Shown: positions 1 to 62,277 of the stretch, one piece after another
Layout: every line of letters begins with the position of its first letter
Position numbering within the stretch: the first letter of the stretch is position 1
Source of the DNA: an uncultured Methanosarcinales archaeon
GTDB taxonomy: Archaea > Nanobdellota > Nanobdellia > Woesearchaeales > JACJVW01
Reading direction: 5' to 3'
NCBI GenBank assembly: GCA_964473285.1
Contig: CAYYOI010000002.1
Span: 1 to 62,277 of the forward strand
Length of the DNA: 62,277 bases
Program-made: the position numbers and the translations under genes
Notes under the pieces: model-generated
What the model was told of the DNA's origin: nothing
The model's database searches: none
Seen by the model: only the letters and a program-made list of their open reading frames with translations

Positions 1-62
1 TGTTATCCTCCTGCAAGGCAGCACCATTTTCTTTTTAAGTATCGGAGATACTGTAGACACCG

Positions 63-75
63 ATATATTTTTAAA
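63..75 (+). promoter_or_regulatory. putative archaeal TATA box upstream of 5S rRNA
   Basis: AT-rich atatatttttaaa about 25-30 nt upstream of the predicted 5S 5' end. Positional argument only. Confidence 0.35.
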
Positions 76-92
76 GGAGAATGGATTTCCCT

Positions 93-212
93 GTATCAGA
101 CGGCCAGAGTGGTCAGGATATACCTGTTCCCATTTCGAACACAGCAGTCAAGCTGACCTACGTTTCCGATTGTACTGTACTTCAGTACGGGAACTCGGAA
201 AAGCCGTCACCC
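93..212 (+). rRNA. 5S ribosomal RNA (ends +/-6 nt)
   Basis: Universal 5S string cccatttcgaacacagcagtcaagc. Complementary arms: gacggc(99-104)/gccgtc(203-208) helix I; ggtcag(111-116)/ctgacc(153-158) helix II; tttccga(163-169)/tcggaaa(195-201) and gtactg(172-177)/cagtac(183-188) helices V/IV. Confidence 0.85.
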
Positions 213-230
213 TTTTCTCAAAATGGTAAG

Positions 231-242
231 TTTTTTATATAT
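231..242 (+). promoter_or_regulatory. putative TATA box for archaellin-like gene
   Basis: ttttttatatat lies about 25-30 nt upstream of ATG 264, implying a leaderless or near-leaderless mRNA. Confidence 0.4.
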
Positions 243-263
243 CTTTAGTTGATGTCCTTAGAT

Positions 264-1112
264 ATGGATAAAAAAGGCGAGACGGGGATTAGTGTTCTAT
301 TCGTGATTATTGGAAGCATTCTTATTGTTACAGCTGTTGTGGGATTGTATCTTGTCAGCACGGACAAACTGCAGACACAAGGGCTTAACATTGCAGACAA
401 GAGTGAAAGATCTGTATCAAACAAGTTAAAGCTGGATGATCTTTCATCAACCTATACAAGTGATTACATGCTAAAGGACATGGAGGCCCAATTGAGGCTT
501 GAGACTGGTTCAGATGGTGTCAAGCTTAGTGATATAGCATTAAGCATTAAGAGCCCTAACAGCACATCCAAGCTGGTATACAAAGGAGTGGGCTCATCAA
601 CAGAGCATGCATCTGACGGGTATTTCACCTTTGGCCATGAGACCTATGATGTCCCTGGCACTACACCAGAGGATTTTGACGAAGACAATGTGTCTGAGTC
701 ATTGACACGATCCGAAGGTTATGCCTGGCTTAACTTGAGCGGAGGGGATGATGTAAGACTTGGAGGGTGTACTGCGCCTGCAACATTCAACCCTGAACTT
801 GAGGAAAATGAATATGTCAAAGAGGTTACAGGGACTTGCGAGGATTCAAATGTCACTTCAGTGACTGTAACACCTTACAGGATAGGAGAGGGATATTTCA
901 CAGCACAATATCTCAAGAAAGGAGATCATCCATTGGAGAACATGATAACAAATGGTGATATATTCAAGATATATTTTGAGATGCAGGAGCCTCTTGATAT
1001 AGAACAGATAGTAACAATAAATGTGGTTACACAGTCAGGAGCGCAAACACCTGTCATGTTCATCACACCTGATACTCCTAAAGTTGGAAGGGTATCCTTG
1101 AGCCATTATTGA
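264..1112 (+). CDS. archaellin-like / type IV pilin-like surface protein
   Basis: Track ORF 249..1112 starts at TTG. ATG 264 gives MDKKG|ETGISVLFVIIGSILIVTAVVGLYLV (class III signal plus hydrophobic helix), then an archaellin-like LQTQGLNIADKSERSVSNKL segment. Confidence 0.55.
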   Translation: MDKKGETGISVLFVIIGSILIVTAVVGLYLVSTDKLQTQGLNIADKSERSVSNKLKLDDLSSTYTSDYMLKDMEAQLRLETGSDGVKLSDIALSIKSPNSTSKLVYKGVGSSTEHASDGYFTFGHETYDVPGTTPEDFDEDNVSESLTRSEGYAWLNLSGGDDVRLGGCTAPATFNPELEENEYVKEVTGTCEDSNVTSVTVTPYRIGEGYFTAQYLKKGDHPLENMITNGDIFKIYFEMQEPLDIEQIVTINVVTQSGAQTPVMFITPDTPKVGRVSLSHY

Positions 1113-2164
1113 AGTTCAAGAACTATTTTTTTATCTTTAAGATCAACATTAACTACAGAGGGATGTCTCTCCAGTGTTTCCTTGATCTCTGCCCATGAGC
1201 ATTCCTGACTATGGATGTCAGAGAGCAGTTTTGAGAGTTCCTGATAACGGTTATATATCATATGAGCCTTTGCCTGGTTTTCCTCAATCTTTTTTTCCAT
1301 GTCTTCTAATGCCTGTGCCTGGGAGTCTATTATACGTTGGAGTTTCTTTTGCGCTTTGGTCTGAGAGGTCTCTATCTGCTGGACTTCGGTTTCAAGGCGT
1401 TGTGCAAAGACAGTGTCAATTGCTTCATTGAAAGTAGGATACCGGGTAAAGTCAGAATGCTCTTGCAATGGAAAGGGATATATCTCATTATTCTTAAGAA
1501 CAACAGGGTCGGCAGGAGTCTGAATAAATTGCTGTACTGTGTCATAGACTTCTTTAGTATCTGACTGGTCCTTCAGACGGGAAACTATCTCCTGGGCATA
1601 GGTTCCTCCTAAACCGAATGTTACGGCAAGGGATTTTACGAGGTTATCTCCAAGATGTTCCCTGAACTGTTCGTATGAGAGATCCGGCAGAAATGGCCGT
1701 CGTTTAGGTGTCTGGTAAGGATTGCCTGGTTTCATGACCCTGTCTTTCCAGGCCTGGGCCTTGTGAAGGGAGATCATCCTGTAATCTTCGCATAGTATAA
1801 CGTTTCCTTTTCCAAAACACTCTATCATCATCTCATAGGTCGTGTCCTTTGTCTCAAAGGTAATCTTTACAATCCGTTCCATGCCGACCTGTTCGATATT
1901 CTCTACACGGGCATTTGTAAGGCGCTTTCGAAGGAACATGCAAAAGCCTTTGGGATGGCCTGTGTTTTCACGCTTTACTGTTGTCAGATAGAAAAGATTG
2001 GGAAGCAGGATGCGAAGCATTGCCTTACCCTTACCTGGAACATGAAGCCTTATGAGAAACTCATCCTGGAGAGGCTGAAATATCTTATCAACCTTGCCTC
2101 TAACAAGCCATTGCAGTTCTGATACAATATAGGATAATTCAAAGCCTGAGATCTGTTCTTTCAT
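1106..2164 (-). CDS. NFACT-N domain protein (FbpA/Rqc2/RqcH-like), short form
   Basis: N-terminus ISGFELSYIVSEL..GKVDKIFQP..EFLIRLH..LLPNLFYLT fits the NFACT-N pattern. The C-terminal half is a coiled coil. Only 352 aa. Confidence 0.6.
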   Translation of the reverse strand: MKEQISGFELSYIVSELQWLVRGKVDKIFQPLQDEFLIRLHVPGKGKAMLRILLPNLFYLTTVKRENTGHPKGFCMFLRKRLTNARVENIEQVGMERIVKITFETKDTTYEMMIECFGKGNVILCEDYRMISLHKAQAWKDRVMKPGNPYQTPKRRPFLPDLSYEQFREHLGDNLVKSLAVTFGLGGTYAQEIVSRLKDQSDTKEVYDTVQQFIQTPADPVVLKNNEIYPFPLQEHSDFTRYPTFNEAIDTVFAQRLETEVQQIETSQTKAQKKLQRIIDSQAQALEDMEKKIEENQAKAHMIYNRYQELSKLLSDIHSQECSWAEIKETLERHPSVVNVDLKDKKIVLELQ

Positions 2165-2264
2165 GGATTGGAGGGACCTGGTTTAATATATAAAGGCTCT
2201 GGACATTTTCACTTGATGGAGTAATACTCAAATTTAAATAGAAGATAAACCTAAAATAAATCCT

Positions 2265-3332
2265 ATGAAGGATAAGCTGAGAAAAACTTTCCTTGAACTG
2301 GTAAGCATAAGTGAAGTATACCCTAATGAAGACAAGATAATAGGATACATAGAGAGAAGGCTTGCTGATTCAGGGATTGCTTTCAAGCGTGACTCTTTCA
2401 ATAATATAATTGCGTGGGTAGAGGGCAGTGGTCGTTCAATTCTACTCAATACCCATATGGACATACCTGAACCTAACCCAAAACTTTCTGTTATCTCACA
2501 AGGAGATATCATCTCCAGTGATGGCAATACAATCCTTGGAGCAGACCCAAAATCAGGACTTGCAGTGCTTATTGAATTTCTTATCAAAATAAAAGAATCG
2601 AAAGACAATCATCATACAGTAGAAGCTGTTATTACAAGAGGAGAGGAAGCTGGACTAATAGGAGCAACAAATCTGGATTACAGCCTGATAAAATCAAAGA
2701 GAGGATTAGTACTTGATGAGGACGGACCTGTCAGCAGGGTAATAATAAAAGCCCCATGTGTGATAAAGCTTGATATAGAGATTAGAGGAAAGAAAGGACA
2801 TCCGAGAAATCCAAAAGAGGGTAAAAACGTATTACCGGCATTAGAAGAGATATTATATAAGATACCACCAGGGTATTCAAAAGAAGGCCTAACCTGGAAT
2901 ATTGGATTGATCAGTGCGGGATCGGCTAGAAATACTATCCCAGGGGAACTTAATATTGCTGCTGAATTACGAAGCTATAGCAAAGAAGATATTGAGTCAG
3001 GATATAAGAGGATACACAAGCAGTTCAAAGATTCATGTTCAAATCGTGGTCTTTCCCTGAAGATTCAAATAACACAGAGATATTATGGGTATTCAATCAG
3101 TAATGATAGTGAACTGATAAATGACATGAGAAAAACTTACAAAAAAATGGATATAATGCCTGGATTCTATAGTACTTTCGGAGGTTCAGATGCAAATATC
3201 TTCAACAATAAAGGGATACAAACTGTTCCAATCGGTTCTGCATACTATAACGCGCACCAACACCAAGAATATGTCAGGATGGATGATATGCAAAACATAA
3301 TGAAATTCCTGGAACTATTCTATGCTTTCTAA
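2265..3332 (+). CDS. M20/M42-type metallopeptidase
   Basis: Motifs NTHMDIPEP, GADPKSGLAV, TRGEEAGLIGA and FGGSDANIF, typical of dinuclear-zinc M20-family peptidases. Confidence 0.6.
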   Translation: MKDKLRKTFLELVSISEVYPNEDKIIGYIERRLADSGIAFKRDSFNNIIAWVEGSGRSILLNTHMDIPEPNPKLSVISQGDIISSDGNTILGADPKSGLAVLIEFLIKIKESKDNHHTVEAVITRGEEAGLIGATNLDYSLIKSKRGLVLDEDGPVSRVIIKAPCVIKLDIEIRGKKGHPRNPKEGKNVLPALEEILYKIPPGYSKEGLTWNIGLISAGSARNTIPGELNIAAELRSYSKEDIESGYKRIHKQFKDSCSNRGLSLKIQITQRYYGYSISNDSELINDMRKTYKKMDIMPGFYSTFGGSDANIFNNKGIQTVPIGSAYYNAHQHQEYVRMDDMQNIMKFLELFYAF

Positions 3333-3965
3333 TTCAGAGAGGACATGTATGATATTATCTGCCATGTGAAAAGAGTCAGATGGAAATGTATTGGTTATTG
3401 CTATTGCCTGCATCCCTGCTTTTCTTGCAGCAATGATTCCATTGACGGAGTCCTCAACTACCATGCACTGGGAATAGTCAATGCCAATGTCCTCGGCAGC
3501 TCTCATGAAAAGGTCTGGAGCAGGCTTACTGTTTTGTACCATTTCTGAATGGACTGCTGCATCAAAAAAGGACAGGAGATTGAAACGGGAATCTATATAC
3601 TCAAGCATTTCCTTTCGGGCAGAGGTTGCAAGGGCAAGCCTGTATCTTTTCTGAAGGCGGGATAGGACAAATTTGACCCTGGGAAACAACCTGATATCAT
3701 CCTGGTATTGGGCTTCATAAGCAATCTTTTCTGATATGATATTCTCAGGCGTATCCTGAAGACCGAAGTCCCCTATCAGCCGCATTGCTATCTGCTTTGA
3801 GGATGTGCCGTTGTATTTCTTGAATTCTTCCTTATTGAAGGAGAGATTGCGTTTATCAAAGATTGATTTCCATATTTTCATATGGACTGGCATTGAATCA
3901 ACCAAAACACCGTCCATGTCAAAGATTATTGCCTGCATACAGATTCTTTGGGTGAAGTCATTCAT
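3315..3965 (-). CDS. HAD-superfamily hydrolase (beta-phosphoglucomutase-like)
   Basis: IIFDMDGVLVDS (motif I DxDG), LATSA (motif II), K at NSKPAPD (motif III), VEDSVNG (motif IV). Confidence 0.8.
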   Translation of the reverse strand: MNDFTQRICMQAIIFDMDGVLVDSMPVHMKIWKSIFDKRNLSFNKEEFKKYNGTSSKQIAMRLIGDFGLQDTPENIISEKIAYEAQYQDDIRLFPRVKFVLSRLQKRYRLALATSARKEMLEYIDSRFNLLSFFDAAVHSEMVQNSKPAPDLFMRAAEDIGIDYSQCMVVEDSVNGIIAARKAGMQAIAITNTFPSDSFHMADNIIHVLSELESIE

Positions 3966-3970
3966 AAAAG

Positions 3971-5569
3971 TTATGATACGGTGACAGATTTTGCAAGATT
4001 CCTGGGTTTGTCAATAGGCAGTCCTTTCTTCAATGCTGCATGGTAACTCATCAGATGGCCCCTGATGGTTGAAAGGATCACATCCTCAAGTCTTGAGCAG
4101 GGAAGTTCCATAAGCTCACCGCCACGTGCGCGTACTTCAGAGTTTGTGTGTGGATCAGCAAGGCTTAATACCTGAAAACCTGATTCGACAAGTGCAAGGG
4201 GGCCGTGCTTGAGTTCACCTGCAATGACGGGTTCAGCATGAATATAGGTAACCTCTTTTAACTTGAGAGCAATCTCCCTTGCTACAGGGTAGAAGATGCC
4301 TTTGCCCAGGACAAAACAGCGCTCATCCACAAGGGGGATTGAAGTGTCATGTATAACCTGTTCGATCAGGTGGGGGATTCTATCAATATCAATTGAGAGC
4401 CCTAAAAGGCCTGCGATCCTGAAGAGCATAATCACTTGATTGGTGAAGGCTTTTGTGGATGCAACAGCTATCTCTGATCCTGCGCAGATATCAAGGGTTA
4501 CATCACTAATACGGTGAAGGGTGGAGGCAGGGACATTGACTATTGAGATGACACGGGCATTGGTGTTTTTTATGCATCGCAACAAGTCCATTGTCTCCCC
4601 GCTTTGTGAAAATGCTATGATAAGGTCAGGGTTTCCAGTGTATTCTGAGGCTATGTGAGCCTGGGCGTCCATTCCACACTGTCTAAAGAGATGCTCTCCT
4701 ATGAGTGCGGCATGATAACTGGTCCCGCATCCCAGTAATACAGTCTTATTATTTTTGATGAGATTTTTTGCATTGTGCAGTGCATCTTTTTGAGAGGGGA
4801 AACTATCGATCAGGTTCCTGGCAGTTCTTGGCTGTTCTTCAATCTCCTTTAGCATGTGATGCTCATAGTTTCGCTTATCATGAGTTGTATCATACATGCT
4901 GAATGATTCAGGCTTAGGCTGGAGTCGTTTACCCTGTTTGAAGACTTTTATATCTGAAGAGATCACAGCATAGGAATCATCTTCAAGAAATATTGCTGAA
5001 TCTGTCTTGTCAGAAAATGCGTGGATATCTGATGCTATGTAGATGGTGTTTCCTGATGTACCTATTGCAAGAGAGGAGTCCCGCTTCAGGCAATAGATTG
5101 TTCTTTCATGAAGAATCAAAATTGCAAATGTGCCATCTATCTCATCTAGGAATTTCTGGCAAATCTCTTGCATTGAAAGTGAGGATAAATGATAATCAAA
5201 ATAATGAACAATGAATTCTGAATCTGTATCTGAATAAAATATGTATCCCTTTTTTTCCAGTTCTTCCCTTTTGACATTGAGGATTCCGTTGTGAACTGCA
5301 AATACTGTCTTGCTCTTATTTGCATGAGGATGGGCATTATTTTCTGTTATGGTCCCATGGGTAGCCCAGCGGGTATGAGATATACCTCTTGTTGCACGTT
5401 CGTTTTTGATCTCTTCTCGAAGGTTATCTATCCCTCCAACAGTCTTTTCAAAGATTGAATCTGTAACAAGGCCTGCTGAGTCATAACCCCTGTATTCGAG
5501 CCTTTCTAAGCGATCAATCAATTCATTTACCTGGAAATCTCCGCTCATCCCCACTATTCCGCACATCAT
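3971..5569 (-). CDS. glmS: glutamine--fructose-6-phosphate aminotransferase
   Basis: N-terminal nucleophile MCGIVG, RWATHG, and SIS motifs GCGTSYHAA and SQSGET. Sits in a cluster with glmU-like and glmM. Confidence 0.9.
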   Translation of the reverse strand: MMCGIVGMSGDFQVNELIDRLERLEYRGYDSAGLVTDSIFEKTVGGIDNLREEIKNERATRGISHTRWATHGTITENNAHPHANKSKTVFAVHNGILNVKREELEKKGYIFYSDTDSEFIVHYFDYHLSSLSMQEICQKFLDEIDGTFAILILHERTIYCLKRDSSLAIGTSGNTIYIASDIHAFSDKTDSAIFLEDDSYAVISSDIKVFKQGKRLQPKPESFSMYDTTHDKRNYEHHMLKEIEEQPRTARNLIDSFPSQKDALHNAKNLIKNNKTVLLGCGTSYHAALIGEHLFRQCGMDAQAHIASEYTGNPDLIIAFSQSGETMDLLRCIKNTNARVISIVNVPASTLHRISDVTLDICAGSEIAVASTKAFTNQVIMLFRIAGLLGLSIDIDRIPHLIEQVIHDTSIPLVDERCFVLGKGIFYPVAREIALKLKEVTYIHAEPVIAGELKHGPLALVESGFQVLSLADPHTNSEVRARGGELMELPCSRLEDVILSTIRGHLMSYHAALKKGLPIDKPRNLAKSVTVS

Positions 5570-6717
5570 ATCACCTCATTTGGTCTTGTCCATTGACCGG
5601 GGTCGATTGCAATACCTGGATAAAGCATCGTCCCTATACCGGTCTTTACGTCGTCTGCAATGATCGCACCAAACTTTCGCCTTCCTGTGGAGCATACACT
5701 CCCGTTCACCTGCATTTTTATTTCCTTATTATCATGCCTAAGATTGGCTGTGATGGTTCCTGCGCCAATGTTCACGTTGGTTCCGATGATTGAATCACCA
5801 ATGTATGACAGGTGACCTACTGATGCACCGGAAAAGAGAAGTGAATTCTTGATCTCACATGCATTGCCTACTTTTACATTATCCTGGATGACTGTTCCTT
5901 TTCGTATGTAACAGTTCGGGCCGATGGTGCAGCCTGAACCTATATAGACCGGACCTTCGATGTATGCACCGCTTTTTATCGTGGTATTTGCACCCACCCG
6001 GACAAGGCCTTTTAGTGTAGCCCTTTTCTCAACCTTACCCTGAATGGATGGTTTCATGCGGTTGACAAAGAATTCCTGCACCTCCAATAGCTGCCAGGGA
6101 TAGCCTACTGGTAACCAGTACTCTCTTATCGACTCAAAATGAAGTTTATTTCTGTTGATAAGGGAGTGAAGATAGTCAATTATCTCGTATTCCCCTCTTG
6201 GAGAGGGTTCTAGCTTATTTTGAAATATTGCTGTGTCCAGAACATAAGCGCCAGTGTTTGCCAGATCAGAGGGTGGCTGTGAAGGCTTCTCGATCAAGGC
6301 AGTCACTAAGTCACCTTTTGATGCAATCACCCCATAGCGTTCTGGATTCTTCACCCTGGAAACAAGGATTGCATAGCGATTCTTGATAAGCCTTTTAAGA
6401 TCATCTCGATTATAGAGATCGTCACCATTCAAAACGATGAATCGGTCTTTTAAATATGGCCGGGCTGCATTGAGTGCAGCGCCAGTACCATTCACTTCGT
6501 TTTGCTCGATAAATGTAACAGGAAGATATGACGGGACTGAGAACTGCTCTTTTTTGTAGTTCACTATAACCAAGACTTCTTCTGCCAGGCCTCTCAACTG
6601 GAAGAGATTATGAGCCAGAAGTGTTGAATCAAGTACAGGAAGCATGGGTTTTGGACGTGTAAGTGTCAAGGGGTACATGCGGGTAGATTTTCCTGCTGCA
6701 AGGATTACTGCCTGCAT
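5566..6717 (-). CDS. glmU: bifunctional sugar-1-phosphate nucleotidylyltransferase/acetyltransferase (archaeal GlmU-like)
   Basis: ILAAGKSTRMYPLT..RPKPMLPV nucleotidyltransferase loop. C-terminal hexapeptide (left-handed beta-helix) repeats IGSGCTIGPNCYI.. and IGDSIIGTNVNIGAG. Confidence 0.8.
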   Translation of the reverse strand: MQAVILAAGKSTRMYPLTLTRPKPMLPVLDSTLLAHNLFQLRGLAEEVLVIVNYKKEQFSVPSYLPVTFIEQNEVNGTGAALNAARPYLKDRFIVLNGDDLYNRDDLKRLIKNRYAILVSRVKNPERYGVIASKGDLVTALIEKPSQPPSDLANTGAYVLDTAIFQNKLEPSPRGEYEIIDYLHSLINRNKLHFESIREYWLPVGYPWQLLEVQEFFVNRMKPSIQGKVEKRATLKGLVRVGANTTIKSGAYIEGPVYIGSGCTIGPNCYIRKGTVIQDNVKVGNACEIKNSLLFSGASVGHLSYIGDSIIGTNVNIGAGTITANLRHDNKEIKMQVNGSVCSTGRRKFGAIIADDVKTGIGTMLYPGIAIDPGQWTRPNEVI

Positions 6718-8000
6718 ATTTCAGCCTCCATTGTATTGTGGATACTTTCAGCATAGGATGCAAGGTCTGTTTCACTTGGCGATTCAACAAGAATCCTCAC
6801 TTTTGGTTCAGTTCCAGAGTAGCGTACAAGAACCCTGCCATTGATTTTTCTCTCAACATCAGTTATATGTCTCTGGGTCTTTAACAATGAAACCATAGGT
6901 GGCTTCCTTTCCACAGTGTAGTTCCTTAGCAACTGCGGGTATGGCTTGAAGGAAGAGACAAGGTCAGAGAGGGGTTTTTGGTAGTATTTTATGATGCGGG
7001 CAATCATAAGTGTGCTCAAAAGTCCATCACCTGTAGTGCCATAATTACGATAGATCAAATGCCCGGAGTTCTCACCTCCGAACAGCAGGTCATCCTCCTT
7101 CATCCGATAATAGACGTTGCGATCACCACATTTTTCCCGGATAACTTTTATGCCTTTGGTTGAAAGATTATCATCAAGGGCTTTGTTACTGTACTCTGTG
7201 GCAACTATGGCGTTCAGGCCTTGGGTTTCCTTGAGATATATCGCATTCAACCAAAGGAGAGTATCACCATCAATAATATTACCTTTCTCGTCGACAAATA
7301 CAGAACGGTCGCAGTCACCATCAAGTGATACGCCATAATCGGCATGGTGCCCATTGATATAAGCACTCACTTTTTTTGGATATAGGGCGCCACAGCCTTC
7401 ATTGATATTAGTGCCATCTGGTGAATCATTGATGACACTCACTTTTGCCCCTGTTTTTTGCAAAAGGGTTTGTGCCAGGAAAGAAGCAGCACCGTTTGCA
7501 CAGTCAATCACAACATGCATGCCGGATAAGTCAAAACCGGAGAGAGATTCAAGATAAGGGTCATTTTGCAAGGGTTTGATTGAGGGGGTCGACTCATAAC
7601 TATCAATATAGTTTGCAGAGTCCAATGCCTCCTCCAGGAGAGTTTCCTCATGTTTTGTCAGTTTCTCGCCCATGGGGTTGAATAGCTTTATTCCATTATC
7701 AGAAAAAGGGTTATGTGAAGCAGTTATCATGATGCCACCTGATGCGCCATGATGTCTGGTCAGGTATGCTACTGCAGGGGTAGGTATGATTCCTGCATCA
7801 AGAATCTCACCTCCAGCATCAGAGATACCCTCACATAAAGGATCTGAAAGAAGATTACAGGACTTTCTGGTGTCTTGTCCAAGTACAAGTCTCACTTTTT
7901 TGCTATTTTTGACCAATACCTGCCCTAATTTATAAAGGATTTCAGGTGTCAAAGGATATTCCAAAGGCTTTCCACGTATCCCATCTGTTCCAAATATCAT
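6705..8000 (-). CDS. glmM: phosphoglucosamine/phosphohexose mutase
   Basis: GTDGIRG, TASHNP (phosphoserine loop), LDGDCDR (Mg site), GGENSGH. I place the start at ATG 8000 (MIFGTDGIRG) because atttaaaa at 8022-8029 is a TATA box about 29 nt upstream. The track ORF extends to 8105. Confidence 0.85.
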   Translation of the reverse strand: MIFGTDGIRGKPLEYPLTPEILYKLGQVLVKNSKKVRLVLGQDTRKSCNLLSDPLCEGISDAGGEILDAGIIPTPAVAYLTRHHGASGGIMITASHNPFSDNGIKLFNPMGEKLTKHEETLLEEALDSANYIDSYESTPSIKPLQNDPYLESLSGFDLSGMHVVIDCANGAASFLAQTLLQKTGAKVSVINDSPDGTNINEGCGALYPKKVSAYINGHHADYGVSLDGDCDRSVFVDEKGNIIDGDTLLWLNAIYLKETQGLNAIVATEYSNKALDDNLSTKGIKVIREKCGDRNVYYRMKEDDLLFGGENSGHLIYRNYGTTGDGLLSTLMIARIIKYYQKPLSDLVSSFKPYPQLLRNYTVERKPPMVSLLKTQRHITDVERKINGRVLVRYSGTEPKVRILVESPSETDLASYAESIHNTMEAEICRQ

Positions 8001-8021
8001 GAAATCATGGGTAACTGAGGG

Positions 8022-8029
8022 ATTTAAAA
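8022..8029 (-). promoter_or_regulatory. putative TATA box for glmM-glmU-glmS operon
   Basis: Minus-strand ttttaaat about 29 nt upstream of ATG 8000. Confidence 0.4.
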
Positions 8030-8255
8030 CCTTAATTAAGAAGAACATGATACTAAAAAAGAGAAAAAGGAACAAAATAACTATTAGGACTGAATCAGAG
8101 GGCAAAATAAGGATTTAAAAGGAAAATAAGACCAAAATAAGATTACTGCACCAAAAGAAAGGGAAAACCAGTTAACATACTGAAGTTATCAGGCAGAAAA
8201 AAAAGATAATATTATCATAAATTTTATAATAATCAGCCTCACTTTTCCTGATAAA

Positions 8256-9158
8256 ATGAGGGTATTAAGACAAAACAATGGAAGATGGGAGACAAGCACA
8301 GCACAGAGAATAGATCAGTTAAGGATATCAAAAAACAGGCAAAAGATCTTAAGAATCCTGGGAGAAGAGCCGCTATTCCCCTCACAAATAGCTCAAAAGA
8401 TGGGGCTGAATGAACAAACTATATATTACCACCTCAAGGCCCTGCATAGGGCAGAAATCATAAAAATCGTGGAAAAAAAGCCAATAAGAGGCACAATCGC
8501 GCATAAGTACAGCCTCACTTCAAACAACATATTAATCCCGATAAAAGATGAATGGTATCCTTTCAAGACAAAAGAAGAAGAGAAGGACCAAAAACTAAGC
8601 TCATTTCTTGCGCCATTCATAGAAGACCATTTCACTGGCAAATTTGTAGTTGGCAACCCCGACCCTCATGGCCCATTCAAGGCAAGGGCAAGAGATGGAC
8701 ATTATGCTATTGATTTAGGGTTATTTTTAGGCCAATTAGGCTCACTTTCAGGGGATTTTAGTGTTGCTTTGGATGTGGATACTGACATAAGAGCAGAAGA
8801 CAAGAATATTATCGTTGTAGGAGGCCCTGTCACAAATTTGGTGATGGAAGAGCTAAACAGACACATGCCTGTCACTTTCGTAAGAGAAGATATATGGAGG
8901 GTAAAGGGGAAAGACATGTATGCAGAGGATGCCACAGGAGTGATTGCAAGGATCCCAAACCCTTATAACCCTCACAAATGGTGCCTGATACTTGCAGGAA
9001 CAAGAGGGATAGGAACAAAAACAGCAGTGATAGGGCTTACAAGATTCACAGAAAAGGTGCTGAGCAAGTTCAGCGGACAAAAGAGATTCTATACCATCCT
9101 CCAGGGATTTGACCTGGATGGAGACAGTAAGATAGATGCTGTAGAGGTTTTAGAGTGA
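8256..9158 (+). CDS. ArsR-type winged-helix regulator with large uncharacterised C-terminal domain
   Basis: NRQKILRILGEEPLFPSQIAQKMGLNEQTIYYHLKALHRAEII is a wHTH. ttttataat at 8222-8230 is a TATA-like element about 30 nt upstream. Confidence 0.65.
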   Translation: MRVLRQNNGRWETSTAQRIDQLRISKNRQKILRILGEEPLFPSQIAQKMGLNEQTIYYHLKALHRAEIIKIVEKKPIRGTIAHKYSLTSNNILIPIKDEWYPFKTKEEEKDQKLSSFLAPFIEDHFTGKFVVGNPDPHGPFKARARDGHYAIDLGLFLGQLGSLSGDFSVALDVDTDIRAEDKNIIVVGGPVTNLVMEELNRHMPVTFVREDIWRVKGKDMYAEDATGVIARIPNPYNPHKWCLILAGTRGIGTKTAVIGLTRFTEKVLSKFSGQKRFYTILQGFDLDGDSKIDAVEVLE

Positions 9159-9159
9159 G

Positions 9160-9175
9160 ATGTCCTTAAGGACAT
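9160..9175. promoter_or_regulatory. perfect 16-bp palindrome atgtccttaaggacat (candidate operator)
   Basis: Self-complementary 16-mer 2 nt after the stop of the ArsR-like gene and about 72 nt upstream of ATG 9247. Followed by two more atgtccc copies (9174-9180, 9183-9189). Confidence 0.5.
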
Positions 9176-9246
9176 GTCCCAAATGTCCCAGGATACTGGG
9201 AAAATTATTTAAAGAAGAAGTATTTTAGAGTTATACAGGATATAAT

Positions 9247-9936
9247 ATGATTAACCACCTAAGAAGATTTCTCACAAGAAGAGAGCCACCTGAAGTAAAG
9301 AAAACATGCAACAACCTGACTCAGGATCTCGATATACTTAGACAGTGGGTCCTGCATATCAGCTCAAGAAGCGAGAATATGCACAGCCACCACAGCTCAA
9401 GAATAGATGTTACCCGACGAGAAGTCCAGAATCTATACAATGGGATCGAACACATGTACCAGGACGTACAAAAGCTCAAGAAAGCCCTTGAAGAGACAGG
9501 AAAGTACATATTAGAGACCCATAAGAGCCACAAAGATATATATGAGAGGCTTGCAACACTGGAAAGGACAATTGAAGGACAACAAAGGACAAGTCAAGGA
9601 CAACAAAGACCGCAGGAAAGGACATATCAAGGACAACAGAGGACAGAAGACAGGACAGAGAGAATAGTGCCTATAACACAGCCAAGAATCCAGATAAAGG
9701 ACAGGAATGCCCTTAATGCAGGACAGGAAGAACTCATGGAGATACTATTCAAAGCAACCGAACCTCTCGATTACAAGCGCATTGCAGCAGCCCTGGGAAA
9801 GAAAGAGAAGAGTGTAAGGAACATGATCTATGAAATGAGAGAGAAAGGAGTAGATATAAGAGACAAGAGCATAGGATTCAGGAAAAAAGGGTTTTACCTG
9901 ACTGAAGAGAAGAAGATAGAGCTTTCAGGGAGATGA
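9247..9936 (+). CDS. hypothetical protein with GQQR repeats and C-terminal winged-helix domain
   Basis: Central repeats EGQQRTSQGQQRPQERTYQGQQRTEDRTE. The C-terminus LDYKRIAAALGKKEKSVRNMIYEMREKGVDI is wHTH-like. Confidence 0.6.
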   Translation: MINHLRRFLTRREPPEVKKTCNNLTQDLDILRQWVLHISSRSENMHSHHSSRIDVTRREVQNLYNGIEHMYQDVQKLKKALEETGKYILETHKSHKDIYERLATLERTIEGQQRTSQGQQRPQERTYQGQQRTEDRTERIVPITQPRIQIKDRNALNAGQEELMEILFKATEPLDYKRIAAALGKKEKSVRNMIYEMREKGVDIRDKSIGFRKKGFYLTEEKKIELSGR

Positions 9937-9941
9937 CCTTG

Positions 9942-9961
9942 AGGACATATCCTTATGTCCT
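9942..9961 (+). terminator. hairpin aggacata-tcct-tatgtcct just after the stop codon (terminator or protein-binding site)
   Basis: 8-bp perfect inverted repeat with a 4-nt loop, 6 nt after TGA 9934-9936. Shares the GGACAT/ATGTCC motif with the upstream palindrome. Confidence 0.4.
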
Positions 9962-9968
9962 TGAGGAC

Positions 9969-10023
9969 AGGACAAGTTAAGGACAACAAAGGACATAACA
10001 AGGACAAGTTAAGGACAACAAAG
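9969..10023 (+). repeat. two perfect 23-nt direct repeats aggacaagttaaggacaacaaag (period 32 nt)
   Basis: Copies at 9969-9991 and 10001-10023. The embedded 13-mer aaggacaacaaag also occurs twice inside the CDS (9575-9587, 9596-9608). Confidence 0.8.
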
Positions 10024-10081
10024 AAAAACACGACAGATTCTTAGATCTTTTAAAAAATCAGGTTAGACAAGAGTAATTCTT

Positions 10082-10107
10082 GAGAGAGAGAGAGAGAGAG
10101 AGAGAGA
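10082..10107. repeat. (GA)13 dinucleotide microsatellite
   Basis: 26 nt of uninterrupted GA, directly abutting the stop codon (10108-10110) of the minus-strand Fap7 gene. Confidence 0.95.
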
Positions 10108-10578
10108 TCAAAGAAGGTTTGCGACCTTATCCAATGAAGATTCGTCCGGATTTTCCAGGACAAAGACTTTGTGACCAGCCTCTACTGCCTCTACATGACA
10201 GACATCAAATATCTCTGCATCAAGATTCTCCCGTACCTTGTAAGAGGGGTAGCCTCTTGCTTCTAAGCGGGCCTTCAGGGTCTTCAAAGGAGCTTTGAGG
10301 ACGATGCACAAGTCGACCCTGGAAGAAGGCATGAGATGAGACATATGAGAATCAAGAATTATCCCTTCCTTAGCATCCAAGGACCCCACAAGAGCATCTG
10401 TCAGTTTTTCCTCATCCACTATATCACACTGGAGATGAGAATCATAGCCCTCGGAGAGATTATTATCCCTGATAAACTTACCTACATCAAGATACCTGAA
10501 ACCAAGGTGGTCCGCAAGCTTTCTTGCAAAGGTTGTCTTTCCAACACAAGGGGTACCTGTCACACAAACCACTTTCAT
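10108..10578 (-). CDS. fap7: Fap7/AK6-type adenylate kinase (ribosome biogenesis NTPase)
   Basis: MKVVCVTGTPCVGKTT P-loop, about 155 aa, with the LDSHMSHL motif region typical of AK6/Fap7. Minus-strand ttttttatatg lies about 27 nt upstream of the ATG. Confidence 0.75.
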   Translation of the reverse strand: MKVVCVTGTPCVGKTTFARKLADHLGFRYLDVGKFIRDNNLSEGYDSHLQCDIVDEEKLTDALVGSLDAKEGIILDSHMSHLMPSSRVDLCIVLKAPLKTLKARLEARGYPSYKVRENLDAEIFDVCHVEAVEAGHKVFVLENPDESSLDKVANLL

Positions 10579-10702
10579 GGGGCTGAAAGTGAGTATTACA
10601 TATAAAAAAGCTCGTATTCAGGCGAGTGGGCACCATAATGAGAGGAATAAAAAAAGCTGAAAGGCTCAGATTTAAGGCTATTAGAAGGTCTGAATTGGAG
10701 GA

Positions 10703-12316
10703 TTAATCACGTTTCCCATGTTTTTTGCCCAGGTGGAAGCGGATCTTGTGATGGAAAGCTATAAGGGCAAGGAACAAAAAGACAGAATATGATGCCAAAA
10801 ATATCACAGAATCGGTCAAAAAGTGAGGCTGATACAATAATACCATCTTTACCATGCTTTCGCCAAGGACAAAAGGGTTATATTGTGCAAGAGAGGAGAC
10901 AATTGAGGGCATGCTCTCAAGAGGAATCAGCATACCTGAGAAGATAAGGAAGAGGGCGCAAAGGCCGATAGAGGCCAATATCGCCGATTCATGGCTTTTG
11001 AAAATATAACCAAGGGCCATCCCTATCAGGATAAATACTGTGGAAATGAGAAGGAGAATTGCAAACAACTGGACAGCAAGACCCACAGGGATAAAAAAGG
11101 CGGATACTGCAAGTAGTAGAATTATCTGGAATGTGAGGAGAAGAAGGGTTGTCAGGAATCCTGCAAGAATGAAAACACTATTCCTTGTAGGGGTAAGGAC
11201 GTTGCGGATGAAGGCCTTTGAGGTCTTCTCCATTATCACAAGGGTTGCTGCAAGAAGTACACCTACAAACATGATAAACAGGACAAGGATCCCGGAGAAA
11301 AGATAATTGAAATGAGTCTTATGTGTGGAGACAGGAGATATTGTGGTCTTGATAGGGTCAGCTACTTCCTTAGCAGTGAAATCCGTCTTTTGGTCTGCGA
11401 TGCGGTCAAAGGAATCCTGGAGATCCAGGAGAATATTCAAGTCTTCCTCAAGAGATTTATTTAGTGACCCGGAATATTCAAGGGCTTCTGCAATCTCTTC
11501 GTTCGAGGATTCTATCTGGGAGGAAAGGGTTTGAAGGCTGTTTTGGATTTCCGAGAGGGCATTCTCAAGCAGGCGTATGTTTCCTGAAACCGAAAGCTGG
11601 TCTACAAGGTCGATTGCATCATCCAGTTGTGAGGTTGCATTATCTGAACCATTGATATCTTCTATCTGGTTTCGTGCCTTGTGAAGGTGGTACGTCACCT
11701 GGGTCTTGAAATCTTCTACCTGGGTTTCCAGGTCTAATATGAGGGAATCGTAAGTGGCATTGGGAAGATTGGGAGATGTTGTTTCTAACCCGGAAATAAG
11801 GGACTCCAGATCATCCTCTTTTTCTTTACGGCTTTTGGTGAGACGATTTACCTTTTCCTGAGCCTGTTGTATCTCTGATCTTGTCCTGTTTATCTGGTCG
11901 AATAGTGCCTGCGCAAGATCTGAACTTAAGGAACTGCGCTCCATGTCAATGCTTTTGGAGATGTCCTTCAATACCATGTAGGCAAGGTTATACTGAGACT
12001 GGTCAACATATATGTCTATTGCTGAATCATTCTGAAAAGCAAGGCAAAGGACAGCATCCTGGTACTTTACTGTGTCCTGGCAATCTGAGAGGGAATTGGA
12101 TTCATGGACAACATAAGGGTCAAGATTGCCTAAGACATCACCAAAAACGCTTATATGAACCTCATGAAGGGATGCGTTATTGAATGCGATGCCGCCAAGG
12201 ATGACAAGCAGAAGTGGAGAGCAGATTATAAGAACAAGAGAACTCTTGGTACGTAAAAGCAGCTTGAAGTTCTTTTTTATTAGTCTTAGCAGGCGATACA
12301 TTTTCTTACTTGACAA
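10703..12316 (-). CDS. ABC-2 type permease with large extracytoplasmic coiled-coil domain (YhgE/Pip-like architecture)
   Basis: N-terminal TM helix, about 300 aa of coiled-coil/low-complexity segment, then 5 C-terminal TM helices. Overlaps the upstream ATPase gene by 11 nt. Confidence 0.65.
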   Translation of the reverse strand: MSSKKMYRLLRLIKKNFKLLLRTKSSLVLIICSPLLLVILGGIAFNNASLHEVHISVFGDVLGNLDPYVVHESNSLSDCQDTVKYQDAVLCLAFQNDSAIDIYVDQSQYNLAYMVLKDISKSIDMERSSLSSDLAQALFDQINRTRSEIQQAQEKVNRLTKSRKEKEDDLESLISGLETTSPNLPNATYDSLILDLETQVEDFKTQVTYHLHKARNQIEDINGSDNATSQLDDAIDLVDQLSVSGNIRLLENALSEIQNSLQTLSSQIESSNEEIAEALEYSGSLNKSLEEDLNILLDLQDSFDRIADQKTDFTAKEVADPIKTTISPVSTHKTHFNYLFSGILVLFIMFVGVLLAATLVIMEKTSKAFIRNVLTPTRNSVFILAGFLTTLLLLTFQIILLLAVSAFFIPVGLAVQLFAILLLISTVFILIGMALGYIFKSHESAILASIGLCALFLIFSGMLIPLESMPSIVSSLAQYNPFVLGESMVKMVLLYQPHFLTDSVIFLASYSVFLFLALIAFHHKIRFHLGKKHGKRD

Positions 12317-13331
12317 ATGATTCGAAGACCTCAGTGAGACCGGGGCGGTTCAGTTCGATGTCGTGGATCTTTTCCTTGTAAAACTTTATGATATTTATGA
12401 GAGAAGAAAGGGTCTTTTCTCCTTCAGGAGTGTATATCACTATCTTGTGATCCCTGTGAACTACATTGGAGATATGTTCTTTCTTTTGCAATTCATCGAT
12501 TATAGGTTTATAATTGCTGGATCTTAACTCGAGGATTATCTCCATGTTCCTTGAATAATTGCGCTTGAGGAAATCAGGAGAACCAAGAGCCTTGAGAGAA
12601 CCTTTATGGAGAATCCCTATCCTGTCGCAGATATCATCCACCTCTGAGAGGAAATGAGTAGTGAGGAGGACAGTCTTTTTCTTCTTGATGTGATTTATCA
12701 TGTCCCAGATCTCTTTTCTCAGGAAAGGATCAAGGTCAGCTGTAGGCTCGTCAAGGACAAGCAACTGGGGATCATGGACAAGTGCACAGGCAATCCCAAG
12801 CCTGCGTTGCATGCCTCCTGAGAGGTTGCCGGCAAGGGTGTTTGTTGCCTTCTCAAGGCCAAAGAAACGGATAAGACCTGGAACCTGGGACTTGTCCCTG
12901 ACCTTGAACAAGGACGCAAAATGATCAAGATTCTCCCACACTGTAAGCCTGCGATAGAAGGAAGGGTCTTGGGGGGCATATCCAACAATATCCTTGGAAG
13001 GACTGCTGCGGTATTGGAGGCCTGAGTGCTTGATATGAAGGGATCCTGAATCTGGCTCATGCAAGCCAAGCAATACATTGAGCAAGGTGGTCTTTCCAGA
13101 GCCTGAAAGGCCTATTATTCCCAGAAGTTCACCTTCGTTGACATGAAGGGTAAGGTCCTTAAGCACACTATTATCCCTGAAGGACTTTGATATGCCGCTA
13201 AGGCTTACTATAGGAAGATGAGGGTCTATGACTCTCTTATCATAACCATTCTGAATAAGTGCATTTGCAATCTGATCCGGAGGAAAGCCTTTTGCAAGTA
13301 CTGAGTTTACATACGCCAGGACCATAGTCAT
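12306..13331 (-). CDS. ABC transporter ATP-binding protein
   Basis: Walker A GLSGSGKTT, signature LSGGMQRR, Walker B LLVLDEPT, H-loop TTHF. Confidence 0.9.
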   Translation of the reverse strand: MTMVLAYVNSVLAKGFPPDQIANALIQNGYDKRVIDPHLPIVSLSGISKSFRDNSVLKDLTLHVNEGELLGIIGLSGSGKTTLLNVLLGLHEPDSGSLHIKHSGLQYRSSPSKDIVGYAPQDPSFYRRLTVWENLDHFASLFKVRDKSQVPGLIRFFGLEKATNTLAGNLSGGMQRRLGIACALVHDPQLLVLDEPTADLDPFLRKEIWDMINHIKKKKTVLLTTHFLSEVDDICDRIGILHKGSLKALGSPDFLKRNYSRNMEIILELRSSNYKPIIDELQKKEHISNVVHRDHKIVIYTPEGEKTLSSLINIIKFYKEKIHDIELNRPGLTEVFESFVK

Positions 13332-13345
13332 ATATTGGTAATTGA

Positions 13346-13355
13346 TTTATATAAA
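13346..13355. promoter_or_regulatory. shared/bidirectional TATA element between ABC operon and helicase gene
   Basis: Near-palindromic tttatataaa sits between the divergent starts at 13331 (-) and 13387 (+). Confidence 0.35.
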
Positions 13356-13386
13356 GTTATCTGATAGGTTTTCAAGTGGGAATGTT

Positions 13387-15348
13387 ATGCAAACTTATTT
13401 AAACAAAGGATGTCGCATAGATGTCATGCAATACAAAGATTTTGTACTGGACAGGTTCCAGGTTGAAGCAATAGAATCAATCAACAAGAATAATTCTGTG
13501 GTCGTGAGCGCTGCTACAGGGACAGGTAAGACCCTTATTGCAGATTATATAATAGACAAGGCGATACAGGAAGGGAAGAAGGTATTCTATACTGCACCTA
13601 TCAAGGCCCTTTCAAACCAGAAATTCAAGGATTTCAAGAAGGAATACGGGGAGAACAAGGTAGGGCTTCTCACTGGAGACATAGTGATCAATTCTGAGGC
13701 TGAGATTGTCATAATGACAACTGAGATTTACCGTAACATGCTCATGGTGAATGATCCTATAGTGAATGATGTTTCTTATATTGTGTTTGATGAGATCCAT
13801 TTCATAAATGATATTGAAAGAGGGACTGTATGGGAGGAATCAATAATATTCTCACCTGAACACATGAGGTTCCTTTGTCTTTCTGCTACCATCCCAAACG
13901 CAAGGCAGTTTGCAGACTGGATAGAATCCATACAGCGCCACACTGTTGATGTGGTAGAGTATGCAAAAAGGGCTGTGCCTCTAAATCATTTTGTATTCGA
14001 GGCTAAGATGGGACTTACCAAGGCCTCTAAGCTGAAGAAAAACATGGAACTTGATGAGTATCCTGACTATGCATATGTCAAAGGAAAACGCAAGAAAAGA
14101 AAGGATTTTGGAAAACCTGCAACACATATGGATGTAGTAAAGGAAATAAAGAAGAATGGGACACCTACAATATTTTTCACATTCTCCAGGAAGGCTTGTG
14201 AAGTGAAAGGAAAGGAACTTGCAAAGAGATTTGATCTTACAGATTCGCAGGAGAAAAAAAGAATAGCTCAGGTTTTTGCTGAGAACCTTAATGATGAGAC
14301 CAGGCCCATGCAGAGTACAGGGAGGCTTCGGGAGGTCATTACAAGGGGTGTTGCTTTCCATCATGCAGGGATGCTTCCAAAACTAAAGGAAATAGTTGAA
14401 ATCCTATTCGGGGAAGGACTTATAAGAGTGCTTTATGCCACAGAGACCTTTGCTGTAGGCATAAACATGCCTGCAAAGACTGTATGTTTTAACACTGTGC
14501 AAAAATACGATGGAATAAGTTTTCGGTACCTGAATACCAAGGAATACTTCCAGATGGCTGGAAGAGCGGGTCGTAGAGGGATAGATAAGGAAGGAAAGGC
14601 AATTGTCCTTGTAAACAGGGGGATGGATGATATAAATAAGATAATAAAGCTCACAACAAAAGATGTGGAGCCAATACAATCCCAATTCAAGCTATCGATA
14701 AATACTGTCCTTAACCTGATAAACAATTATGATGAAGGGGAGATAGAGACAATACTCAAGAGCAACTTCGATTATTTCCAGAGAAAACAGGGAAACAAGC
14801 AAGTAAGGATAATGGCTTCCTGGAAAAACAAGTTAAAGCTCTTGAACAGGATGGGTTATGTCAAGGATAATGAACTAACATGGAAGGGGTGGTTTGCCCG
14901 TTTCATCTATGCCAATGAGATCCTTGTATCTGAGGTTTTTGCAACCGATATCTACCAGCAACTCAACCAAAAAGAGCTTGTGCTTACTGTGGCTGCAATC
15001 GCTTATGAGCCGAAAAGGGGAAATAGGTTCTACCAGACGAGAAAGACACAGGATCTTTCGAATAAGCTTATCAAGAAACTTTTTACTAACAATTACATTG
15101 CAAAACAGATAAATCCAAGACAGGTAAAAAATCTTGCACCAATAATAAATGACTGGATGGATGGATGCGAGTTCGCTGACCTGCTTACCTTGTCAAACCT
15201 GGAGGAGGGAGATTATATCAGGATATTCCGCCAGGTGATAGATTACATGCGCCAGATTAAGAAAGGGACTAAGGATGAGGAGCTTATTGACAGGATAAAC
15301 TACTCACTTGACAAGATAGACAGGGATGTCATCAAAGTGGAATTCTAG
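13387..15348 (+). CDS. Ski2/Mtr4-like DExH RNA helicase with DSHCT-like C-terminus
   Basis: AATGTGKT (motif I), DEIH (II), SAT (III), FHHAGMLP, QMAGRAGRRG (VI). The C-terminus WMDGCEFADLL..EGDYIRIFRQVIDYMRQI resembles the DSHCT domain. Track start TTG 13342; ATG 13387 or 13426 is more likely. Confidence 0.8.
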   Translation: MQTYLNKGCRIDVMQYKDFVLDRFQVEAIESINKNNSVVVSAATGTGKTLIADYIIDKAIQEGKKVFYTAPIKALSNQKFKDFKKEYGENKVGLLTGDIVINSEAEIVIMTTEIYRNMLMVNDPIVNDVSYIVFDEIHFINDIERGTVWEESIIFSPEHMRFLCLSATIPNARQFADWIESIQRHTVDVVEYAKRAVPLNHFVFEAKMGLTKASKLKKNMELDEYPDYAYVKGKRKKRKDFGKPATHMDVVKEIKKNGTPTIFFTFSRKACEVKGKELAKRFDLTDSQEKKRIAQVFAENLNDETRPMQSTGRLREVITRGVAFHHAGMLPKLKEIVEILFGEGLIRVLYATETFAVGINMPAKTVCFNTVQKYDGISFRYLNTKEYFQMAGRAGRRGIDKEGKAIVLVNRGMDDINKIIKLTTKDVEPIQSQFKLSINTVLNLINNYDEGEIETILKSNFDYFQRKQGNKQVRIMASWKNKLKLLNRMGYVKDNELTWKGWFARFIYANEILVSEVFATDIYQQLNQKELVLTVAAIAYEPKRGNRFYQTRKTQDLSNKLIKKLFTNNYIAKQINPRQVKNLAPIINDWMDGCEFADLLTLSNLEEGDYIRIFRQVIDYMRQIKKGTKDEELIDRINYSLDKIDRDVIKVEF

Positions 15349-15398
15349 ATCTTATAATTTTTCTAAAGCTTTTTAAGTTGCCTTTGATTCATACAGGT

Positions 15399-16115
15399 AT
15401 GGCAAACTTCTGGAAGATAGTCAATGATGTGATAGGCAAGTCTGACATAATCCTTGAAGTATTGGATGCAAGGTTCCCTCAGGAATCACGCAACCCTGAG
15501 ATCGAGCAAAAGGTCAGGGAAGGCAAGCAACTAATATATGTGATAAACAAGTGCGAACTGATGCCAAAGGAACACTTGGAGGCATGGAAACGCAAGCTAA
15601 AGCCTTCGGTTTTCGTATCATGCAATAAGCATTATGGGTTCACTAAGCTAAGGGATAAGATACTCAGGTTTACAGAGGAAAAAAAGGTGGTTGTTGGTGT
15701 TGTTGGTTATCCTAACACAGGGAAGAGTTCTGTCATTAATTCACTCAAAGGGAAAAAGGCTGCACAGACAAGTTCGGTATCAGGTTACACTAAAGGTATC
15801 CAACTTATCAGAGTGGATAACAGGATAATGATTCTTGATACACCAGGAGTCATCCCTTTCCAGGAGAAGGATGAGATAAAGCATGCTCTTTTCGGAACAA
15901 AAAGCATGAGCCAGGTGAAAGACCCAGAAGGGGTTGCTCATGTTCTGCTTGAAAACCAGGGTGAGATATTAAAGGAGAGGTTTGGCATAACAGGAGAGGA
16001 TGCTGAAGAATTACTTCTTTCCCTGACAAGGCACTGGAACATGCTCAAGAAAGGAAGTGAACCTGATACAGAACGGGCCGCAAGAAAGCTTATCGATCTG
16101 TGGCAGAAGGGCTAG
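15399..16115 (+). CDS. circularly permuted GTPase (YlqF/RbgA/Nug-type ribosome biogenesis GTPase)
   Basis: Motif order is G4 NKCEL, then G1 GYPNTGKSS, then G3 DTPG. ATG 15399 is preferred over the track TTG 15378. Confidence 0.75.
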   Translation: MANFWKIVNDVIGKSDIILEVLDARFPQESRNPEIEQKVREGKQLIYVINKCELMPKEHLEAWKRKLKPSVFVSCNKHYGFTKLRDKILRFTEEKKVVVGVVGYPNTGKSSVINSLKGKKAAQTSSVSGYTKGIQLIRVDNRIMILDTPGVIPFQEKDEIKHALFGTKSMSQVKDPEGVAHVLLENQGEILKERFGITGEDAEELLLSLTRHWNMLKKGSEPDTERAARKLIDLWQKG

Positions 16116-16118
16116 TTT

Positions 16119-16952
16119 CTATAAGTTATCTACCACGAAGATACGGGTCTCTTCAATCAACTCATCAAAAGTGATTTGTGCTGAAAGATGTTCTCTTAGT
16201 AATTCTTCGATATAAGCTATCAATTCATCATAGAATTCTGAATCGCTTTTTTCAAGAAAGGACACTGATACAGAGGCTTTGTCACTGTCAAGCGCAAGCA
16301 CAACAAGAATCTGCTTATCTGATGTCTTCATCACTTTATCAAATGAATAATCTGCAATGGATGCGAGGGATAAGGATGTTGATTCCAGCTCTGAAAAATC
16401 CAGAACAAGGAACCTTAATTCAATATCCTGAAGTGCTTCCAATTCGTTTTCCTGGTTAGAATCTCTTCCCATTATATAGGAGTCTTTATAGATACCAGGA
16501 AGGGTGTTTGAAAGGAAATTCTGATTTGCCTGCAAAAGTTCCTGCTGGTACGAATCATTGAAAAGCTTGTCCATGTAATACTTATCTACTGTATTTGGGT
16601 CTTCTGAGTATTTTTTTTCGAAAGGATCAAAATTTACTGGGTTTATAGCCTTGCCATTCTTTTCAAGATTATGCCACACGAATTCCTTGTAGGTGTAGCC
16701 GCGTATTGCGCCATACTGTTGCCAGGCTTTCCAGAAGCTAATATCTTGGTGGGCAGTGTTTGTGTGTTCCGGAAGATCAAGGCATTGGGGTTTTCCATAA
16801 TCAAAAGAAGGAAGCTCATCAATTTCGACCTCGCTATCCAGGAAAAGGTCGTAATAGATATCCAGCTTATTGTCTGACAGTTGGGGCACATAAAGAGATG
16901 AACAATCTGCAAACGCAAAAGGTATTAGGAGGAATAGCAAAAGGTATCTCAT
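16119..16952 (-). CDS. secreted hypothetical protein (last gene of pilin/hydrolase operon)
   Basis: Signal-peptide-like MRYLLLFLLIPFAFADC. Overlaps the upstream ORF by 4 nt. Confidence 0.6.
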   Translation of the reverse strand: MRYLLLFLLIPFAFADCSSLYVPQLSDNKLDIYYDLFLDSEVEIDELPSFDYGKPQCLDLPEHTNTAHQDISFWKAWQQYGAIRGYTYKEFVWHNLEKNGKAINPVNFDPFEKKYSEDPNTVDKYYMDKLFNDSYQQELLQANQNFLSNTLPGIYKDSYIMGRDSNQENELEALQDIELRFLVLDFSELESTSLSLASIADYSFDKVMKTSDKQILVVLALDSDKASVSVSFLEKSDSEFYDELIAYIEELLREHLSAQITFDELIEETRIFVVDNL

Positions 16953-18589
16953 TGTATCAGACCTCCGGTCTTTGTTATGACATCAAACCTTGTGGTGAGG
17001 TGATCATCCTGGTTACCTAAAGTGATTGGGCCAAAATCTGACCTGAAGGTAAGTGCGAACTTATGAATAAGGTCACCATCATCAACACAGAAACGATAAG
17101 TCCTTTTTGGATGGGTTATGCATACATCCTCTTTTTCAACAACTGATAAACTTTTATTTACTAAAAGATATTTATCATAAGTATGTATTTGAGTACTTGG
17201 CTTGTATTCTTTTCCTTGTTTAAAATTATCTCCAAATAGGTAAAGACGGGGTTCACTATTAACAATCTGAATCTCCTCTCTTGTAAAAGTTTGGGGGAAA
17301 TTAATATATTCGTTTGCATCTCTAAGAGGGATATCAAGCGTTGTATCAAACGCATCTCCGCCAATTTGGCCTTCTATTACTGTAACATCATCTTTTTCAC
17401 TGAGTATGAACTTTCCGGGGATATCAGGAAGGGGGCAAGTGCATGATTGTCCAGGTGTATCAAGGCACTGCTGTATTGATTCGACCATCTGATAGAACTT
17501 TCCTTCATTACCAGAAAGGCATTCATCACCGTATTTCCAGTCATGGTGGAAACTGCTGGTTTTTGATTCGATGCAGAAATCAAGATAGTCTGATGTCTTG
17601 CATGTCTCTGCAAGGATCTTTGCCTCATCGCGAACTGTATGAAAGATGTTAAGATCATAAGGAATATCAATACTGAAACCAATACCAAAGGAAAGGGTTG
17701 TCCTTAGGTTCCTTGAAGGTGGAGGCATGTTAAAGCGTTGCATTGCTTTTTCAACATAGTCCTCAGTGTCCTTAAGGTCATGTCCTTGATGAATGTCCTT
17801 GAAGACCTCTTGAAACACAAGAATCCTGCCGATATAGAGGGAGCGTCCTGTGGTGTCATCAATGTGCTGGATATAGGATTCTATACCTGGCCCATACTTT
17901 TCCTTAAGTTCTGCCACTGTTCCAGCACCCATGTTATATGCCAGGATAGCGTCAACCATCACATCACCTGAAAACTCTTTCTCAAGAGACTGAAGGTTGC
18001 GGTTAAATAATTTAAGGGATAATCGCACTGCCAGCTCATCGTTATCAATTATTTCTTTTGGTGGTCCAGTGAAACCCATATCAAGTGCAACAGGATACAT
18101 TATCTGGGTGAGGCCATAACTGCAGGAGAACTGGTGGAATTCTTTTGTCCCATGACTTTCATCAAAACCACACCTATCCCCTCCTTTATAGGGACCATTC
18201 TCATCAGGTTTACAATAGATTGGGTCATCACAGTGTTCTTCACATAAATCATAAAATGATTTTCTCTCCTTACATAATTCACTTTCCTCATTTTTCTGAC
18301 AAGCGACAAAAGGCTCTTCATAATTATCCTCGCATCTGATAGGAGAGTCTGAAAAATAATCGCTTTCAACATAGAAAAGGCCTGCATATAGATAGGGTTC
18401 AGGAAGACCCATATCTTCTGCCTCTGAGATTATCATATCCAATGTGTCTTTGTCATCAAAGTTTTTCATTTTGTCAATCCGTGAGGAAACATCCTCTATG
18501 AGCCTTTTTTTTGCCTTTTCTTGCTCTGTTGCCATTGCTGAACCTAGTAAAATAAGAAGCAGTATCCCGATTAATATTTTGGTTTTCAT
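16949..18589 (-). CDS. secreted protein with SLT (GH23 lytic transglycosylase)-like domain
   Basis: Signal peptide MKTKILIGILLLILLGSAMA. SLT hallmarks FYVES (E75-S76), YGLTQIM (159-165) and AYNMGAGTV (217-225), with a Cys-rich insert between the ES and GLxQ motifs. Confidence 0.65.
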   Translation of the reverse strand: MKTKILIGILLLILLGSAMATEQEKAKKRLIEDVSSRIDKMKNFDDKDTLDMIISEAEDMGLPEPYLYAGLFYVESDYFSDSPIRCEDNYEEPFVACQKNEESELCKERKSFYDLCEEHCDDPIYCKPDENGPYKGGDRCGFDESHGTKEFHQFSCSYGLTQIMYPVALDMGFTGPPKEIIDNDELAVRLSLKLFNRNLQSLEKEFSGDVMVDAILAYNMGAGTVAELKEKYGPGIESYIQHIDDTTGRSLYIGRILVFQEVFKDIHQGHDLKDTEDYVEKAMQRFNMPPPSRNLRTTLSFGIGFSIDIPYDLNIFHTVRDEAKILAETCKTSDYLDFCIESKTSSFHHDWKYGDECLSGNEGKFYQMVESIQQCLDTPGQSCTCPLPDIPGKFILSEKDDVTVIEGQIGGDAFDTTLDIPLRDANEYINFPQTFTREEIQIVNSEPRLYLFGDNFKQGKEYKPSTQIHTYDKYLLVNKSLSVVEKEDVCITHPKRTYRFCVDDGDLIHKFALTFRSDFGPITLGNQDDHLTTRFDVITKTGGLIQ

Positions 18590-19710
18590 GGGCTCAGGTG
18601 TATATGGTCTTTGTGGCTATCTATTAAGGAAGCATATTGGGCTTGTGTGCAAGGTGTTTTTCCCTTGTAACACTTATCATTATCAGGACCATAAAATTCT
18701 CCATCCAAGTTCTTCTTATAATAATCAGCTATGAGTTCATAGCAATCTCCAAAAGTTTCTCCCCTGCCATCATAATACTCGTATGCGTATACAATCTTAC
18801 CATCCTTGTCCCTGCATCTGGAGATATCGGCAGCATTTCCAATGTAATGGTTGCTTGTATCTGAATGACTACCGGTGGAGATTGAAGAGATATAAAGTCT
18901 TGCCTTGCAATCCTCATGGCCTTTACATTCCTGGTCATGCCATGCCTCTCCAAGGTCCAGAAGAACGCTGGCTAACTCTTTGGTCATGGCATTACCATCC
19001 TTTGCATCTGAAGCGATTTCAAGATGATTTGCAAGGGGGTCCTTGATCGAGTAAAGGGTGCTGAAATCCTCTTTTGGGAATAAGGCGCATGCACCAGGAG
19101 TGCTTCGTTCCTCGTTTGTACAAGAAGGTGAATGCAATGCAGTGGCTTGATCATAATCAACAATAGGGGGTGAGACCATACCACCATAACTTTGGACTGA
19201 TTTTGTAGTGATACCTTTTCTCAGGGTTACACCAGGGCCTACGATATCAAACCTGGTGGTGTCAGAAATATCAAGATTTGCAAAAGAGAGGGAATCAATT
19301 CCTGCTTCCTCCAGGACATCAAAGAAAAGCTCATTGAAGTAGGATTCTGTTGCAGAGTTAGGAGACTCTGGTGCGCACTCTTCAAAGGATTTATCCTCTG
19401 TCTGCCAGAGCTGGTATCCCTGGTATTGTCCACAATCTTTGCCTTTTGCCTGGGTGCCCTGAGAAGGTTTGACCCATCCTTTGCTTGCGGCAAGCTCTAA
19501 GGCCTGCTTGAGGAAGGATTGGGTATGCATCTGCAGGAATGCCTCTTTGTCCGCTGCTTCCTGGTATTGCTGATAAATTGAGAATTGCTGGTGACCGAGG
19601 TTATAATCTATTTTCTCATCCTTATTGCTTGCAACAGAGTAGATCTGAACCATTATTATAATTACAACTAGGACAATTCCTACATGAAATATCATCCCTT
19701 TCTTGTTCAT
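18586..19710 (-). CDS. pilin-like-anchored protein with C-terminal LAS/M15-type zinc peptidase motifs
   Basis: N-terminus MNKKG|MIFHVGIVLVVIIIMVQIY. The C-terminus has SNHYIGNAAD (H-x6-D) and HKDHIHLS (HxH), as in VanY/M15 peptidoglycan peptidases. Confidence 0.5.
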   Translation of the reverse strand: MNKKGMIFHVGIVLVVIIIMVQIYSVASNKDEKIDYNLGHQQFSIYQQYQEAADKEAFLQMHTQSFLKQALELAASKGWVKPSQGTQAKGKDCGQYQGYQLWQTEDKSFEECAPESPNSATESYFNELFFDVLEEAGIDSLSFANLDISDTTRFDIVGPGVTLRKGITTKSVQSYGGMVSPPIVDYDQATALHSPSCTNEERSTPGACALFPKEDFSTLYSIKDPLANHLEIASDAKDGNAMTKELASVLLDLGEAWHDQECKGHEDCKARLYISSISTGSHSDTSNHYIGNAADISRCRDKDGKIVYAYEYYDGRGETFGDCYELIADYYKKNLDGEFYGPDNDKCYKGKTPCTQAQYASLIDSHKDHIHLSP

Positions 19711-20303
19711 TTTTTTACATACTCTACTCTTAGAGTTACATTTATCGGTGTTCCATCATTTAACAAGATGGTTTTTGAGACTATATCTGGTGTCGAAAAA
19801 TAATTTTTGCATGACCCTTTTCCTCTAAACACATTTTCTGAAAATATCCTGCCTTTTGGTTTTTGGTGCCTTCCAAACTCGTCCGTAGGATTATTCGGAT
19901 CATTACTGGTATGCTTCTCCTTATTAAAATAGATTATATAGGTTGCGATGCAGTCAATGAATTCCTTGTCTTCTGTAACTACGTCCGTAAAGGTATGTTC
20001 AGAAAAATCCAGGATATCCTGGACTTTGCCCTTAAAGGAAGTGATATTTTGCTTGCACGCCTTCCCAGCGGAACATGCTTCATAAGTTTTTGAGTAATGG
20101 TCCCTGATATTCATGCCATCAACTTCTGTCCTGAGGATATTATTCAGCATCATGTCCATTGTAAGATGCCTGGATTCTTCTTCTATGTTAAACTCTATTG
20201 GGGTGTTTGGGCTATAAAGCAAAAAGAAGATGATGAAAACAACTATAAGTGCGATAACTGACATAACAAGTACTGCTGATTCTGAGACTTGTCCTTTCTT
20301 CAT
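19707..20303 (-). CDS. pilin-like hypothetical protein
   Basis: MKKG|QVSESAVLVMSVIALIVVFIIFFLLY is a class III-type signal. ATGA-type overlaps on both sides. Confidence 0.6.
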   Translation of the reverse strand: MKKGQVSESAVLVMSVIALIVVFIIFFLLYSPNTPIEFNIEEESRHLTMDMMLNNILRTEVDGMNIRDHYSKTYEACSAGKACKQNITSFKGKVQDILDFSEHTFTDVVTEDKEFIDCIATYIIYFNKEKHTSNDPNNPTDEFGRHQKPKGRIFSENVFRGKGSCKNYFSTPDIVSKTILLNDGTPINVTLRVEYVKK

Positions 20304-20809
20304 TGTTTCACCACTGTTATAGCCAATCTTCCTGGGTCTAGTGAACCTTTATCATTTACGAGTACATAAATGGATTGCCTGACTTTTGTTACAGATCCAG
20401 GACCTTTCCCACTATATGATATAGGCTCAAGTTTCATATAGGCCTTCTTATTATAATAAATTGTGTCTGTAGAATCTTTTTTTATTAGCTCAATCTTTGC
20501 AGCTATGTGGTCCTCGAAATCACTGCTATAGTTTATTGCAGATTCATCAAACCTGCTAAAATCTATTATTCCTGGCTGCATCTTGTCAAGGACAGAATCA
20601 TAATGGGAGATTCCATGGGGTGTATAAAGAAGGCGATGGATGAAAAGGGTGGCTTCAACCTCTCTAGTATCCACTTTTTCATTTACTGTTGAATTCAGAA
20701 TCATGACCATGGCTACACCTATGATAAGTATCATGAAGAGTTTCCATATGTAATATACTCCTGTAAGGGAGACACTACCCTTTGTAAAATTCAGTAATCC
20801 CATCTGCAA
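20300..20809 (-). CDS. membrane-anchored hypothetical protein
   Basis: FTKG|SVSLTG followed by a TM helix. Start uncertain: ATG 20809 or 20803 overlaps the upstream gene; ATG 20734 is an alternative. Confidence 0.5.
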   Translation of the reverse strand: MQMGLLNFTKGSVSLTGVYYIWKLFMILIIGVAMVMILNSTVNEKVDTREVEATLFIHRLLYTPHGISHYDSVLDKMQPGIIDFSRFDESAINYSSDFEDHIAAKIELIKKDSTDTIYYNKKAYMKLEPISYSGKGPGSVTKVRQSIYVLVNDKGSLDPGRLAITVVKQ

Positions 20810-21677
20810 TTGTCTGCCAGATATCTTTTATCTTTTTGTTTTCCTTTAGTATCGAATCATCATTGAGAACATTACCTATTTCAAGACTTACAAATGAAGC
20901 ACCAGGTTTTCTCTCAACCCTGACCTGGTTTGCTCCCAATTTCAGGTTTGCCTGTTCAAATCTTTCCTTTAGTATACAGGAGAGTTTCCTTGCCCTTGAA
21001 TCTGTCTGATCATAGGAGATTATTATCGGAGTTACTGTCTTTTGACCCATTCCTGCCTTCATCTCAATCAAAAGATCATAGTTTTGAAAATCTTGCTTGT
21101 CCTGTGTGGGATCCTCAGAAGTAAGTTTCACATTGGCATTAAGATAACCTTTGACATTATCTGCCAGGACCCACATGATATCCTCATCAACACCTTTCTC
21201 TGCTTTGTGAGGGTCAAGCACAATGAGATTTTTCTTCCAATCAGGATCTTTTGTATCAAGGGATTTGCTACAGGTAGAGGCTCCTGTATCCTCTGCGATA
21301 TATACCCTGTTCTTATTCTCCAGGTAAATCCTGGAGGGGTTCTCCATATCCTCTGCCCTGAAAGGAATAAGATCATTTTTTGCAAAGGGATAGTATATCT
21401 TGGAGTCATCCTCTACTGTCACACGGTCTTTGAAAGAGAAGGAAAACTTTGAAAGGTCAACCTTGCTAGGATCATAAAGGTAACTTATCTCATAGGGAGA
21501 TGCAGAGATTGTATCTACCAGAAGAGCAAGGTCTTTTGAAAGGTAGGTCTTCTCATGATAAGTGCTATCCTCATAAGCATTGATTCTTAACAGCATGAAA
21601 ACCAAAAGTGCAGCGATCAAGATCAGGTCAAGAATATAAACCAACATAGCTTCTTGGTTTCCAGTATCGCTGTCCAT
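20775..21677 (-). CDS. membrane-anchored protein with Amidase_3 (MurNAc-L-Ala amidase)-like C-terminal domain
   Basis: N-terminal TM helix. Residues 150-298 (IVLDPHKAEKG..DEDIMWVLADNV..DLLIEMKAG..SFVSLEIGNVLNDD..IADGITEFY) follow the Amidase_3 pattern (xDxGH, E, SxHxN, vExGf, iA.gI..y), but the second His position is Lys. Confidence 0.4.
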   Translation of the reverse strand: MDSDTGNQEAMLVYILDLILIAALLVFMLLRINAYEDSTYHEKTYLSKDLALLVDTISASPYEISYLYDPSKVDLSKFSFSFKDRVTVEDDSKIYYPFAKNDLIPFRAEDMENPSRIYLENKNRVYIAEDTGASTCSKSLDTKDPDWKKNLIVLDPHKAEKGVDEDIMWVLADNVKGYLNANVKLTSEDPTQDKQDFQNYDLLIEMKAGMGQKTVTPIIISYDQTDSRARKLSCILKERFEQANLKLGANQVRVERKPGASFVSLEIGNVLNDDSILKENKKIKDIWQTIADGITEFYKG

Positions 21678-21714
21678 GAGAGAGGCTTGGAAGACTGAGT
21701 TTATATGATTTTTG

Positions 21715-23274
21715 CTATTGGCAACCTGAGTCTGTGCATTTTCCTACAATACAGGCTTCTATCTCTTTATTATCTGGACCATGCTCACATATGCACAAGG
21801 TTTGCACATCCATTTGCTTAATGCACATAGTAAGGTCACATATCTCCTGAAGTGAATCATCATATTCATTTTCGAACGTCTTACATTTTTGATATAGTTC
21901 TTCATAGGTATGTTTTTTATCCTCATCTTTATAGAGTTCGTAGAGTTTTTTGATACCTTCATCAGTCAGAAACCTTAATTCTTTTGCATACCCATAAGCC
22001 TGAGGTTTAATGTATTTATCTCCCTCATCTGACCACCAGCCCTCATAATATTTTTCCTTTTCTTTCTCTAAGGAATCCACCTGCTTTTCAGAAAGTCCAA
22101 ACAAGCCCTTGAACATAATTATGTCAGCATGATTCAATGATGATTTAGACATTGCCTCAATTATAATATCAATATCATCTTTTGTAAGATCATTGATAGT
22201 ATCAAGATCGGTTCCAAAATTCAACCAAAAGTCCTTCCAATTGTTTTCCCAGACAAAAGGCCTGAAATGGTCATGGATGAAGGTCTCTTCTGATCTGGAG
22301 GTTTCACTAAGAGCCTTTTCCAATTCTTCTTCATGTCCTTTCTGTACCTTTACCTTTTCATTCAATTCTTTGATCTCTTGGGTAAGCTTTTTTTTCTTGC
22401 CCTTTTCATTGTAGAGTTCTTTGCGGTATTCAATGAAATAATCATTGAAATCATTAGTCAAGTCAAGAGGTGCCAAAAGGATATAGGTAGTGCCCTGGTA
22501 TTCCATCTTTTCCAGATAAAGATTTCGATTGCCAAAAAAAGCCTCAACCTTTTTTCCGTTGTTACCCAGGTTTTGAGAGCCATCCCACCAACCATATCTT
22601 TGAAAGCCTAACAAAAAAAGATAGCCATAAGAACCAGCCCATTCATCTGAGAAATCAGCAAGGGAAATATCTTTATTTTTACCCTGATTCTGGGGAGGAA
22701 AACTCTGAGTCAGTTCATCAAATCCAATATTCTCTTCCTTCTTAAGAATATCCAGTAATCCATCAGTCTGGTCGCCAAACCTATCAAAAGTGTAGCCTGC
22801 TAATATTATTTCTTCTTTAAATACCCGGCAGTTAACTATATCTTCTTTCTTGATAAGACATATACAAGCACTATTACCGCATTCAACAGGCCTTTCAACT
22901 TTTTTATTATTGATGAAATTCCAATCATCACGAAAGCTGTTTTTTATTGGTGCTATCATCTGCTTGTCTGTCGTATATCTTAACTCAAAGGTGTCGGCAA
23001 AAAATTGGGTAGTAGGGTCATGATTCTTATCAAAGCCAATGATTGAATAACCTTCTTCAAGGGTTATGGGGATTACATTCTGGCGGAAAGTGTCAGTTGA
23101 ATCGATCAACCCATTGATATTTTGAGTAAGGACATTGAAGCTTTTTTCTGTCGGTCCATCTACACCAAAAACATTGGAGAGAAAACCAAAAATCGGTGTG
23201 AAGAGAACGAATATCAGGATTGCGGCCAATGTAAGGCCAACAACCTCACTCATTACCATCTGGGCCTTAGCCAT
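21715..23274 (-). CDS. large pilin-like hypothetical protein
   Basis: MAKA|QMVMSEVVGLTLAAILIFVLF class III-like N-terminus, 519 aa, central K/E coiled coil, Cys-rich C-terminus (CICEHG..CIVGKCTDSGC). Confidence 0.6.
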   Translation of the reverse strand: MAKAQMVMSEVVGLTLAAILIFVLFTPIFGFLSNVFGVDGPTEKSFNVLTQNINGLIDSTDTFRQNVIPITLEEGYSIIGFDKNHDPTTQFFADTFELRYTTDKQMIAPIKNSFRDDWNFINNKKVERPVECGNSACICLIKKEDIVNCRVFKEEIILAGYTFDRFGDQTDGLLDILKKEENIGFDELTQSFPPQNQGKNKDISLADFSDEWAGSYGYLFLLGFQRYGWWDGSQNLGNNGKKVEAFFGNRNLYLEKMEYQGTTYILLAPLDLTNDFNDYFIEYRKELYNEKGKKKKLTQEIKELNEKVKVQKGHEEELEKALSETSRSEETFIHDHFRPFVWENNWKDFWLNFGTDLDTINDLTKDDIDIIIEAMSKSSLNHADIIMFKGLFGLSEKQVDSLEKEKEKYYEGWWSDEGDKYIKPQAYGYAKELRFLTDEGIKKLYELYKDEDKKHTYEELYQKCKTFENEYDDSLQEICDLTMCIKQMDVQTLCICEHGPDNKEIEACIVGKCTDSGCQ

Positions 23275-23734
23275 CGCAATCCCCTGCTATGAATCTAAAG
23301 GTATTGGAGTTAGTTTCATCAGTACACTCGCTTCCTTCAAGAACATAATCCTCACAAGAGCTATCCATACCATCTTTACCAACGCCGCATTGAGTTTCTC
23401 TTCCTTCTAACCTATGCCTGCATGTTACCTTGTCTGGATCATCTCTTGTCTCTTCTGTTTCACAGGCATCAGCCATACCATCACCATCAGTGTCAATTGT
23501 ACTATCTCCATCAATACAGGGATCACATGTATCTGGATAGCCGTCCCCATCACAATCTGGAAGGTCATTGACCATTATCTCTGATTCCTTGCAACCATCC
23601 AATTGATTCTTGACCTTGATAGGATCCAGAACAGCAGAAGAAGTGTCTAGCACCTTACTTTTTATCATAGATCCTGCGAAAAAAATGATTACTATAGCCA
23701 AAATGAGCCCAACAATCTGTCCAAAACCCATCAC
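23267..23734 (-). CDS. pilin-like protein with thrombospondin type-3-like Ca-binding Asp/Cys repeats
   Basis: MMGFG|QIVGLILAIVIIFFAG N-terminus, then DCDGDGYPDTCDPCIDGDSTIDTDGDGMADACE (DxDxDGxxDxxDxC-type repeats). Confidence 0.55.
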   Translation of the reverse strand: MMGFGQIVGLILAIVIIFFAGSMIKSKVLDTSSAVLDPIKVKNQLDGCKESEIMVNDLPDCDGDGYPDTCDPCIDGDSTIDTDGDGMADACETEETRDDPDKVTCRHRLEGRETQCGVGKDGMDSSCEDYVLEGSECTDETNSNTFRFIAGDCDG

Positions 23735-23735
23735 A

Positions 23736-23993
23736 TCACCCTATGGCTTTGCAGCACTTGATTATGTCTCCTTTCTTCTCTGTATCGTCGCCAGTATATT
23801 TCCCTGGTACCAATAACTGACCAGGACCACAGTCGCTTGAGGTTTGCTCTTCAGGGCATTCATAAGAAGTGGAAGTGTCAAAAAGACCAAATCGATCATT
23901 CATTATATACAAGGAGAACGCCAATATGACAAGCATTATGATCATCCCTACAATCATCTGCATAGAAAGACCTACACCTTTCTTTGTATTCAT
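23736..23993 (-). CDS. Cys-rich mini-pilin (paralog E)
   Basis: ATG 23993 forms an ATGA overlap with the upstream stop. MNTKKG|VGLSMQMIVGMIIMLVILAF; 4 Cys; ends ..GDIIKCCKAIG. Confidence 0.7.
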   Translation of the reverse strand: MNTKKGVGLSMQMIVGMIIMLVILAFSLYIMNDRFGLFDTSTSYECPEEQTSSDCGPGQLLVPGKYTGDDTEKKGDIIKCCKAIG

Positions 23994-24250
23994 TCTACAC
24001 AACACCTTACATAAGCTCCTTCATCATGTCCATCATAGGGTTCTTTCAGTTGGATAATCTCTATTTTTCCCTCGCATTCACCATCTATGGCTTTTTCATA
24101 ATCCTCGCTGGAACAGTCTTTGGAGTCTGTAGCTTCTGTAAATACCCTTGCCTTGTCACCAAATATGAAAAGGATTACGACAAGCACGGCCATAGCTACA
24201 ATAGCTATGATTATGAAATTGATTGAAATAGATATTCCTTTCTTCATCAA
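23990..24250 (-). CDS. Cys-rich mini-pilin (paralog D)
   Basis: MMKKG|ISISINFIIIAIVAMAVLVVILFIF. The N-terminal ~30 aa are near-identical to paralog C. Ends ..YVRCCVE. Confidence 0.7.
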   Translation of the reverse strand: MMKKGISISINFIIIAIVAMAVLVVILFIFGDKARVFTEATDSKDCSSEDYEKAIDGECEGKIEIIQLKEPYDGHDEGAYVRCCVE

Positions 24251-24531
24251 TAATCACCCATTGGTACACAACATTTGACAACATCGCCTTTCTCTGCAGT
24301 TTCTTCTAATTCTTTGCATTCTGTTCTCAAAGGGCGACTGTTTATCACCTGCCCTTCCGGGCAATCGTTTTCTTCTGCAGCCTTAGCATCAGGACACTCG
24401 CAGTATTTGGTGGTAGCACTTGTAAACACCTGCGCCTTGTTATTGAATATGAAAAGAATGACAACCAAAACAGATATAGCAATGATTGCAATGATGATGA
24501 AATTGATTGAAATGGATATTCCTTTCTTCAT
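24247..24531 (-). CDS. Cys-rich mini-pilin (paralog C)
   Basis: MKKG|ISISINFIIIAIIAISVLVVILFIF; 6 Cys; ends ..GDVVKCCVPMGDY. Confidence 0.7.
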   Translation of the reverse strand: MKKGISISINFIIIAIIAISVLVVILFIFNNKAQVFTSATTKYCECPDAKAAEENDCPEGQVINSRPLRTECKELEETAEKGDVVKCCVPMGDY

Positions 24532-24569
24532 GAGAGACCTTAAAATTCTGCCATTAATAAAATTTACTG

Positions 24570-25025
24570 TTAATGGCTATGATGGTTGCATGGACCATTG
24601 CAGGGTCTGACGCAATGCTGGGAAAAGATACAGTCAAAATCTTTGAAATCACAGCATGTCCAATCTTCTTTATCTGCTTCAAGATTCTTTGTGATCTCAG
24701 GATAATCTTCAAGTTTCTTTATATATTCCTCTGCCTTGTTTTCTTTCTCGAGCGCTAGATAGGAGAGGGCAATGTAGAGGTTGGCCTCATGATATATATC
24801 TCCTGATAATTCATCCATTCTTTTAAATATCTGGATAGCTTCTGAATATTCTGCTTTAGAGTAAAGTTTCTTGCCTTCTTTCATTAAATCAAGATATTTT
24901 TCCTGTGTCTCTGAGATCTGCGGATCTATACCAAAGGTGAATTTATTAAATAGCCAGCTTCCTGCAGCAACAATCAATATTCCGATTACAAGCCACATGA
25001 GCATATTGTATGTCTGTCCTTTCAT
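24570..25025 (-). CDS. pilin-like-anchored TPR-like protein
   Basis: ATG 25025 gives MKG|QTYNMLMWLVIGILIVAAGSWLF (the track uses TTG 25034). The helical-repeat segment AEYSEAIQIFKRM..ANLYIALSYLALEKENKAEEYI is TPR-like. Cys-rich tail. Confidence 0.55.
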   Translation of the reverse strand: MKGQTYNMLMWLVIGILIVAAGSWLFNKFTFGIDPQISETQEKYLDLMKEGKKLYSKAEYSEAIQIFKRMDELSGDIYHEANLYIALSYLALEKENKAEEYIKKLEDYPEITKNLEADKEDWTCCDFKDFDCIFSQHCVRPCNGPCNHHSH

Positions 25026-25026
25026 T

Positions 25027-25167
25027 CTACCCAAAACTGAATATGCTTGTTCCTACCTGCATAAGGATAGGAGTGTATTTCCAGACCAAATAAACTGTGA
25101 ATGCAATCCCCAGCAATACAAAAAAAATCTTTACTATGTTATCTGTCAGAATATTTCCCTTGTCCAT
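25027..25167 (-). CDS. unannotated 46-aa single-TM micro-ORF
   Basis: Hand translation: MDKGNILTDNIVKIFFVLLGIAFTVYLVWKYTPILMQVGTSIFSFG*. The ATG directly follows the upstream TGA (25168-25170), and the stop is 1 nt before the next ATG. Below the track size cutoff. Confidence 0.5.
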   Translation of the reverse strand: MDKGNILTDNIVKIFFVLLGIAFTVYLVWKYTPILMQVGTSIFSFG

Positions 25168-26031
25168 TCAATCACCTTGCTTTGATGGAAAGTAATCACA
25201 TTGCAACTCTTTAAAGCTTTCGCCTGTATGCTCACGAAGAAGGACCATTGCCAAATGTGCCTCTTCACCTCCTAAATAAGTTTTAATCGCACTGGTAGCC
25301 CCTGCTATGAGACCTACTGCACCTGAAATTGCAATTGTAACTAATCCAACCCCTCCTGTAACAACTGTAACCAATACATAGCCGGTTACTGCGGCTGCAC
25401 CTGCGCCTGTACCTATCCCTATAATTGCAGTAGTTTGCTTTTTGCCAAGGGTGTTTATCCAGTTTTCAATCGTACTTGTCCCTTTGGCATAGACAAACAC
25501 GATAGAATAATCCTTGGCTGTATCTATTACCTTATCATCGATCTGTTTCGCATTTTGATTTTCAATGTATTTATGAGCGAGGGAACTCTCATAATTCATG
25601 AGATAATCCATATAAGTTATGGTATCATTGTATTTAGTCTGGGCGAGATAGGTTGAAAATCCATCTATCTCTTTTTCCTCTTTGAAGCTTAAAATGGAAC
25701 ATACAGAGCAATAGACTTGCCTTTTTTCAAAGATCTCCGGCTTTCCTCTCAAAAAATTATCCCAACAGGTGACCATCTCATCAGCAATGGCTTTTTTTAT
25801 GTCTGAATCCTTTTTAGCATCAATCTCCACTTCTTTGGTTGGGCACTTGAGTTCCTGTGGCTCAAGCTGGGCGCCTTTTATGTGCATGAGTTCCATGGTC
25901 TTGACACTGGAGCGGCACATCTTATCCTCATGGTTCAATGAATCAGAGGCAAATATTGTGTTGTAGAAGCCAAATATGACTAGTAGGACCATCACGATTG
26001 CAAACACTTTATGTATAAGTTCAAAATACAT
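25168..26031 (-). CDS. membrane protein, paralog of 26035..26760 with Gly/Ala-rich TM segment
   Basis: N-terminal TM helix. A Cys-patterned domain is shared with the upstream ORF. Contains TAIIGIGTGAGAAAVTGYVLVTVVTGGVGLVTIAISGAVGLIAGA. Confidence 0.6.
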   Translation of the reverse strand: MYFELIHKVFAIVMVLLVIFGFYNTIFASDSLNHEDKMCRSSVKTMELMHIKGAQLEPQELKCPTKEVEIDAKKDSDIKKAIADEMVTCWDNFLRGKPEIFEKRQVYCSVCSILSFKEEKEIDGFSTYLAQTKYNDTITYMDYLMNYESSLAHKYIENQNAKQIDDKVIDTAKDYSIVFVYAKGTSTIENWINTLGKKQTTAIIGIGTGAGAAAVTGYVLVTVVTGGVGLVTIAISGAVGLIAGATSAIKTYLGGEEAHLAMVLLREHTGESFKELQCDYFPSKQGD

Positions 26032-26034
26032 TTT

Positions 26035-26760
26035 TCAGTTAGCCAGGAATGTACAGCCATAATCGTCTAATTCTTTAGGAAGGATAAAGTCAATAATAGC
26101 ATAATTCTCATTATCTAAAGCCCACCCGGTAATGAAATTTCCTACTCTGCCAACAGTATTTTCTTTATCCAACCAACGGCCGGTTCCATCATGTACATAC
26201 AATAGATAATATTCCTTATCAAGATCTATTTCTTTCTTATAATCAAAATCTTCTGAGTTCGCTGATTTGGTGAGATAGTCTGCATAAGTTGTACAGTTAT
26301 CACACATGCGAGTTGATTTAAGATATTCTCCAAAATCGATCTTATCTACCTCATTTGCAAGGGATTTCTCGAACTTGATCTCAGCACATATGAGGCATGC
26401 CCTGGTACCCTCAAATCTTTCCTGCCGGAAGGGATTTATTTTTCCTTCTCCAGTCATGTAGTTACAAATACGGGCCTCTTCTGCCAGAAGATGAGATATA
26501 TCAGTTTTTATAACATCCCCTTTCTTTTCGACATCACTTTTTTCAATCTCCAGCTCATAGCGTGGACAGTCAAAATCAATTGCTATCTTGTTCCCTGCCA
26601 ATTTTGTGTTTGCAGCTGCAAGAATGCTGAACTTGCATAACTCAATCTGCTCCTTTCGGCTTGCTTCACCAGTAAATCCATTGATAAAAGCAAACATGAC
26701 AACGACTGTGAGAAGAATTGCAATCATCTTTACCATCTGAGAATTGACCTGAGCTTTCAT
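26035..26760 (-). CDS. pilin-like hypothetical protein, paralog of 25168..26031
   Basis: MKA|QVNSQMVKMIAILLTVVVMFAF. Shared pattern C..CP..E(V/L)EI..C..ACLICAEIKFEK..DYL. Confidence 0.6.
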   Translation of the reverse strand: MKAQVNSQMVKMIAILLTVVVMFAFINGFTGEASRKEQIELCKFSILAAANTKLAGNKIAIDFDCPRYELEIEKSDVEKKGDVIKTDISHLLAEEARICNYMTGEGKINPFRQERFEGTRACLICAEIKFEKSLANEVDKIDFGEYLKSTRMCDNCTTYADYLTKSANSEDFDYKKEIDLDKEYYLLYVHDGTGRWLDKENTVGRVGNFITGWALDNENYAIIDFILPKELDDYGCTFLAN

Positions 26761-26858
26761 AGTCCCATAAAAATCTTGACAGCAATGGTCAAAACAATCG
26801 CCATGAGCATCGCCATTGCGATCATCATTATTGTCTGGCTCTTAAGCTGCCCTTTCAT
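26757..26858 (-). CDS. unannotated 33-aa pilin-stub micro-ORF
   Basis: Hand translation: MKG|QLKSQTIMMIAMAMLMAIVLTIAVKIFMGL*. Its stop TGA overlaps the ATG of the downstream gene (ctATGA). It consists only of a class III-like leader plus hydrophobic helix. Confidence 0.5.
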   Translation of the reverse strand: MKGQLKSQTIMMIAMAMLMAIVLTIAVKIFMGL

Positions 26859-26890
26859 AGAGTTATACCGAAAAATAGAATATATAAATG

Positions 26891-27142
26891 TTACGACCCT
26901 GCACTATAGACAGGTATACAGCAGACATTAGCACAATTAGTGTTTGAAGAGTCTCCTACTTTTGCCTCGTTGGAATAGCAGCCATCTTCCCTGCACGTTC
27001 CGCCTTGATTTTCACAGGAACGTAATTCTGTGCCGAATATCTGGCTTCTACCGGAAAAGATTATCGCAATCACTACCAGCACAAGCAAGGCAATCGCAGC
27101 AATTATAATAGTATTTAAAGAAAGACTTTGTGCCTTCCTCAT
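26891..27142 (-). CDS. Cys-rich mini-pilin (paralog B)
   Basis: MRKA|QSLSLNTIIIAAIALLVLVVIAIIF; 6 Cys; ..CANVCCIPVYSAGS. Confidence 0.7.
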   Translation of the reverse strand: MRKAQSLSLNTIIIAAIALLVLVVIAIIFSGRSQIFGTELRSCENQGGTCREDGCYSNEAKVGDSSNTNCANVCCIPVYSAGS

Positions 27143-27414
27143 ATCTCCTCACCAGGCATGCAACACTTCATGTCTTCATTTACAGACCCATCGTTATTCA
27201 AGCATACCGCTGTTCCAATATTTCTTTCGATCATACCGCCTGGACAGTCACTGCCATCTGGAACACAACTTCCTCCAAGATTTTCGCAACTCTTGGAGTC
27301 ACTGACAAATATGCTGCTACGTGACATAAATACAACAGAAAGAATAACAAGTACAAGCAATGCCAAAGCTGCGATGATAATAACATTCATTGATAATCCT
27401 TGACCTTTTCGCAT
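27139..27414 (-). CDS. Cys-rich mini-pilin (paralog A), first gene of operon
   Basis: ATG 27414 gives MRKG|QGLSMNVIIIAALALLVLVILSVVF, with the SD-like GAGGTG 6 nt upstream (the track uses GTG 27423). 6 Cys; ..DMKCCMPGEEI. Confidence 0.7.
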   Translation of the reverse strand: MRKGQGLSMNVIIIAALALLVLVILSVVFMSRSSIFVSDSKSCENLGGSCVPDGSDCPGGMIERNIGTAVCLNNDGSVNEDMKCCMPGEEI

Positions 27415-27450
27415 GAGATTCACCTCTACTCTAGCCTGAGAGCAAGTAGT

Positions 27451-27458
27451 ATTTAAAA
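27451..27458 (-). promoter_or_regulatory. putative TATA box of pilin/hydrolase operon
   Basis: Minus-strand ttttaaat between the Lrp stop (27459) and pilin A, about 40 nt upstream of ATG 27414, leaving a short SD-containing leader. Confidence 0.35.
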
Positions 27459-27920
27459 TTATCTATGCAGATCCAGGAGTTTTAAGTCACTCATGAAGCA
27501 CTCACGCTTGAGATCATCGATTATATAATGGACATCCACTTTTTCTATGGTAAATTTCTCTTCGACCTTCTCCAGAAATTCCTCAAACTCCTTCAGATGG
27601 CGAAAAACCCCTTCACAAAGGAAGTCGAATCCATTATTGATACGATAAAGGGAATTTACATGGAGATGGGAGAGCATGTATTCGCGAAGCGATTCCCTAC
27701 AGGATTTGTTCACCTTGAGCATGATATTTGCCCGTAAGCTATAACCCAGCTCGTTGAAATCAATTAGAGAGGTGTGCTTTTTTATGAGGCCGCCTCCGTT
27801 ATGGCGCAGACGCTCATAAATTGTAGAGACTGGAATCTTTAGCTTCTTACTCATATTGGTAAGTGATTCTCGGGCATTGCTTCGCAAGCACGTTATTATC
27901 TGCATATCCTTTTGGTTCAT
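27459..27920 (-). CDS. Lrp/AsnC-family transcriptional regulator
   Basis: MNQKDMQIITCLRSNARESLTNMSKKLKIPVSTIYERLRH (HTH) plus a C-terminal RAM-like domain. ATG 27920 is preceded by GGAGGTG; the track start is TTG 27941. Confidence 0.8.
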   Translation of the reverse strand: MNQKDMQIITCLRSNARESLTNMSKKLKIPVSTIYERLRHNGGGLIKKHTSLIDFNELGYSLRANIMLKVNKSCRESLREYMLSHLHVNSLYRINNGFDFLCEGVFRHLKEFEEFLEKVEEKFTIEKVDVHYIIDDLKRECFMSDLKLLDLHR

Positions 27921-28087
27921 TGGGAACACCTCCATTTTCAAGTTGATTGGATTTACTCCACCTTTCCTGAAAATCTATTCTTGAAAAGGAGCCCATAGTA
28001 TATATAATTGATTCTTAAATCTTATATATTGTCTTATAATTATATAATTAAGAAAATTTTTTATATCTGGAGGATTTTTCTTTATAT

Positions 28088-29017
28088 ATGCAAAGGAAAG
28101 TAATCCAGCTAGCGGGGAAGACACTGGTTGTGAGCCTGCCGAACAAATGGGTAAAGCAGTTCGGGATACAAAAAGGGGATGAGCTGGATATCCTTGAAGA
28201 AGATAACCAACTGGTGATCCGTAGCGGTATTAGGAGAGAAGAAAGTAAGAATATATTTATTGATATATCAGATAGTAAAGAGAGAATTATAAGGTGGACT
28301 CTCTCTGCACTTCATAAGAAAGGATATGATGAAATACAAGTTAAATTTGAACATATGGATAAACTACGAATACTTGAGGACCTAATACGGAACCGATTTA
28401 TTGGGTTTGCTATTGTTCATCAAACAGAATCACTCTGCATAATAAGAAACATAACGAAAGAAGCTGAGATGGAGTTTGATTCTATTTTAAGAAGAGGCTT
28501 CTTGGTCACCGAATCCCTGGCAGAAAGCACTTTGGATCTTATGAAAAGAAAGAAATTCAAAGAGATGTCTGAACTAGTTCAACTTGAAAAAACGAATAAT
28601 CAATTGACAAATTTTTGCGAAAGAATAATCAATAAAGGAAAATATCCTGTTGCTAAAGATAGCCATTTTATGTATGTCATTGCCTGGAATCTAGAGAAAG
28701 TAGCGGATGATTACAAGTATATATGTGAATACCTTAGCAGATTAGATAATCCTGTAATTGATCAACCTACAGTTGAAATATTTGAAAGAATAAACCACTA
28801 TTTCAAAGAATTTTATTATCTATTCTATAAATTTAAGATAGAAGAACTTAATGAACTGGATAAGAAAAGAAAGATAATCATTAAAGATATCATTGAAGTA
28901 TGTGAACATGCCAACAAAGAAAACACAGTAATCTTAAACTATCTTCTCAGTAATATCTACAAAATTGTTGATTTCCATGCCTCTACAATTGCGTTGAATA
29001 GTGAGCCTGAAGATTGA
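28088..29017 (+). CDS. AbrB/SpoVT-domain plus PhoU-like regulator
   Basis: N-terminus VIQLAGKTLVVSLPNKWVKQFGIQKGDELDI is an AbrB-type swapped-hairpin motif. The helical C-terminal region has PhoU-like repeats, an architecture common in archaea. Confidence 0.55.
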   Translation: MQRKVIQLAGKTLVVSLPNKWVKQFGIQKGDELDILEEDNQLVIRSGIRREESKNIFIDISDSKERIIRWTLSALHKKGYDEIQVKFEHMDKLRILEDLIRNRFIGFAIVHQTESLCIIRNITKEAEMEFDSILRRGFLVTESLAESTLDLMKRKKFKEMSELVQLEKTNNQLTNFCERIINKGKYPVAKDSHFMYVIAWNLEKVADDYKYICEYLSRLDNPVIDQPTVEIFERINHYFKEFYYLFYKFKIEELNELDKKRKIIIKDIIEVCEHANKENTVILNYLLSNIYKIVDFHASTIALNSEPED

Positions 29018-30941
29018 AAAGCCCGTGTTTCAATTCATCAATAGAATATCTTTCAGTTCCACTGTAATGTAAGTAAAAATCTCTAAGATTATCCTGCATA
29101 TATTCAATAGATTCAATTGCCTGGGAAATAACATGCACCCTTCGCGGATGGAGTTCTGATCGATTACCAGTAGACCAGGCTGATGTCAAAGAGAGGGCAC
29201 GTTGGAATACAGCCCCACAATAAGCAAAAAGGCTTTCTTCTTCGTTTATATCCTCCTCTAATTTTTGGTAAGCTAATTTTACATAATGGAATTGTTTTTC
29301 AAGTGATATTTCTCCAGTATATATAAGTAAATTTGCAAGGTTGAAGGAAAAGGGAACAGAAGCATTTTTTTCGTTATCGAGTTTTGTCATTACACCATCA
29401 TTTCGAACAAAAAGATTTTCAGGGTGATAATCGAAATTGACTTTTGTAGGGCTGGTTTCTAAGTATCTCCATATAGGTTTTCCGTTTTCCGTAATTTCCT
29501 CCAATGTTTTCTTATCAATCTCTGATTGAATAAGATTAAGTTTTGTCTTATTTCTATAATCAACTTGAGGTGCAGAAATATCAACATTTTTCCAAAGGTA
29601 TGCAAGTAGATCTACGGCTTTCTCGAAATATTCAGGTAAGGAAGGGTCTTCGTCGAGAATCTTTTTTTCCAAAGTCTCACCTTCAAGGTTCTCCAAAACA
29701 AGAACAGGCTGCTCAAAATCTGATTGGCTATGCACTAAGGTTGTTAAGGGTATTGGTACATCATAGTCAGTTTTGCGAAGAAGATCGCCCAAGTATTTAG
29801 TGAATTCAAACTCCTCCTCGACAGCCTCCTGGGACCTACACTCCTTGAAGAGCCATTGTTTTTCTCCTTTGATAAAATACATCCCGTTCTTTGTCTGTCC
29901 TATTCGTTCTAGGTTCTCTCCTTCAAAATAATTCTTTTTTACAAGAGGATATAAGAGCTCCAAGGTTTTATTTCGTAAATTAATTACCTTATTATAGCAG
30001 GATGTCAGTGTTGCCACATTATCTGCCAAGTTTATCATATATAAGAACCGCTCCTGATAATAATTAGCTTTTCCCTTGATTCTCTGGAAATATTTATCAG
30101 GTTCTTTTAATAGGACTGGTTCGGCAAAGGTATCGATAAACTCCCTGGCTACTCGCTCATCAAGCATCTTTTCGTAATATGTAATGAAATTACCACCACC
30201 AACTAATGCAGCATTAAAAAGATGCTGTGACTCAAGAATCTCGTCAGGATTATATCTAACTTGCACAGAAGTTTTTGCAAAGTGGAACATGAGACGTTCT
30301 TTAAGAACAGGGGATTCCAATCCATTCAATTTTGCCTCTACCCAGATTGAGGAAAAACTGGAAAGGGCTTGCCTGTACATGGGAAGCGTAATAGTTTCAG
30401 GATTTTTTCGGATCTTTCTATGATACAGGTTGACGATTGGAAATTGCGCGTCAAGATACTTGTACCTTTCCGAAAGGTCTTTTAATAACTGCATCTTTTT
30501 AGGAAGGTCAGATCTTGCAGCTTGAAGATAAGTTTTAGATATATCCAGAAAAGACTTGACAGAGAATTTATAACTGGTTTTTTTACGTTCACGCTTCCGG
30601 GAGATTTCAGATCTAAATGGAAGATTATACATCCTGTTATAAAGAATAGATAGTGTGCATGCGCCCATAGCCACAAAGCCATATGTGAAAATTTCAGTTA
30701 TGGCAAAACCAAAATAGTCATAGGATTCCAAAAAATCCTGAATCTTTGGGTTTGCGCACAAATCCGTAACCCAAGGCTTTTCCAAGAAGGCCTCGCCACC
30801 ATATTTTATGAAGTCAGGTGCGTCATATCTGGTTATATCAAAAAGATTGAATTCTCCTTGTTTGTGAGCCTGATACTCTGTGTATGTATAGTATCCAAGG
30901 GAGGCAAGCAGAAAATTAAACCAATTAAAATGCTTTAGCAT
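28983..30941 (-). CDS. membrane-associated protein with C-terminal APH/choline-kinase-like phosphotransferase domain
   Basis: Hydrophobic N-terminal segments. The C-terminal NFDYHPENLFVRNDG..KLDNE resembles the HxDxxxxN catalytic loop and DxD/N metal site of the protein-kinase-like fold. Confidence 0.45.
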   Translation of the reverse strand: MLKHFNWFNFLLASLGYYTYTEYQAHKQGEFNLFDITRYDAPDFIKYGGEAFLEKPWVTDLCANPKIQDFLESYDYFGFAITEIFTYGFVAMGACTLSILYNRMYNLPFRSEISRKRERKKTSYKFSVKSFLDISKTYLQAARSDLPKKMQLLKDLSERYKYLDAQFPIVNLYHRKIRKNPETITLPMYRQALSSFSSIWVEAKLNGLESPVLKERLMFHFAKTSVQVRYNPDEILESQHLFNAALVGGGNFITYYEKMLDERVAREFIDTFAEPVLLKEPDKYFQRIKGKANYYQERFLYMINLADNVATLTSCYNKVINLRNKTLELLYPLVKKNYFEGENLERIGQTKNGMYFIKGEKQWLFKECRSQEAVEEEFEFTKYLGDLLRKTDYDVPIPLTTLVHSQSDFEQPVLVLENLEGETLEKKILDEDPSLPEYFEKAVDLLAYLWKNVDISAPQVDYRNKTKLNLIQSEIDKKTLEEITENGKPIWRYLETSPTKVNFDYHPENLFVRNDGVMTKLDNEKNASVPFSFNLANLLIYTGEISLEKQFHYVKLAYQKLEEDINEEESLFAYCGAVFQRALSLTSAWSTGNRSELHPRRVHVISQAIESIEYMQDNLRDFYLHYSGTERYSIDELKHGLFNLQAHYSTQL

Positions 30942-31068
30942 TTCAAGTGGTGATTATTTTACCAATATAAACTTTTTGTTACTGTTCAATGATAAAAAGA
31001 GAGATAGTTTTATATATCAGCTATTCATTCCACTCCCTAAAAAGAGAGTATTACATGAGGAAATAACT

Positions 31069-31869
31069 ATGATAGTTAAGCAGGATTTTTTAAATAAACT
31101 CAAGGATTTTGGCTTGAATAGCTATGAAAGCAAATTGTGGACATCGCTACTCTCAAGAGGGATATCAAGCGCAGGTGAGCTATCCGACATCGCTAATGTC
31201 CCGAGATCAAGGACTTACGATGTGCTTGAATCACTTGAAAAGAAGGGATTCATTGTCATGAAGATTGGAAAGCCTATCAAGTACATAGCTGTTCCACCTG
31301 AAGAGGTTGTTGAGCGGGTAAAATCCAAGATACAGGAAGATGCTGATACTCAAACAAAGATTCTTGATGAACTGAGGGAGTCAGAGGTTCTGGAGGAACT
31401 TAACCTTTTGCATACCCAAGGTATAGACATGATAGACCCTAGCGAGATGTCAGGACTTCTCAAAGGGAGAAAGAACCTGTATAATCATTTCGAGAGCATG
31501 ATAAATTCTGCTGAACATTCAATCGTCCTGGTATCCTCCGAGGAGGGACTTATCAGAAAGGCCAATTCTTTCCTGCCTGCCCTGAAGAAAGCAAAAGCAA
31601 GGGGAACAAAAATAAGGATTGCTTCAAACCTTTCAAAAGAGGCTAAAGATAAGCTGTCGCATCTGGCTTGTCTTGCTGAGATAAGACATACTGACATGAA
31701 TGGAAGGTTCCTTCTAGTGGATGGAAAAAACGTGACATTTACGCTTTCTGAAGGGGAAAAGACACACTCAAGCTATGACAGCGGAGTGTGGGTAAAAACA
31801 CCTTTCTTTGCAAAGACATTCTCTGACATGTTCGAGAATCTTTGGAGCGGGATGAAACCCCTCAAATAA
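31069..31869 (+). CDS. TrmB-family transcriptional regulator
   Basis: LKDFGLNSYESKLWTSLLSRGISSAGELSDIANVPRSRTYDVLESLEKKGF is the TrmB wHTH signature. ATG 31069 is preferred over track start 30976. Confidence 0.8.
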   Translation: MIVKQDFLNKLKDFGLNSYESKLWTSLLSRGISSAGELSDIANVPRSRTYDVLESLEKKGFIVMKIGKPIKYIAVPPEEVVERVKSKIQEDADTQTKILDELRESEVLEELNLLHTQGIDMIDPSEMSGLLKGRKNLYNHFESMINSAEHSIVLVSSEEGLIRKANSFLPALKKAKARGTKIRIASNLSKEAKDKLSHLACLAEIRHTDMNGRFLLVDGKNVTFTLSEGEKTHSSYDSGVWVKTPFFAKTFSDMFENLWSGMKPLK

Positions 31870-31938
31870 TTTTTATTTTCTAGCATTATCTTAAAGCGCA
31901 TTTGCAATAAAGTTTAATAAAGAAAAATAAAGAAAATT

Positions 31939-32247
31939 TTAGATCATGTGGAACCATTTCTGCGCGTATCCACCTATCAACGGAATTTCTTTCTCCTTTC
32001 CCTGGATAGCGTAGACTAGCCCGATAATCCAGAAGACGAACAGTACAGGACCTATGAGAAGCATTAACAGGTTCACTACAGGTATAATACTGAGCCCGAA
32101 CCCAATAATCATCAGTAGCAGTGTCTGCCTCAAGTGAAAGCTTCCGAGCGATGTCTTTTCGTTCTGATGCATTACCAGCGCGATAATCCAGCCTATGAGT
32201 GTTATATAACTCAAAATAGCTACAGTATGTCCTTGATTTTTAGCCAT
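31939..32247 (-). CDS. small integral membrane protein (DUF4870-like)
   Basis: Three predicted TM helices with a HLRQTLLLMI motif. Confidence 0.4.
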   Translation of the reverse strand: MAKNQGHTVAILSYITLIGWIIALVMHQNEKTSLGSFHLRQTLLLMIIGFGLSIIPVVNLLMLLIGPVLFVFWIIGLVYAIQGKEKEIPLIGGYAQKWFHMI

Positions 32248-32355
32248 TTATAACCCCCTTATTGTTGTAATTAGTCTCTTATATTTTCTATTTATTAAAT
32301 CTTTCGCAGTGAACGAATTCCTGAAATTTTATCTGAAGAAAAACTGAGTTTAAAA

Positions 32356-33099
32356 CTAGTGGAGTTTCATGGCCCGGCGCATGGATATACCGAAAATAAG
32401 GGAGAACAGTATATAGGTTCCAAGCCAGCCAAAGCCGCTTATCCAAGGGATACTTCCAAGAAGAGGGATATCCTGCATTGGCCTGATGGGTTCGTAGTTG
32501 ATGATTACCTTCTTGATTTGACCGTCATACTCCTTTTCAGCTTCAAGGTATTCTTTGGTTGTGGTTATCTTCACAGACTTGGTGACAGATTCACTATCCG
32601 TGGAGAAGCCAAGAGCATATATCCCTTCAGGACCCTGGAGTTCCCAGGTTGCATTGGTTGCTGGTTGAGTGGCATCGCTCAGGAGGGTGAGACCCTGAGG
32701 ATCAATGGTAATATCTCCTGATTCAGCTATTGCAGAGACTGTGAATGGTTCATTTGGTTCAATCGGATAGAAGGCAAGATTTGCACCCATCCACCAGATG
32801 ACAAGGATTATGGGAAGGAAGGTTATGAGTGTAGGCTTTAGGCTCATCTTCATATATTCCATGTTGGTCTGCATTGCTTTCTGCTGGACCTTCATCATCT
32901 TATCAGGCTGATCTTTTAGCTCTTTCATCTCTTTTTGATATTTCTTGAGCTGCTTCTTGAGCCTTTTCATTTTTGCCTGATCTGTAAAGAACTTATAGGC
33001 CAGGGTGATTATGGTTGAGATCAAGACTGCAAGAATAAGGATTGCAACAAAAGGGTCAAGCTTCAATAAAGGTGATAATAAAGGAGATATAATCGACAT
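32356..33099 (-). CDS. DUF106/EMC3/TMCO1-type (archaeal Oxa1/YidC-like) membrane insertase homolog
   Basis: TM1, then a K-rich coiled coil (KMKRLKKQLKKYQKEMKELKD), then QQKAMQTNMEYMKMSLKP and TM2/3. Lies directly downstream of secY, as in many archaea. Carries an extra ~110-aa soluble insert. Confidence 0.65.
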   Translation of the reverse strand: MSIISPLLSPLLKLDPFVAILILAVLISTIITLAYKFFTDQAKMKRLKKQLKKYQKEMKELKDQPDKMMKVQQKAMQTNMEYMKMSLKPTLITFLPIILVIWWMGANLAFYPIEPNEPFTVSAIAESGDITIDPQGLTLLSDATQPATNATWELQGPEGIYALGFSTDSESVTKSVKITTTKEYLEAEKEYDGQIKKVIINYEPIRPMQDIPLLGSIPWISGFGWLGTYILFSLIFGISMRRAMKLH

Positions 33100-33100
33100 T

Positions 33101-34495
33101 TTATTCCATGAATTTCCTCATCATCGGGTTCATATCCATCATGTGCTGCTTGCTGATCTCTTCATACAGCTTATAGATTATCATCACTGTCAGCAATAGC
33201 CCTGTCCCTGAACCTAGAGCGCCGGATATGTCTGCAAGCGCTGCAAGGATACCTATCGTGATTGCACCCATGACTGTAAGAGGAGTGATGTATCTTTGCA
33301 GTAAGCGTTCAAGAACACGCTGGTCTTTTCTGAAACCAGGAATCTGAAGACCAGAGGACATTATCTGTTTTGCCTGGCTGCGTGCATCCATACCTGCGGT
33401 CTGGATCCAGAATATGCTGAATATGACACAACCGACAACCATTATTAACATATAGATTCCGGCCTGAAGAACGGCATCAAGAGTTACACTACCCTTGATT
33501 ATGCTTCCTACGATGTTAGGGGGATTTGCCCATGCTGCAAGACCTGAGACTGCCTGATCCCCTACAAACTCTCCCAGAAAGGTTCCGCGTCCAAGCCAGC
33601 CTTGTAGAAGGCGTGCCCATAACTGGATATTCGCAAGCAATGCTGCAACCAATATCACTGGAATATTACTTGTATAGATAAAGCTGAGAGGCCAACGGAT
33701 ACCATGTCCCCTTACACGACCGAAACTCAAAGGGATCTCTATTCGCATGGCCTGGCTGTAAACAGCTATCACGAATACTACAATAGTGGATGCAACTGCA
33801 GCAAACTGGAGTCCTGCAGTAATTGGGTCTCCTGCTGCGAGAGATTGGAAAAGTGATGGTACCGCTCCTGCTGCATATTCTGGGTTAAGCTGGGATTTAA
33901 GCGGACTCAGGGCGCGAATAAAGACTGTCTGTGATACTCCTGCTGCAATGAAAAGCGAGATACCTGATCCAAAACCCCATTTGGCTATTACCTCGTCCAT
34001 GAAAAGGATAAGGATTCCTCCTATTATGAGCTGGACTATAAGAAGAACCTCTAACTGAAGATATAAGGGTGTTCCTGCAAACTGAGAGGCAGGAGCAAGA
34101 CCGCCCATAAAAACATAGATTATGGCTTCAAATACTATGAAAAAGACTGCAAGGATCTTTTGGAAACCCTGAAACCTGCGTTTACCCTCTTGTGAGGTAA
34201 GATCGAACTTGAAAATACCAGAACCATTCAATAACTGAAGGACAATGGATGCTGTAACTATAGGACCTATACCAAGAGAGGTGATCGAGCCAAAGCTTGC
34301 ACCCAGGATGACTGAGAGATATTCAAACTGCGAGAGTGCGTTTGCTCCCAGGCCAAATAAGGGTATATGCCCAAGTATGAAGAAGATTACTAGAATTATC
34401 CCAGTCCACTTTAGCTTTTCCTTGAAGGAAAGTCTTTTTTGTGTGGGGCCTGCTACTTCAGGCAGATTCTGGATTATTGAATCAATAAAGGCCAT
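33101..34495 (-). CDS. secY: preprotein translocase subunit SecY
   Basis: 10-TM protein. The N-terminus LPEV..P..RLSFKEKLKWT and its position after uL15 are canonical. Confidence 0.92.
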   Translation of the reverse strand: MAFIDSIIQNLPEVAGPTQKRLSFKEKLKWTGIILVIFFILGHIPLFGLGANALSQFEYLSVILGASFGSITSLGIGPIVTASIVLQLLNGSGIFKFDLTSQEGKRRFQGFQKILAVFFIVFEAIIYVFMGGLAPASQFAGTPLYLQLEVLLIVQLIIGGILILFMDEVIAKWGFGSGISLFIAAGVSQTVFIRALSPLKSQLNPEYAAGAVPSLFQSLAAGDPITAGLQFAAVASTIVVFVIAVYSQAMRIEIPLSFGRVRGHGIRWPLSFIYTSNIPVILVAALLANIQLWARLLQGWLGRGTFLGEFVGDQAVSGLAAWANPPNIVGSIIKGSVTLDAVLQAGIYMLIMVVGCVIFSIFWIQTAGMDARSQAKQIMSSGLQIPGFRKDQRVLERLLQRYITPLTVMGAITIGILAALADISGALGSGTGLLLTVMIIYKLYEEISKQHMMDMNPMMRKFME

Positions 34496-34504
34496 AGAAC
34501 CAAC

Positions 34505-34930
34505 CTATTGCTGTATCTCTCCTCCCGCATTCTTCACCTTTTCAGATGCTTTCTGGGAGGCTTGCTTGACAATTATCTTCATCGGTTTTGTGACTTTGCC
34601 ATTACCGATCAATTTGTCATAACCTGCTTTTCCTAAATCGATTGTATATGTTCCTTTTTCTTCGATTGCAAATCCTTTCTTAACAAAAGTTTCAAGATGG
34701 GTCTCCAGGAACTGAACACCTATTGCTGGTGTAGGTTTTGCTGTCCTGAAGCCTACTCTTCCAAGAAGCTTCCTGGCTTTCCAGGTTGTTGGCTTGTTGC
34801 CTTTACCTTTCTTACCTATTCCTGCATTACCGCGTCCGCCGCGATTACCTGCTCCTCTTCTTTTCTTCATGGAGCCGCAGCCGTGTGTCTTTGACCCGCG
34901 GTACTTTTTCACTTTCTTGCTATGTATCAT
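34505..34930 (-). CDS. rpl15: ribosomal protein uL15
   Basis: KKYRGSKTHGCGSMKKRRGAGNRGGRGNAG; operon position. Confidence 0.92.
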   Translation of the reverse strand: MIHSKKVKKYRGSKTHGCGSMKKRRGAGNRGGRGNAGIGKKGKGNKPTTWKARKLLGRVGFRTAKPTPAIGVQFLETHLETFVKKGFAIEEKGTYTIDLGKAGYDKLIGNGKVTKPMKIIVKQASQKASEKVKNAGGEIQQ

Positions 34931-34931
34931 T

Positions 34932-35276
34932 TTAAATCATGCGTTTAATCAGATCGTTGATCTTTTCCTTCCGGTCACCAAGGGCACCGCCTCTTGCAAA
35001 AGGAACTTTTATTCCTCCATAACCTTTGCGTGGTGGATGCAAGGGTATGAACCTATCTCCTTTCTTTTTCAGTGCCGTTTCAGTCTCTTCATCAAGAATT
35101 CCCCAGGTCACGTAATCTTTTATAACCCTGAGCATGCCTCTTGTTGAAGGCGTATCAGGGATTATGACACATGAATTCTTCCTGAGAAGTTTCAACTTAG
35201 TAAGGGTTTCCTTGACATCCGGCCGAATATTTATTATGCTTCGTACCAAAATTACCGCAATATTTTTCTCTGCCAT
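34932..35276 (-). CDS. rpl30: ribosomal protein uL30
   Basis: MAEKNIAVILVRSIINIRPDVKETLTKLKL. ATG 35276 avoids the overlap with uS5 that the track ORF (to 35384) creates. Confidence 0.88.
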   Translation of the reverse strand: MAEKNIAVILVRSIINIRPDVKETLTKLKLLRKNSCVIIPDTPSTRGMLRVIKDYVTWGILDEETETALKKKGDRFIPLHPPRKGYGGIKVPFARGGALGDRKEKINDLIKRMI

Positions 35277-35278
35277 TT

Positions 35279-36019
35279 TTACTCTTCTTCCAGACCTTCT
35301 TTGAGGTCCTCCGGAAGCTTTCCTTCGACAATCGTTGAATTTGATACTTTTGTACTGATAGTTTTTCTGAGTGCATACATACATGCTATGATCAGGTTTG
35401 TCTTAGTCTTGGTCTGACCACGACCTTTTGACCATACATCTTTTATGCCTGCAAGATCCAGTATCTTCTTGCACTCTTTCTCTACGATAAGACCTTTACC
35501 TTTTGGTGCTGGAAGCAAGGTCATTGTTGCTGAACCGCATTTTCCATCTACACGGAAAGGGACTGTATGAGGGCCATCACAGGCACATTCCCAGCTTCCG
35601 CATCCGCGGGCGATCTTGATCAGATTGAGTTTTGCATTCCTGAGGGCTTTTTCCCTGGCAGGAACTGTCTCTTTTGCTTTTCCATAGCCAATGCCGACGT
35701 AACCATTCCTGTTTCCGACTACTGCAAAGGTTGAGAACTTTGGCTTGTTCCCTTCACGGGTCTTTTTTTGGGTCTGCTTGAATACCCTTCGGGCGCCTCC
35801 TCCGAATTTACCTTTGGATTGACCTATCAAAAGTAGATCGGTCTCTAGATTAGGGAGAAGAGCATCAACTATCTCTGGCTCAAGGATTCTTTTTCCCTGG
35901 CTTATAATCTCATCAATATCTGTAATCCGGCCTTCCTTGACTGCTTTTCCAATCTCAGTCTTTGGAGTCCAGCTATCAAAGATTGTAACCTGCTCCTGAG
36001 TATTTTGTTTTTCGCTCAT
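35279..36019 (-). CDS. rps5: ribosomal protein uS5
   Basis: FAVVGNRNGYVGIGYGKAKETVPAREKALRNAK; operon position. Confidence 0.93.
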   Translation of the reverse strand: MSEKQNTQEQVTIFDSWTPKTEIGKAVKEGRITDIDEIISQGKRILEPEIVDALLPNLETDLLLIGQSKGKFGGGARRVFKQTQKKTREGNKPKFSTFAVVGNRNGYVGIGYGKAKETVPAREKALRNAKLNLIKIARGCGSWECACDGPHTVPFRVDGKCGSATMTLLPAPKGKGLIVEKECKKILDLAGIKDVWSKGRGQTKTKTNLIIACMYALRKTISTKVSNSTIVEGKLPEDLKEGLEEE

Positions 36020-36558
36020 TTTATATTACTAACCTTTTGTTTTACCTGATCAATCATCTTGGAAATCTGGGATGGATCACGTTCCTTGGTTGATAGATTT
36101 TCTGCATAAGCCTCGATGTGCTTACCATTAATCCGGTCATCTGAAGGGAACTTCTCTTCATTACAGTTTATGTCAATCCCTGCATCCCTGATGCCCTTGA
36201 TAACTGCGAAGATCCGGGAACCTTTAGTAGGGGTCCTGAAACCAAGATCGACTACAAGATCTTTCAGTCCTGCTTTCTTGCATTTCATACCTGTCATGTA
36301 TCCTGTCAGATATGCTGCAGGGATATTTCCAAGGGTTCCTTTCCAACCATGATTTTTAAGCTCACCACTTTTTGCTTCAGCCAGAACCTTGTCACCTACT
36401 GGATCAAAGCTTATGACCTGTACCAGCATATTCTTAAGTGACTGGCGGATTACAAGGCGAGGTTTCTGGGACTGGACCAACCTAAGCCTTTTCTTATAAT
36501 TGGTCTTTCCTTCCTGTTTTCGCCTGTAAGGGATTGTCTTGATTGTTTTTCGTGTCAT
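36016..36558 (-). CDS. rpl18: ribosomal protein uL18
   Basis: YRRKQEGKTNYKKRLRLVQSQKPRLVIRQS; operon position. Confidence 0.92.
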   Translation of the reverse strand: MTRKTIKTIPYRRKQEGKTNYKKRLRLVQSQKPRLVIRQSLKNMLVQVISFDPVGDKVLAEAKSGELKNHGWKGTLGNIPAAYLTGYMTGMKCKKAGLKDLVVDLGFRTPTKGSRIFAVIKGIRDAGIDINCNEEKFPSDDRINGKHIEAYAENLSTKERDPSQISKMIDQVKQKVSNIK

Positions 36559-37001
36559 TTTTTATCGTTAATATACATCTTAAGGTGTCGCAGGCTTCTG
36601 AAGAATCCACCTTTTGCGTTGTTGTAGAGTTTCCTGTATTCCTCTGCTGATAAAACACCTTTCTCGCGAAGCTCTTTCAGGAGAGCACGCTGTTTCCTGA
36701 TACGGTTCATCCAGTCCTCTTTTCGAGGGAGCCTAGCTGTGTTTCTTCCTTTCCTGGAACCCTGGCCTTTTCTTCTTCCTTTACGCTTCTGCTCTGCAAA
36801 CTTTCGGGCACGTACACGGGAAGGACCAACTTCTGTTGCTTTCCAGATTCCATGTGACTTTATAAGATTGCGTAAATCTATTTTTGTGATGGATTCCTTG
36901 ATCTCGTCAAGCCTTGAGCTATCAAATACCACATTGCTTTCAGAGCACTTCAGTAGTTGTGCTGCCAGCCTTTTTTGATTTCGTAAATTCATAAGGATCA
37001 C
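36555..37001 (-). CDS. rpl19e: ribosomal protein eL19
   Basis: NLRNQKRLAAQLLKCS..RVRARKFAEQKRKGRRKGQGSRKG; operon position. Confidence 0.92.
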   Translation of the reverse strand: MILMNLRNQKRLAAQLLKCSESNVVFDSSRLDEIKESITKIDLRNLIKSHGIWKATEVGPSRVRARKFAEQKRKGRRKGQGSRKGRNTARLPRKEDWMNRIRKQRALLKELREKGVLSAEEYRKLYNNAKGGFFRSLRHLKMYINDKK

Positions 37002-37582
37002 TCTTTCTTGGTTATTACCTTGTCCTTCTCTTCTTTCTCTTTCTTCTTATGCTCATCGAGCTTGTCGGCAAGGTCTTCCTTTTCTTCTTCTTTCTCTTCT
37101 GCTTTTTTCTCTGCTTTCTCTTCTGCTTTCTTCTCTGCTTCTTTACGTCTCTTTTCTTTTGCTTTCTTTTCCTGCTGTTTTTTCTTCATCTCCTTGTCAA
37201 CTGAATCAAGGAATGCTTTTGGATCTTTTAGGTTGAGTATCGGAAATTTCTTTTCCTGAATTTTCTTTACAAGCTCAATCTTCTTTCTGGTTCCAACCTT
37301 TGCAGATATGATTGCTCCATCTCCTTCTTTCAAAGATTCAATGTCTGCAAGGGAGGAGATTATAACCTGCTTATATCCTTCAGGCGAAAGGCCTTTGCAG
37401 TCACGGGGTGAACCCCATCCGCACTCAGGACTTCGCTTATAACCTCTCTTATGAAGACGCATCTTTGATTGAAGACCTTTTGGTTTACGCCATTTATCAC
37501 CCAGCTTTGGCTTCTTGTGATTATCCTGGCGAGTGAATTCAGGTTTCTTCAGCTTGATTTGCTTGCGTAGTTCTAGGTTCAT
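36998..37582 (-). CDS. rpl32e: ribosomal protein eL32 with K/E-rich C-terminal tail
   Basis: FTRQDNHKKPKLGDKWRKPKGLQSKMR. About 65 aa of EKKAEEKAEKKAEEKEEEKE-type tail. Confidence 0.9.
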   Translation of the reverse strand: MNLELRKQIKLKKPEFTRQDNHKKPKLGDKWRKPKGLQSKMRLHKRGYKRSPECGWGSPRDCKGLSPEGYKQVIISSLADIESLKEGDGAIISAKVGTRKKIELVKKIQEKKFPILNLKDPKAFLDSVDKEMKKKQQEKKAKEKRRKEAEKKAEEKAEKKAEEKEEEKEDLADKLDEHKKKEKEEKDKVITKKE

Positions 37583-38124
37583 TTTATTTCCTTTCCTGCT
37601 TTGTTTGTGATATAGATACCATCCTGGAATATCCGTTTGTCCCGGTTGGTTATCCTGCAGAGCTGTTCAATGTCTGCTGCGACCTGACCGCAGATTTCGC
37701 GGTTTGTGCCTTCGACAGTTATGTCATTTCCGTCAATCTTAACGTCAGCACCTTCTTTAATATTAAGTACCCTTGGTACTTTTTCTCCAAGGAAGTTCTT
37801 GATTATGAATTGCCCTTTATTGACAGAGACATTCATAGGAAAGTGTCCTGAACATATCTTTAGCTTATATGTGAACTTTTCTGTGACGCCTTTTATCAGG
37901 TTCCGGGCATGTGCACGATAGGAATGAATCTTTGCTTTTTCACTACGGGTTGAATTATCGCACTTGAAAGTGATCTTATCAGTTGCAGTAATTGTTACCT
38001 TAGGATCTATCATCTTCTTTTTGGCTTCTCCCATCGGACCTTTAACTACAAGTTCCTTATCCTTATACTCGGCAGTTATGCCTTCAGGAATTTCTATTTC
38101 CTCATGAATTTGTTTCTCTTTCAT
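37579..38124 (-). CDS. rpl6: ribosomal protein uL6
   Basis: Two-domain uL6 pattern (..VKGPMGE.., ..HFPMNV..); operon position. Confidence 0.92.
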   Translation of the reverse strand: MKEKQIHEEIEIPEGITAEYKDKELVVKGPMGEAKKKMIDPKVTITATDKITFKCDNSTRSEKAKIHSYRAHARNLIKGVTEKFTYKLKICSGHFPMNVSVNKGQFIIKNFLGEKVPRVLNIKEGADVKIDGNDITVEGTNREICGQVAADIEQLCRITNRDKRIFQDGIYITNKAGKEIK

Positions 38125-38125
38125 T

Positions 38126-38518
38126 TTAGTAACAGTAAGCGATTAATTTTCCTCCAATGTTTTTCTTCTTGGCCTGGGTATGAGTCATGACACCCTGGGA
38201 GGTTGAAACAATCATTATCCCAACATTTCTTGCAGGGAGGAACCTTTTCTCGTATTTTTCATATCCTTCGGTCTGAATTGAAAAGCGGGGCTTGATCGCA
38301 CCAGCCTTATTTATCTTACCAATCAGATTCACTGTGAATGATGTGCCTTTACTGTCAGGATTTTCTTCGAAAGATCCAAGATATCCTTCTTCCCTGAGAA
38401 TCTCAAGGACCCTACTAATAGTTTTATTGACAGGAAAGAGAGTCACCTGTTTCTTGCTCACGTTTTCACTGTTTACTATTGATGATAATGCATTTGCTAG
38501 TGGATCGTTTAATACCAT
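38126..38518 (-). CDS. rps8: ribosomal protein uS8
   Basis: [21 protein letters not shown] 38518 is preferred; the track ORF extends to 38596 across uS14. Confidence 0.9.
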
Positions 38519-38525
38519 TTTACAC

Positions 38526-38756
38526 CTAACTATATTTTTTGAATCCGATCTTTGTCGCAATCTCCCTGAAGCACTGCCTGCAAAGGTTAAGACCATACTT
38601 GCTTATATGTGCCCGGGTCCTTCCGCATCTCCTGCAATGATAAAGGTTTATACCTGTGCTACGCTCCTTTGGGGCGTTATGCTTCTTGAATTTCTCAAGC
38701 GCATAGGGTCGTGCTTTCAGTTGTTTGAAGACCTTTTTATAATCGCTATACGTCAT
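38526..38756 (-). CDS. rps14: ribosomal protein uS14 (zinc-binding type)
   Basis: [25 protein letters not shown]; operon position. Confidence 0.9.
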
Positions 38757-39269
38757 TTATTCTTCACCAAGTTTAATTTCATATGATTCTTTCATGAACT
38801 GGATCGCTTCTTCCTGTTTTATCTTATGGGAAGAGGGCAATTGCTTCTTGAAGAGCTTTCTTCTCTTAATCCTGAATCCAGGACGTTCAAGGGTCACAGT
38901 GACCTGAAACCCCATGATACCTATGTCTGCATTATATTCAATATCAGGTATGTCTATGTATTCATCAATCCCAAAGGATATGTTGCCGTTATCATCGAAA
39001 CATGATTGATTGAGGATATGGTCCTTTGCTCCCAAAAGCGGTCTTAGCACCTTATCGGCTTTCTTCCCCCTAAGGGTAAGCTTGCAACCGATTGGTAGAC
39101 CTGGTCTCAGGCCCCAGCCTGCGATACGTTTTGAAGTGATTGTCTTTACAGGCTCTATTCCTACTATGTGCTTAATAAGAGCGATGCCTTTCTCAAGCTT
39201 TTGTTGTTCTTTTCCTGTCCCTACGTTCAAGGTCAGTTTCTCGATCCGAATGTTTCGCATGGGATTCAT
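38757..39269 (-). CDS. rpl5: ribosomal protein uL5
   Basis: NPMRNIRIEKLTLNVGTG; operon position. Confidence 0.93.
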   Translation of the reverse strand: MNPMRNIRIEKLTLNVGTGKEQQKLEKGIALIKHIVGIEPVKTITSKRIAGWGLRPGLPIGCKLTLRGKKADKVLRPLLGAKDHILNQSCFDDNGNISFGIDEYIDIPDIEYNADIGIMGFQVTVTLERPGFRIKRRKLFKKQLPSSHKIKQEEAIQFMKESYEIKLGEE

Positions 39270-39274
39270 TGTGC

Positions 39275-39943
39275 TTACATAGTAATTTGCGGTTTCTTGG
39301 TGCCTATGACAAAGGCATACTGCTTGTCTGTCTCTACAAGCTGACCGTCATTTTTGTATATGATCTTGTCATCCTGTATCTCGTCGATAACACCACTGTT
39401 GCCTTTGTGGCGACCTCCGGTCAGGAAGACATATGCTCCTTTCTGCAAAGGGATGTGCTCTTTTATGTTCTTTCCTTCGAGGATAAGGGAATCTCCGGTC
39501 TTATATTCGTCTTTTTCGACGATAAGATTTCCTCCGCTGTTGAAGTTGAGCTGAGTCCTGTTTCCTTTGAGCTTAGCCTTATTCTTTATCTGAACAATAT
39601 GATTGGATTCATCAGTCTCCTTTGCTATAAGCTTACCCTGAGTGTTTAGGAGTATCCGGAAATTCTGCCCGGTCTCATCAATGGTAACTGAGTCCATTAT
39701 GCCCACAGGCTGTCGGTAACCTTTTACCTTCAACCCATTGATCTTTATTGTCTTGTTGTTGATCAGGTATTTTACATCCTTTGTATTAGCAGCAATCCTT
39801 GCCATGTCCTTGCAAAAGATAGTGAAAGGTACACTTGTCTCTATGCTGTGAGCGCCTGGTTTAGGGCAAGTGACGAATACGTTCGCCTTTCGCAGGATCT
39901 TCCAGTTTCTTGGTGCCGCTATTCTTTTCAGGTGATTTTTCAT
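39275..39943 (-). CDS. rps4e: ribosomal protein eS4
   Basis: HLKRIAAPRNWKILRK; operon position. Confidence 0.93.
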   Translation of the reverse strand: MKNHLKRIAAPRNWKILRKANVFVTCPKPGAHSIETSVPFTIFCKDMARIAANTKDVKYLINNKTIKINGLKVKGYRQPVGIMDSVTIDETGQNFRILLNTQGKLIAKETDESNHIVQIKNKAKLKGNRTQLNFNSGGNLIVEKDEYKTGDSLILEGKNIKEHIPLQKGAYVFLTGGRHKGNSGVIDEIQDDKIIYKNDGQLVETDKQYAFVIGTKKPQITM

Positions 39944-40323
39944 TTTGCCTCAACTTTCTGTTTTCTTTTTTTGTCATCGAGGACAGGACTTTCAATCATA
40001 AGATTGGAAGGGTGTATCGGATATAGTGTCTTACTCCCGTCTTTTTTTGCCATCTCAATGCCTGTGATGTATACCCTCTCTTCACGAAGGGAAATCCGCT
40101 CTACTTTTCCGTCTTTCCCTTTATACTGGCCACGCATGATGCGAACCTTATCGCCTGTTCGCAAACCCAGGCTTCGATGCCCATTCTTCCGGAGATCTTT
40201 TGAGAGGGATGCCCGCATGAACTTCTGCCTTGTATGCAGAGGCGCGTTAGCACGATACTTACGCTGCTTTCGCGTCTGACTGCTCCTTATCCATTTATTT
40301 GAAAATGCTTTCATTTTAATCAT
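39940..40323 (-). CDS. rpl24: ribosomal protein uL24
   Basis: KVRIMRGQYKGKDGKVERI (KOW motif); operon position. Confidence 0.92.
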   Translation of the reverse strand: MIKMKAFSNKWIRSSQTRKQRKYRANAPLHTRQKFMRASLSKDLRKNGHRSLGLRTGDKVRIMRGQYKGKDGKVERISLREERVYITGIEMAKKDGSKTLYPIHPSNLMIESPVLDDKKRKQKVEAK

Positions 40324-40721
40324 ACTATGATATTTGCAACCTTGGAAACTCCAGGGAATCTTTCACAAACTTCTTTTGCTACTGCGCCTTTGAAGATTGT
40401 ACCTTTGGGATTCCCTTTCAGGTCTTTCAGGACAACTGCTGCATTGTCCTCGAATTTGACCCTTGTGCCGTCAGGTCTGCGGTATTCCTTGCATTGCCTT
40501 ACTATAACTGCAAAGACCACCTGCTTTCTTATTTCAGGTTTCCCTTTCTGAACAGATGCCTGCACCAGATCACCTATACCTGCAGCAGGAACTCTTCCTT
40601 TAACAGTCTTGTGGCCTTTGACACTGATGATCTTTAGGACCTTTGCGCCGGAGTTATCACAGGTTGGAACTCGTGCCCCGACTGGCAGTGCTTTTGTTGT
40701 GCTTGCTTTAATTGGTTTCAT
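40320..40721 (-). CDS. rpl14: ribosomal protein uL14
   Basis: CDNSGAKVLKIISVKG..RRPDGTRVKFEDNAAV. ATG 40721 (MKPIKAS) is preferred over track start 40742. Confidence 0.92.
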   Translation of the reverse strand: MKPIKASTTKALPVGARVPTCDNSGAKVLKIISVKGHKTVKGRVPAAGIGDLVQASVQKGKPEIRKQVVFAVIVRQCKEYRRPDGTRVKFEDNAAVVLKDLKGNPKGTIFKGAVAKEVCERFPGVSKVANIIV

Positions 40722-41058
40722 TGTGCTTTTCAACAACCTCAACTATGACATTATTGACTGTCTTGCTGATAGGACGGGTCAGTGCAATCTTTACTATGTC
40801 ACCTTCCTCAACCTTGAGGCAAGGGGGATTGTGAACCTTCATTTTCGTCCTTTTCTTTTCGTATCGTTCGTATTTTGGGACATATACTCGCCTTTCCATT
40901 TCGATAACCGAGGTATTGTTCATCCTGTTACGGATTACTTTTCCCTTGGTGACCCTGTTTTTAACATTAAGGGTGCCGTGGAAAGGGCATTTCTTGTCAT
41001 CACAGGTCTCCTGTGGTGATGCTACTTTGATCCCAATCTTATTTTCTTTTTGAACCAT
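40708..41058 (-). CDS. rps17: ribosomal protein uS17
   Basis: CDDKKCPFHGTLNVK; operon position. Confidence 0.92.
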   Translation of the reverse strand: MVQKENKIGIKVASPQETCDDKKCPFHGTLNVKNRVTKGKVIRNRMNNTSVIEMERRVYVPKYERYEKKRTKMKVHNPPCLKVEEGDIVKIALTRPISKTVNNVIVEVVEKHNETN

Positions 41059-41303
41059 TTTTTGAGTCTCTCTTCGGGACGACCAGTCAGCTTACTGCCA
41101 TCAATTGTCGTCTTGTTGATTATGAAGGTGCTCTGATGCTTGATCAGGCGCCGTCTGCCGGTGTCTGTCTCTACAAGCAGCGTGTGCTTGGTCTCATCAA
41201 TGATCCTGCCTTCCAGGCCGACCAGTGATGTGTTCTGTGACTTTTTGATTTTTAGGTGTTTTCCGATGAGATCGGTAAACATATCAGCATCTATTTTTTT
41301 CAT
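41022..41303 (-). CDS. rnp1: RNase P protein component 1 (Rpp29/Pop4)
   Basis: LIGKHLKIKKSQNTSLVGLEGRIIDETKHTLLVE (Sm-like fold motif). Canonical position between uL29/SUI1 and uS17. Confidence 0.85.
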   Translation of the reverse strand: MKKIDADMFTDLIGKHLKIKKSQNTSLVGLEGRIIDETKHTLLVETDTGRRRLIKHQSTFIINKTTIDGSKLTGRPEERLKKWFKKKIRLGSK

Positions 41304-41323
41304 TCTTACCGTGTGGGTAAGGT

Positions 41324-41632
41324 TTATTTGATCTCTATCGTGTCCGGAGCGAACCCGTATTCAACAAGCTTTTTCTTAACTGCTGTCTTGTGATTGCCCT
41401 GCAGCTCAATCTTGCCGTCCTTAACGGTTCCTCCGCAGGCGAACTCGCTCTTGAGTTTCTTGCCGATGTCTTTGACATCGATCTCTCTTGAATCGATGCC
41501 ACTTACCACCGTATTCACCTTCCCGAATTTCTTCTTGATGGTGCCGATGGTTATCTTCTGGCTTTCCTTTGCTATCGACTCGCAGACACAGAGGTCTGTT
41601 GGTAATCCACACGTTGGACATATATCTGTCAT
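41324..41632 (-). CDS. sui1: translation initiation factor aSUI1/eIF1
   Basis: N-terminal CPTCGLPTDLCVC zinc knuckle plus KLKSEFACGGTVKDGKIELQGNH. Confidence 0.9.
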   Translation of the reverse strand: MTDICPTCGLPTDLCVCESIAKESQKITIGTIKKKFGKVNTVVSGIDSREIDVKDIGKKLKSEFACGGTVKDGKIELQGNHKTAVKKKLVEYGFAPDTIEIK

Positions 41633-41832
41633 ACTTTTGTACCTTTGGTTTTTGAATGCAGCAATGTATTTATGCGCGCAATTGTCTTTTTCAATTGCTT
41701 TACCTGCCCTGGACTCTTTGGTGTAGTGCCGGTTGCGATCTGCGCGTTTTGCTTCATCAATTCCTTTTTGGCTTCATCAAGCTTATCCTTGAGTTCGCCT
41801 TCCGATAACGTATGGAGTTCTTTTACCTTCAT
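41629..41832 (-). CDS. rpl29: ribosomal protein uL29
   Basis: ELHTLSEGELKDKLDEAKKELMKQ; operon position. Confidence 0.9.
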   Translation of the reverse strand: MKVKELHTLSEGELKDKLDEAKKELMKQNAQIATGTTPKSPGQVKQLKKTIARINTLLHSKTKGTKV

Positions 41833-42593
41833 TTTTTCTTAGTTTTTTTGGTCTTTTTCTTCTTCGCTGACGCTTTCTTTGTCGACGCTTTCTTCTCTTC
41901 TTCTTTTATTTCAGCTTCTTCAGTTGCTTCAGTTGATTCTTCTGTCACTTCAGATTCTTCAGGCTCTATCTCTTCTACTGTTTCTTCAAAGACCTCTTCT
42001 TTTCGGAGTGTGATGCTATCAGGAAGTTCGATGTCAGGAGGCATGAGCCTTACCTGTATTCCGATTATTCCTGTCTTGAGTTTTGCATTTACCAATGATT
42101 GACGCACACCGCTTATTGCAATATCCCCGCATTTTTTGAGATATCCCTGGTAAAACCGCCATCTTTTTGCACGTGCGCCGGGTATCTTGCCGGAGATAAG
42201 GATCTCAATCCCTAAAGCCCCTGATTTCATGACATCATCCATTACACGGTGTCCTATTCCTTTGAAACGATTCGTTCCAAACCTTTCTAGAGTTGATGCG
42301 ATCCTTTCTGCAACAACCTTTGCATCTAGATTGACGTTTTCTACCTCATTTATCTCTATCTGAGGGTTCTCAAGCTCAAAGGACCCTTTGAGATATTCGG
42401 TGATTGCCTTTATGTTCTCCCCTTTTCGCCCTACAACAAAACCTGGGCGAGCGGCAGTAATTATTATCTTTTCACCTAGTGGTGTCCTTTTCAATTGGGT
42501 ACTGCTATGTCCTACGTTATTAAGCTTACTTGACACATGTTCCTCTATCATGAACTCTTTCATTCGTTGTTCGATGAATTTTTTCTCAATCAT
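41829..42593 (-). CDS. rps3: ribosomal protein uS3 with acidic-then-basic C-terminal tail
   Basis: KKFIEQRMKEFMIEEHV.. (KH domain). Tail EEIEPEESEVTEESTEATEEAEIKEEEKKASTKKASAKKKKTKKTKKK. Confidence 0.92.
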   Translation of the reverse strand: MIEKKFIEQRMKEFMIEEHVSSKLNNVGHSSTQLKRTPLGEKIIITAARPGFVVGRKGENIKAITEYLKGSFELENPQIEINEVENVNLDAKVVAERIASTLERFGTNRFKGIGHRVMDDVMKSGALGIEILISGKIPGARAKRWRFYQGYLKKCGDIAISGVRQSLVNAKLKTGIIGIQVRLMPPDIELPDSITLRKEEVFEETVEEIEPEESEVTEESTEATEEAEIKEEEKKASTKKASAKKKKTKKTKKK

Positions 42594-43230
42594 TTTTTGT
42601 CTGGGCCTTCTGGGTTGATTCGGATTTTGTTTTTTTCTCGGATTCTGTACTTGCCGGTTTTGAAACTTTTGATTCAGGCTTTTTAGTTTCTTTATTTACT
42701 TTTTTGGTTGCCTCGGATTCTGCCTCTTTTCCTGATTCAGGCTTCTTAGGTTCTTTTTTTGCAGTTTTGGGCTCTGCTTTTTTCTTTGCTTTCTCCTCTG
42801 GCATTTCGACTATGACTTCTAAGTGGGTCCGTTTTGCAACAACACCTCTCTTTCTTCCATGTCTCATCTGCTGAGGGCCTCTGTTTGCGAGTATGTGTAT
42901 TATCTTGAGCTTTGTGATATCAAGACCTTTGAATTTTGCATTGGATTCTGCATTCTCCAACAAATCATGGATTGCACTACAGGTATTTTCAGGATACTTG
43001 CCAGGGCCTATGCCTGGCTTATGGCCTGCACCTTCCTGGTTGAACCTTCGCATTGGAAGTGGCCGCTTGTGTGCTATTATCTCTTCTAGCTCTTTCTTTG
43101 CCCTTGCAAGAGGTTTTCCACGGATGAAGTTACAGACCTCTATTGCCTGCTTTGTGGAGACTCCTGCATTCAAAGCTAAAGCTTTGGCAGTGTTCTCTTT
43201 GATGTTTTGAGCTGAATAGTTGTATCCCAT
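42586..43230 (-). CDS. rpl22: ribosomal protein uL22 with K/E/S-rich C-terminal tail
   Basis: MGYNYSAQ..AKALALNAGVSTKQAIEVCNFIRG. ATG 43230 is preferred over track start 43269. About 70 aa of low-complexity tail. Confidence 0.9.
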   Translation of the reverse strand: MGYNYSAQNIKENTAKALALNAGVSTKQAIEVCNFIRGKPLARAKKELEEIIAHKRPLPMRRFNQEGAGHKPGIGPGKYPENTCSAIHDLLENAESNAKFKGLDITKLKIIHILANRGPQQMRHGRKRGVVAKRTHLEVIVEMPEEKAKKKAEPKTAKKEPKKPESGKEAESEATKKVNKETKKPESKVSKPASTESEKKTKSESTQKAQTKND

Positions 43231-43231
43231 T

Positions 43232-43618
43232 TTACTTCTTCTGCACTCCAGCGCTTGATCGTGATGCACCTACGCCTGGTGAACTGTGAGCTACCCGGTT
43301 TCTGGATTGCACAAACTCACCCAAGGTATGCCCTACCATCTCTGGAAGAATCTCCAGGTCCTGGAAGACCTTGCCTGTGTGCACTTTAACTTTCTTGCTT
43401 ATCATCTCAGGCAGCACAACCATTGTACGACAATGAGTCTTTACAGGTTTGTTCCTGTCTTTTGCGAGCTTATCAAGGAATTTCTTTTCTTCGTCAGTGA
43501 ATCCCCTGTTTATTGTTCTTCTTATACGGGATGTTGTGATTCTTGCAAATTCACCTGCTGTCATCTGTTTAAGCTCTTCAACAGATTTGCCTTTGTAGCG
43601 GAATTCTTTCTTTGCCAT
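43232..43618 (-). CDS. rps19: ribosomal protein uS19
   Basis: KTHCRTMVVLPEMI..VHTGK.F..LEI.PEMVGH.LGEF; operon position. Confidence 0.93.
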   Translation of the reverse strand: MAKKEFRYKGKSVEELKQMTAGEFARITTSRIRRTINRGFTDEEKKFLDKLAKDRNKPVKTHCRTMVVLPEMISKKVKVHTGKVFQDLEILPEMVGHTLGEFVQSRNRVAHSSPGVGASRSSAGVQKK

Positions 43619-43623
43619 GATGA

Positions 43624-44337
43624 TTACCTTTTCTTCCTTCCTGTCCGTTTTGCTCCGACCATACCGACCTTCCGACCAGGAGGAGCACTCTTTGGTGTAA
43701 CTCTTGCGCGGGCCTTTCTTGATGAACGACTGTTTCCAAATGGATGGTCTACCGCGTTCATGGATGCACCAGACACACGAGGATACAGCTTGTTCTTGAT
43801 CTTCATGCGATAATACTTGTTACCTGCCTTGACAAGAGGTTTTTCGCTAATCCCTGTACCGGCTATAATACCTATGTTTGCGCGGCATGAACCGTTGAAA
43901 TCTCTCTTTTTCTTTGATGGTAACTGGATTGTGGTCATTTTGTCGCTCCTTGCAACAACTTTTGCAAATGTTCCTGCAGCGCGGCAGAACTTTCCACCAT
44001 CGCCTGGAGCTGATTCAATGTTGTACACAAGAGCACCTTCAGGGATGTCCTTTAACTGTAAGGTGTTTCCAACCTGCGCATCAGCATTTCCACAGGAAAC
44101 CATCTCTCCTACCCTAATTCCTTCAGGGGCTAAGAGAAGACTGTATTCCTGATCTTCGTATTCTACAAGGGCAAGGGGAGCACTATGGCCCCTGCATTTG
44201 ACAAGGTCCACAACCATACCTGAGACAGGTTCTTCTGTATAACTCCTGTGTTTTGCTGCGCCCTTATATTTGGAACTAGGAGCACGGTATCTTGGACCAC
44301 CTTTTCCTCTTGCTTGTGATATTATTCGCTTTCCCAT
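43624..44337 (-). CDS. rpl2: ribosomal protein uL2
   Basis: GNVIESAPGDGGKFCRAAG..MNAVDHPFG; operon position. Confidence 0.95.
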   Translation of the reverse strand: MGKRIISQARGKGGPRYRAPSSKYKGAAKHRSYTEEPVSGMVVDLVKCRGHSAPLALVEYEDQEYSLLLAPEGIRVGEMVSCGNADAQVGNTLQLKDIPEGALVYNIESAPGDGGKFCRAAGTFAKVVARSDKMTTIQLPSKKKRDFNGSCRANIGIIAGTGISEKPLVKAGNKYYRMKIKNKLYPRVSGASMNAVDHPFGNSRSSRKARARVTPKSAPPGRKVGMVGAKRTGRKKR

Positions 44338-44338
44338 T

Positions 44339-44590
44339 TTACATTAAGCCTAAGTTTGTAGCGATATCAATTGCAGGGTATTCTGAAGCAAACTTGACAT
44401 AAGCACGCTTTTCCCCTTCTGATGTGATGAATGTGTTAACATTCTCAACCTTTACATTGAACAAGGTCTCTATTGATTGCTTTATCTCTTGTTTCTTCGC
44501 CTTGATTCCGACTGCAAAGATCAGCTTATTCTCTGCTTCCATCAGTCTCAATGACTTCTCTGTTGATAGTGCATGCTTTATGATTTCCAT
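44339..44590 (-). CDS. rpl23: ribosomal protein uL23
   Basis: TEKSLRLMEAENKLIFAV..KKQEIKQSIETLFNVKV; operon position. Confidence 0.92.
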   Translation of the reverse strand: MEIIKHALSTEKSLRLMEAENKLIFAVGIKAKKQEIKQSIETLFNVKVENVNTFITSEGEKRAYVKFASEYPAIDIATNLGLM

Positions 44591-44591
44591 T

Positions 44592-45392
44592 TTACATGAA
44601 CAATTTTTCTTTTTTCATCCGCTCGATTGCCTGAGCGGTGAATAGTGTTGCACGGCCAGCGATGGTACCTGGTGCAAGGACACTAGCGTTAAGCTCGTTT
44701 ACTAAGGTCACATCCACTCCTGGAAGGTTCTTTGTCGCTTTTATCGCTTCGCAAGATCCGGATACAACCACAAGCGGACCTTTTCGCTTTTTATAGCGGC
44801 GATTCCTCATGGTGCCTTTTCCTGCACGGATTGTTTTTTGCCGTGATCTGTTCAGTTCTTCATCAAGACCTGCGGTCTTGAGATATTTGATCACTTCATT
44901 GGTCTTTTTTAGACTTTCAAATGATTCATCAAGTATGAATGGATAATCTTTAGGTATCTTATGACCTCTTGCGCTTACCATTTCAGCTACAGCTGTTGCA
45001 GCTATTGCGCTTCTTATGGCCTTGCGATTCTCTTTTTTGTTGAGTTTCTGGCCCCATTTCTTTTCTGCCTTTGGTGCGTGTGCACGACGGCCTCCAACTG
45101 TTCCTGGAATCTGTGCGCCTACCCAGAAGAACCTTGTACCACGCCGGGTTAGAATCTTTCTAGGTACTCGTGAGATACCGAAACCGTATGAGCCCCTGTA
45201 TTTTCTTCGTCGCCGGGAAAGTTCTGCAGAGTGTTTTTGTCCTGCCCTGGGATCACTGCCGTAAGCGTGACGGGCATTGTTCTCTGCAGCAAAGACTGCA
45301 CGCCTGATAAGATCTTCCCTGACTGGCTCGTTGAACTGCTCAGGAAGTTCTCCTTTTGTGTCCTTTTCTTTTCCTTTGATTGCGACCTTCAT
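44592..45392 (-). CDS. rpl4: ribosomal protein uL4
   Basis: SYGFGISRVPR..GGRRAHAPK; operon position. Confidence 0.93.
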   Translation of the reverse strand: MKVAIKGKEKDTKGELPEQFNEPVREDLIRRAVFAAENNARHAYGSDPRAGQKHSAELSRRRRKYRGSYGFGISRVPRKILTRRGTRFFWVGAQIPGTVGGRRAHAPKAEKKWGQKLNKKENRKAIRSAIAATAVAEMVSARGHKIPKDYPFILDESFESLKKTNEVIKYLKTAGLDEELNRSRQKTIRAGKGTMRNRRYKKRKGPLVVVSGSCEAIKATKNLPGVDVTLVNELNASVLAPGTIAGRATLFTAQAIERMKKEKLFM

Positions 45393-46369
45393 TTTTGTCT
45401 CGAAATTACACTGATTTGTTTGAGTGCGGGTGCGCTCAGGGGAATCTTTGTTGGCCTTACGCCAAAAGTCATCTGTATGAGGCGCTTTGAGGGTCCTGGA
45501 ACTGAACCTTTCACCAGCACATAATCGTTTTTCACAAGCCCGTATCGCACGAACCCGCCTGCAGGGTTAACCCTGGAAAAGTCATTTGATACATCAAGTA
45601 CCCATTTATTATAATCAATTCGCTGCTGGAATCCTGTCTGACCTGAAAAAGGATTCCTATACATCATATGCCCCTGTGCTTTCCAACCACCACTGATGGA
45701 ACCAGGACCACGCTTGGTCTTCTCTGACTTCTTGGCCCGGATACTTATTCCGAAACGCTTGACAGGACCCTGGGTGCCTTTTCCTTTGGTTATTGAATGG
45801 ATGTCAACAACATCGCCGGAACTTATGACGTCTGTGAGCTTGATTTCCTTTCCAAAATGCTCTTTTGCAAAGGCAAGCTGATCCTCAAGAGAACCGCTTA
45901 CTGCAAGCTCGAATATTTCAGGTTTTTTCTTGCCTATACCAGTCATACCTGGCTGTGTATATACCAAAAGGCGCAAATCATTGTGCTCAGGTACATTAAG
46001 CTGGGTTTCCTTTTTTGGAACCCTTACCTTGCGCTTGAGATTCTTATCATTTATCTTTGCGACGCTTTCTCCAACAACCTTTTGGTTGCCAAGATCATCG
46101 CTGTTATAGAACCTGACTCCATAGACCTTAAGAGGAGGGCATTCGATGATTGTCACAGGGACTGATACATCCATCCCTTTTGTACGGGAGGTCTTATGCT
46201 GATCGTTATAGAGAACATGAGTCATGCCTACTTTATATCCTGCAAACCCACATAATTTAGTCTCTTTCTTGACCCTTGGATGGGAGCGCAGACGGGCGTA
46301 AGCTCGTTTGGCCCTTGACCTTGGCCAATACTGCATTGATCCGCTTCTTGGATTCCTTTTATTTGGCAT
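45389..46369 (-). CDS. rpl3: ribosomal protein uL3 (first gene of the ribosomal superoperon)
   Basis: PRSGSMQYWPR..FAGYKVGMTHV..TKGKGTQGP. SD-like GAGGA lies 9 nt upstream of the ATG. Confidence 0.95.
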   Translation of the reverse strand: MPNKRNPRSGSMQYWPRSRAKRAYARLRSHPRVKKETKLCGFAGYKVGMTHVLYNDQHKTSRTKGMDVSVPVTIIECPPLKVYGVRFYNSDDLGNQKVVGESVAKINDKNLKRKVRVPKKETQLNVPEHNDLRLLVYTQPGMTGIGKKKPEIFELAVSGSLEDQLAFAKEHFGKEIKLTDVISSGDVVDIHSITKGKGTQGPVKRFGISIRAKKSEKTKRGPGSISGGWKAQGHMMYRNPFSGQTGFQQRIDYNKWVLDVSNDFSRVNPAGGFVRYGLVKNDYVLVKGSVPGPSKRLIQMTFGVRPTKIPLSAPALKQISVISRQK

Positions 46370-46546
46370 TTTTAGATTCCTCTAGCTATCAGAGGTTTGT
46401 TTATGTCTAAATGACCTTTTGCGGGGTTTTCCATCAGAACCAGGAAGGTACTGAAAAACGCCTTATCAGGTCGGTCATTTGCTCAAGGTTAATGATATTT
46501 AACCTCTATCTTATTCAGTGGAACTTGGACCTCTTTATAAATATTT

Positions 46547-48037
46547 TTATTTTTTGGAATCTGATGAATAGAGAACCTTTCTTTTGGTATAGTTAACAGG
46601 GTTCTTGATGCTCTTACAAACAGTGTCAGGAGTGCAGAGATGCAGATCCTTGTAGTAGGCATGATTTGAACAATTGGGAGGCATTATGCGTCGTGATTTG
46701 TGATAGCGGAGGTGAGAGACCACCATGTTCTCTCTGAGTGGCTCAGGGTTGTTCTTATTCCACTCCCTTATACGTTCCTCTATGTCATCATAGGACCATC
46801 CGACATTCTGGAGGAAATTGACAAGGACAAAAAGGCATCGTTTCTTTCCATCTGATACACCTTTGAGAAGATTATGTATGCAAGGAGGAAACAATTCTTC
46901 AGGAGCTTTTTCCATGAGTTCCTGGTAGTTTTGTTCTGATTTCATCTGAGCTTTCAGTTCCTCCCTTTGTAGCCGGCGTACTTGTTCCGGGTCCTCGGTA
47001 ATTTTCTTGAAAAGGGATTCTGCCTGCTCACTACCAGGTTCAAGGAAGTGCTTGACTTCAGTTATCTTGTCAGGATGAGCATTCTCTTTCTCGAATGAGA
47101 GTATATCTTCCACTGGAACGGGGACACTTGCAAGACCGGATTTCTCATGCAATGAGTAAACACTGCGATATAGGTGTCGTGAGGACAAGAGAAGCGTGTC
47201 AACATCAATAACTGATAAAGGATTGAATTTCTTGTAGCTTGTCTTTGAACCACAAGAACACAATGGCTTTTTCTCCTCGAAGCGATCCATCATCTTGTTG
47301 CACTTTTCGCATACCTGGAAATCATCTTCTGATATGATTGATGACTGGCAGACAGGGCAGACAAACCGATAACCTGATTGTGTATTCTTCTCAACCGGCT
47401 TGTGGCATTCAGTGCAAAGCTCCAGGACAACATCCTTGTCTGTTATTTCCTTAAGTTTCTCTAATGTATAGGTGAGCTTATCTGCAAAAGCTACGGTATT
47501 ATCCTTGATGGTAATGTAGTTCGTATTGATATAATCAATCAGGTATGTTGCCAGTTTCTTTGGTAGATCAGGAAAAAGTGCACGAGTGGACTGGTTACCG
47601 AAATACTTAGGAAAAGTCTCAAAAGGAACGCCAATATGAAAACCTTTGTTGCCTGAGAACTTGACGTCAAAACGGTATATACCAAAGTCCTGAAGGGTTC
47701 TTGCAATAAGGAATGTTGCGATGCGGGAGATGTTCCAGTCTGTGCTGTCTATGTCTATCACAAGGTCCCAGCCTGAGCGCAGATCATCCATTGTCTCCTT
47801 TTTGAGGCCTGTATTGAGTTGCTGGACATCTTTCCAGCGCTCCTCTGAGATGTGAAAAGAGGTAACACCTTTCTTTGCAAAATCAAGAACTTCTGCAGGG
47901 TAAGTGAGCACTTCAGGACGCTTTCCAAATCCCTTATCCCCAAACTTGACAGCTACCTCGCGTCCCCGGGCATTCTCAACTATAGCTTTTTGAACCTCGG
48001 GTCTTTTGTAATGACGAAGGCAGGTTGCAAAGTCCAT
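46547..48037 (-). CDS. priS: fused archaeo-eukaryotic primase: PriS catalytic domain plus PriL-CTD-like Fe-S domain
   Basis: PriS motifs DLVIDIDS (I), FSGNKGFHIGV (II) and D..HLYRSVYSLHEKSGL (III), with two CxxC..CxxC zinc knuckles (208-262). C-terminal 380-496: FPPCIHNLLKG..KKRCLFVLVNFLQNVGW..PPNC..LC..VCKSIKNPVNY resembles the PriL C-terminal domain. Confidence 0.8.
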   Translation of the reverse strand: MDFATCLRHYKRPEVQKAIVENARGREVAVKFGDKGFGKRPEVLTYPAEVLDFAKKGVTSFHISEERWKDVQQLNTGLKKETMDDLRSGWDLVIDIDSTDWNISRIATFLIARTLQDFGIYRFDVKFSGNKGFHIGVPFETFPKYFGNQSTRALFPDLPKKLATYLIDYINTNYITIKDNTVAFADKLTYTLEKLKEITDKDVVLELCTECHKPVEKNTQSGYRFVCPVCQSSIISEDDFQVCEKCNKMMDRFEEKKPLCSCGSKTSYKKFNPLSVIDVDTLLLSSRHLYRSVYSLHEKSGLASVPVPVEDILSFEKENAHPDKITEVKHFLEPGSEQAESLFKKITEDPEQVRRLQREELKAQMKSEQNYQELMEKAPEELFPPCIHNLLKGVSDGKKRCLFVLVNFLQNVGWSYDDIEERIREWNKNNPEPLRENMVVSHLRYHKSRRIMPPNCSNHAYYKDLHLCTPDTVCKSIKNPVNYTKRKVLYSSDSKK

Positions 48038-48069
48038 AATAGCAAGAATTTCAATGAACTATAATAAAC

Positions 48070-48492
48070 TTATTCTAATCTTAGTCTATTCACATACAAA
48101 GGATGTACTGTTTGGATATCCAGAAAATCGTTCTTATAGGTTTCAAAAGGATGATAAGGCCTGTCTATTATATGAACAGGAAGATCATTAATCTCAAGTG
48201 ATTCTATCCTGGAGGTGAGATGATCTATTACATCCGAAGGGAGATAATCTTCACCCCAAAGGTATATATCCATATCTTCTGGTTTTCTTTTATAGTAATC
48301 TTTGCCTTTAATTTCAACCAGGCTACCTATAAGATAAGCTGCGTTTATTTCCTGATTCACTTCACAAATCTCGCGTATAATTTGTTCCTGGCCGAGCAAC
48401 TGATCATCCTGCCAATAGTGGTTCGCCTTTTTTGGTTCCAGAAAAGATAAGGATAACAAAGGTTTCATATAGTTGGAGAATCGAAAACTCAT
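48070..48492 (-). CDS. minimal nucleotidyltransferase-fold protein (tentative)
   Basis: AAYLIGSLVEIKG...PEDMDIYLW fits the GS...D.D pattern of pol-beta-type NTases. Confidence 0.35.
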   Translation of the reverse strand: MSFRFSNYMKPLLSLSFLEPKKANHYWQDDQLLGQEQIIREICEVNQEINAAYLIGSLVEIKGKDYYKRKPEDMDIYLWGEDYLPSDVIDHLTSRIESLEINDLPVHIIDRPYHPFETYKNDFLDIQTVHPLYVNRLRLE

Positions 48493-48509
48493 TATAAATT
48501 TAAGGGAAA

Positions 48510-49370
48510 ATGAACATACAAGAGATTTTTGAGGGATATAAAGTACTTGAGACAGAACATATCAAGACTTATTCCAATAAGGTCTTCAGGGTAAAGACAG
48601 ACAAGGGCAACTTTTTTTTGAAGATTTTTGATGACGAGAATGAGGCATACAAGCTATCAAAACTTTATCCTATGCTTCTAGAAAGGGGAGTTCCTGTACC
48701 AGAAGTGAGACATTATCATAAAAATCATCTTGTCATGTCAGAAGTGCCTGGAAAGATGCTAGTTGAGGCTCTTGCAGGAGAAGAAACCTATCATGAACTG
48801 GGGCTGATAATAACAAGGATACATTCAATAACCTTTGATAGATTCGGAGAGCCTGATACAGGATTTGCAAGATGGAAAGATATGTATAATGAGATTCTGG
48901 ATAAAAGGCTTAAGAAAGTGTTTCCGGATTTGATTGAGCCTATAAGAAACTGGTTTGATAAGAAAATGCACCTTATTGATTATGAAATCACACCAAGATT
49001 AATCCATGAGGACCTTAACAAGAAGAACATATTCATAAAAGATAAACAGATATGCATCATTGATTTTGATGGATCATTTGCCGGGCACAATGAGGAAGAG
49101 CTCATGCGGCTGGAAGGAGTTTTTAATAATAAGGAGATGTGGGCAATCATGGATAGCTACACATCAATAATACCTCTTGATGAAGGATATGAAAAAAGAA
49201 GACCTTTCTATTATCTCTCACGCCTGCTTGTGCATATCGGATGCGTGATTGAGAATGGAACAGATTATGTGGGAGATGTAAAGAAAGAGGAAGAGATCCT
49301 GAGGGAAGAGATCCAAAAGATCCTAAAGGGTAAAAGTATTGCTTTTGACAAGAACGGGCCAAACACATGA
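48510..49370 (+). CDS. aminoglycoside/choline-kinase-like phosphotransferase (APH family)
   Basis: LIHEDLNKKNIFIKD..ICIIDFDGS (HxDxxxxN catalytic loop plus DFD metal site). Confidence 0.7.
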   Translation: MNIQEIFEGYKVLETEHIKTYSNKVFRVKTDKGNFFLKIFDDENEAYKLSKLYPMLLERGVPVPEVRHYHKNHLVMSEVPGKMLVEALAGEETYHELGLIITRIHSITFDRFGEPDTGFARWKDMYNEILDKRLKKVFPDLIEPIRNWFDKKMHLIDYEITPRLIHEDLNKKNIFIKDKQICIIDFDGSFAGHNEEELMRLEGVFNNKEMWAIMDSYTSIIPLDEGYEKRRPFYYLSRLLVHIGCVIENGTDYVGDVKKEEEILREEIQKILKGKSIAFDKNGPNT

Positions 49371-50038
49371 AAAGGACATTAATAATATTGCTGGTATTAC
49401 CATTGCTCATCATATTTATCAGTAGAGAATTTTTTCCATCAACTTATGTGTTTTCCTCTTTATACAAGATCATATTTCTTTTTCCAATTGCATACAGGAT
49501 CTTTTCAGGGAAGAAAGTCAAAGAGGCTATCTCAAAGCACTTCTTAATCAAAACATTAAGGAGGAATATATTGCATGTGACAGGGATTGGTTTGCTCCTC
49601 TCAGGAACATATATAGGTGCTTTTTACGTAGCAAAAGGAATGATTCCTATGGAAGAAATTGCTTCCAGATTACATGAGACCATATCACTTGATGGGACAA
49701 GCATAATCTTTGTTGGTGTTTATATCATAGTATTGAATTCCTTATTAGAAGAGTTTTTCTGGAGGGGTTTTTTGTTTGATGAGTTCAGGAAGAGTTTTCC
49801 ATATTGGGTATCCCACCTTGCAACAGGGGTGGGATTTTCGCTTCATCATGTGGTATTCTATTACAACTGGTTTAGTGTTCCGGTTTTTTTAGTAGTCACG
49901 CTTGGCTTGATAGGTTATGCAATCATAATGAACATGGTATTCCAAAGATATGGTGATCTGTTCTCTTGCTGGGTCATCCATGCATTTGCTGATGTGGCAC
50001 AGATTTATATCGCTTTCACTGTTTTTGGAGTAATATGA
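49367..50038 (+). CDS. CPBP-family (CAAX-type) intramembrane metalloprotease
   Basis: EEFFWRGFLF (EExxxR), FSLHHVVFY and WVIHAFAD motifs in TM helices. Confidence 0.75.
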   Translation: MKRTLIILLVLPLLIIFISREFFPSTYVFSSLYKIIFLFPIAYRIFSGKKVKEAISKHFLIKTLRRNILHVTGIGLLLSGTYIGAFYVAKGMIPMEEIASRLHETISLDGTSIIFVGVYIIVLNSLLEEFFWRGFLFDEFRKSFPYWVSHLATGVGFSLHHVVFYYNWFSVPVFLVVTLGLIGYAIIMNMVFQRYGDLFSCWVIHAFADVAQIYIAFTVFGVI

Positions 50039-50074
50039 AAAGGAATTTAAACCATATCATATTCCTGAAAGTCC

Positions 50075-50398
50075 ATGTATCAATATGAAATGTTAAGCAA
50101 AGAGGCCAGGAGAAACCTGGAGAGGTATGAGGTGCTTGATGCATTATCTGATCCAAACCTTAGGATAATGAATTGCAATGAAAGGCTTGATCTGGAAGGG
50201 GAGTATGCTTTTAAGAAGATAGGGATGATTAAGGATCTTATCGAGGATACAGCCAACCCTTTCTATAAAACACCAGGATTAAGAGAGTCTCTTTCAGGAC
50301 TGCAGGATCTTATGATAGGTAGAAGGATGGGAAATGAGATGTATAATTATATAACAGATACAGCCATAAGCAAGATCCTGGAGGATTACGCTATCTAA
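50075..50398 (+). CDS. hypothetical protein
   Basis: 107-aa ORF without overlapping competitors on the same stretch. No recognisable motif. Confidence 0.45.
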   Translation: MYQYEMLSKEARRNLERYEVLDALSDPNLRIMNCNERLDLEGEYAFKKIGMIKDLIEDTANPFYKTPGLRESLSGLQDLMIGRRMGNEMYNYITDTAISKILEDYAI

Positions 50399-50804
50399 GT
50401 TTCTTTTTCAGGCATACTGTATCTTCTTCCTGATAATCTTGTTTTATATAAAATGGAACTACCTCTTTTTTTGTACAAAGAGAGATGCTCTCTGCAGAGA
50501 TTTGCCTGGCGTATTTCTCAACTTTTTGCATGAGTGCGGTTCCAATCCCTTCAGATCTTCTTTTGACTGCGAGATCCTCGATTATCACAACAGGACCTTC
50601 CCACCATTGCTCTACTTTGAAGATTATCAAGCCAAGGATCTCGTTTTCACAGAAAACAAAGAAATTACCAATCCTAAAATAGAACTCAACACTTTTCCTT
50701 ATGGATTCAAGGCTTTCTTTCTCATTGAAAGGAGGCTCAGAAAAGACATCCTGAAGTAAGGAGACTATCTCTTCCTTATCATCCTCGTTTGCTAACCTGA
50801 TCAT
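50391..50804 (-). CDS. GNAT-family N-acetyltransferase
   Basis: IIEDLAVKRRSEGIGTALMQKVEKYA matches the acetyl-CoA binding motif A (R/Q-x-x-G-x-G/A). Confidence 0.75.
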   Translation of the reverse strand: MIRLANEDDKEEIVSLLQDVFSEPPFNEKESLESIRKSVEFYFRIGNFFVFCENEILGLIIFKVEQWWEGPVVIIEDLAVKRRSEGIGTALMQKVEKYARQISAESISLCTKKEVVPFYIKQDYQEEDTVCLKKKLR

Positions 50805-50876
50805 GAAAGGTATTTGGCAATCCTTATATTTTTATCTTTACAAAAATATTTAAATGGAAGAAAACTTAGGGGCTAT

Positions 50877-51791
50877 ATGAATTTTGTTAACAGGAGCCTT
50901 ATCTCAATCACTGATTTCTCAAAGGATGAATGGCTTCGTGTATTAGAGATTGCAGAAGATTTTGAAAAATCTCCAAGTCAAGATCTTCTTTCAGGAAAGA
51001 TTGTTGGAACTTTGTTCTTTGAGCCTTCCACCAGGACAAGATTGAGTTTTGAGAGTGCAGTGCTTCGATTGAACGGCAGGATAACCGGCTTTTCTGATTC
51101 ATCAACTTCAAGTGTGCGAAAGGGTGAAAGCCTGCATGATACCATAAATACAGTAGAGAAATATTGTGATCTTATAGTAATGCGCCATCCTCTTGATGGC
51201 AGTGCGAGGTATGCCTCAGAGATTTCAAGTGTTCCTATAATCAATGCCGGCGATGGTTCAAACCAACATCCGACACAGACATTGCTTGACTTGTATTCAA
51301 TAAAAAAGACACAAGGCACCCTTGAAAATCTAAAGGTTGTGCTTGTAGGAGATCTGAAATATGGCAGGACTGTCCATTCCCTAGTGCAGGCTTTGAGTGA
51401 GTTCAACTGCACATTCTTTTTTGTCTCACCTAAAGAGCTTCAAATGCCCCGCAGTATACTGCATGATCTTGACAAGCGAGGCATGATTTATGAGGAGAAA
51501 GAAGATTTGCAGGAGGTTATTCCTGATGCTGATGTGCTTTATATGACGCGTATACAAAAGGAAAGATTCTCTGATCCAATGGAATACGAGAATGTGAAGG
51601 ATGCATACATACTCAAGAGAGAGATGATTACCCAAACAAAATCAAACCTGAAAATAATGCATCCTCTTCCCAGGGTAAATGAGATAGAACAATCTGTCGA
51701 TGAACTTGATTCAGCATATTATTTTGAACAGGCGCAAAATGGAGTGTATGTCAGACAGGCATTGATAAGCCTGATATTAGGGGTAAAATGA
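50877..51791 (+). CDS. pyrB: aspartate carbamoyltransferase catalytic subunit
   Basis: FFEPSTRTRLSFE, HPTQ, HPLPR. ATG 50877 is preferred over track start 50814. Confidence 0.92.
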   Translation: MNFVNRSLISITDFSKDEWLRVLEIAEDFEKSPSQDLLSGKIVGTLFFEPSTRTRLSFESAVLRLNGRITGFSDSSTSSVRKGESLHDTINTVEKYCDLIVMRHPLDGSARYASEISSVPIINAGDGSNQHPTQTLLDLYSIKKTQGTLENLKVVLVGDLKYGRTVHSLVQALSEFNCTFFFVSPKELQMPRSILHDLDKRGMIYEEKEDLQEVIPDADVLYMTRIQKERFSDPMEYENVKDAYILKREMITQTKSNLKIMHPLPRVNEIEQSVDELDSAYYFEQAQNGVYVRQALISLILGVK

Positions 51792-52228
51792 AAGAGTTAC
51801 GGGTAAATGCAATCAAGGAAGGTACAGTCATCGATCATATATCTCCAGGTTCTGCATTCAAAATTCTCAAGATCCTGGACCTAAAGGGACTGGAACATGA
51901 AATATTGTTCGGCAATAATCTTCCCAGCAAGCACGGTAAAAAAGCAATATTGAAGATTTCGGAGAAGTTCTGCACTGAAGAAGAGATCAATAAGATAGCC
52001 ATTCTTTCACCAACCGCAACATTGAATATCATACGAGACTATAATGTTGAAGAGAAAAAACAAGTAAAGATTCCTGACAAATTAAACGGAATCGCAAGAT
52101 GCGCGAATCCGAACTGTATCACTAACAATGATTCAGTCCCTCAAAGATTTGATATTGTAGACAAAAAAGAGATACATCTTAAATGCTTTTATTGTGAAAG
52201 AATTACGAGACATGTTGTTCTTGAATGA
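51788..52228 (+). CDS. pyrI: aspartate carbamoyltransferase regulatory subunit
   Basis: KEGTVIDHI.. and the C-terminal zinc domain CANPNCIT...CFYCE. ATGA overlap with pyrB. Confidence 0.9.
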   Translation: MKELRVNAIKEGTVIDHISPGSAFKILKILDLKGLEHEILFGNNLPSKHGKKAILKISEKFCTEEEINKIAILSPTATLNIIRDYNVEEKKQVKIPDKLNGIARCANPNCITNNDSVPQRFDIVDKKEIHLKCFYCERITRHVVLE

Positions 52229-52308
52229 TCTTAAAATTTACAGGGTAGCCGGATAATATTCTGAATTCGTAAGAAAGATATAAAAAAAGTAGGTAGTTGT
52301 TGTATCTC

Positions 52309-52890
52309 ATGAGACTTCTCCTTGTAAGGCATGGGCAAACTTATTCCAATCGTGATGGCCTTATACAGGGCCAGCTTGACACTGAACTTTCAGAGCTCGG
52401 AATAGCGCAGGCAGAGCGTATTGCTGACCGATTGCGAAATCATTCTTTCACAAAAATCTTTTCAAGCGACCTTAAACGGGCAAAGGATACTGCTAAAGCC
52501 ATTGCACCAGATGTTGAGATCATTTATGATGACCGATTGCGGGAAAGGCATTTTGGTGATTTCTCAGGCAAAATCGGTAAAGAGATTGACTGGAGTACGC
52601 TTCAAGGGGAGTTCATTGATCAGGCACCACCAAAAGGGGAAAGCTGGAGGCAGATGATCGTCAGAGTTAAGCAATTTCTTGACGAGCTTGATGGAGAGGG
52701 TGATGTATTAGTGGTATCCCATGGAGGGGTTATCAGGATTCTCCTCCATATAATGCTGAATAGAGATCTTGAAGAGATGGTACATAACAATAAGCCAAAA
52801 AATACTGCATTATATATACTTGAGAAGAAGGGTGAATCGTATATTCCAATACTAGAGAACTGTGATGAACATATTGGTGATATAAAATGA
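52309..52890 (+). CDS. histidine phosphatase (phosphoglycerate mutase-like) family protein
   Basis: LLLVRHGQT (RHG motif), SDLKRA, VVSHGGVIR. TATA-like gatataaaaaaa lies about 28 nt upstream of ATG 52309. Confidence 0.8.
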   Translation: MRLLLVRHGQTYSNRDGLIQGQLDTELSELGIAQAERIADRLRNHSFTKIFSSDLKRAKDTAKAIAPDVEIIYDDRLRERHFGDFSGKIGKEIDWSTLQGEFIDQAPPKGESWRQMIVRVKQFLDELDGEGDVLVVSHGGVIRILLHIMLNRDLEEMVHNNKPKNTALYILEKKGESYIPILENCDEHIGDIK

Positions 52891-53309
52891 AAATCGGCAT
52901 AATCGGGTCAATGCAATTTACAGAAAAGATGATTGAAGTGCGTGATGCATTACGTGAAAAAGGCCATGATGCCTTCGTGACTGATCTGCATGCGGCAATG
53001 ATAGGCAAGAATGATGAAGAGATCGAAGAGATAAAGATACACCAGAAGAACAACATGGATGCCATTCGTGAATTCTGGCACGCAATGCAAGGTGCTGATG
53101 CAGTACTTGTCCTCAATTATGATAAGAATGGGACCAAAAATTATATTGGTGGTAATACGCTGATGGAGATTGGGTTTGCGCATGTACTCAATCAGAAGAT
53201 ATATCTATTGAACCCTATCCCTGAGATGCCTTACTGCAAAACTGAGATTGAAGCAGTCAAGCCAATAATCCTTGATGGAGACCTGAGCAAAATAGTGGAT
53301 AGCTACTGA
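52887..53309 (+). CDS. nucleoside 2-deoxyribosyltransferase-like protein (tentative)
   Basis: MKIGIIGSM.. Rossmann-like start and ..ADAVLVLN....GGNTLMEIGFAHVLNQKIYLL, similar to the E.G.A..gK pattern of that family. ATGA overlap with the upstream gene. Confidence 0.4.
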   Translation: MKIGIIGSMQFTEKMIEVRDALREKGHDAFVTDLHAAMIGKNDEEIEEIKIHQKNNMDAIREFWHAMQGADAVLVLNYDKNGTKNYIGGNTLMEIGFAHVLNQKIYLLNPIPEMPYCKTEIEAVKPIILDGDLSKIVDSY

Positions 53310-53371
53310 TTTCTTAAGAAAAAAATTATAAAAAATTCCCCCTAAGGGGTTGATTTCTTATTAGAATGAAT

Positions 53372-53563
53372 CTATTCCTTGCTAACATTGACTGCTTTTG
53401 GACCTCTGTTGCCCTCTTCGACTTCGAAGTCAACAGCATCATTATCTTGCAAAGTTACTCCTTCTTTGAGACCTGTTAGGTGCACAAAATATTCTTTTCC
53501 ATCTTCGCCGGCTATAAAGCCAAATCCTTTCATATCGTTGAAAAATTTTACGTTTCCTTTCAT
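53372..53563 (-). CDS. csp: cold-shock protein (CspA-type OB fold)
   Basis: MKGNVKFFNDMKGFGFI (RNP1) and YFVH (RNP2). GGAGG lies 8 nt upstream. Confidence 0.9.
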   Translation of the reverse strand: MKGNVKFFNDMKGFGFIAGEDGKEYFVHLTGLKEGVTLQDNDAVDFEVEEGNRGPKAVNVSKE

Positions 53564-53578
53564 TTTACTTCCTCCATT

Positions 53579-53725
53579 TCAACGTCTAAACCGCTTCCTT
53601 GTCGCCTCTATGTCACATGAACCGCAATCTTTGCACATCAGTATTGTTGTGGTCTTGGATTTCTTTCCATGTGAGTAGTTTCTTCTGCTCTTTATGTTTG
53701 TTCCCTTACAGTTCTTGCAATTCAT
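53579..53725 (-). CDS. unannotated 48-aa zinc-ribbon micro-ORF upstream of csp
   Basis: Hand translation: MNCKNCKGTNIKSRRNYSHGKKSKTTTILMCKDCGSCDIEATRKRFRR*. It has CxxC...CxxC, is very basic, and stops 15 nt before the csp ATG. Below the track size cutoff. Confidence 0.45.
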   Translation of the reverse strand: MNCKNCKGTNIKSRRNYSHGKKSKTTTILMCKDCGSCDIEATRKRFRR

Positions 53726-53899
53726 CTTGTAACCCCGAGGAGCCTACGCTTCCCGGAATTCATCTCTAAGAGAACATGGGTCTTAACGTGAAACAGCTTT
53801 TCCTCTCATTGTTTATAATCAGATTTCTGATTACATTAGATGGCAATATCTCTCTCTTTTTAAAACCTTGCATTCGAAATGATTAAATAAACCTAATTT

Positions 53900-54850
53900 A
53901 TGCATAACAACATGCTAGTACCCTTACTTAAAAAAGGAGACACCATTGGTATAGTATCACCTTCCAATATCATGACAGACTACAAAAAAGAACTCCTGGA
54001 TAATACAACACAAGTCATAGAAAAGATGGGTCTGAAGATAAGGTTGGGAGAACATGCCAGATCCATAGATAAGTATGGTGTTTCTGCTGGTGAGCCAAAA
54101 GAGCGGGCTTCAGACATAAACCAAATGTTTCTTGATCCATCTATAAAAGCAATCTGGTGTGCACAAGGAGGAGATACAGCTAACCAGGTGCTTGAGTTGC
54201 TTGATTATGAGACAATTACAAATAATCCAAAGATATTCATCGGGCTTTCAGATAATACTACGTTACTTAATGGAATCTACAAAAAGACTGGGCTTGTTAC
54301 CTTTCATGGCCCTGATGCAAAGGCTGGTAAAACTAGTGAATATTTTGATTCAGAATATAGTCATGAGGAGTTCAAAAGAAGATTTATTAAAGGAAGCAAA
54401 AACATAGGAGAGCGTGATACTAAGATCATCAGACCTGGGAAGGCTAAAGGAATACTTCTTGGAGGGAATCTTAGGTGCCTTTTGAAACTGGCAGGTACAG
54501 GATATATGCCTGATTTTACAGGTGCAATATTGCTCTTGGAGGATTATAGCTCAAACATCAAATCAACACTCTTTCTACTGACGCAGATGCGGCAGATGGG
54601 AATATTTGATAAGATTTCAGGTGTCGTGACAGGACAGATCTATGGCATGGATACAGAAAAGCAATATGATGGGAAAGGCAATCGTATCTATTTTGAGGAG
54701 ATCCTTTTAGACATAACCTCTGATTATAATTTCCCTATACTTAAAGTAGATGCTTTCGGGCATAAATGCCCAAGCACATTCCTTCCCATAGGGGCAATGG
54801 CTGAGATGGATTCTGGATTTAGGTTAACCGGGTCTTTTCATAAAGCTTAA
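53900..54850 (+). CDS. LD-carboxypeptidase (peptidase S66, LdcA/MccF-like)
   Basis: GDTIGIVSPS, nucleophile motif IGLSDNTTLL, ..LEDY.., and FGHKCPSTFLPIG (catalytic His region). Confidence 0.75.
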   Translation: MHNNMLVPLLKKGDTIGIVSPSNIMTDYKKELLDNTTQVIEKMGLKIRLGEHARSIDKYGVSAGEPKERASDINQMFLDPSIKAIWCAQGGDTANQVLELLDYETITNNPKIFIGLSDNTTLLNGIYKKTGLVTFHGPDAKAGKTSEYFDSEYSHEEFKRRFIKGSKNIGERDTKIIRPGKAKGILLGGNLRCLLKLAGTGYMPDFTGAILLLEDYSSNIKSTLFLLTQMRQMGIFDKISGVVTGQIYGMDTEKQYDGKGNRIYFEEILLDITSDYNFPILKVDAFGHKCPSTFLPIGAMAEMDSGFRLTGSFHKA

Positions 54851-54875
54851 AAATACCAAAAAATACTTGCTTACC

Positions 54876-55706
54876 ATGAATCAAATAAGAACTGTATTAT
54901 TACTCGGTCTATTAAGCGGATTGTTGCTTCTAGTTGGCCAACTTGTAGGAGGGGCTTCAGGACTTACCATCGCACTGATATTGGCTGTAGCCATGAACTT
55001 TGGGAGTTACTGGTTCTCAGACAAAATTGTCCTTAAGATGTATAAGGCACAAAAAGTGGATGAGAAAACCCATCCTCAACTCTATAAAATGGTGCGTGAG
55101 GTGGCACACAGGGCAACCCTTCCCATGCCAAAAGTCTATGTAATACCAAGCCAAAACCCGAATGCCTTTGCTACTGGAAGGAATCTAAAACATGCGGCTG
55201 TGGCATTCACAAAGGGAATAATGGATCTATTGGACAAGGAAGAACTGAAAGGAGTGATTGCCCATGAGATGTCACATGTGCGAAACAGGGATATACTAAT
55301 CTCATCCATCGCTGCGACCCTTGCTGCGGTGATTTCCTATGTTGCAATGATGGCAAGATGGGCAGCAATATTTGGGGGTTTTCGAGATGATGACAATCCA
55401 CTGGAATTCATTGTCCTTGCATTAATGGCACCCATAATTGCTTTCCTGATCCAGATGGGGATTTCCAGAAGCAGGGAGTATCAGGCTGATGCAAGTGCAA
55501 AGCATATCCTGAACTCAGGTGAAGGGCTTGCACGAGCTCTTGGAAAACTGCATAATCAAAGCAAGAGGGTGCCCATGGATTTCGGATCAGAAAGCGGAGC
55601 AAGCCTTTTTATTGTAAATCCTTTCAAAGCAAGAAGTCTGATGAATCTTTTCAGCACACATCCTCCTATAGAAGAGCGAATCAGGCGCCTTCGTATGGCT
55701 CATTGA
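54876..55706 (+). CDS. htpX: protease HtpX (M48 zinc metalloprotease)
   Basis: HEMSHV zinc motif, 4 TM helices, C-terminal FSTHPPIEERI. ATG 54876 is preferred over track TTG 54867. Confidence 0.9.
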   Translation: MNQIRTVLLLGLLSGLLLLVGQLVGGASGLTIALILAVAMNFGSYWFSDKIVLKMYKAQKVDEKTHPQLYKMVREVAHRATLPMPKVYVIPSQNPNAFATGRNLKHAAVAFTKGIMDLLDKEELKGVIAHEMSHVRNRDILISSIAATLAAVISYVAMMARWAAIFGGFRDDDNPLEFIVLALMAPIIAFLIQMGISRSREYQADASAKHILNSGEGLARALGKLHNQSKRVPMDFGSESGASLFIVNPFKARSLMNLFSTHPPIEERIRRLRMAH

Positions 55707-57870
55707 AAAGGTCTGATATCTTCTTTGCTATAACAGGACCTACTTTGTTTACTTTCTTTAGTTCATCCTCGGAAGCATTGGCAATATTTCGGATGGTTGA
55801 GAAATAAGTAAGCAGATCTTTTGCAAGCAGGCCACCAACTCCAGGAAGGGAAGAGACGAGATGCTCCTGCTGCTCTTTGGTGGTTAGTGGTTTGCGGTCA
55901 GCTGAAGGTGTGAATTCATTGGATTCGGCCTGCTCACGTTTTGCGACTATGAAAAGGAGGTCTGCGGTCTCCTGGCTTGTCCTGGTGTAGAGAACAGGAA
56001 TTCCAAAACTTACAGTGATTGTTGCAAGCATGCCTTTGATTGCATTAGGATGGACATTCCTGAGTGAATAAAGATCCTGATTTCCTTCTACAATTATAAG
56101 AGGACGGGGGTAACTATTTTTCAAATCCTTGACCTGGGATAAAAGCCTTCCATCTACTATTGAATCCACAAAATCAGGAGCGGTCTTGTACTCTACTCCA
56201 ACTCTTTGTGAGAGGATGTAGTCTGCAATCTCCAGCTTTTCAAGCTGCATCTTTGTGCCGCTGTCAATCAGATTCTTGATCACTGGAGAGCCTTTCTCAC
56301 GGTAATCAGCAATTATATTTACATTGTCTTTTACATATTCAGCAAGGCTCTCCTGGGGCTTGAAATTCATGTTCTTTTTCAGATCTTTCAGGGCGCTGTA
56401 CATGCGCTTCTCCTTGTGCTTGGCAGACCAACGATAGGTTACATCTCTTGTGTTCTTTGCTATAAGAACATAGACAGCTCCTTTCTCCTGCCTGCCTGTC
56501 CTTCCCCTTCTCTGGACATGACGGATTACAGATGGAACAGGTTCAAAGAAGATTACCTGATCAACCTTTGGAATGTCAAGGCCTTCTTCTCCTACAGAGG
56601 TCATGACAATTGTATTGAATTTTCCTTCCCGGAAATCATCCAGCATCTCAATCTGTTTTTTTTGGGAGAGGCCGGTCCCTGCTTTTTTTTGCTGGCCTAC
56701 AAAAACCTGAGGTATGATCCCTTCCACTTCAGAGAGTGCATCAGATACTTGTTTTGCTGTGTCCCTATACTGGGTGAATACTATAAGCTTTGCTTTAGGG
56801 TTTTGCCGGAGAAGAGAAAGGGTCAGGTTCTTCAATTCAGCAAACTTGGGGTGTTCAATCCCATCCTCTATAAGGCTTTCCACAAGAATATAGGCAGACT
56901 TCCAGTTACCGTCACAGGCCAGATTCTGGACTGCTTTCACTTTTGTGGACCTTGCCTCTTTCATCACACGATCCATATAACTATAAAGGGATTTGACACC
57001 TTGGGATTCCAGGAGCTCGATTGCGTGATATATTTTCATGGCTTCTGCCACTAGAGAGAGGGATCTTAATATTGGGAAATCCTTGTTTCCCTGATTCATC
57101 TCACCTACCAATTGGCCCTGGACACCCAAGAGCTCTCTTTTTGATACGTTCTGGACAGAGTTAATAAAGCCATTTTCCTTTATGAGTGAGAGCTTATCTT
57201 TTAGAGCGGCCTCAAGGTATAGCTTGCAATCAAGAAATCTTTTGGGAAGGTCCACCTCTCGATATGATATGTCAATCTCCTGGACATATGGTTTCACATC
57301 CTCATCATCATATGTGCGAATCTCAATATCCTCGATATGAAGGTTTTCACAGACCTCTTTTATCTTCTCCTGATCTCCACCTGGAGAGGCAGTCAGTGCA
57401 AGAATACGGGGGTAACGGGCAGTACGGGAGTACATCTTTGCAATCCAGACATAAGAATAATCTCCCACTGCACGATGAGCTTCATCAACTCCAAGCAAAG
57501 AGACATCCTTGAGATCGATGCGACTGGAGATTATGTCATTTTCCAGCCCCTGTGGTGTACTGAAGATGATATTTGCTTCCTGCCAGGATTCTGAACGCTT
57601 TTTAGGAGAAATATTACCTGTGAATATAGCCATCTTTTCTTCAAGTATGTCAAAATTCTCTTTGAAAACATCATAATACTGGTGAATCAGGGGCCTGGTA
57701 GGGCCTATAAAAAGGATTTTTGATCCAGGGTGCTGCCTGAGGCGCTGGGCTGCCACCATGAGAAAAATATTGGTCTTTCCAAGACCTGTTGGAAGGACTA
57801 CCAAGGTGTTTTTTAAAGCGCAGGTAGAAAAGATGGTCTCCTGGTAGAGACGAGGGGTGAAATTGATCAT
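55681..57870 (-). CDS. hef: Hef (FANCM/XPF-family helicase-nuclease)
   Basis: N-terminal SF2 helicase (PTGLGKT, DEAH, TASPG, QRRGRTGR); ERCC4 nuclease region (DYRE..ADYIL..VEYKTAPDFVDSIVDGRL, with ERK as EYK); C-terminal HhH2 (LPGVGGLLAKDLL..VNKVGPVIAKKI). Minus-strand tatataaa lies about 30 nt upstream. Confidence 0.88.
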   Translation of the reverse strand: MINFTPRLYQETIFSTCALKNTLVVLPTGLGKTNIFLMVAAQRLRQHPGSKILFIGPTRPLIHQYYDVFKENFDILEEKMAIFTGNISPKKRSESWQEANIIFSTPQGLENDIISSRIDLKDVSLLGVDEAHRAVGDYSYVWIAKMYSRTARYPRILALTASPGGDQEKIKEVCENLHIEDIEIRTYDDEDVKPYVQEIDISYREVDLPKRFLDCKLYLEAALKDKLSLIKENGFINSVQNVSKRELLGVQGQLVGEMNQGNKDFPILRSLSLVAEAMKIYHAIELLESQGVKSLYSYMDRVMKEARSTKVKAVQNLACDGNWKSAYILVESLIEDGIEHPKFAELKNLTLSLLRQNPKAKLIVFTQYRDTAKQVSDALSEVEGIIPQVFVGQQKKAGTGLSQKKQIEMLDDFREGKFNTIVMTSVGEEGLDIPKVDQVIFFEPVPSVIRHVQRRGRTGRQEKGAVYVLIAKNTRDVTYRWSAKHKEKRMYSALKDLKKNMNFKPQESLAEYVKDNVNIIADYREKGSPVIKNLIDSGTKMQLEKLEIADYILSQRVGVEYKTAPDFVDSIVDGRLLSQVKDLKNSYPRPLIIVEGNQDLYSLRNVHPNAIKGMLATITVSFGIPVLYTRTSQETADLLFIVAKREQAESNEFTPSADRKPLTTKEQQEHLVSSLPGVGGLLAKDLLTYFSTIRNIANASEDELKKVNKVGPVIAKKISDLFNEPYEGA

Positions 57871-57980
57871 TTGATGCAGGATGTATCTTTTTTTTATATA
57901 GGTTGCGTGTCAATGTCCTATGGGAAAAAGCTATAAAAAAGGAGGATAAGGGAGACATACTACTGGAAAGTTACGAAAAG

Positions 57981-57989
57981 TTTTATAAA
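57981..57989 (+). promoter_or_regulatory. putative TATA box for macrodomain gene
   Basis: ttttataaa about 30 nt upstream of ATG 58013. Confidence 0.4.
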
Positions 57990-58012
57990 GAGAGAGGCCT
58001 TCTTTGGGGAGC

Positions 58013-58507
58013 ATGAAGATTAATGAGAAGGATTATATTGTTGAAACCGATGCAGAAGCCATAGCACACGGATGTAATGCTAAGGGCGTCATGGGAAAGG
58101 GGGCTGCATTTGGGATAAGTCGTTTCTACAGTATTGATATGTACCTAGATTATAAAAATAAATGTGAATTAGGATTCTTCAAACCAGGAGGGGTTTATTC
58201 CTATGAGGAATCAGGAAAACCAATACTTTACAATCTTGGAATCCAGAATAAGCCAGGTAAAAATGCAAAGATGCATCATATATCTGGCTGTCTGGAAAAA
58301 CTTGCAAAAAATATGGAAGAGAAAGGGATCTCATTTCTTGCAATAACACCTTTGGGGTGTCATAATGGTGGCCTTAATATGGAAGAAGTGCTTGATAGTA
58401 TAGGATACCATCTTTCAGGTTTTGATGTTACTGTATATACTGCTAAAGACCAGATACCATTGAATCTTCCTGAAACCCCGCATAATGTAATCAGAGTCTT
58501 CTTCTAG
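58013..58507 (+). CDS. macrodomain protein (ADP-ribose binding/hydrolase fold)
   Basis: DAEAIAHGCNAKGVMGKGAAFGI (N..GxGxG loop) and ITPLGCHNGGLNMEEV (second Gly-rich loop). ATG 58013 is preferred over track TTG 58004. Confidence 0.65.
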   Translation: MKINEKDYIVETDAEAIAHGCNAKGVMGKGAAFGISRFYSIDMYLDYKNKCELGFFKPGGVYSYEESGKPILYNLGIQNKPGKNAKMHHISGCLEKLAKNMEEKGISFLAITPLGCHNGGLNMEEVLDSIGYHLSGFDVTVYTAKDQIPLNLPETPHNVIRVFF

Positions 58508-60896
58508 CCATGCCATGCCATTTTGCTGCATATGCTTCATTTATCTCCTGCTGATATGCTGTAGCATAATCATCTATTGAAAAGACTCTTGCTGGCAAAT
58601 CTTGCACAAGCTCTTTTATATGGGGTAGCATCTTGTTGAAACAAAAGATCTTGTTTATATAAGATACTGGGATAGGCTTATCTATTACTAAATCCCGTGT
58701 AAGTTTATTCTGATGAATCAGCTGTTCTTCAGAAGCCAATATCCCTCCTAACAGTATGCGGTTCCACATGATCTTTTGATATAAGGAAGGCAAAAGCTCA
58801 ATCACAATGCTATCTTTTGTAGCATAATTTGATATGAGGGTATAGAAGTTTTCCTTTGCATTAAAAGGGGGGGGAGCGCCAAGAAAAGTAAGCCATTTCA
58901 TCTCCCTTTTGAAAAATTTTGTGCGGACCCCATGGAAATCATGAGGTTTTGATTCGATCCTTCTTAAGTCTGTCTCTTTCATTTCCTTTATCCTGGATGC
59001 AATCTCTTCTTTTTTTTGATTATACAAAGGATCCTTTGGGTTGAGGGATTGGATCTTTTTGTTATATGCCTTCAGAAGTAAAGGGGATAGAAAGCCATTA
59101 TCAAGAATAAGCCTGAAAGAATCAAATGATGTCAAATGATAATAGCAAAGAGGTATATTTCCCTCGAGAATGGCCTGGATCTCATTAAGGTTCAACCTTA
59201 CACCAAAACTTCTTAGGAAAACCTCTTCTGAAGAGTCTTTCAGATGATCGAGGGAGATATGAGTGTGTTTCTTTTGTTTTTCTGTTTCTTCTTTCATCTT
59301 CTGCAAGATATCTTCTTTTGGAGGGAATTCTATGATTTTCCCTTGTACTGAAAAAAAGTGATCGAAAGTGATATTAGTAATCCTGGTCAAAAGCTTAGGA
59401 TATATTTTTGATTCCTGCTTTCCCAACCTGAAAACCTCAAGCAATGACTTGTACAGGAACTCGTTTTTCAGGAATAGGCTCATCCTGGGAAGGATACATT
59501 CAGTAAACAGGTTCCCATTACTCCTGAAATGATCCTTTCCGCAAATCCGGATAAGATCAATTATATCCCTTAACCCATATTTAATGATCAAAGGAAGAAT
59601 CCTTTCTAGCTTTTGCATGATAAAAACAAAATTTGAGGAGGTAACCAATTTGAGATTATTAAGTTCATTAAGGCCTCTCTTTAGGATGAAAGGTTCAAAG
59701 CTCACTAATAATTTTATGGTCTTGACCCTGTCCTTGTTGAAACCAATTATTTGGAAGACCTCATCCCAATGTTTTACGCAATAGAGCATAAGTCGCTGAT
59801 GGCCGAAAGGCAAATATTCCTGAAATATCATGTGTATGACAAATTTCTTCTCATCATAAGAGGAATCCGGAAAGGCCAAGGATATGATGCGACTATATTC
59901 AAGGGAGATTGCCTGAATCTTTTCCAGCTCAGAAGCACCAATCTTTACTTTTCCTGACAAAAAAGCACCATTCTTCTTGACTGCATAAATGTCTGCTTCA
60001 GTGATGATCTTTAGGAGGTGAAAGTATACTTTGTGCTTAAGGTTAGAAATAAGGTGTTCTATATATTGACCCTTATCTTTTGTATCTATCTTAAAAACAA
60101 GGTCACCAAGGACATCATGGTAATATACAAGTTTTGAGACTATGTCAATAATATAATCAGGGTATCCCATCTCTTCCATGCGTGACTTGCATATCAGGGC
60201 TGAATTCACAGGGTGCTTTGGATCATTAGTCTTAGGCCTCTTATGCTTATTCCCTCCCTGTTTTCCAATATCATGAAACAGAATTGCCAAAGACACTATT
60301 TTCCTGTATGTTGCATGCAAGTTAAGAAATTCATTTTTCTGCTGAAGATAAGATAAAGCAATAAAGGTATGCTCATCAATCCTAAAAGAATGAGTCCTGT
60401 GAGGCCACCCTGTTTCATCACTTCTTAGTCTTTTCCATTCTGGTATGAAACCATCAAATACACCTAAACTGCTGAGGGTTCTTATCTCACTTATCTTATT
60501 ATAGGAATTCTCGATAATTGACTTAAATTCTTCTAATGTTATTTCAGGCTTATTCTTGAAGTATCTGCACTCAAAAACAGCGTCAGGATTTCTTTCCCTC
60601 TCTTCTACTGCTTTTGGAGCCACACCTGCAATCCCTTTTATATTGCCTTCGATAAATCTTATATTCTCCACATTATTATCTTTTGGATTATAATTCAGAA
60701 TATGATCAATAAACTTGAGAACCAATTCCTCATAATTGTTCCTGATACCCATACCCCATAATTCATCAAATACTTCTTTTGCTTCTTTCTTAAAGGATTC
60801 AACATCCTTATTTATCCCCCAGAATTTCTTGTGACGCGAGAAAGAATCAGTCAAATTATTTACCAGTTCTTCATATCTTTTCTTGTCGTATCTCAT
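58491..60896 (-). CDS. HD-domain protein with C-terminal DarT/PARP-like ADP-ribosyltransferase-like region (tentative)
   Basis: HD motifs HRTHSFRIDEH, LAILFHDIGKQ and YYHDVLGD (GlnD-type). C-terminal 596-790: CYYHLTSFDSFRLILDNGFLSP, DFHGVRTKFF, ENFYTLIS, ASEEQLIH. ATG 60896 abuts the upstream stop; the track start is 60941. Confidence 0.5.
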   Translation of the reverse strand: MRYDKKRYEELVNNLTDSFSRHKKFWGINKDVESFKKEAKEVFDELWGMGIRNNYEELVLKFIDHILNYNPKDNNVENIRFIEGNIKGIAGVAPKAVEERERNPDAVFECRYFKNKPEITLEEFKSIIENSYNKISEIRTLSSLGVFDGFIPEWKRLRSDETGWPHRTHSFRIDEHTFIALSYLQQKNEFLNLHATYRKIVSLAILFHDIGKQGGNKHKRPKTNDPKHPVNSALICKSRMEEMGYPDYIIDIVSKLVYYHDVLGDLVFKIDTKDKGQYIEHLISNLKHKVYFHLLKIITEADIYAVKKNGAFLSGKVKIGASELEKIQAISLEYSRIISLAFPDSSYDEKKFVIHMIFQEYLPFGHQRLMLYCVKHWDEVFQIIGFNKDRVKTIKLLVSFEPFILKRGLNELNNLKLVTSSNFVFIMQKLERILPLIIKYGLRDIIDLIRICGKDHFRSNGNLFTECILPRMSLFLKNEFLYKSLLEVFRLGKQESKIYPKLLTRITNITFDHFFSVQGKIIEFPPKEDILQKMKEETEKQKKHTHISLDHLKDSSEEVFLRSFGVRLNLNEIQAILEGNIPLCYYHLTSFDSFRLILDNGFLSPLLLKAYNKKIQSLNPKDPLYNQKKEEIASRIKEMKETDLRRIESKPHDFHGVRTKFFKREMKWLTFLGAPPPFNAKENFYTLISNYATKDSIVIELLPSLYQKIMWNRILLGGILASEEQLIHQNKLTRDLVIDKPIPVSYINKIFCFNKMLPHIKELVQDLPARVFSIDDYATAYQQEINEAYAAKWHGMARRRL

Positions 60897-60897
60897 C

Positions 60898-61455
60898 TTA
60901 ATAGTCGTGACCTGGGCACAGGATTGCATTAGAATAGGCATTCAGTTTTTTTATAGACTCCTGCATCGCTTTTACATCAGAGGTTGGAAGATCTGTCCTT
61001 CCAAGTATCCCTTTTCCAAAAAGGGTATCACCAGAGAAGAGAATGTTTTTTGTCTTGTGGTAATAGCAAACACTACCACGAGTATGGCCAGGGGTTGGGA
61101 TGACTATGATGTCACCCATATCAGAAACAGGAAACAATTTCTTTTGCTGCAGCATATCAATCTCAGGGTTCCTGAATACTGAATAAAAAGGATTTTTCTG
61201 GAAGTCTTCAATTGCCTCTTTTGAGGCATGGATTGTTGCTTGAGGGAATGCATCCAATGCCCCAAGATGATCATAGTGCAGATGGGTGAGAAGTATGTGT
61301 TTAATCTTGTCTTTATCAATTATCTGACTTATCTTGCGCAGTAGTTCTTCCTTTTCTTCGCGGACTCCTGCATCTATCATTTTTGGCTCTTCATCTATGA
61401 TAAGATAAGCATTTGATTGGCCTGAAAATTTGTATATGTTTTTTGTTATCTCCAT
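60898..61455 (-). CDS. MBL-fold metallo-hydrolase
   Basis: LLTHLHYDHLG (HxHxDH), TPGHTRGS, CPGHD. Confidence 0.85.
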   Translation of the reverse strand: MEITKNIYKFSGQSNAYLIIDEEPKMIDAGVREEKEELLRKISQIIDKDKIKHILLTHLHYDHLGALDAFPQATIHASKEAIEDFQKNPFYSVFRNPEIDMLQQKKLFPVSDMGDIIVIPTPGHTRGSVCYYHKTKNILFSGDTLFGKGILGRTDLPTSDVKAMQESIKKLNAYSNAILCPGHDY

Positions 61456-61458
61456 TTT

Positions 61459-62178
61459 TCATTCGAAATACATGTAGTAGAGTAGCCATACTGCAATTGC
61501 GCCGGTGAGGGCTATAAGATAAGAGTATACATCAAAATATGCAAGGATTGCGTAAAGGATTATGAAACTTGTTACAAACATGTAGATCAGCCTTGAATCA
61601 TACATGACCTTGCTTCCATCAAGGGGTGGAATGGGAAGCATGCTATATGCGGCAAATGCCAGGTTGAAAAGAAAAATCTTATCCACAACCAAAGAAGGAA
61701 GAAAACCAATCATACCTAGCGATTTTACACCTGTTGCAAAAAGGACATTGAACAAGGGTCCTGCTGCTGATACAAGAGCAAGTGTCCTTATGTTTGTACC
61801 ATAACGGAACTCACCAAGACGTTGTATCTTCATATGATGAAGGATTATCCCCCCTGGAATCAAGATCCAGACAGTACCACCACTCAGAAGGGTGATTGCC
61901 AGACTGACGATAATACCATACCACCAGAGCTTGTACTCTACCCGAAAACCATAGTGTATGCCTACTAAGCGATAACCTGCCTGCTTTACCAGAACAGAAA
62001 CCACTACGATTGCAGTCATCAGGAACAGGTTAGAAAGCCATGGGCCTAACTGAAACTCAGGGCGCCCGTCATTGAGAGCGACAATTATTACCAGGAAAAG
62101 GATTGTCAATAATATGGCTCTTACTTCTGCTGGATTGAAGATTCCGTATCGCTTTAGGTTCTCAAGAAAATTGTTCAT
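61459..62178 (-). CDS. M50 (site-2 protease)-like membrane protein with degenerate active site
   Basis: Multi-TM protein. NLAFAAYSMLPIPPLDGSKV matches the M50 NxxPxxPLDG motif, but the HExxH position reads VKQAGYRLV. Minus-strand tatttaaag lies about 27 nt upstream of the ATG. Confidence 0.6.
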   Translation of the reverse strand: MNNFLENLKRYGIFNPAEVRAILLTILFLVIIVALNDGRPEFQLGPWLSNLFLMTAIVVVSVLVKQAGYRLVGIHYGFRVEYKLWWYGIIVSLAITLLSGGTVWILIPGGIILHHMKIQRLGEFRYGTNIRTLALVSAAGPLFNVLFATGVKSLGMIGFLPSLVVDKIFLFNLAFAAYSMLPIPPLDGSKVMYDSRLIYMFVTSFIILYAILAYFDVYSYLIALTGAIAVWLLYYMYFE

Positions 62179-62277
62179 TAAGGGTTTTCTGGGTTGTTTG
62201 CTTTAAATAATTTATGGCTGTGGGGGTGTGTAGATATCCTTTCAACATTATGATTTCTAGCTGATCATAACCATTTT

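Follow-up and report, generated by a model that had tools for sequence, protein, structure and literature searches.

What does an archaeal operon build when most of its products begin like prepilins and three of them appear related to enzymes acting on bacterial peptidoglycan? The question is raised by a contig of 62,277 nucleotides from a Woesearchaeota/Nanobdellota MAG, the whole of which is the window considered here. Its minus strand carries, at 16119–27414, a run of 18 consecutive, tightly packed ORFs (w01–w18), which confirms the layout given in the original prediction. The junctions from w01 to w18 measure −4, 32, −4, 3, 0, 1, 38, −1, −4, 4, −8, 37, −35, −4, −4, −4 and −4 nt, the value of −35 hinging on a TTG chosen as the start of w14. 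The three predicted gaps of 32–38 nt were thus recovered and the other ORFs overlap or abut, but one junction is 4 nt long and not at most 3. Two features lie upstream:

27459–27920, minus strand: Lrp/AsnC-type regulator gene, directly upstream of w01 with a 44-nt gap
27415–27458, minus strand: intergenic leader with a TATA-like TTTTAAAT and a GAGGTG ribosome-binding site, both predicted

GAGGTG lies 7 nt 5' of the w01 ATG (27414) and is preceded by the TATA-like element; this start, 44 nt after the Lrp/AsnC stop, reads as had been described. The regulator gene was matched by the Pfam models HTH_24 (4.9e-5, above cut-off), AsnC_trans_reg (2.8e-4) and HTH_AsnC-type (5.4e-6; 26.6 bits, just below the gathering score of 27). 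Orthologues occupy the same position in the related loci L006 (87% identity) and L004 (47%), and an Lrp homologue adjoins related clusters in L017, L024, L025 and L026 as well. It is likely that the adjacent gene regulates the operon.

A [KR][GA] pair immediately precedes a hydrophobic stretch of roughly 19–22 aa in 13 of the 18 products (w01, w02, w03, w04, w06, w07, w08, w09, w10, w12, w14, w15 and w16), compared with 1 of the 55 other gene-like ORFs of the window (Fisher p = 1.3e-9). At least 12 prepilin-like N-termini had been predicted, and the number holds, but w11 was wrongly listed: its GFG/Q (a slash marks the supposed cut) has no basic residue, and the K-G motif is absent from its orthologues in L006 and L004. 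The N-terminus of w05 is a plain TM anchor without the motif, and those of w17 and w18 are Sec-like signals. The window copy of w13 has no K-G motif; its orthologues have KG before the TM segment. Five of the carriers are small proteins rich in cysteine:

27139–27414, minus strand: w01, small Cys-rich pilin-like protein, 91 aa, MRKG/QGLSMNVIIIAA...
26891–27142, minus strand: w02, small Cys-rich pilin-like paralogue, 83 aa, MRKA/QSLS...
24247–24531, minus strand: w08, small Cys-rich pilin-like paralogue, 94 aa, MKKG/ISIS... (alignment A2)
23990–24247, minus strand: w09, small Cys-rich pilin-like paralogue, 85 aa, MKKG/ISIS... (alignment A2)
23736–23993, minus strand: w10, small Cys-rich pilin-like paralogue, 85 aa, MNTKKG/VGLS... 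(alignment A2)

These paralogues belong to one family of at least 438 proteins; w02 is 41% identical to w01 and has orthologues in L006, L004 and L010, and w08 and w09 share 52% identity. Among 83 aligned members, picked by similarity to that very N-terminus, position −2 is K in 82, position −1 is A or G in 82 and position +1 is Q in 69, within a near-invariant K-[AG]/Q-G-L-S-x-N-x-I-I-I-A-A. In the same similarity-selected set, column entropy is 0.93 bits in the hydrophobic segment versus 2.47 in the head, so that the segment is far more conserved. Type IV pilins have a hydrophobic helix that is more conserved than the head, and the pattern found here is the one expected of a filament-core helix and not of a Sec signal. 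The positive-inside rule also puts K or R before the TM helix of ordinary anchors; judged by their sequences, the N-termini of the operon resemble prepilin (class III) signals and not generic anchors, and they would be cleaved as such. The predicted class III reading therefore keeps the K-[AG]/Q pattern and the helix conservation on its side, but no curated model agrees with it, since the pilin and class III models of Pfam and NCBIfam had no match to any operon ORF. As for the label 'EppA-type', its sole basis is the Gln at +1, and the DUF361 model (PF04021) gave no match. The AF2 model of w01 (pLDDT 77.5), a protein for which Pfam and NCBIfam searches were negative, consists of a 32-residue helix (9–40) and a small beta head, and Foldseek returned no solved pilin among its matches. 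It is a candidate major subunit, and w01, w02, w08, w09 and w10 together are likely to be the major subunits.

Further membrane and pilin-signal proteins are interspersed with these:

26757–26858, minus strand: w03, 33 aa, signal and hydrophobic helix alone, MKG/QLKS...
26035–26760, minus strand: w04, 241 aa, pilin-signal, MKA/QVNS..., Cys-rich, paralogue of w05
25168–26031, minus strand: w05, 287-aa membrane protein with N-terminal TM anchor, w04-like domain and C-terminal Gly/Ala-rich hydrophobic hairpin
25027–25167, minus strand: w06, 46 aa, single TM, MDKG/NILT...
24570–25025, minus strand: w07, 151 aa, pilin-signal, MKG/QTYN..., TPR-like region and Cys-rich tail
23267–23731, minus strand: w11, 154 aa, N-terminal anchor without basic leader, Asp-rich DxDxDG repeats (spotted by eye only; no Pfam match)
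21715–23274, minus strand: w12, 519 aa, large pilin-signal protein, MAKA/QMVM...
20300–20809, minus strand: w14, about 160–169 aa, pilin-signal, ..TKG/SVSL.. (alignments A4, A12)
19707–20303, minus strand: w15, 198 aa, pilin-signal, MKKG/QVSE...

The least certain gene is w03, which is also predicted on a Logan contig and for which no homologue was found. Nearly all related clusters have a counterpart of w04, the family alignment of which (A9) contains conserved Cys and a CxxC-like motif, and w05 is its conserved partner across these clusters; an ORF of 37–51 aa follows the w05 homologue in L004, L006, L010, L014 and L023. TPR-type matches to w07, which has an orthologue in L006, were all weak (Pfam/NCBIfam). 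In w12, conservation covers roughly the first 160 aa, with a PxxCGxxACLCL motif, and the C-terminal extension varies; its orthologues measure 329–346 aa, and most clusters have related genes. The most widely conserved single-copy marker is w14, which recovered 14 loci in Woesearchaeota/Nanoarchaeia genomes. Searches of the PDB with w04, w12, w14 and w15 gave no match. Together with w13 and w16, the proteins w04, w07, w12, w14 and w15 would be minor or 'modular' subunits.

The last part of the operon encodes the hydrolase-like products and a further secreted protein:

20775–21677, minus strand: w13, 300 aa, N-terminal anchor and Amidase_3-like C-terminal domain
18586–19710, minus strand: w16, 374 aa, modular, with pilin-type signal MNKKG/MIFH..., carrier of about 130 aa and LAS-type domain
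16949–18589, minus strand: w17, 546 aa, predicted secreted, Sec-like signal, SLT-like (GH23) domain split by a Cys-rich insert
16119–16952, minus strand: w18, 277 aa, predicted secreted, Sec-like signal, last operon gene

The C-terminal part of w16 is tentatively assigned as a zinc peptidase domain of a divergent LAS type (VanY/M15-like), the assignment being weak in this operon copy. SxHxxGxAxD and HxxHxH are invariant in four orthologues, and relatives gave VanY, M15_4 and Extensin-like_C matches, all of them sub-threshold. The top Foldseek matches were the hedgehog N-domain (prob 0.96, E 0.058), MepA and a viral LAS fold (prob 0.97), obtained with a model of mean pLDDT 51 and at E of about 0.06. 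The carrier module of w16 is common to 147 representatives with peptidoglycan-hydrolase domains, with an N-terminal TM segment in 143 of 145 and [KR][GAS] before it in 130 of 145; those relatives that have names are archaeal. Among 97 scanned, fusions to VanY (16), M23 (16), M15 (13) and SLT (11) were found, besides NlpC/P60, CHAP, Amidase_2/3 and glucosaminidase, and the L010 counterpart of w16 is a pilin-signal SLT protein (4.5e-16). The w13 family profile matched N-acetylmuramoyl-L-alanine amidases in the PDB (7rag_B, 1e-4; CwlV, 1.2e-3), and one family member matched Pfam Amidase_3 at 3e-18. The window copy has neither the GHGG nor the S-I-H zinc-ligand motif; its domain is probably catalytically degenerate and may serve for binding only. 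A probable, borderline SLT-like domain is present in w17 (19.5 bits against a Pfam cut-off of 21.3; 20.8 bits in the L006 orthologue, no match in that of L004), with the motifs E-S, GLTQ and AYNMG, of which E-S is not kept in L004; the w17 profile had no match in the PDB. For w18, orthologues were found in L006, L004 and L007. The 'enzymatic cargo' that had been proposed is borne out by w16, w13 and, at the borderline, w17.

The block is kept as a unit. It is collinear in three relatives, L006, L004 and L007 (the last as far as its contig reaches, w15–w18 and the downstream flank), with identities down to 34% and the same flanking genes; the refuting outcome named in the original prediction, a block kept as a unit in no relative, thus did not occur. 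About 20 Woesearchaeota/Nanoarchaeia genomes contain a cluster that is recognisably similar, and a similar architecture is seen in 14 GTDB species and other contigs. In a related JGI cluster, one product has a T2SSG pseudopilin domain (Pfam). No T2SSE/FlaI, T2SSF/FlaJ or Peptidase_A24 match was obtained among the large non-ribosomal ORFs of the window, all of which were scanned, and six-frame translations contain no PilB-type Walker A, in agreement with the reported absence of ATPase, platform protein and prepilin peptidase from the window; none lies within 10 kb of the roughly 20 related clusters either. Archaeal pilin genes far from their machinery are known (bioRxiv 10.64898/2026.04.22.720090). 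An archaellin-family protein that scores above the Pfam cut-off (N-terminus DKKG/ETGISVLF) is encoded on this contig too, so that one or more recognised class III substrates exist in the organism. The contig also bears, at 53900–54850, a gene for an LD-carboxypeptidase, an enzyme of muropeptide recycling.

Several other structures could be encoded by such genes. The operon might specify an envelope-anchored lytic complex, in which cleaved or uncleaved anchors form a bindosome-like surface patch and keep hydrolases in contact with a bacterium attached to the cell, without building an extended pilus. The Sulfolobus bindosome, in which class III signal proteins form an envelope structure and not a long pilus, is a precedent (PMC3047682), and the unlinked ATPase and platform protein, the conserved plain membrane proteins w05 and w06 and the lack of a solved pilin fold matching w01 fit it as well. 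However, the bindosome too depends on an ATPase and a membrane protein of its own (BasEF); the near-invariant −1 G or A and +1 Q and the exceptionally conserved helix point to processing and helix–helix packing, and a set of five tiny paralogues is more what one expects of the building blocks of a filament. We consider this complex unlikely, if still worth serious attention.

A short, retractable pseudopilus of the T2SS or competence type, exporting w17 and w18 or importing DNA or muropeptides while the hydrolases only clear a path, is improbable. GspG-K and ComGC-GG sets combine several small with several larger pilin-like proteins, as the operon does; the T2SSG-domain protein of the JGI cluster and the muropeptide-recycling LD-carboxypeptidase would fit it as well. 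Against this, the cluster has no linked gene for a secretin, a ComEC/ComEA-like protein or an ATPase, its products share no homology with Gsp or Com pilins, and the archaeon itself possesses neither an outer membrane nor a wall that would need crossing. Least probable of all is a secreted antibacterial cocktail of defensin-like Cys-rich peptides and soluble lytic enzymes, released after cleavage of Sec signal peptides. The Sec-like signals of w17 and w18 would suit it, beta-defensins are the nearest Foldseek neighbours of the w01 head, and one family member just exceeds the Pfam AtDEF-like cut-off (25.6 versus 25 bits). Yet the defensin similarity is non-significant (E about 1, prob 0.47) and the Pfam match covers the hydrophobic segment; that stretch of 20–22 residues is the best-conserved part of the small proteins, is preceded by the invariant K-[AG] and is followed by no AxA-type site.

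On balance, we lean slightly towards the operon being one copy of a Woesearchaeota/Nanoarchaeia (DPANN) cluster for a type IV filament-like surface structure, its motor not included. This retains the composite filament or adhesion apparatus originally proposed as far as pilin-type signals, enzyme cargo and a conserved block go, but not with any curated pilin model behind it; the known kind of system would be that of modular pilins or of a type IV filament resembling the bindosome, here as a variant. The proteins would enter the membrane, a prepilin peptidase encoded elsewhere would cut after G or A, and an ATPase and platform protein, likewise encoded elsewhere, would build the structure. The LAS/VanY-like peptidase of w16 would ride on its pilin-type carrier and the SLT-like w17 would be exported via Sec, so that hydrolases would be presented to the murein of bacteria, whether partners or prey. 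The archaeon makes no murein of its own; therefore, the target of the hydrolases must be foreign. Bacterial walls have been suggested as the target of SLT proteins from Pace- and Woesearchaeota (PMC8204110, PMC9723730). The outcome would be attachment, a local breach in the wall and, probably, the liberation of muropeptides, and a tiny symbiotic DPANN archaeon probably uses the product of the operon as an appendage for contact with, or attack on, bacteria.

The original prediction of 18 consecutive minus-strand ORFs was confirmed at 16119-27414, its description being accurate save for small details. The ORFs are numbered w01 to w18 in the order of transcription, and the successive junctions from w01 to w18 measure -4, 32, -4, 3, 0, 1, 38, -1, -4, 4, -8, 37, -35, -4, -4, -4 and -4 nt. 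An Lrp/AsnC-type gene lies directly upstream, as had been described, and the 44-nt spacer between it and w01 holds TTTTAAAT and GAGGTG; a scan for sigma-70 promoters and terminators is uninformative for the operon because the host is archaeal. The contig is archaeal and of the DPANN type; besides an archaeal ribosomal-protein operon and a 5S rRNA, it encodes a fused PriS-PriL primase and a Ski2-type DSHCT helicase. Its nearest relatives are labelled Woesearchaeota or Nanobdellota. The primase fusion, a feature of Nanoarchaeota/DPANN, is a single 496-aa ORF (46547-48037, minus strand) with small and large DNA primase subunit domains. Upstream of the Lrp gene lie the genes for a 309-aa protein with an N-terminal MazE/AbrB-type domain (28088-29017, plus strand) and for a 652-aa APH-like kinase-fold protein (28983-30941, minus strand), both of which are conserved neighbours at this position in L001, L004 and L006, three of the loci compared.

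The operon products are distinguished by their N-termini. With a custom pattern test, rather than FlaFind or PilFind, [KR][GA] directly followed by a strongly hydrophobic segment of about 20 residues was found in 13 of the 18 operon ORFs and in 1 of the 55 other gene-like ORFs of the window (p = 1.3e-9). Hydropathy maxima in the operon ORFs are 2.3-3.6 over 19 residues, beginning 5-24 residues from the start. The estimate of at least 12 ORFs with a class III (prepilin) N-terminus, that is, a short basic leader and G/A at -1 before the hydrophobic residues, thus holds as a number; w11, which had been included, has no basic residue and is not conserved in this respect in its orthologues. The N-terminus of w05 is a plain TM anchor, those of w17 and w18 are Sec-like signals, and w13 lacks the motif in the window but has K-G in its orthologues. 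Since K/R before a TM helix is trivial by itself under the positive-inside rule, the informative parts of the signature are G/A at -1 and the conservation pattern.

None of the curated pilin, archaellin and class III models (PF04021, PF07790, PF01917, PF08334, TIGR pilin N-terminal) matched the scanned operon ORFs, the scans covering 16 ORFs in Pfam (E <= 0.1), with w03 and w06 left out, and 10 ORFs in NCBIfam (E <= 1); a borderline SLT match in w17 was the sole exception to a lack of significant matches of any kind. Hence, membership of a known pilin family is not established, although the proteins look and vary like pilins. The same holds for the proposed EppA-type character of the substrates. 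Gln does occupy +1 in 7 of the 13 motif-bearing ORFs (8 of the 12 originally listed, counting w11), and the substrates of EppA in the Methanococcus Epd pili (type IV filament, TFF, 'system 1', which has been reported in some DPANN; bioRxiv 10.64898/2026.04.22.720090) likewise have Gln at +1 after a K-G/A leader and several minor pilins per operon. In contrast to Epd, the proteins here give no match to DUF361/Class_IIIsignal (PF04021), their motif is Q-G-L-S-x-N, with Asn at +6, and not QxSxEx2L, their heads are tiny disulfide-rich knobs, and the operon here has none of the assembly genes contained in the epd operon. The sole ORF outside the operon with a class III-type motif encodes a 287-aa protein beside the 5S rRNA (249-1112, plus strand), with the N-terminus MDKKG/ETGISVLFVII and a Pfam Arch_flagellin match (PF01917) above cut-off (E 2.2e-8). 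A search for its homologues led to no genomes other than the two closest MAGs, again on the same short contigs.

Five of the ORFs (w01, w02, w08, w09 and w10) are small Cys-rich paralogues of 83-94 aa. Their family comprises at least 438 clusters, all unnamed 'hypothetical', and such labels as exist are all Woesearchaeota or Nanoarchaeota. Among 83 aligned members, K is found at -2 and A or G at -1 in 82 each, Q at +1 in 69, S at +4 in 77 and N at +6 in 80. Mean column entropy in this alignment comes to 0.93 bits over residues 8-33, against 2.47 bits over the remainder, a comparison whose weight is limited by the choice of members through a similarity dominated by the same helix. Judged from the alignment, the helix varies less than the globular part, as packing in a filament core would predict; a Sec signal would show the opposite. 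In the AlphaFold model of w01, built on the family alignment, a 32-residue helix (residues 9-40) is followed by a small disulfide-rich head of 3-4 strands (pLDDT 77.5). Foldseek comparison of this model with the PDB returned no significant match and no solved pilin, the nearest, non-significant neighbours being beta-defensins. The heads of the five paralogues are knobs of 6-7 Cys with an invariant terminal CC, and one family member (P0049) exceeds the Pfam AtDEF-like cut-off by 0.6 bits.

The enzymatic side of the operon is represented chiefly by w16, a protein of 374 aa. It carries S-x-H-x-x-G-x-A-x-D and H-x-x-H-x-H, invariant in four orthologues, which are established zinc-ligand motifs in LAS peptidases (VanY/M15, MepA, hedgehog N-domain); the H-x(3-6)-D and H-x-H patterns of that group are both present. 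The AlphaFold model, made from 4 sequences, has a mean pLDDT of 51 and is poor outside the C-terminal domain (65-82). The top Foldseek matches are all LAS folds, with prob 0.96-0.97 but E 0.05-0.06 on this low-confidence model; they include hedgehog N-domains (prob 0.96, E 0.058), MepA and a viral hedgehog-like protein (prob 0.97). Pfam matches of w16 relatives to VanY, M15_4 and Extensin-like_C are all sub-threshold.

The strongest evidence on w16 is architectural, its carrier (the N-terminal ~130 aa) being common to many hydrolases. A w16 profile searched against 1.84 billion representatives recovered 147 proteins, about ten of them over the full length and about 135 over residues 1-135 only, the latter being 97-1311 aa long. 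An N-terminal TM helix is present in 143 of 145 family members, with [KR][GAS] before it in 130 of 145, and those relatives that bear a name are archaeal. The domains found beyond the carrier are as follows.

Pfam domains in the w16-carrier relatives (the 97 members of at least 300 aa)
VanY: 16 of 97
Peptidase_M23: 16 of 97
Peptidase_M15: 13 of 97
SLT: 11 of 97
M15_3: 4 of 97
M15_2: 4 of 97
NlpC/P60: 3 of 97
M15_4: 3 of 97
CHAP: 3 of 97
Amidase_2: 2 of 97
Amidase_3: 1 of 97
YkuD: 1 of 97
Glucosaminidase: 1 of 97
Phage tail lysozyme: 1 of 97

At L010, a locus with a related cluster, the position of w16 is occupied by a pilin-signal protein whose SLT domain is solid (4.5e-16). One pilin-type N-terminal module is thus combined with varied functional domains across relatives, as in modular pilins, and because the carrier is shared with varied hydrolase domains, w16 belongs to a family in which a pilin-type carrier would present interchangeable murein hydrolases. 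The carrier module itself is a new family without a solved relative. The idea that enzymatic cargo is borne on pilin-type N-termini is upheld, at the level of predicted domains, by the LAS motifs of w16 and by the fusion of its carrier family to peptidoglycan hydrolases.

Two further products are candidates for murein-directed proteins. The family profile of w13 matched solved Amidase_3 amidases in the PDB at 1e-4 to 3.5e-3 (7rag_B, 1e-4; CwlV, 1.2e-3), and one family member is a clear Pfam Amidase_3 (3e-18). In the window copy, which has no Pfam match, the zinc motifs GHGG and S-I-H are absent, and its role may be binding instead of cutting; w13 is related to the Amidase_3 family but probably not active as a member of it. 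In w17, the Pfam match to SLT, a GH23 lytic transglycosylase domain, scores 19.5 bits, and 20.8 bits in an orthologue, both below the cut-off of 21.3. The E-S, GLTQ and AYNMG motifs of w17 flank a Cys-rich insert; E-S is kept in the copies of the window, L007 and L006 and is absent from that of L004, the most distant orthologue. The w17 family profile gave no match in the PDB.

The block is conserved as a unit, as the original prediction implied, and is collinear throughout in L006 and L004/L003, where the contigs reach far enough. These loci share the flanks as well: upstream of the block stand MazE-like and Lrp genes, and downstream of it genes for a GTPase, a Ski2 helicase and an ABC transporter. 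Only three relatives of w16 were found in an index of 5.8 billion proteins, with identities of 85, 54 and 34%; the contig with 85% identity (L007) starts inside w15 and covers w15-w18 alone of the block, with the same genes downstream. When GTDB species genomes were searched for the w14 family, 14 loci emerged, all in Woesearchaeota or Nanoarchaeia MAGs. ORF maps revealed an architecture common to these and four further contigs: w04-like and w05-like genes with one of about 45 aa after them, two to five of the small pilin-like genes, genes resembling w12, w13, w14 and w15, and lastly a large protein, which in many clusters is a large SLT protein. Nearly every product starts with K-K-[GA] and a hydrophobic helix, and an Lrp/AsnC gene recurs adjoining the clusters. 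In one related cluster, a protein carries the Pfam T2SSG pseudopilin domain (PF08334), which is found in none of the scanned operon ORFs. PDB sequence searches with single proteins and with family profiles (w16, w17, w04/05, w12, w14 and w15) gave nothing significant.

Several other features of these loci were recorded. Some of the MAGs from the w14 search are titled 'uncultured Methanosarcinales archaeon' (L016, L020, L023) and carry the cluster of Woesearchaeota/Nanoarchaeia type; these labels are probably wrong. The w12 orthologue in L006 (6193-8008) looks split, a 329-aa ORF being followed by a stretch that contains in-frame stops and is annotated at source as a separate 241-aa gene, which points to a frameshift, a pseudogene or an error of assembly. 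Giant proteins of 1000-2450 aa flank related clusters (L010, 1-4261 and 15519-20300; a JGI contig; L027, 1955-7072) and carry CarboxypepD_reg, Big_13 or TSP_3 repeats, or Metallophos, Glyco_hydro_3 and NAGPA domains; they are likely adhesins or glycan-processing enzymes, and the version of the cluster in the window has none of them. The TSP_3 and TSP3_bac matches of these neighbours are faint. The Asp-rich repeats DCDGDGYPDTCD and DTDGDGMADACE of w11 (23267-23731, minus strand) resemble thrombospondin type 3 calcium-binding repeats and have no Pfam match. At residues ~200-255, w05 (25168-26031, minus strand) has a C-terminal Gly/Ala/Val-rich hydrophobic hairpin, TAIIGIGTGAGAAAVTGYVLVTVVTGGVGLVTIAISGAVGLIAGATSAI, which is conserved in the orthologues; the sequence closest to it in the PDB, at a non-significant E of 0.42, belongs to the hydrophobic head of SmhB, a pore-forming toxin.

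Neither PilB/FlaI nor PilC/FlaJ nor any prepilin peptidase was found in the window by a Pfam scan and a six-frame Walker A search, in agreement with the first reading, nor within 10 kb on either side of the related clusters in about 20 genomes, and six-frame translations of all loci compared contain no PilB-type Walker A. The possibility that w05 is a novel prepilin peptidase or platform protein was rejected, as it has only some 3 TM segments and lacks a conserved Asp pair. The absence of linked machinery is softened indirectly by the archaellin-family protein at 249-1112, since that family is a recognised one of class III substrates and depends on such a peptidase, and by the documented occurrence of archaeal pilin genes far from their machinery (bioRxiv 10.64898/2026.04.22.720090).

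Modular pilins are established in bacteria, and CPR bacteria are also rich in them (Raynaud et al. 2021, PMC8179133). The modular type IV pilins of Streptococcus sanguinis (PilB/PilC) resemble the w16 family in combining a class III-type signal, a small carrier and a swappable module, and in their diverse architectures across relatives; display of the modular subunit at the tip has been proposed (PMC8179133). In contrast, the operon proteins are archaeal, lack Glu5, the bacterial N-methylation motif and any NCBIfam/Pfam pilin match, and the commonest added modules (in the 97 relatives of at least 300 aa) are peptidoglycan hydrolases rather than adhesins or lectins. Murein hydrolases also occur inside appendage and secretion operons as the specialised lytic transglycosylases of bacterial trans-envelope machines (VirB1, EtgA, FlgJ, PleA). 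There, the wall opened for assembly is that of the producing cell itself, whereas the producer here has no murein, so the target of the hydrolase must be another cell.

In Pace- and Woesearchaeota, large extracellular SLT proteins have been reported previously, together with a block of 51 unknown, lineage-specific families (Castelle et al. 2021, PMC8204110; Vigneron et al. 2022, PMC9723730). The lineage and the idea of action against bacterial walls are the same; text searches for pili and pilins in these papers brought up neither, and the passages covered by them mention no pilin-type N-terminus, shared carrier, range of hydrolases or surrounding cluster. The proteins also differ, the carrier-linked enzyme here being a LAS peptidase and the SLT-like protein being Sec-type. 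Hydrolases are not mentioned in the 2026 preprint on archaeal TFF (bioRxiv 10.64898/2026.04.22.720090), and the open-access literature yielded no account of the cluster, the small K-[AG]-Q-G-L-S-x-N pilin family or the carrier-plus-murein-hydrolase family.

Taken together, it is somewhat probable that the products of the cluster are subunits of a surface structure resembling a type IV filament, in which minor or modular subunits would carry murein-directed domains. Processing and assembly would be performed by a peptidase and a motor encoded elsewhere, and the structure would be used against bacterial cell walls, a target suggested because the archaeon itself has no cell wall murein. The main rival is a non-filamentous, bindosome-like envelope complex, which we regard as rather unlikely. 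Class III-signal substrate-binding proteins are established in archaea (PMC3047682; bioRxiv 10.64898/2026.04.22.720090), and in the Sulfolobus/Saccharolobus bindosome (BasABC), as here, functional, non-structural class III-signal proteins stand beside several small pilin-like proteins (PMC3047682), with genes of functional proteins that can lie apart from those of the ATPase and platform (bioRxiv 10.64898/2026.04.22.720090). Bindosome cargo consists of sugar- or substrate-binding proteins for ABC uptake, whereas the cargo here consists of hydrolases. BasABC has BasEF linked to it, while the cluster here has no linked ATPase or platform gene, and the sequences show no similarity. A pseudopilus for uptake or secretion is quite improbable. 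Still more improbable is a Sec-secreted cocktail of defensin-like peptides and enzymes, which would accommodate the beta-defensin neighbours of w01 but runs against the conserved helix of the small family. A T4SS/VirB-like system was rejected, there being no VirB4/VirD4-type ATPase and one TM helix, not two, in the small proteins; a prophage or lysis cassette was likewise rejected, given the conserved chromosomal site between housekeeping genes, a GC content like that of the rest of the window and the lack of phage genes.

Two features elsewhere on the contig touch on murein. An LD-carboxypeptidase (53900-54850, plus strand) has Peptidase_S66 N and C domains (E 5e-39 and 1e-28); as a bacterial muropeptide-recycling enzyme in an archaeon without murein, it would fit the scavenging of released peptidoglycan fragments. 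At 3971-8105 (minus strand), GlmS-like (SIS and GATase), GlmU-like (nucleotidyltransferase and hexapeptide) and GlmM-like (phosphoglucosamine mutase) genes would place a UDP-GlcNAc pathway on the contig of the operon, and this may be linked to the use of muropeptides.

Extending the filament reading, we suggest tentatively, and as somewhat doubtful, that Woesearchaeota and related Nanoarchaeia build a dedicated type IV filament on which interchangeable peptidoglycan hydrolases, borne by a common pilin-type carrier as minor or tip subunits, act as a 'cell-wall drill' for docking onto bacterial hosts or prey and breaching them. If this were true, the enzyme heads would be expected to diversify like polymorphic effectors, and a concrete molecular mechanism would be available for archaeal episymbiosis with, or predation on, bacteria.

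Most Woese- and Pacearchaeota are uncultured, and their partners and mode of contact are obscure. The large SLT proteins and the lineage-specific hypothetical block, left without structure by earlier genome surveys, are here tied into one conserved cluster with a testable logic, in which pilin-type subunits accompany a carrier module presenting many kinds of murein hydrolase. Since the small pilin family and the carrier module are absent from current pilin models, surveys of archaeal type IV filaments will overlook them. If the interpretation is correct, w14, the small K-[AG]-Q-G-L-S-x-N pilins and the w16 carrier module would serve as marker genes for the apparatus, the 'modular pilin' principle would be extended to Archaea and to enzymatic cargo, and the partners of these lineages would be bacteria, not archaea.

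Follow-up and report, generated by a model that had tools for sequence, protein, structure and literature searches.

What would an archaeon do with three proteins that resemble enzymes cutting bacterial peptidoglycan and that are encoded among pilin-like proteins? This question is raised by a DNA stretch of 62,277 nucleotides (the window hereafter) from a DPANN, Woesearchaeota-like archaeon, in which these proteins, referred to as A, B, and C, lie in the distal half of a conserved 16-gene pilin-like operon on the minus strand. The organism can be regarded as archaeal, because the window encodes SecY with the Sec61 plug, fused PriS/PriL, Hef, and TrmB. No murein is known from DPANN archaea, and thus the likely substrate of such enzymes would be a bacterial wall, be it of a partner or of prey. 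The first-pass annotation had read the three genes as a complete murein-dismantling toolkit. That SLT proteins of Woesearchaeota attack bacterial walls is an already published idea (PMC8204110, PMC9723730, PMC12352652); the literature searched contained no report of the linkage in an operon or of wall hydrolases tethered through modular pilins.

Results

The operon is composed of closely spaced pilin-like and hydrolase genes, all on the minus strand. A hydrophobic helix was found at the start of 16 of the 16 ORFs, and a short basic leader ending in G, A, Q, or S, in the style of class III signals, in most of them. The upstream part (21715..27423), whose core genes are conserved in related loci, contains five small Cys-rich pilin-like genes (27139-27423, 26891-27142, 24247-24531, 23990-24250, and 23736-24005) and genes for larger proteins with an N-terminal hydrophobic helix (26035-26760, 25168-26031, 24570-25034, 23267-23734, and 21715-23274). 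It is followed by protein C (20775..21677; 300 aa), a 169-aa protein with an N-terminal hydrophobic helix (20300..20809), a 198-aa pilin-like protein conserved in related loci (19707..20303; MKKGQ/VSESAVLVMSVIALIVV...), protein B (18586..19710; 374 aa), protein A (16949..18589; 546 aa), and the last gene, encoding a 277-aa protein with a signal peptide (16119..16952), which shares a 4-nt overlap with A. The 169-aa protein directly follows C in every case, and its counterpart in P0045 is fused to the C homologue. As the first-pass annotation had proposed, the hydrolase genes are packed among the pilin-like genes: ATGA-type overlaps of 4 nt link the gene downstream of C, B, A, and the last gene. 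Pfam pilin models gave no match among the operon's small pilin-like proteins, and neither the scanned window ORFs nor the flanks fetched for the related loci yielded an assembly ATPase, a platform protein, or a prepilin peptidase. Two conserved regulators flank the operon, one of the AsnC/Lrp type (27459-27941, minus strand) and one with an AbrB/SpoVT(MazE) domain (28088-29017, plus strand); L002, L004, and L014 have this pair upstream of the operon as well. The window also encodes a cytoplasmic LD-carboxypeptidase (S66) and GlmS/GlmU/GlmM (UDP-GlcNAc).

Protein A consists of an N-terminal signal or anchor, which is of the plain Sec type and not class-III, a GH23/SLT lytic transglycosylase domain, and a C-terminal module. 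The SLT catalytic region (residues ~55-235; 17885..18427) carries FYVES at residue 72, YGLTQIM at 158, and AYNMGAG at 217, corresponding to E75-S76, G159-L-T-Q162, and A217-Y-N-M-G221. The intact protein matched Pfam SLT with 19.5 bits (E 7.6e-4), just under the gathering score of 21.3 bits. This shortfall is attributable to a Cys-rich insert of 69 residues with seven Cys (residues 85-153; 18131..18337) between motifs I and II: when the insert is removed, the score rises above the threshold, to 24.5 bits (E 2.1e-5), and the match spans positions 3-107 of the 117 in the profile, the E-S motif included. The orthologues of A include P0002, P0003 (NCBI name 'lytic transglycosylase domain-containing protein'), and P0004 (PF01464); the SLT E values were 1.7e-10 for the full-length L014 orthologue and 9e-6 for P0004. 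The insert occurs at the same position in three of the four other aligned sequences (L004, P0004, and L014), with its Cys residues invariant or conserved, and is mostly missing in L002. All three SLT motifs are kept in four of five lineages, as is the E-S motif, the catalytic Glu being lost in L002. The conserved, Cys-containing C-terminal module (residues ~300-510) recurs in L011, L017, L020, and L024. Thus, A is predicted from these motifs to be, probably, an active GH23 enzyme.

Protein B has a class-III-like N-terminus (MNKKG/MIFHVGIVLVV...) within a conserved N-module (residues ~1-130), and its C-terminal domain (residues ~240-374; 18589..18993) contains SNHYIGNAAD at residue 286 and HKDHIHL at 366, that is, S286-x-H288-x2-G291-x-A293-x-D295 and H366-x2-H369-x-H371. 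Both zinc motifs are invariant in the four aligned orthologues, and the L014 orthologue keeps them too. The H-x6-D and H-x-H motifs are shared with the LAS enzymes (MEROPS clan MD: the Hedgehog N-domain, MepA of M74, M15 D-Ala-D-Ala carboxypeptidase, and VanX/VanY), and the SxHxxGxAxD context is that of Hedgehog and M15. The fold matches agree: in a Foldseek search of the PDB, the 10 best matches were all LAS folds, among them the Shh/Dhh N-domain (probability 0.96, E 0.058) and MepA, and the best match in BFVD was a Hedgehog-like phage protein. In a profile search against the PDB, TGxHSxxSxHxxGxAxDI of B was aligned to GHHSEESLHYEGRAVDI of Shh (E 0.14). The predicted model of B is of low confidence (pLDDT 50.7, with residues 279-288 below 50), and hhalign of B against the VanY-type domain of L017 aligned only the 13-residue motif. 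The fold and profile matches are each weak alone and are mutually consistent. In B, the two motifs are separated by a long insertion that contains Cys: D295 and H371 lie 76 residues apart, against 35 in Shh. Judging from these motifs, B carries a LAS-type (clan MD) zinc-peptidase domain and is probably an active peptidase. The earlier label 'LAS/M15' therefore stands as regards LAS; M15 is too specific, since the Pfam search with the window's B gave no match to any family model.

In protein C, a pilin-like domain probably precedes a non-catalytic Amidase_3 fold. The AF2 model (pLDDT 86.8) shows an N-domain (residues 1-130; 21288..21677) of the pilin 'lollipop' shape, with a long helix (5-59) and then a beta-sheet (64-129), and stand-alone homologues of ~140 aa match this domain only. 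For the second domain (residues ~150-300; 20778..21230), which carries LDPH at residue 154, IEMKAG at 204, LEIGNV at 265, and IADGI at 290, all of the 21 best Foldseek matches in the PDB were Amidase_3, the first being CwlV (1jwq; E 1.6e-8, TM 0.67). C thus shares its fold with CwlV, AmiA/B/C, and Rv3717, and the catalytic Glu of E-x-G-N (E266) is retained; unlike them, it has a pilin-like domain in front, K207 in place of a zinc His, and a first His (H157) that is not conserved in close orthologues. Two of the three zinc ligands are lost in C and in its three close orthologues, and C is therefore probably not catalytic. Pfam Amidase_3 matched 20 of the 35 members of the C family (best E 4.9e-18), and P0020 matched E. 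coli AmiC (E 5.4e-5). The full DPGHG..E..S[IL]H..E[IL]GN site, incomplete in 23 members, is present in the other 12, which, unlike C, retain all Amidase_3 ligands.

The three folds called in the first-pass annotation are thus real and its motifs exact; it had also correctly noted the Lys replacing the second zinc His, and had suggested that the Amidase_3-like copy may be altered. The N-termini are pilin-like or class-III-like in B and C and a signal or anchor in A. The reading as a 'complete toolkit' is not supported here, because the amidase-like domain of this genome lacks two zinc ligands; from the sequences, a full set seems to be present only in relatives, L014 being one of them.

Synteny of the operon, flanks included, extends to three other MAGs of Woesearchaeota/Nanobdellota and to L014. 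The housekeeping flanks (RsgA-like GTPase, Ski2-type helicase, and ABC transporter) are conserved together with gene order in four genomes. The core genes recur in ~10 further metagenomic loci, three of which have informative flanks, all archaeal. In related loci, the B-type N-module is joined to Peptidase_M15/VanY (E 2e-8), GH73 (E 4.7e-25), SLT (E 3.7e-13 and 1.3e-8), or M23 (E 3.6e-12), and these exchanged modules score as ordinary family members. Hydrolase modules are thus interchangeable on the pilin-like carriers, which suggests that selection at this locus keeps 'some murein hydrolase' and no particular fold. Together with the synteny, this swapping indicates that the association of hydrolases with pilin-like genes is not accidental. 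The degenerate C and the L002 orthologue of A show that catalysis is not maintained everywhere.

Discussion

We consider it somewhat more probable than an even chance that the operon encodes a type-IV-filament-like or pilin-anchored surface apparatus presenting murein hydrolases to bacterial walls. The larger subunits would be modular, a pilin-like carrier bearing a murein-hydrolase module. A would be the glycan cutter, exported via an ordinary signal peptide or anchor; B would be the zinc peptidase on a class-III-signal carrier module; and C would most likely be a peptidoglycan-recognizing or scaffolding module, not an enzyme. Prepilin-peptidase cleavage, export, filament incorporation, enzymatic activity, and a bacterial target are all what we infer for this apparatus.

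Parts of this design have precedents. The fam00969 proteins of Woesearchaeota/Pacearchaeota are large extracellular SLT proteins of up to ~3000 aa (Castelle et al. 2021, PMC8204110), and Woesearchaeota SLT proteins were proposed to target bacteria (Vigneron et al. 2022, PMC9723730; PMC8204110). Like A, fam00969 represents GH23/SLT in DPANN and is predicted to be extracellular, with a proposed role in binding or degrading host or prey walls. In those reports, however, Pfam or CAZy annotation identified individual proteins of very large size, whereas A, with its Cys-rich insert, lies just below the Pfam threshold and belongs to a conserved pilin-like operon with two further wall-hydrolase folds, a linkage absent from the descriptions of SLT proteins in PMC8204110/PMC9723730. 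Woldo/Danwoldo of Halogranum salarium are archaeal peptidoglycan hydrolases that kill bacteria, and PGH homologues are prominent and diverse in Nanoarchaeota (PMC12352652). They too are bacterial-type hydrolases encoded by archaea; that survey admitted only proteins in which a catalytic domain is accompanied by a PG-binding domain and which have Sec or Tat signals, whereas here the partner module, a pilin-like carrier, has a class-III-like signal, and no PG-binding domain is recognizable. Modular pilins are an established bacterial design, as in PilB/PilC of Streptococcus sanguinis, and peptidase modules are predicted among them (Raynaud et al. 2021, PMC8179133). The likeness is a functional module grafted on a pilin and expected at the filament tip; PilB/PilC are, however, bacterial and defined by the IPR012902 motif, and their studied modules are adhesins (vWA and lectin), whereas the proteins here are archaeal, bear murein hydrolase folds, and would be incorporated into a pilus only putatively. 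An ecological analogue is provided by Saccharibacteria (CPR), ultrasmall episymbionts engaging the bacterial host by type IV pili; that system is bacterial with canonical machinery, and hydrolase-bearing pilins are not described in PMC9894109.

Alternatively, A and B may be shed or secreted as free bacteriolysins, killing competitors or making nutrients available from wall debris, with the adjacent pilin-like genes being unrelated in function or only a secretion (pseudopilus/T2SS-like) device. Secreted archaeal PG hydrolases in the supernatant do kill bacteria (PMC12352652), the plain Sec-type N-terminus of A suits release, and the LD-carboxypeptidase would suit imported murein peptides. We nevertheless regard this as unlikely: the gene overlaps bind the enzymes to the pilin-like genes, and the carrier N-modules of B and C persist in widely divergent loci in which the catalytic module has been exchanged, so that tethering or presentation probably belongs to the function.

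Dedicated SLT, M23, or amidase partners are common in bacterial trans-envelope machines. In the manner of the specialized lytic transglycosylases that serve type IV pili, flagella, and secretion systems in bacteria, the hydrolases might open the archaeon's own glycan/peptide wall polymer for filament assembly, and GlmS/GlmU/GlmM and the LD-carboxypeptidase in the window could be taken in favor of this. Such self-remodeling is, however, quite improbable, given that the scanned window ORFs yielded no gene for a Mur ligase, MraY, MurG, or a PBP, that murein is not known from DPANN archaea, and that N-glycans need UDP-GlcNAc anyway. PGH homologues are also rare in the pseudomurein-making archaeal classes (PMC12352652).

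The hydrolase folds may also have been recruited mainly as peptidoglycan- or glycan-binding adhesive heads on pilins, with catalysis dispensable. The degenerate LytM factors EnvC and NlpD are examples of a hydrolase fold that is inactive and serves in binding or regulation, and the lost zinc site of C, the incomplete sites of most of its family, and the L002 orthologue of A agree with this idea. It is nevertheless highly doubtful, since every orthologue of B has the same catalytic residues, A retains its motifs in most lineages, and the swapped-in modules score as normal family members. Finally, SLT, M15, and Amidase_3 are typical endolysin or virion-hydrolase domains and the best BFVD match of B is a phage protein, but a lysis cassette of an integrated virus or mobile element is effectively refuted by the gene order conserved with housekeeping flanks, and the locus has no capsid, terminase, or integrase genes and matches the rest of the window in GC content.

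The evidence as a whole points to an operon whose target would be bacteria and not the envelope of the archaeon itself. During contact, the pilin-anchored apparatus would bind, and locally open or strip, the peptidoglycan of a bacterial partner or prey.

Gene organization of the operon and its surroundings

The three proteins analyzed here, A (16949–18589), B (18586–19710) and C (20775–21677), are all encoded on the minus strand, in the distal portion of an operon of 16 genes (16119–27423, minus strand), whose neighbouring ORFs either overlap by 4 nt or lie at most about 130 nt apart. The window DNA is archaeal: SecY with a Sec61-type plug, Hef, TrmB, NFACT and a 5S rRNA were found in it. For the operon proteins, the nearest relatives were found in metagenome-assembled genomes (MAGs) named Candidatus Woesearchaeota or Nanobdellota archaeon. 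No Mur-type wall-synthesis genes were found among the window ORFs scanned.

Several other genes of the window and the operon are recorded here. The small- and large-subunit domains of DNA primase (PriS and PriL) are fused in one ORF of 496 aa (46547–48037, minus strand). Three adjoining genes for UDP-GlcNAc synthesis occur at 3971–8105 (minus strand), and their products are GlmS-like (SIS and GATase domains), GlmU-like (nucleotidyl transferase and hexapeptide) and a GlmM-like phosphohexomutase. An S66 LD-carboxypeptidase of the LdcA/MccF type (53900–54850, plus strand; Pfam E 5e-39 and 1e-28) lacks a signal peptide and is thus cytoplasmic. In bacteria, S66 LD-carboxypeptidases trim murein tetrapeptides during recycling; the present enzyme, with no other wall genes adjacent, could point to the use of imported murein peptides. 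Within the operon, a 155-aa protein (23267–23734, minus strand) contains 10 Cys and Asp-rich DxDxDG-like repeats similar to the calcium-binding thrombospondin type 3 repeats of bacteria (Pfam TSP3_bac, a weak match with E 0.91). The 287-aa protein p287 (25168–26031, minus strand) ends in a Gly/Ala-rich hydrophobic segment and is among the proteins most widely conserved across the related loci (E down to 1e-116).

Hydrolase-like domains of proteins A, B and C

The first-pass annotation had located three murein-hydrolase-like domains in these proteins, and this observation was confirmed. Direct sequence searches and profile searches of A and C against PDB chains yielded nothing useful, and neither did the direct search of B. 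No meaningful match was obtained in NCBIfam for any operon protein, including B.

Three features were found in protein A. One is that the motifs beginning at residues 72, 158 and 217 contain E75-S76, G159-LTQ and A217-YNMG in the order expected for SLT domains, so that E75, which had been proposed as the catalytic residue, sits in the E–S motif. Another is an insert of 69 aa with 7 Cys (residues 85–153; 18131–18337, minus strand), which interrupts the SLT domain after motif I and before motif II. Because of this insert, the match of native A to Pfam SLT (PF01464) is confined to residues 144–231 and misses the E–S motif (19.5 bits, E 7.6e-4; gathering score 21.3), while A without residues 85–153 passes the gathering score with 24.5 bits (E 2.1e-5) over profile positions 3–107 of 117. 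The last feature is that orthologues pass without any such removal: the full-length orthologue at the related locus L014 (13370–15040) scores 40.9 bits (E 1.7e-10), and another orthologue, P0004, scores 25.7 bits (E 9e-6). A further orthologue, P0003, is named "lytic transglycosylase domain-containing protein" at NCBI. Thus, A is a predicted GH23/SLT-type enzyme that is probably active. The hydrophobic N-terminal segment is conserved in the orthologues, and this indicates that the long ORF with the ATGA overlap has the right start.

The E–S, GL[TG]Q and AYNxG motifs are kept in four of the five lineages. Of the other four sequences in the alignment, three also have a Cys-rich insert at this position, in which several Cys are invariant or conserved; a disulfide-braced loop, a metal site and a binding surface are candidate roles for it. 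The exceptional lineage is L002 (Ca. Woesearchaeota HK-STAS-Nano-5), where the A orthologue (11107–12687) has IISN for YVES and AHDIG for AYNMG; the catalytic Glu and the AYN motif are thereby gone, and the Cys-rich insert is mostly missing. The adjoining B orthologue nevertheless retains all the LAS residues, and hence single hydrolase modules decay independently in different lineages.

Protein B had been assigned to M15/LAS. The LAS part of this assignment was accepted, while the M15 part was not. The zinc and catalytic motifs are of the clan MD type (H288-x6-D295 and H369-x-H371, plus H366), and S286, H288, G291, A293, D295, H366, H369 and H371 are invariant in four orthologues and retained in a fifth, more distant one (L014). 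Neither B nor its isolated domain matched any Pfam family at E ≤ 10; weak matches to Extensin-like_C (0.042) and Peptidase_M15_4 (0.17) were given by the B orthologue P0008. The AF2 model of B has a mean pLDDT of only 50.7, being poor outside residues 240–374 and moderate within them. Its best ten PDB matches all have the LAS fold, among them the N-domains of Shh and Dhh (probability 0.96, E 0.058) and MepA, with E-values above 0.01, and its best match among viral models (BFVD) is a Hedgehog-like phage protein. When a profile of the B domain was compared with the PDB, TGxHSxxSxHxxGxAxDI aligned to the Shh segment GHHSEESLHYEGRAVDI (E 0.14), which contains the zinc ligands of Shh, and the C-terminal DHIHLS of B resembles AHIHCS of Shh. 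Since four weak lines agree, none of which is significant alone, the B domain was accepted as a predicted LAS/clan MD zinc peptidase. Membership in Pfam M15 (PF01427, PF02557, PF13539 and others) was rejected, as no family HMM matched significantly. The VanY subtype was rejected likewise: the hhalign alignment to the VanY-type domain of the locus L017 spans 13 columns and consists of the HxxGxAxD motif alone.

Word-indexed homologue searches gave two to four relatives for each of A, B and C, and the breadth of the C family was revealed only by an exhaustive HMMER search (E ≤ 1e-3; cluster representatives at 50% identity). This search yielded 233 cluster representatives, many of which have 300–370 aa and match over the full length, while many others have about 140 aa and match residues 1–125 only. 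Using the alignment from this search, we obtained a confident AF2 model of C (pLDDT 86.8), which consists of a helix (residues 5–59), a β-sheet (64–129) that completes a pilin "lollipop", and an α/β domain (150–300). The best 21 PDB matches in Foldseek were all Amidase_3, led by CwlV (1jwq; E 1.6e-8, TM 0.67). Pfam Amidase_3 (PF01520) was matched by 20 of 35 full-length family members (best E 4.9e-18), whereas C of the window itself scores 12.6 bits against a threshold of 27. The Amidase_3 fold proposed for C is thus borne out by the modelled structure.

The complete DPGHG...E...S[IL]H...E[IL]GN set occurs in 12 of the 35 members, one of which, P0020, matches E. coli AmiC with E 5.4e-5. In C of the window and its three close orthologues, the second zinc His is replaced by K, K, A or Q; the Lys noted in the first-pass annotation is K207. 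The position of the first His is also variable among them (H, Y, S or Q), and Asp164 of C is aligned with the Glu zinc ligand. The catalytic Glu (E266 in LEIGN) is invariant in four orthologues. Given the substitutions at the zinc-ligand positions, C is a modular, pilin-like protein whose Amidase_3-fold domain has most likely lost metal-dependent catalysis. The first-pass interpretation, a "complete" murein toolkit in a pilin operon, is accordingly supported in part: the toolkit exists and is linked to pilins, but its amidase has probably lost activity in this genome.

Exchange of hydrolase modules among related loci

Three other Woesearchaeota/Nanobdellota MAGs and L014 contain the whole operon along with both flanks. 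One flank comprises an AbrB-domain regulator and an AsnC regulator, and the other comprises an RsgA-like GTPase, a Ski2-type helicase and an ABC transporter. The core genes, namely two pairs of small pilin-like genes and the genes for p241, p287, C, p169 (20300–20809), a B-like protein and an A-like protein, are present in about ten further metagenomic loci. For the locus scan, a subset of the alignment A5 was used, as the full alignment was too diverse. The scan of genome contigs with B returned the same three MAGs only, because the patterns came from the N-terminus, and the metagenome scan with the catalytic domain of B found no relative. In the three loci whose flanks are informative, the neighbours are archaeal: RadA and RPA in L011 and L013, and flanks of the window type in L014. 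A provirus or endolysin origin of the hydrolase genes was rejected on the grounds of synteny.

The N-terminal module of B (residues 1–130) is constant across the loci, while the wall hydrolase joined to it varies. This carrier bears Peptidase_M15/VanY in L017 (Pfam E 2e-8 and 1.9e-7), a GH73 glucosaminidase in L020 (4.7e-25), SLT in L016 (3.7e-13) and L013 (1.3e-8), and M23 in L011 (3.6e-12). L014 encodes an amidase-pilin of the canonical type alongside a B orthologue and two SLT proteins, and L013 has an additional Amidase_3-containing protein. Two fusions were observed in L011. In one of them (P0045; 10001–11854), homologues of C and of the gene that follows it (20300–20809 in the window) form a single protein. 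The other (12539–14377), located at the position of B, consists of three parts: a B-type N-module, then Peptidase_M23, and behind it the C-terminal module of A.

The strongest argument for murein hydrolysis, or at least murein recognition, as the selected function in this portion of the locus comes from such an exchange of catalytic modules on carriers that stay constant.

Pilin-like features of the operon products

A hydrophobic N-terminal helix was found in all 16 operon products, and in most of them it is preceded by a short basic leader whose last residue is G, A, Q or S, as in MNKKG|MIFHVGIVLVV (B), MKKGQ|VSES... (a 198-aa protein), MRKAQS|LSLNTIII... and MKKG|ISISINFIII.... Class III signals have a short leader, polar or basic, with G or A as its last residue and about 20 hydrophobic residues after it, and this pattern is seen in B, the 198-aa protein, five small ORFs and others; these calls were made by judgement from the sequences, not by a calibrated predictor. 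The operon N-termini thus appear to fit class III (pilin-type) signals. Five small products carry 4–6 Cys each. The small ORFs did not match the Pfam pilin families at E ≤ 1, and the pilin layout, a long α1 helix followed by a β-sheet head, is seen in the model of C. Outside the operon, a 287-aa protein (249–1112, plus strand), encoded beside the 5S rRNA (96–212), matches Arch_flagellin (Pfam, E 2.2e-8) and is an additional protein of a class-III-signal family.

From the N-termini and the modelled fold of C, we infer that the products may be assembled into a filament. An assembly ATPase, a platform protein and a prepilin peptidase were not found among the scanned window ORFs or within 10 kb of the operon in the related loci, and their genes could sit elsewhere in the genome.

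Discussion

Isolated SLT genes have served as an argument that some Woesearchaeota-like DPANN archaea, whose hosts and mode of life are still to be established, parasitize bacteria. SLT-domain proteins of Woesearchaeota and Pacearchaeota, with a proposed action on bacterial walls, have already been published (PMC8204110, PMC9723730, PMC10936187), the first of these papers citing Rinke 2013 and Castelle 2015. According to a 2025 survey, homologues of peptidoglycan hydrolases are prominent in Nanoarchaeota, and a haloarchaeal hydrolase kills bacteria (PMC12352652). This survey considered Sec/Tat signals and peptidoglycan-binding domains, in contrast to the pilin-type carriers of the present locus. 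Modular pilins have been described for bacteria (PMC8179133), and a census of archaeal type IV filament systems (2026; 10.64898/2026.04.22.720090) mentions neither peptidoglycan, amidase nor transglycosylase. The locus is accordingly a variation on two known kinds, archaeal peptidoglycan hydrolases and modular pilins. Neither this operon nor any pilin-tethered murein hydrolase of an archaeon was found described in the literature searched.

Taken as one joint proposal, it is possible, although we hold it only tentatively, that Woesearchaeota/Pacearchaeota-type DPANN archaea attach to bacteria and feed on them by means of a cell-wall-drilling pilus. The tip or minor subunits of a type IV filament would then be interchangeable murein-hydrolase cassettes (GH23, GH73, M15/LAS, M23 and Amidase_3), and the inactivated versions of the hydrolases would serve as wall-recognition heads.

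The SLT-based hint of bacterial parasitism now becomes a defined and conserved gene cluster with testable parts: two predicted enzymes with intact catalytic residues, a pilin–amidase fusion family and a carrier module compatible with five different wall-hydrolase folds. These parts offer concrete targets for zymography, for localization by antibodies or cryo-ET, and for host fishing. The results also suggest that sequence surveys based on Sec/Tat signals and peptidoglycan-binding domains would miss many archaeal wall hydrolases, and they broaden the "modular pilin" design, known from bacteria, to archaea. If the proposed pilus is real, these archaea would possess molecular equipment dedicated to cross-domain episymbiosis or predation.

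Follow-up and report, generated by a model that had tools for sequence, protein, structure and literature searches.

A gene pair in a DPANN archaeon that looks like a variant of DarTG with a built-in HD phosphohydrolase domain

In a tiny-genome DPANN archaeon we describe a conserved gene pair that encodes an 801-aa HD/ART protein and a small DarG-type macrodomain. The pair, which lies in a window of 62,277 nucleotides (the whole stretch of DNA that was analyzed), looks like a new, archaeal variant of DarTG with an HD phosphohydrolase built in, its function being judged from its domains. DarT2 is a DUF4433 ssDNA thymidine ADP-ribosyltransferase, DarG is a macrodomain antitoxin, and DarTG is a toxin-antitoxin and anti-phage system; DarT is a bacterial DNA toxin and Tpt1 an RNA enzyme. 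On balance, and by a narrow judgment, we lean toward reading the two genes as an ADP-ribosylation writer/eraser pair that would correspond, in divergent archaeal form, to the DarTG of bacteria. An earlier note, made from the DNA sequence alone, had called the combination of an HD-ART protein and a macrodomain undescribed, and so it appears, as no family model matches this architecture and none was found in the literature.

The gene pair and its genomic context

The stand-alone DarG-clade macrodomain gene (58004/58013..58507 on the forward strand as an ORF) was identified by PADLOC, NCBIfam and PDB profile matches and a family alignment, and the database annotation gives it as the 164-aa form from the ATG at 58013 (58013..58507). 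The gene for the 801-aa multidomain protein lies at 58491..60896 on the reverse strand, stop codon included. The earlier note had reported a large ORF of 816 aa at 58491..60941 on this strand, which is present, but its start at 60941 was not upheld. Because the orthologs P0002 (87%), P0003 (51%) and P0014 (37%) begin at the equivalent Met, and because the upstream MBL gene is 1 nt away, the true start is the ATG at 60896, 15 codons inside the ORF. Residue numbers used here follow the 801-aa protein, and those of the 816-aa ORF are higher by 15.

All four regions of this protein are given on the reverse strand. The N-terminal region (residues 1-120; 60537..60896) is predicted to be helical by a low-confidence model read for secondary structure only; no relatives of it were detected, and its conservation in P0014 is poor. 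It is followed by an HD phosphohydrolase domain (residues about 121-340; 59877..60536), assigned by Pfam, NCBIfam and PDB matches and invariant ligand columns, and by a middle region (residues about 341-560; 59217..59876) that a low-confidence model predicts to be all-helical and for which no homologs were detected beyond four full-length proteins. The C-terminal ART-fold domain (residues about 561-801; 58494..59216) was defined with a HMMER family, an AF2 model, Foldseek and hhalign. Both genes are under purifying selection, with dN/dS of 0.10-0.15 per domain and 0.13 over the whole 801-aa gene, and 0.19 for the macrodomain, and on these values we take both to be real and constrained.

Packed tightly against the upstream side of the 801-aa gene are genes for an MBL-fold hydrolase (60898..61455, reverse strand) and an M50-like membrane protein without HExxH (61459..62178, reverse strand), both assigned by Pfam and given for context only. 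An operon end with an MBL hydrolase and a degenerate M50 homolog had been proposed, and these genes are indeed there, but they are not a conserved context of the module: they are limited to three syntenic close relatives, occur in the same order in loci L001 and L002 only, and are absent from L003. In the window and in L002 the macrodomain gene also adjoins Hef. The pair in the window sits among housekeeping genes with no obvious defence island, which counts against a DarTG-like reading.

The two coding sequences converge and overlap by 17 nt at their 3' ends (58491..58507), as had been observed, with TAG at 58505-58507 on the forward strand and TGA ('tca' at 58491-58493) on the reverse strand. 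The antisense coupling suggested on this basis is weak, as the overlap is missing from L002 (1-nt gap) and has no equivalent in L037, where the genes are co-directional, and as five of the eight long-ORF pairs that converge in the window share 7-35 nt. The L003 overlap measures 23 nt. Overlap at convergent ends is a habit of this genome as a whole, neither conserved nor special to this pair.

The macrodomain and the HD domain

Both macrodomain loops previously read in the smaller ORF, 'HGCNAKGVMGKGAAFGI' and 'ITPLGCHNGGLNMEEV', were found. DarG models matched it strongly (PADLOC, 5.2e-25; NCBIfam, 6.5e-21, covering positions 8-151 of a 338-position model), whereas Pfam Macro reached only 21.9 bits, under its cutoff of 22. 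Against PDB profiles, the DarG macrodomain entries 5m31 and 5m3i were retrieved at 7.6e-18 and 1.1e-17 and TARG1 at 1.5e-5, and the Appr-1''-p phosphatase Poa1 gave an E-value of 0.3. The nearest plasmid relatives adjoin DarT/DUF4433 in six of six cases, which, with the model and structure matches, bears out its assignment as DarG-type.

The ADP-ribose-binding residues N22 (58076-58078) and N118-G119-G120 (58364-58372) are retained. At the catalytic position of DarG K80 and TARG1 K84 the protein has Gln78 (58244-58246), invariant in five sequences, and at 164 aa it differs from DarG further in having no C-terminal DarT-binding domain; the loss of both the Lys and this domain counts against a DarTG-like reading. 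As a DarT antitoxin a macrodomain by itself is enough (PMC5179494), and dT-ADPr DNA is hydrolysed by SCO6735, which has Gln in place of the catalytic Lys and protects from DarT (PMC9411070). By this precedent, the K-to-Q state would be compatible with activity. Similar to SCO6735, which is from Streptomyces coelicolor and of the ALC1-like class, the archaeal protein is a stand-alone macrodomain; in contrast to it, the archaeal protein is closer to the DarG macrodomain and keeps the DarG 'G.GNGGL'-type loop as 'GCHNGGL', and the PDB profile search yielded no direct SCO6735 match at E<=1.

The GlnD-type HD motifs noted earlier (RIDEH, LFHDIGK and YYHD) are all present in the larger protein. The HD domain matched Pfam HD at 22.9 bits (cutoff 22), the NCBIfam GlnD model at 9.6e-14 over residues 135-322, the CCA NTase model at 2.8e-5 and, in the PDB, the Aquifex A-adding enzyme at 1.6e-8, and it weakly resembled HD nucleases of the Cas3 type (PADLOC, 1.4e-5). 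Its metal ligands (H176, H208-D209, H228, H260 and D302) are intact and invariant in alignments. Judged by these matches, the domain is of the type that stands beside Pol-beta nucleotidyltransferases; its similarity to GlnD (PII uridylyl-removing) and to class II tRNA nucleotidyltransferases spans about 190 residues and takes in the H...HD...H...H...D ligands. The 801-aa protein is not a GlnD ortholog; the nucleotidyltransferase, GlnD_UR_UTase and ACT domains are absent and the HD domain is instead fused to an ART domain. In CCA-adding enzymes, the HD domains act as 2',3'-cyclic phosphodiesterases and as phosphatases. In the SidE family of Legionella effectors, mART and phosphodiesterase domains share one polypeptide, a fusion that can make a phosphoribosyl linkage out of an ADPr adduct. 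Joining a transferase to a phosphodiester-cleaving domain is an architectural analogy only; the SidE transferase is of another ART clade (R-S-E) and the HD domain shows no detected sequence or structural similarity to the SidE PDE, the PDB search having returned tRNA NTase HD domains only.

The C-terminal domain between DarT and Tpt1

No Pfam, NCBIfam or PADLOC model matched the C-terminal 240 residues, and the DarT (DUF4433), ART and Tpt1 family HMMs were all non-significant there, which counts against a DarTG-like reading. An exhaustive HMMER search found a family of 9 proteins in 1.84e9 representatives. The strings picked out earlier (CYYHLTSFDSFRLILDNGFLSP, HDFHGVRTKFF, ENFYTLIS, ILASEEQLIH and IPVSYINKIFCF) are all there, and the core motifs are PLCYYH587LT..LIL..G.L.P, KW668LTFLGAPPPF..E682.F, VIE700LLP.LY..I.W711, KLTRD735LVI and P..Y..KIF. 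In an alignment of 11 family members, H587 (codon 59136-59138, reverse strand), the H602 of the earlier note, is conserved family-wide; it and the acids E682, E700 (58797-58799) and D735 (58692-58694) are invariant or near-invariant, W711 is invariant, and no Arg is. The catalytic pair E738/E739 proposed earlier (E723/E724; 58725-58730, reverse strand) is not family-conserved, only its first residue being kept and only in the compact clade; the acids that do not vary are E700 and D735.

Profile alignment places DarT's catalytic E160 at D735 (D750 in the earlier numbering), within the 'KLTRDLVI' that lies directly upstream of the 'IPVSYINKIFCF' strand, itself rightly matched to DarT before; E700 ('VIELLP') is the alternative candidate. 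Asp for the catalytic Glu, Leu at Y71 in this clade and the lack of an invariant counterpart of R51 count against the DarTG-like reading.

The AF2 model of the domain (pLDDT 77.3, pTM 0.75; pLDDT about 60 in the catalytic-strand region) was compared with the whole PDB using Foldseek. The top seven matches were six DarT entries (Thermus, Mtb, Thermosipho) and Tpt1, at prob 0.75-0.96 with E-values of only 5e-3 to 3e-2 and TM of 0.3-0.4, and the following match had E>1.6. Two colinear hhalign blocks aligned to DarT, each above 150/150 column shuffles although hhalign probabilities were low throughout (3-58%): an N-block (21.2, z about 5) with the opening motif Y-H-x-T ... I-L-x-x-G-x-L at the same spacing, and a C-block (23.3, z 6.7) pairing 'I.W ... 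acidic strand ... P..h..I' with DarT 'IDW ... QAEFLV ... P..L..I'. DarT alone is matched by the last 75 or so residues of the domain. The domain differs from DarT in a helical insert between beta2 and beta3. The earlier note's DarT-like region thus stands as an ART fold with DarT structures as its best matches, but since its opening motif also occurs in Tpt1/KptA, against which its score is higher, 'DarT-like' is no more secure than 'DarT/Tpt1-like ART'. Membership in DarT is not established, Tpt1 appearing about equally close, and we describe the domain as a previously unrecognised ART fold of the DarT/Tpt1 kind, predicted to be distantly related to both.

This kinship bears on a rival that we think unlikely but worth serious weight, namely that the pair is a Tpt1/KptA-like RNA-end processing module, for repair or housekeeping rather than toxin-antitoxin, in which ADP-ribose is moved from NAD+ onto a 2'-PO4 or terminal phosphate of RNA (or DNA) and the macrodomain takes off the 1''-phosphate or ADPr cap. 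Tpt1 (7yw4) had Foldseek prob 0.96 and the best TMt, 0.54; the N-terminal NAD motif, 'P..(L/Y)YHGT...IL..G', scored 27.1 (z 9.2) against Tpt1, above its DarT score and above all shuffles, and an alignment spanning the entire Tpt1 NAD lobe scored 28.8 (z 6.8). 'VIELLP.LY' is similar to 'VWLIDFVP.EF', the final strand of Tpt1, and one remote member has a weak Pfam PTS_2-RNA match (E 0.07). The tRNA-NTase-associated HD type, the housekeeping neighbourhood, a 2H/LigT phosphoesterase gene directly upstream of the remote member P0021, and the established KptA-2H-Macro RNA-repair network (PMC9503650), which links Tpt1/KptA to macrodomain and phosphoesterase functions, point the same way. In contrast, the tetrad that defines Tpt1, Arg-His-Arg-Arg (PMC10622864), is missing, as are any invariant Arg and the N-terminal RNA-binding lobe; the C-terminal 90 or so residues, including W711 and D735, align to DarT and have no Tpt1 counterpart; the macrodomain is far closer to DarG (1e-17) than to Poa1; the extremely sporadic distribution is unlike that of a repair enzyme; and the 2H association is one case, from the other clade.

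The departures from H-Y-E (Leu for Tyr, Asp for Glu, no invariant Arg), with the missing macrodomain Lys, would also fit a still less probable reading, in which the ART-like domain is an NAD+/ADP-ribose-binding or NADase sensor, the macrodomain tunes the system by degrading an ADP-ribose-derived ligand, and the HD phosphohydrolase, controlled by the sensor and with its fully conserved ligands and weak Cas3-type similarity, is the real effector, e.g. a nuclease or nucleotide hydrolase. However, dN/dS is lower in the ART domain (0.10) than in any other, several invariant acidic and aromatic residues there look like an active site, and a Gln-type macrodomain of such a class is an active hydrolase (PMC9411070). 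Because members of the remote clade have the ART core but no HD domain, the ART domain appears to work on its own.

Linkage, distribution and proposed role

Co-occurrence of the two genes holds in all five compact-clade loci, where the macrodomain gene is adjacent to the HD-ART gene (5/5), and the pairing is absent from 7/7 remote-clade loci. That there are just five instances, three from close relatives, counts against the DarTG-like reading. That the two genes are mere neighbours in a compact genome is very improbable: syntenic close relatives account for three of the five, convergent overlaps are frequent and Hef is a neighbour too, but the pair is kept in L003 in an unrelated neighbourhood beside an AbiE-type TA, without Hef, MBL or M50, and in L037 in changed orientation with start overlapping stop, the macrodomain clade is seen nowhere except beside the 801-aa protein family, and the partners are biochemically complementary.

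The DarTG-like reading rests on an ART-fold writer adjoining a DarG-clade macrodomain eraser. It departs from bacterial DarTG in its archaeal host, in the placement of the ART domain at the C-terminus of an 801-aa protein that also contains two helical regions and an HD domain, and in genes that are usually convergent, not co-transcribed. The analysis shows what the domains are, their relatedness at the level of the fold, how residues are conserved, that the genes are linked and that purifying selection acts on them; as for catalytic activity, target, toxicity and the role of the HD domain, we infer the following. The ART domain would bind NAD+ via the beta1 'YYH.T' histidine and transfer ADP-ribose, using D735 or E700, to a nucleic-acid target, proposed because both nearest relatives, DarT and Tpt1, act on nucleic acids. 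The macrodomain would strip that ADP-ribose, probably by the Gln-type mechanism of SCO6735, and would thus be an antidote that works by enzymatic action alone. With a complete set of metal ligands, the fused HD domain may be an active phosphohydrolase, either processing the nucleotide adduct or a by-product or acting as a regulatory module or a second effector. Because the family is so sporadic and the pair portable, its distribution suggests a toxin-antitoxin or defence-like role over a housekeeping one.

Gene content and linkage of the macrodomain and HD-ART genes

The best protein matches of the contig are to Woesearchaeota/Nanobdellota MAGs (DPANN archaea), and the gene pair has neighbours typical of archaea (Hef helicase-nuclease, HtpX and 5S rRNA). 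The macrodomain ORF lies at 58013..58507 on the forward strand and encodes 164 aa. The large ORF described in the earlier note is present on the reverse strand (58491..60941), but this is its longest form. Because orthologs begin at the Met of the ATG at 60896, and the upstream MBL gene stops 1 nt before that ATG, we take 60896 as the real start; the product is 801 aa long, and the residue numbers of the earlier note run 15 too high. Every motif quoted in that note was found in the sequence. When compared with an 87%-identical ortholog, both genes are under purifying selection. Along the large protein dN/dS is 0.14 (N-terminal region), 0.15 (HD domain), 0.12 (middle region) and 0.10 in the ADP-ribosyltransferase (ART) domain, and it is 0.19 for the macrodomain.

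The GC content of the locus (58001..62000) is 0.374-0.381 versus 0.424-0.428 in the flanking 54-58 kb. Low GC is also found elsewhere in the window (e.g., 0.340 at 28-30 kb), and the locus GC is therefore no clear sign of horizontal acquisition. A 5S rRNA gene at the window start (96..212, forward strand; 64.6 bits) was the sole Rfam family above gathering score. The divergent neighbour of the macrodomain gene encodes a full-length Hef-type helicase/ERCC4 nuclease/HhH2 protein (55681..57870, reverse strand), and the AT-rich intergenic region of 142 nt between them contains TATA-like elements; the Hef and macrodomain genes are also neighbours in locus L002, but not in L003.

The macrodomain gene adjoins the ART gene in 5/5 loci of the compact clade, in which the ART is fused to HD, and in 0/7 loci of the remote clade; a local HMM scan bore out both counts and found no hidden macrodomain genes beside remote members. 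In the window the two genes are convergent and their coding sequences share 17 nt, as had been reported. The syntenic loci L001 and L002 are also convergent, with a 1-nt gap and no overlap in L002. In L003 the pair is convergent with a 23-nt overlap in an unrelated neighbourhood (AbiEii TA, AAA_14/DUF4143 and PolB), and on the 1.1-kb contig of L037 the genes are co-directional, with the ART stop overlapped by the macrodomain start. The co-occurrence expected of a module thus holds in other genomes, including the unrelated setting of L003. There, an AbiEii nucleotidyltransferase toxin, which has a small partner upstream, and an AAA_14/DUF4143 ATPase lie within a few kb of the pair (1603..2870, reverse strand, and 3885..5162, forward strand), a setting which resembles a variable or defence region.

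The MBL-fold hydrolase gene (60898..61455), the M50-like gene (61459..62178, reverse strand) and the HD-ART gene form a tight operon, as proposed earlier, but only in three syntenic MAGs. We rejected the first two genes as parts of the module, since they are absent in L003. In the M50-like membrane protein 'KQAGY' stands at the HExxH metal site, and the C-terminal 'PPLDG' is kept; its Pfam score is 20.6 versus a cutoff of 27.2. Antisense coupling through the 3' overlap, also suggested in the earlier note, was rejected as a conserved feature: the overlap is absent in L002, L037 is co-directional, and 5/8 of the window's convergent long-ORF pairs have 3' overlaps anyway, of 7-35 nt. These are 249..1112/1106..2164, 2265..3332/3315..3965, 28088..29017/28983..30941, HtpX/Hef (54867..55706/55681..57870, 26 nt) and the macrodomain/HD-ART pair (58013..58507/58491..60896). 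We therefore regard the latter overlap as genome compaction rather than a specific regulatory device.

Loci of the remote clade (L005-L011 and L038; proteins P0016-P0021) have archaeal-looking contexts (TBP, fibrillarin/Nop and Pelota). Their proteins have coiled-coil-like N-termini, no HD domain and no macrodomain neighbour, and a helical insert of 150-300 residues interrupts the ART core. Small genes recur upstream, such as CutA1 (P0016) and a DUF7560-like gene (P0017). In a single instance, on the 2.6-kb contig of L004, a 2H/LigT phosphoesterase gene (26..565, forward strand) directly precedes the P0021 gene (602..2533, forward strand) with a 36-nt gap.

The predicted C-terminal ART domain

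The C-terminal domain has no match among Pfam, NCBIfam or PADLOC models, nor in profile searches of the PDB. Searched exhaustively with HMMER, a set of 1.84 billion representatives yielded only nine proteins of the ART family: the HD-fused orthologs, the homolog P0014 (799 aa, 37% identity), the fragment P0015, and the six remote proteins P0016-P0021. A scan of GTDB species representatives for further members returned two already-known MAGs only, two metagenome scans gave no full-length member (the second gave only generic GlnD-like HD relatives), and the third word-index search added P0021 alone. In the 11-sequence family alignment (A4), P605, W668, P677, E682, F684, E700, P703, Y706, W711 and D735 are invariant, and G579, P582, Y585, Y586, H587, F671 and A674 are near-invariant. 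The candidate histidine H602 of the earlier note corresponds to H587 and is indeed conserved (10/10 sequences covering the position). The proposed catalytic E738/E739 correspond to E723/E724, which fall in a variable, gapped region of A4, with E723 kept within the compact clade only and E724 not even there; we rejected them as a family-wide catalytic residue.

An AF2 model of the ART domain built from A4 (pLDDT 77.3, pTM 0.75) was compared to the PDB using Foldseek, with seven matches above noise: Thermus DarT (four entries), M. tuberculosis DarT, Thermosipho DarTG and yeast Tpt1 (E 5e-3 to 3e-2, prob 0.75-0.96; next match E 1.6). DarT structures took the top five ranks and number 7 (prob 0.75-0.95), with Tpt1 interleaved at prob 0.96. 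Since the TM-scores reached only 0.3-0.4 (0.54 when taken on the Tpt1 chain), we treat this result as fold-level evidence only. Foldseek against viral structures retrieved uncharacterised proteins only (E>=0.018).

Profile-profile comparisons used two profiles, one of DarT (A6, six annotated plasmid DarTs) and one of Tpt1 (three sequences taken from the PDB), with 150 column-shuffled controls as the null for DarT in hhalign (mean ~10, SD ~2). The N-terminal block of the ART domain, 'PLCYYHLTSFDSFRLILDNGFLSP', aligned to DarT 'IYHFTHKDNIVSIIKSNGIFS' (score 21.2, P 0.002, z 5), and the C-terminal block, 'YQKIMW...KLTRDLVIDKPIPVSYINKIFCF...', aligned to DarT 'LNQIDW...RRQAEFLVKDFFPFQLVHKIGVF...' (score 23.3, P 0.002, z 6.7); the two matches are colinear, and each scored above 150/150 shuffles. 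The N-terminal block scored higher still against Tpt1 (27.1, P 1e-4, z 9.2), and a core alignment across the whole Tpt1 NAD lobe (score 28.8, z 6.8) placed 'VIELLPSLY', which contains E700, on the last Tpt1 strand 'VWLIDFVPAEF'. The C-terminal block has no true counterpart in Tpt1 (score 16.4, wrong lobe aligned). On the strength of these profile-profile tests, the C-terminal domain is predicted to be an ART of the DarT/Tpt1 branch, with an opening motif that is, by sequence, generic to the branch and a C-terminal third that is DarT-like.

The earlier description of the C-terminus as DarT-like is supported for the histidine and the C-terminal third; the remaining DarT features give a mixed picture. 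The β1 His of [H-Y-E] is H587 in 'YYH.T', with identical spacing to 'IL..G'. In contrast, Y71 of the DarT 'PFYF' strand is replaced by L672 in the HD-fused clade and by Phe in remote members, although DarT1 likewise lacks a Y71-type Tyr (PMC11543638). The catalytic Glu (E160 in DarT2, E152 in DarT1) aligns with the invariant D735, and 'IDW' with the invariant W711; the invariant E700 lies on the preceding strand, and either E700 or D735 may be the catalytic acid. The Arg that contacts the NAD β-phosphate (R51/R52) has no invariant counterpart, as A4 contains no invariant Arg; K667 is near-conserved only, as K/Q/R. The DarT HMM (DUF4433, PF14487) gave no match at E<=10 to the C-terminal domain with 3 or 11 members, DarT models from Pfam, NCBIfam and PADLOC gave none to the whole 801-aa protein, and neither did a local DarT HMM. 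Because canonical DarT features are only partly present, we do not assign the domain to the DarT family. The resemblance to Tpt1/KptA is likewise partial: the NAD+ lobe is shared by hhalign and Foldseek, but the R-H-R-R tetrad, which is the defining Tpt1 feature (PMC10622864), is absent (no Arg is invariant, and H587 is the sole near-invariant His), and the RNA lobe is missing, with a short hairpin and a helix upstream of the ART core in the AF2 model. The Tpt1/KptA HMM (PF01885) matched 1/11 members only, weakly at E 0.072, and no other Pfam model matched any of the 11.

The macrodomain and the HD region

Although borderline for Pfam Macro (21.9 bits versus a cutoff of 22), the 164-aa protein is DarG-type, with matches to PADLOC DarG (5.2e-25) and NCBIfam DarG (6.5e-21; 75 bits where the full-length cutoff is 250, spanning the macro half of the model only). 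A four-sequence macrodomain profile searched against the PDB retrieved DarG macrodomains from T. aquaticus and M. tuberculosis (~1e-17), the fused DarTG of Thermosipho (1e-6) and human TARG1 (1.5e-5); the Appr-1''-p phosphatase Poa1 reached only E 0.3. Relatives were found on plasmids in 107 records (tblastn), and in 6/6 inspected records DUF4433/DarT directly adjoins; the DarG homologs in these are 303-362 aa long versus 164 aa here. The ADP-ribose-binding residues matching TaqDarG N22 and G119 are conserved in the macrodomain family, with both G119 and G120 kept, and the DarG-type loop 'GAGNGGL' reads 'GCHNGGL'. In alignments to DarG and TARG1, the position of the catalytic DarG K80 is an invariant Gln78, and the DarT-binding C-terminal domain of DarG proteins (~340-360 aa) is absent. 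An antidote function is compatible with both losses, because a macrodomain alone rescues DarT toxicity (PMC5179494), and SCO6735, which like the archaeal protein has a Gln at the catalytic Lys position (Gln85), is an active dT-ADPr-DNA hydrolase whose Q85A mutant is dead (PMC9411070).

The HD domain of the 801-aa protein (residues ~121-340) matched Pfam HD (PF01966) at 22.9 bits versus a cutoff of 22. Its closest family models are the HD part of GlnD (9.6e-14) and then CCA-adding enzymes, and in the PDB it comes closest to the Aquifex class II tRNA nucleotidyltransferase (1.6e-8). The metal ligands H176, H208-D209, H228, H260 and D302 are invariant in 4/4 full-length proteins, and the domain is thus probably an active phosphohydrolase. 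We rejected GlnD as the identity of the whole protein: the HD region alone matches (50.6 bits versus a cutoff of 519), and Pfam detected no NTase, GlnD_UR_UTase or ACT domains. Residues 1-120 and 341-560 have no detectable relatives, and a full-length AF2 model was unusable (pLDDT 44, pTM 0.26).

Interpretation of the pair

We infer the function of the pair and of all its domains, and lean, by a narrow balance, towards a DarTG-like writer/eraser pair. The ART domain would use NAD+ to ADP-ribosylate a nucleic acid, and the DarG-clade macrodomain, which is of the Gln type, would reverse the mark. The fused HD phosphohydrolase would process the adduct or a by-product, or serve as an additional effector. 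A role in conflict, or as a TA, is suggested by the sporadic occurrence and the portability of the pair.

The main rival, which we consider unlikely, is an RNA-end pathway like the established Tpt1-2H-macro network (PMC9503650). The Tpt1 similarity of the ART domain agrees with it, as do an HD of tRNA-nucleotidyltransferase type and the 2H neighbour of P0021, a hint that the remote clade may carry out ADP-ribose cyclic-phosphate or RNA-end chemistry; however, the ART domain is missing the defining Tpt1 features, and the macrodomain is of an unsuited type. Improbable next to both of these readings is an ART domain serving as a sensor or NADase. Lower still we place a scheme in which ART and HD work one after the other on a single substrate, in the manner of mART and PDE in Legionella SidE effectors; this would amount to a new, two-step chemistry for modifying nucleic acids in archaea. 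The ART domain would ADP-ribosylate nucleic acid or protein, and the HD phosphodiesterase would then cut a pyrophosphate or phosphodiester bond of the ADP-ribose, so that a phosphoribosyl mark or cross-link stays behind. Such a product would not be removable by the macrodomain, which would therefore act on the ADPr intermediate only, as a gatekeeper. Chance adjacency of the two genes is very improbable beside the writer/eraser and RNA-end readings.

The pairing of an ART with a DarG-type macrodomain is already known; the ART family and its HD fusion are apparently new. We found no family model, annotation or paper describing either, and nothing relevant in the literature on archaeal or HD-fused DarT. 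DarT enzymes are in use as DNA-editing tools (PMC13368585). A divergent ART with other base-recognition residues could therefore differ from these in target specificity. If the writer/eraser reading is true, the macrodomain would be a second independent Gln-type DarG-class hydrolase, after SCO6735, and the HD domain of this natural ART-HD fusion may show further processing of ADPr adducts or by-products. The ART domain would represent a new, HMM-invisible family between DarT and Tpt1, bearing on the divergence of DNA- and RNA-directed ARTs, and DarTG-type reversible nucleic-acid ADP-ribosylation would extend to the DPANN archaea, host-dependent organisms with minimal genomes whose conflict systems are little known.
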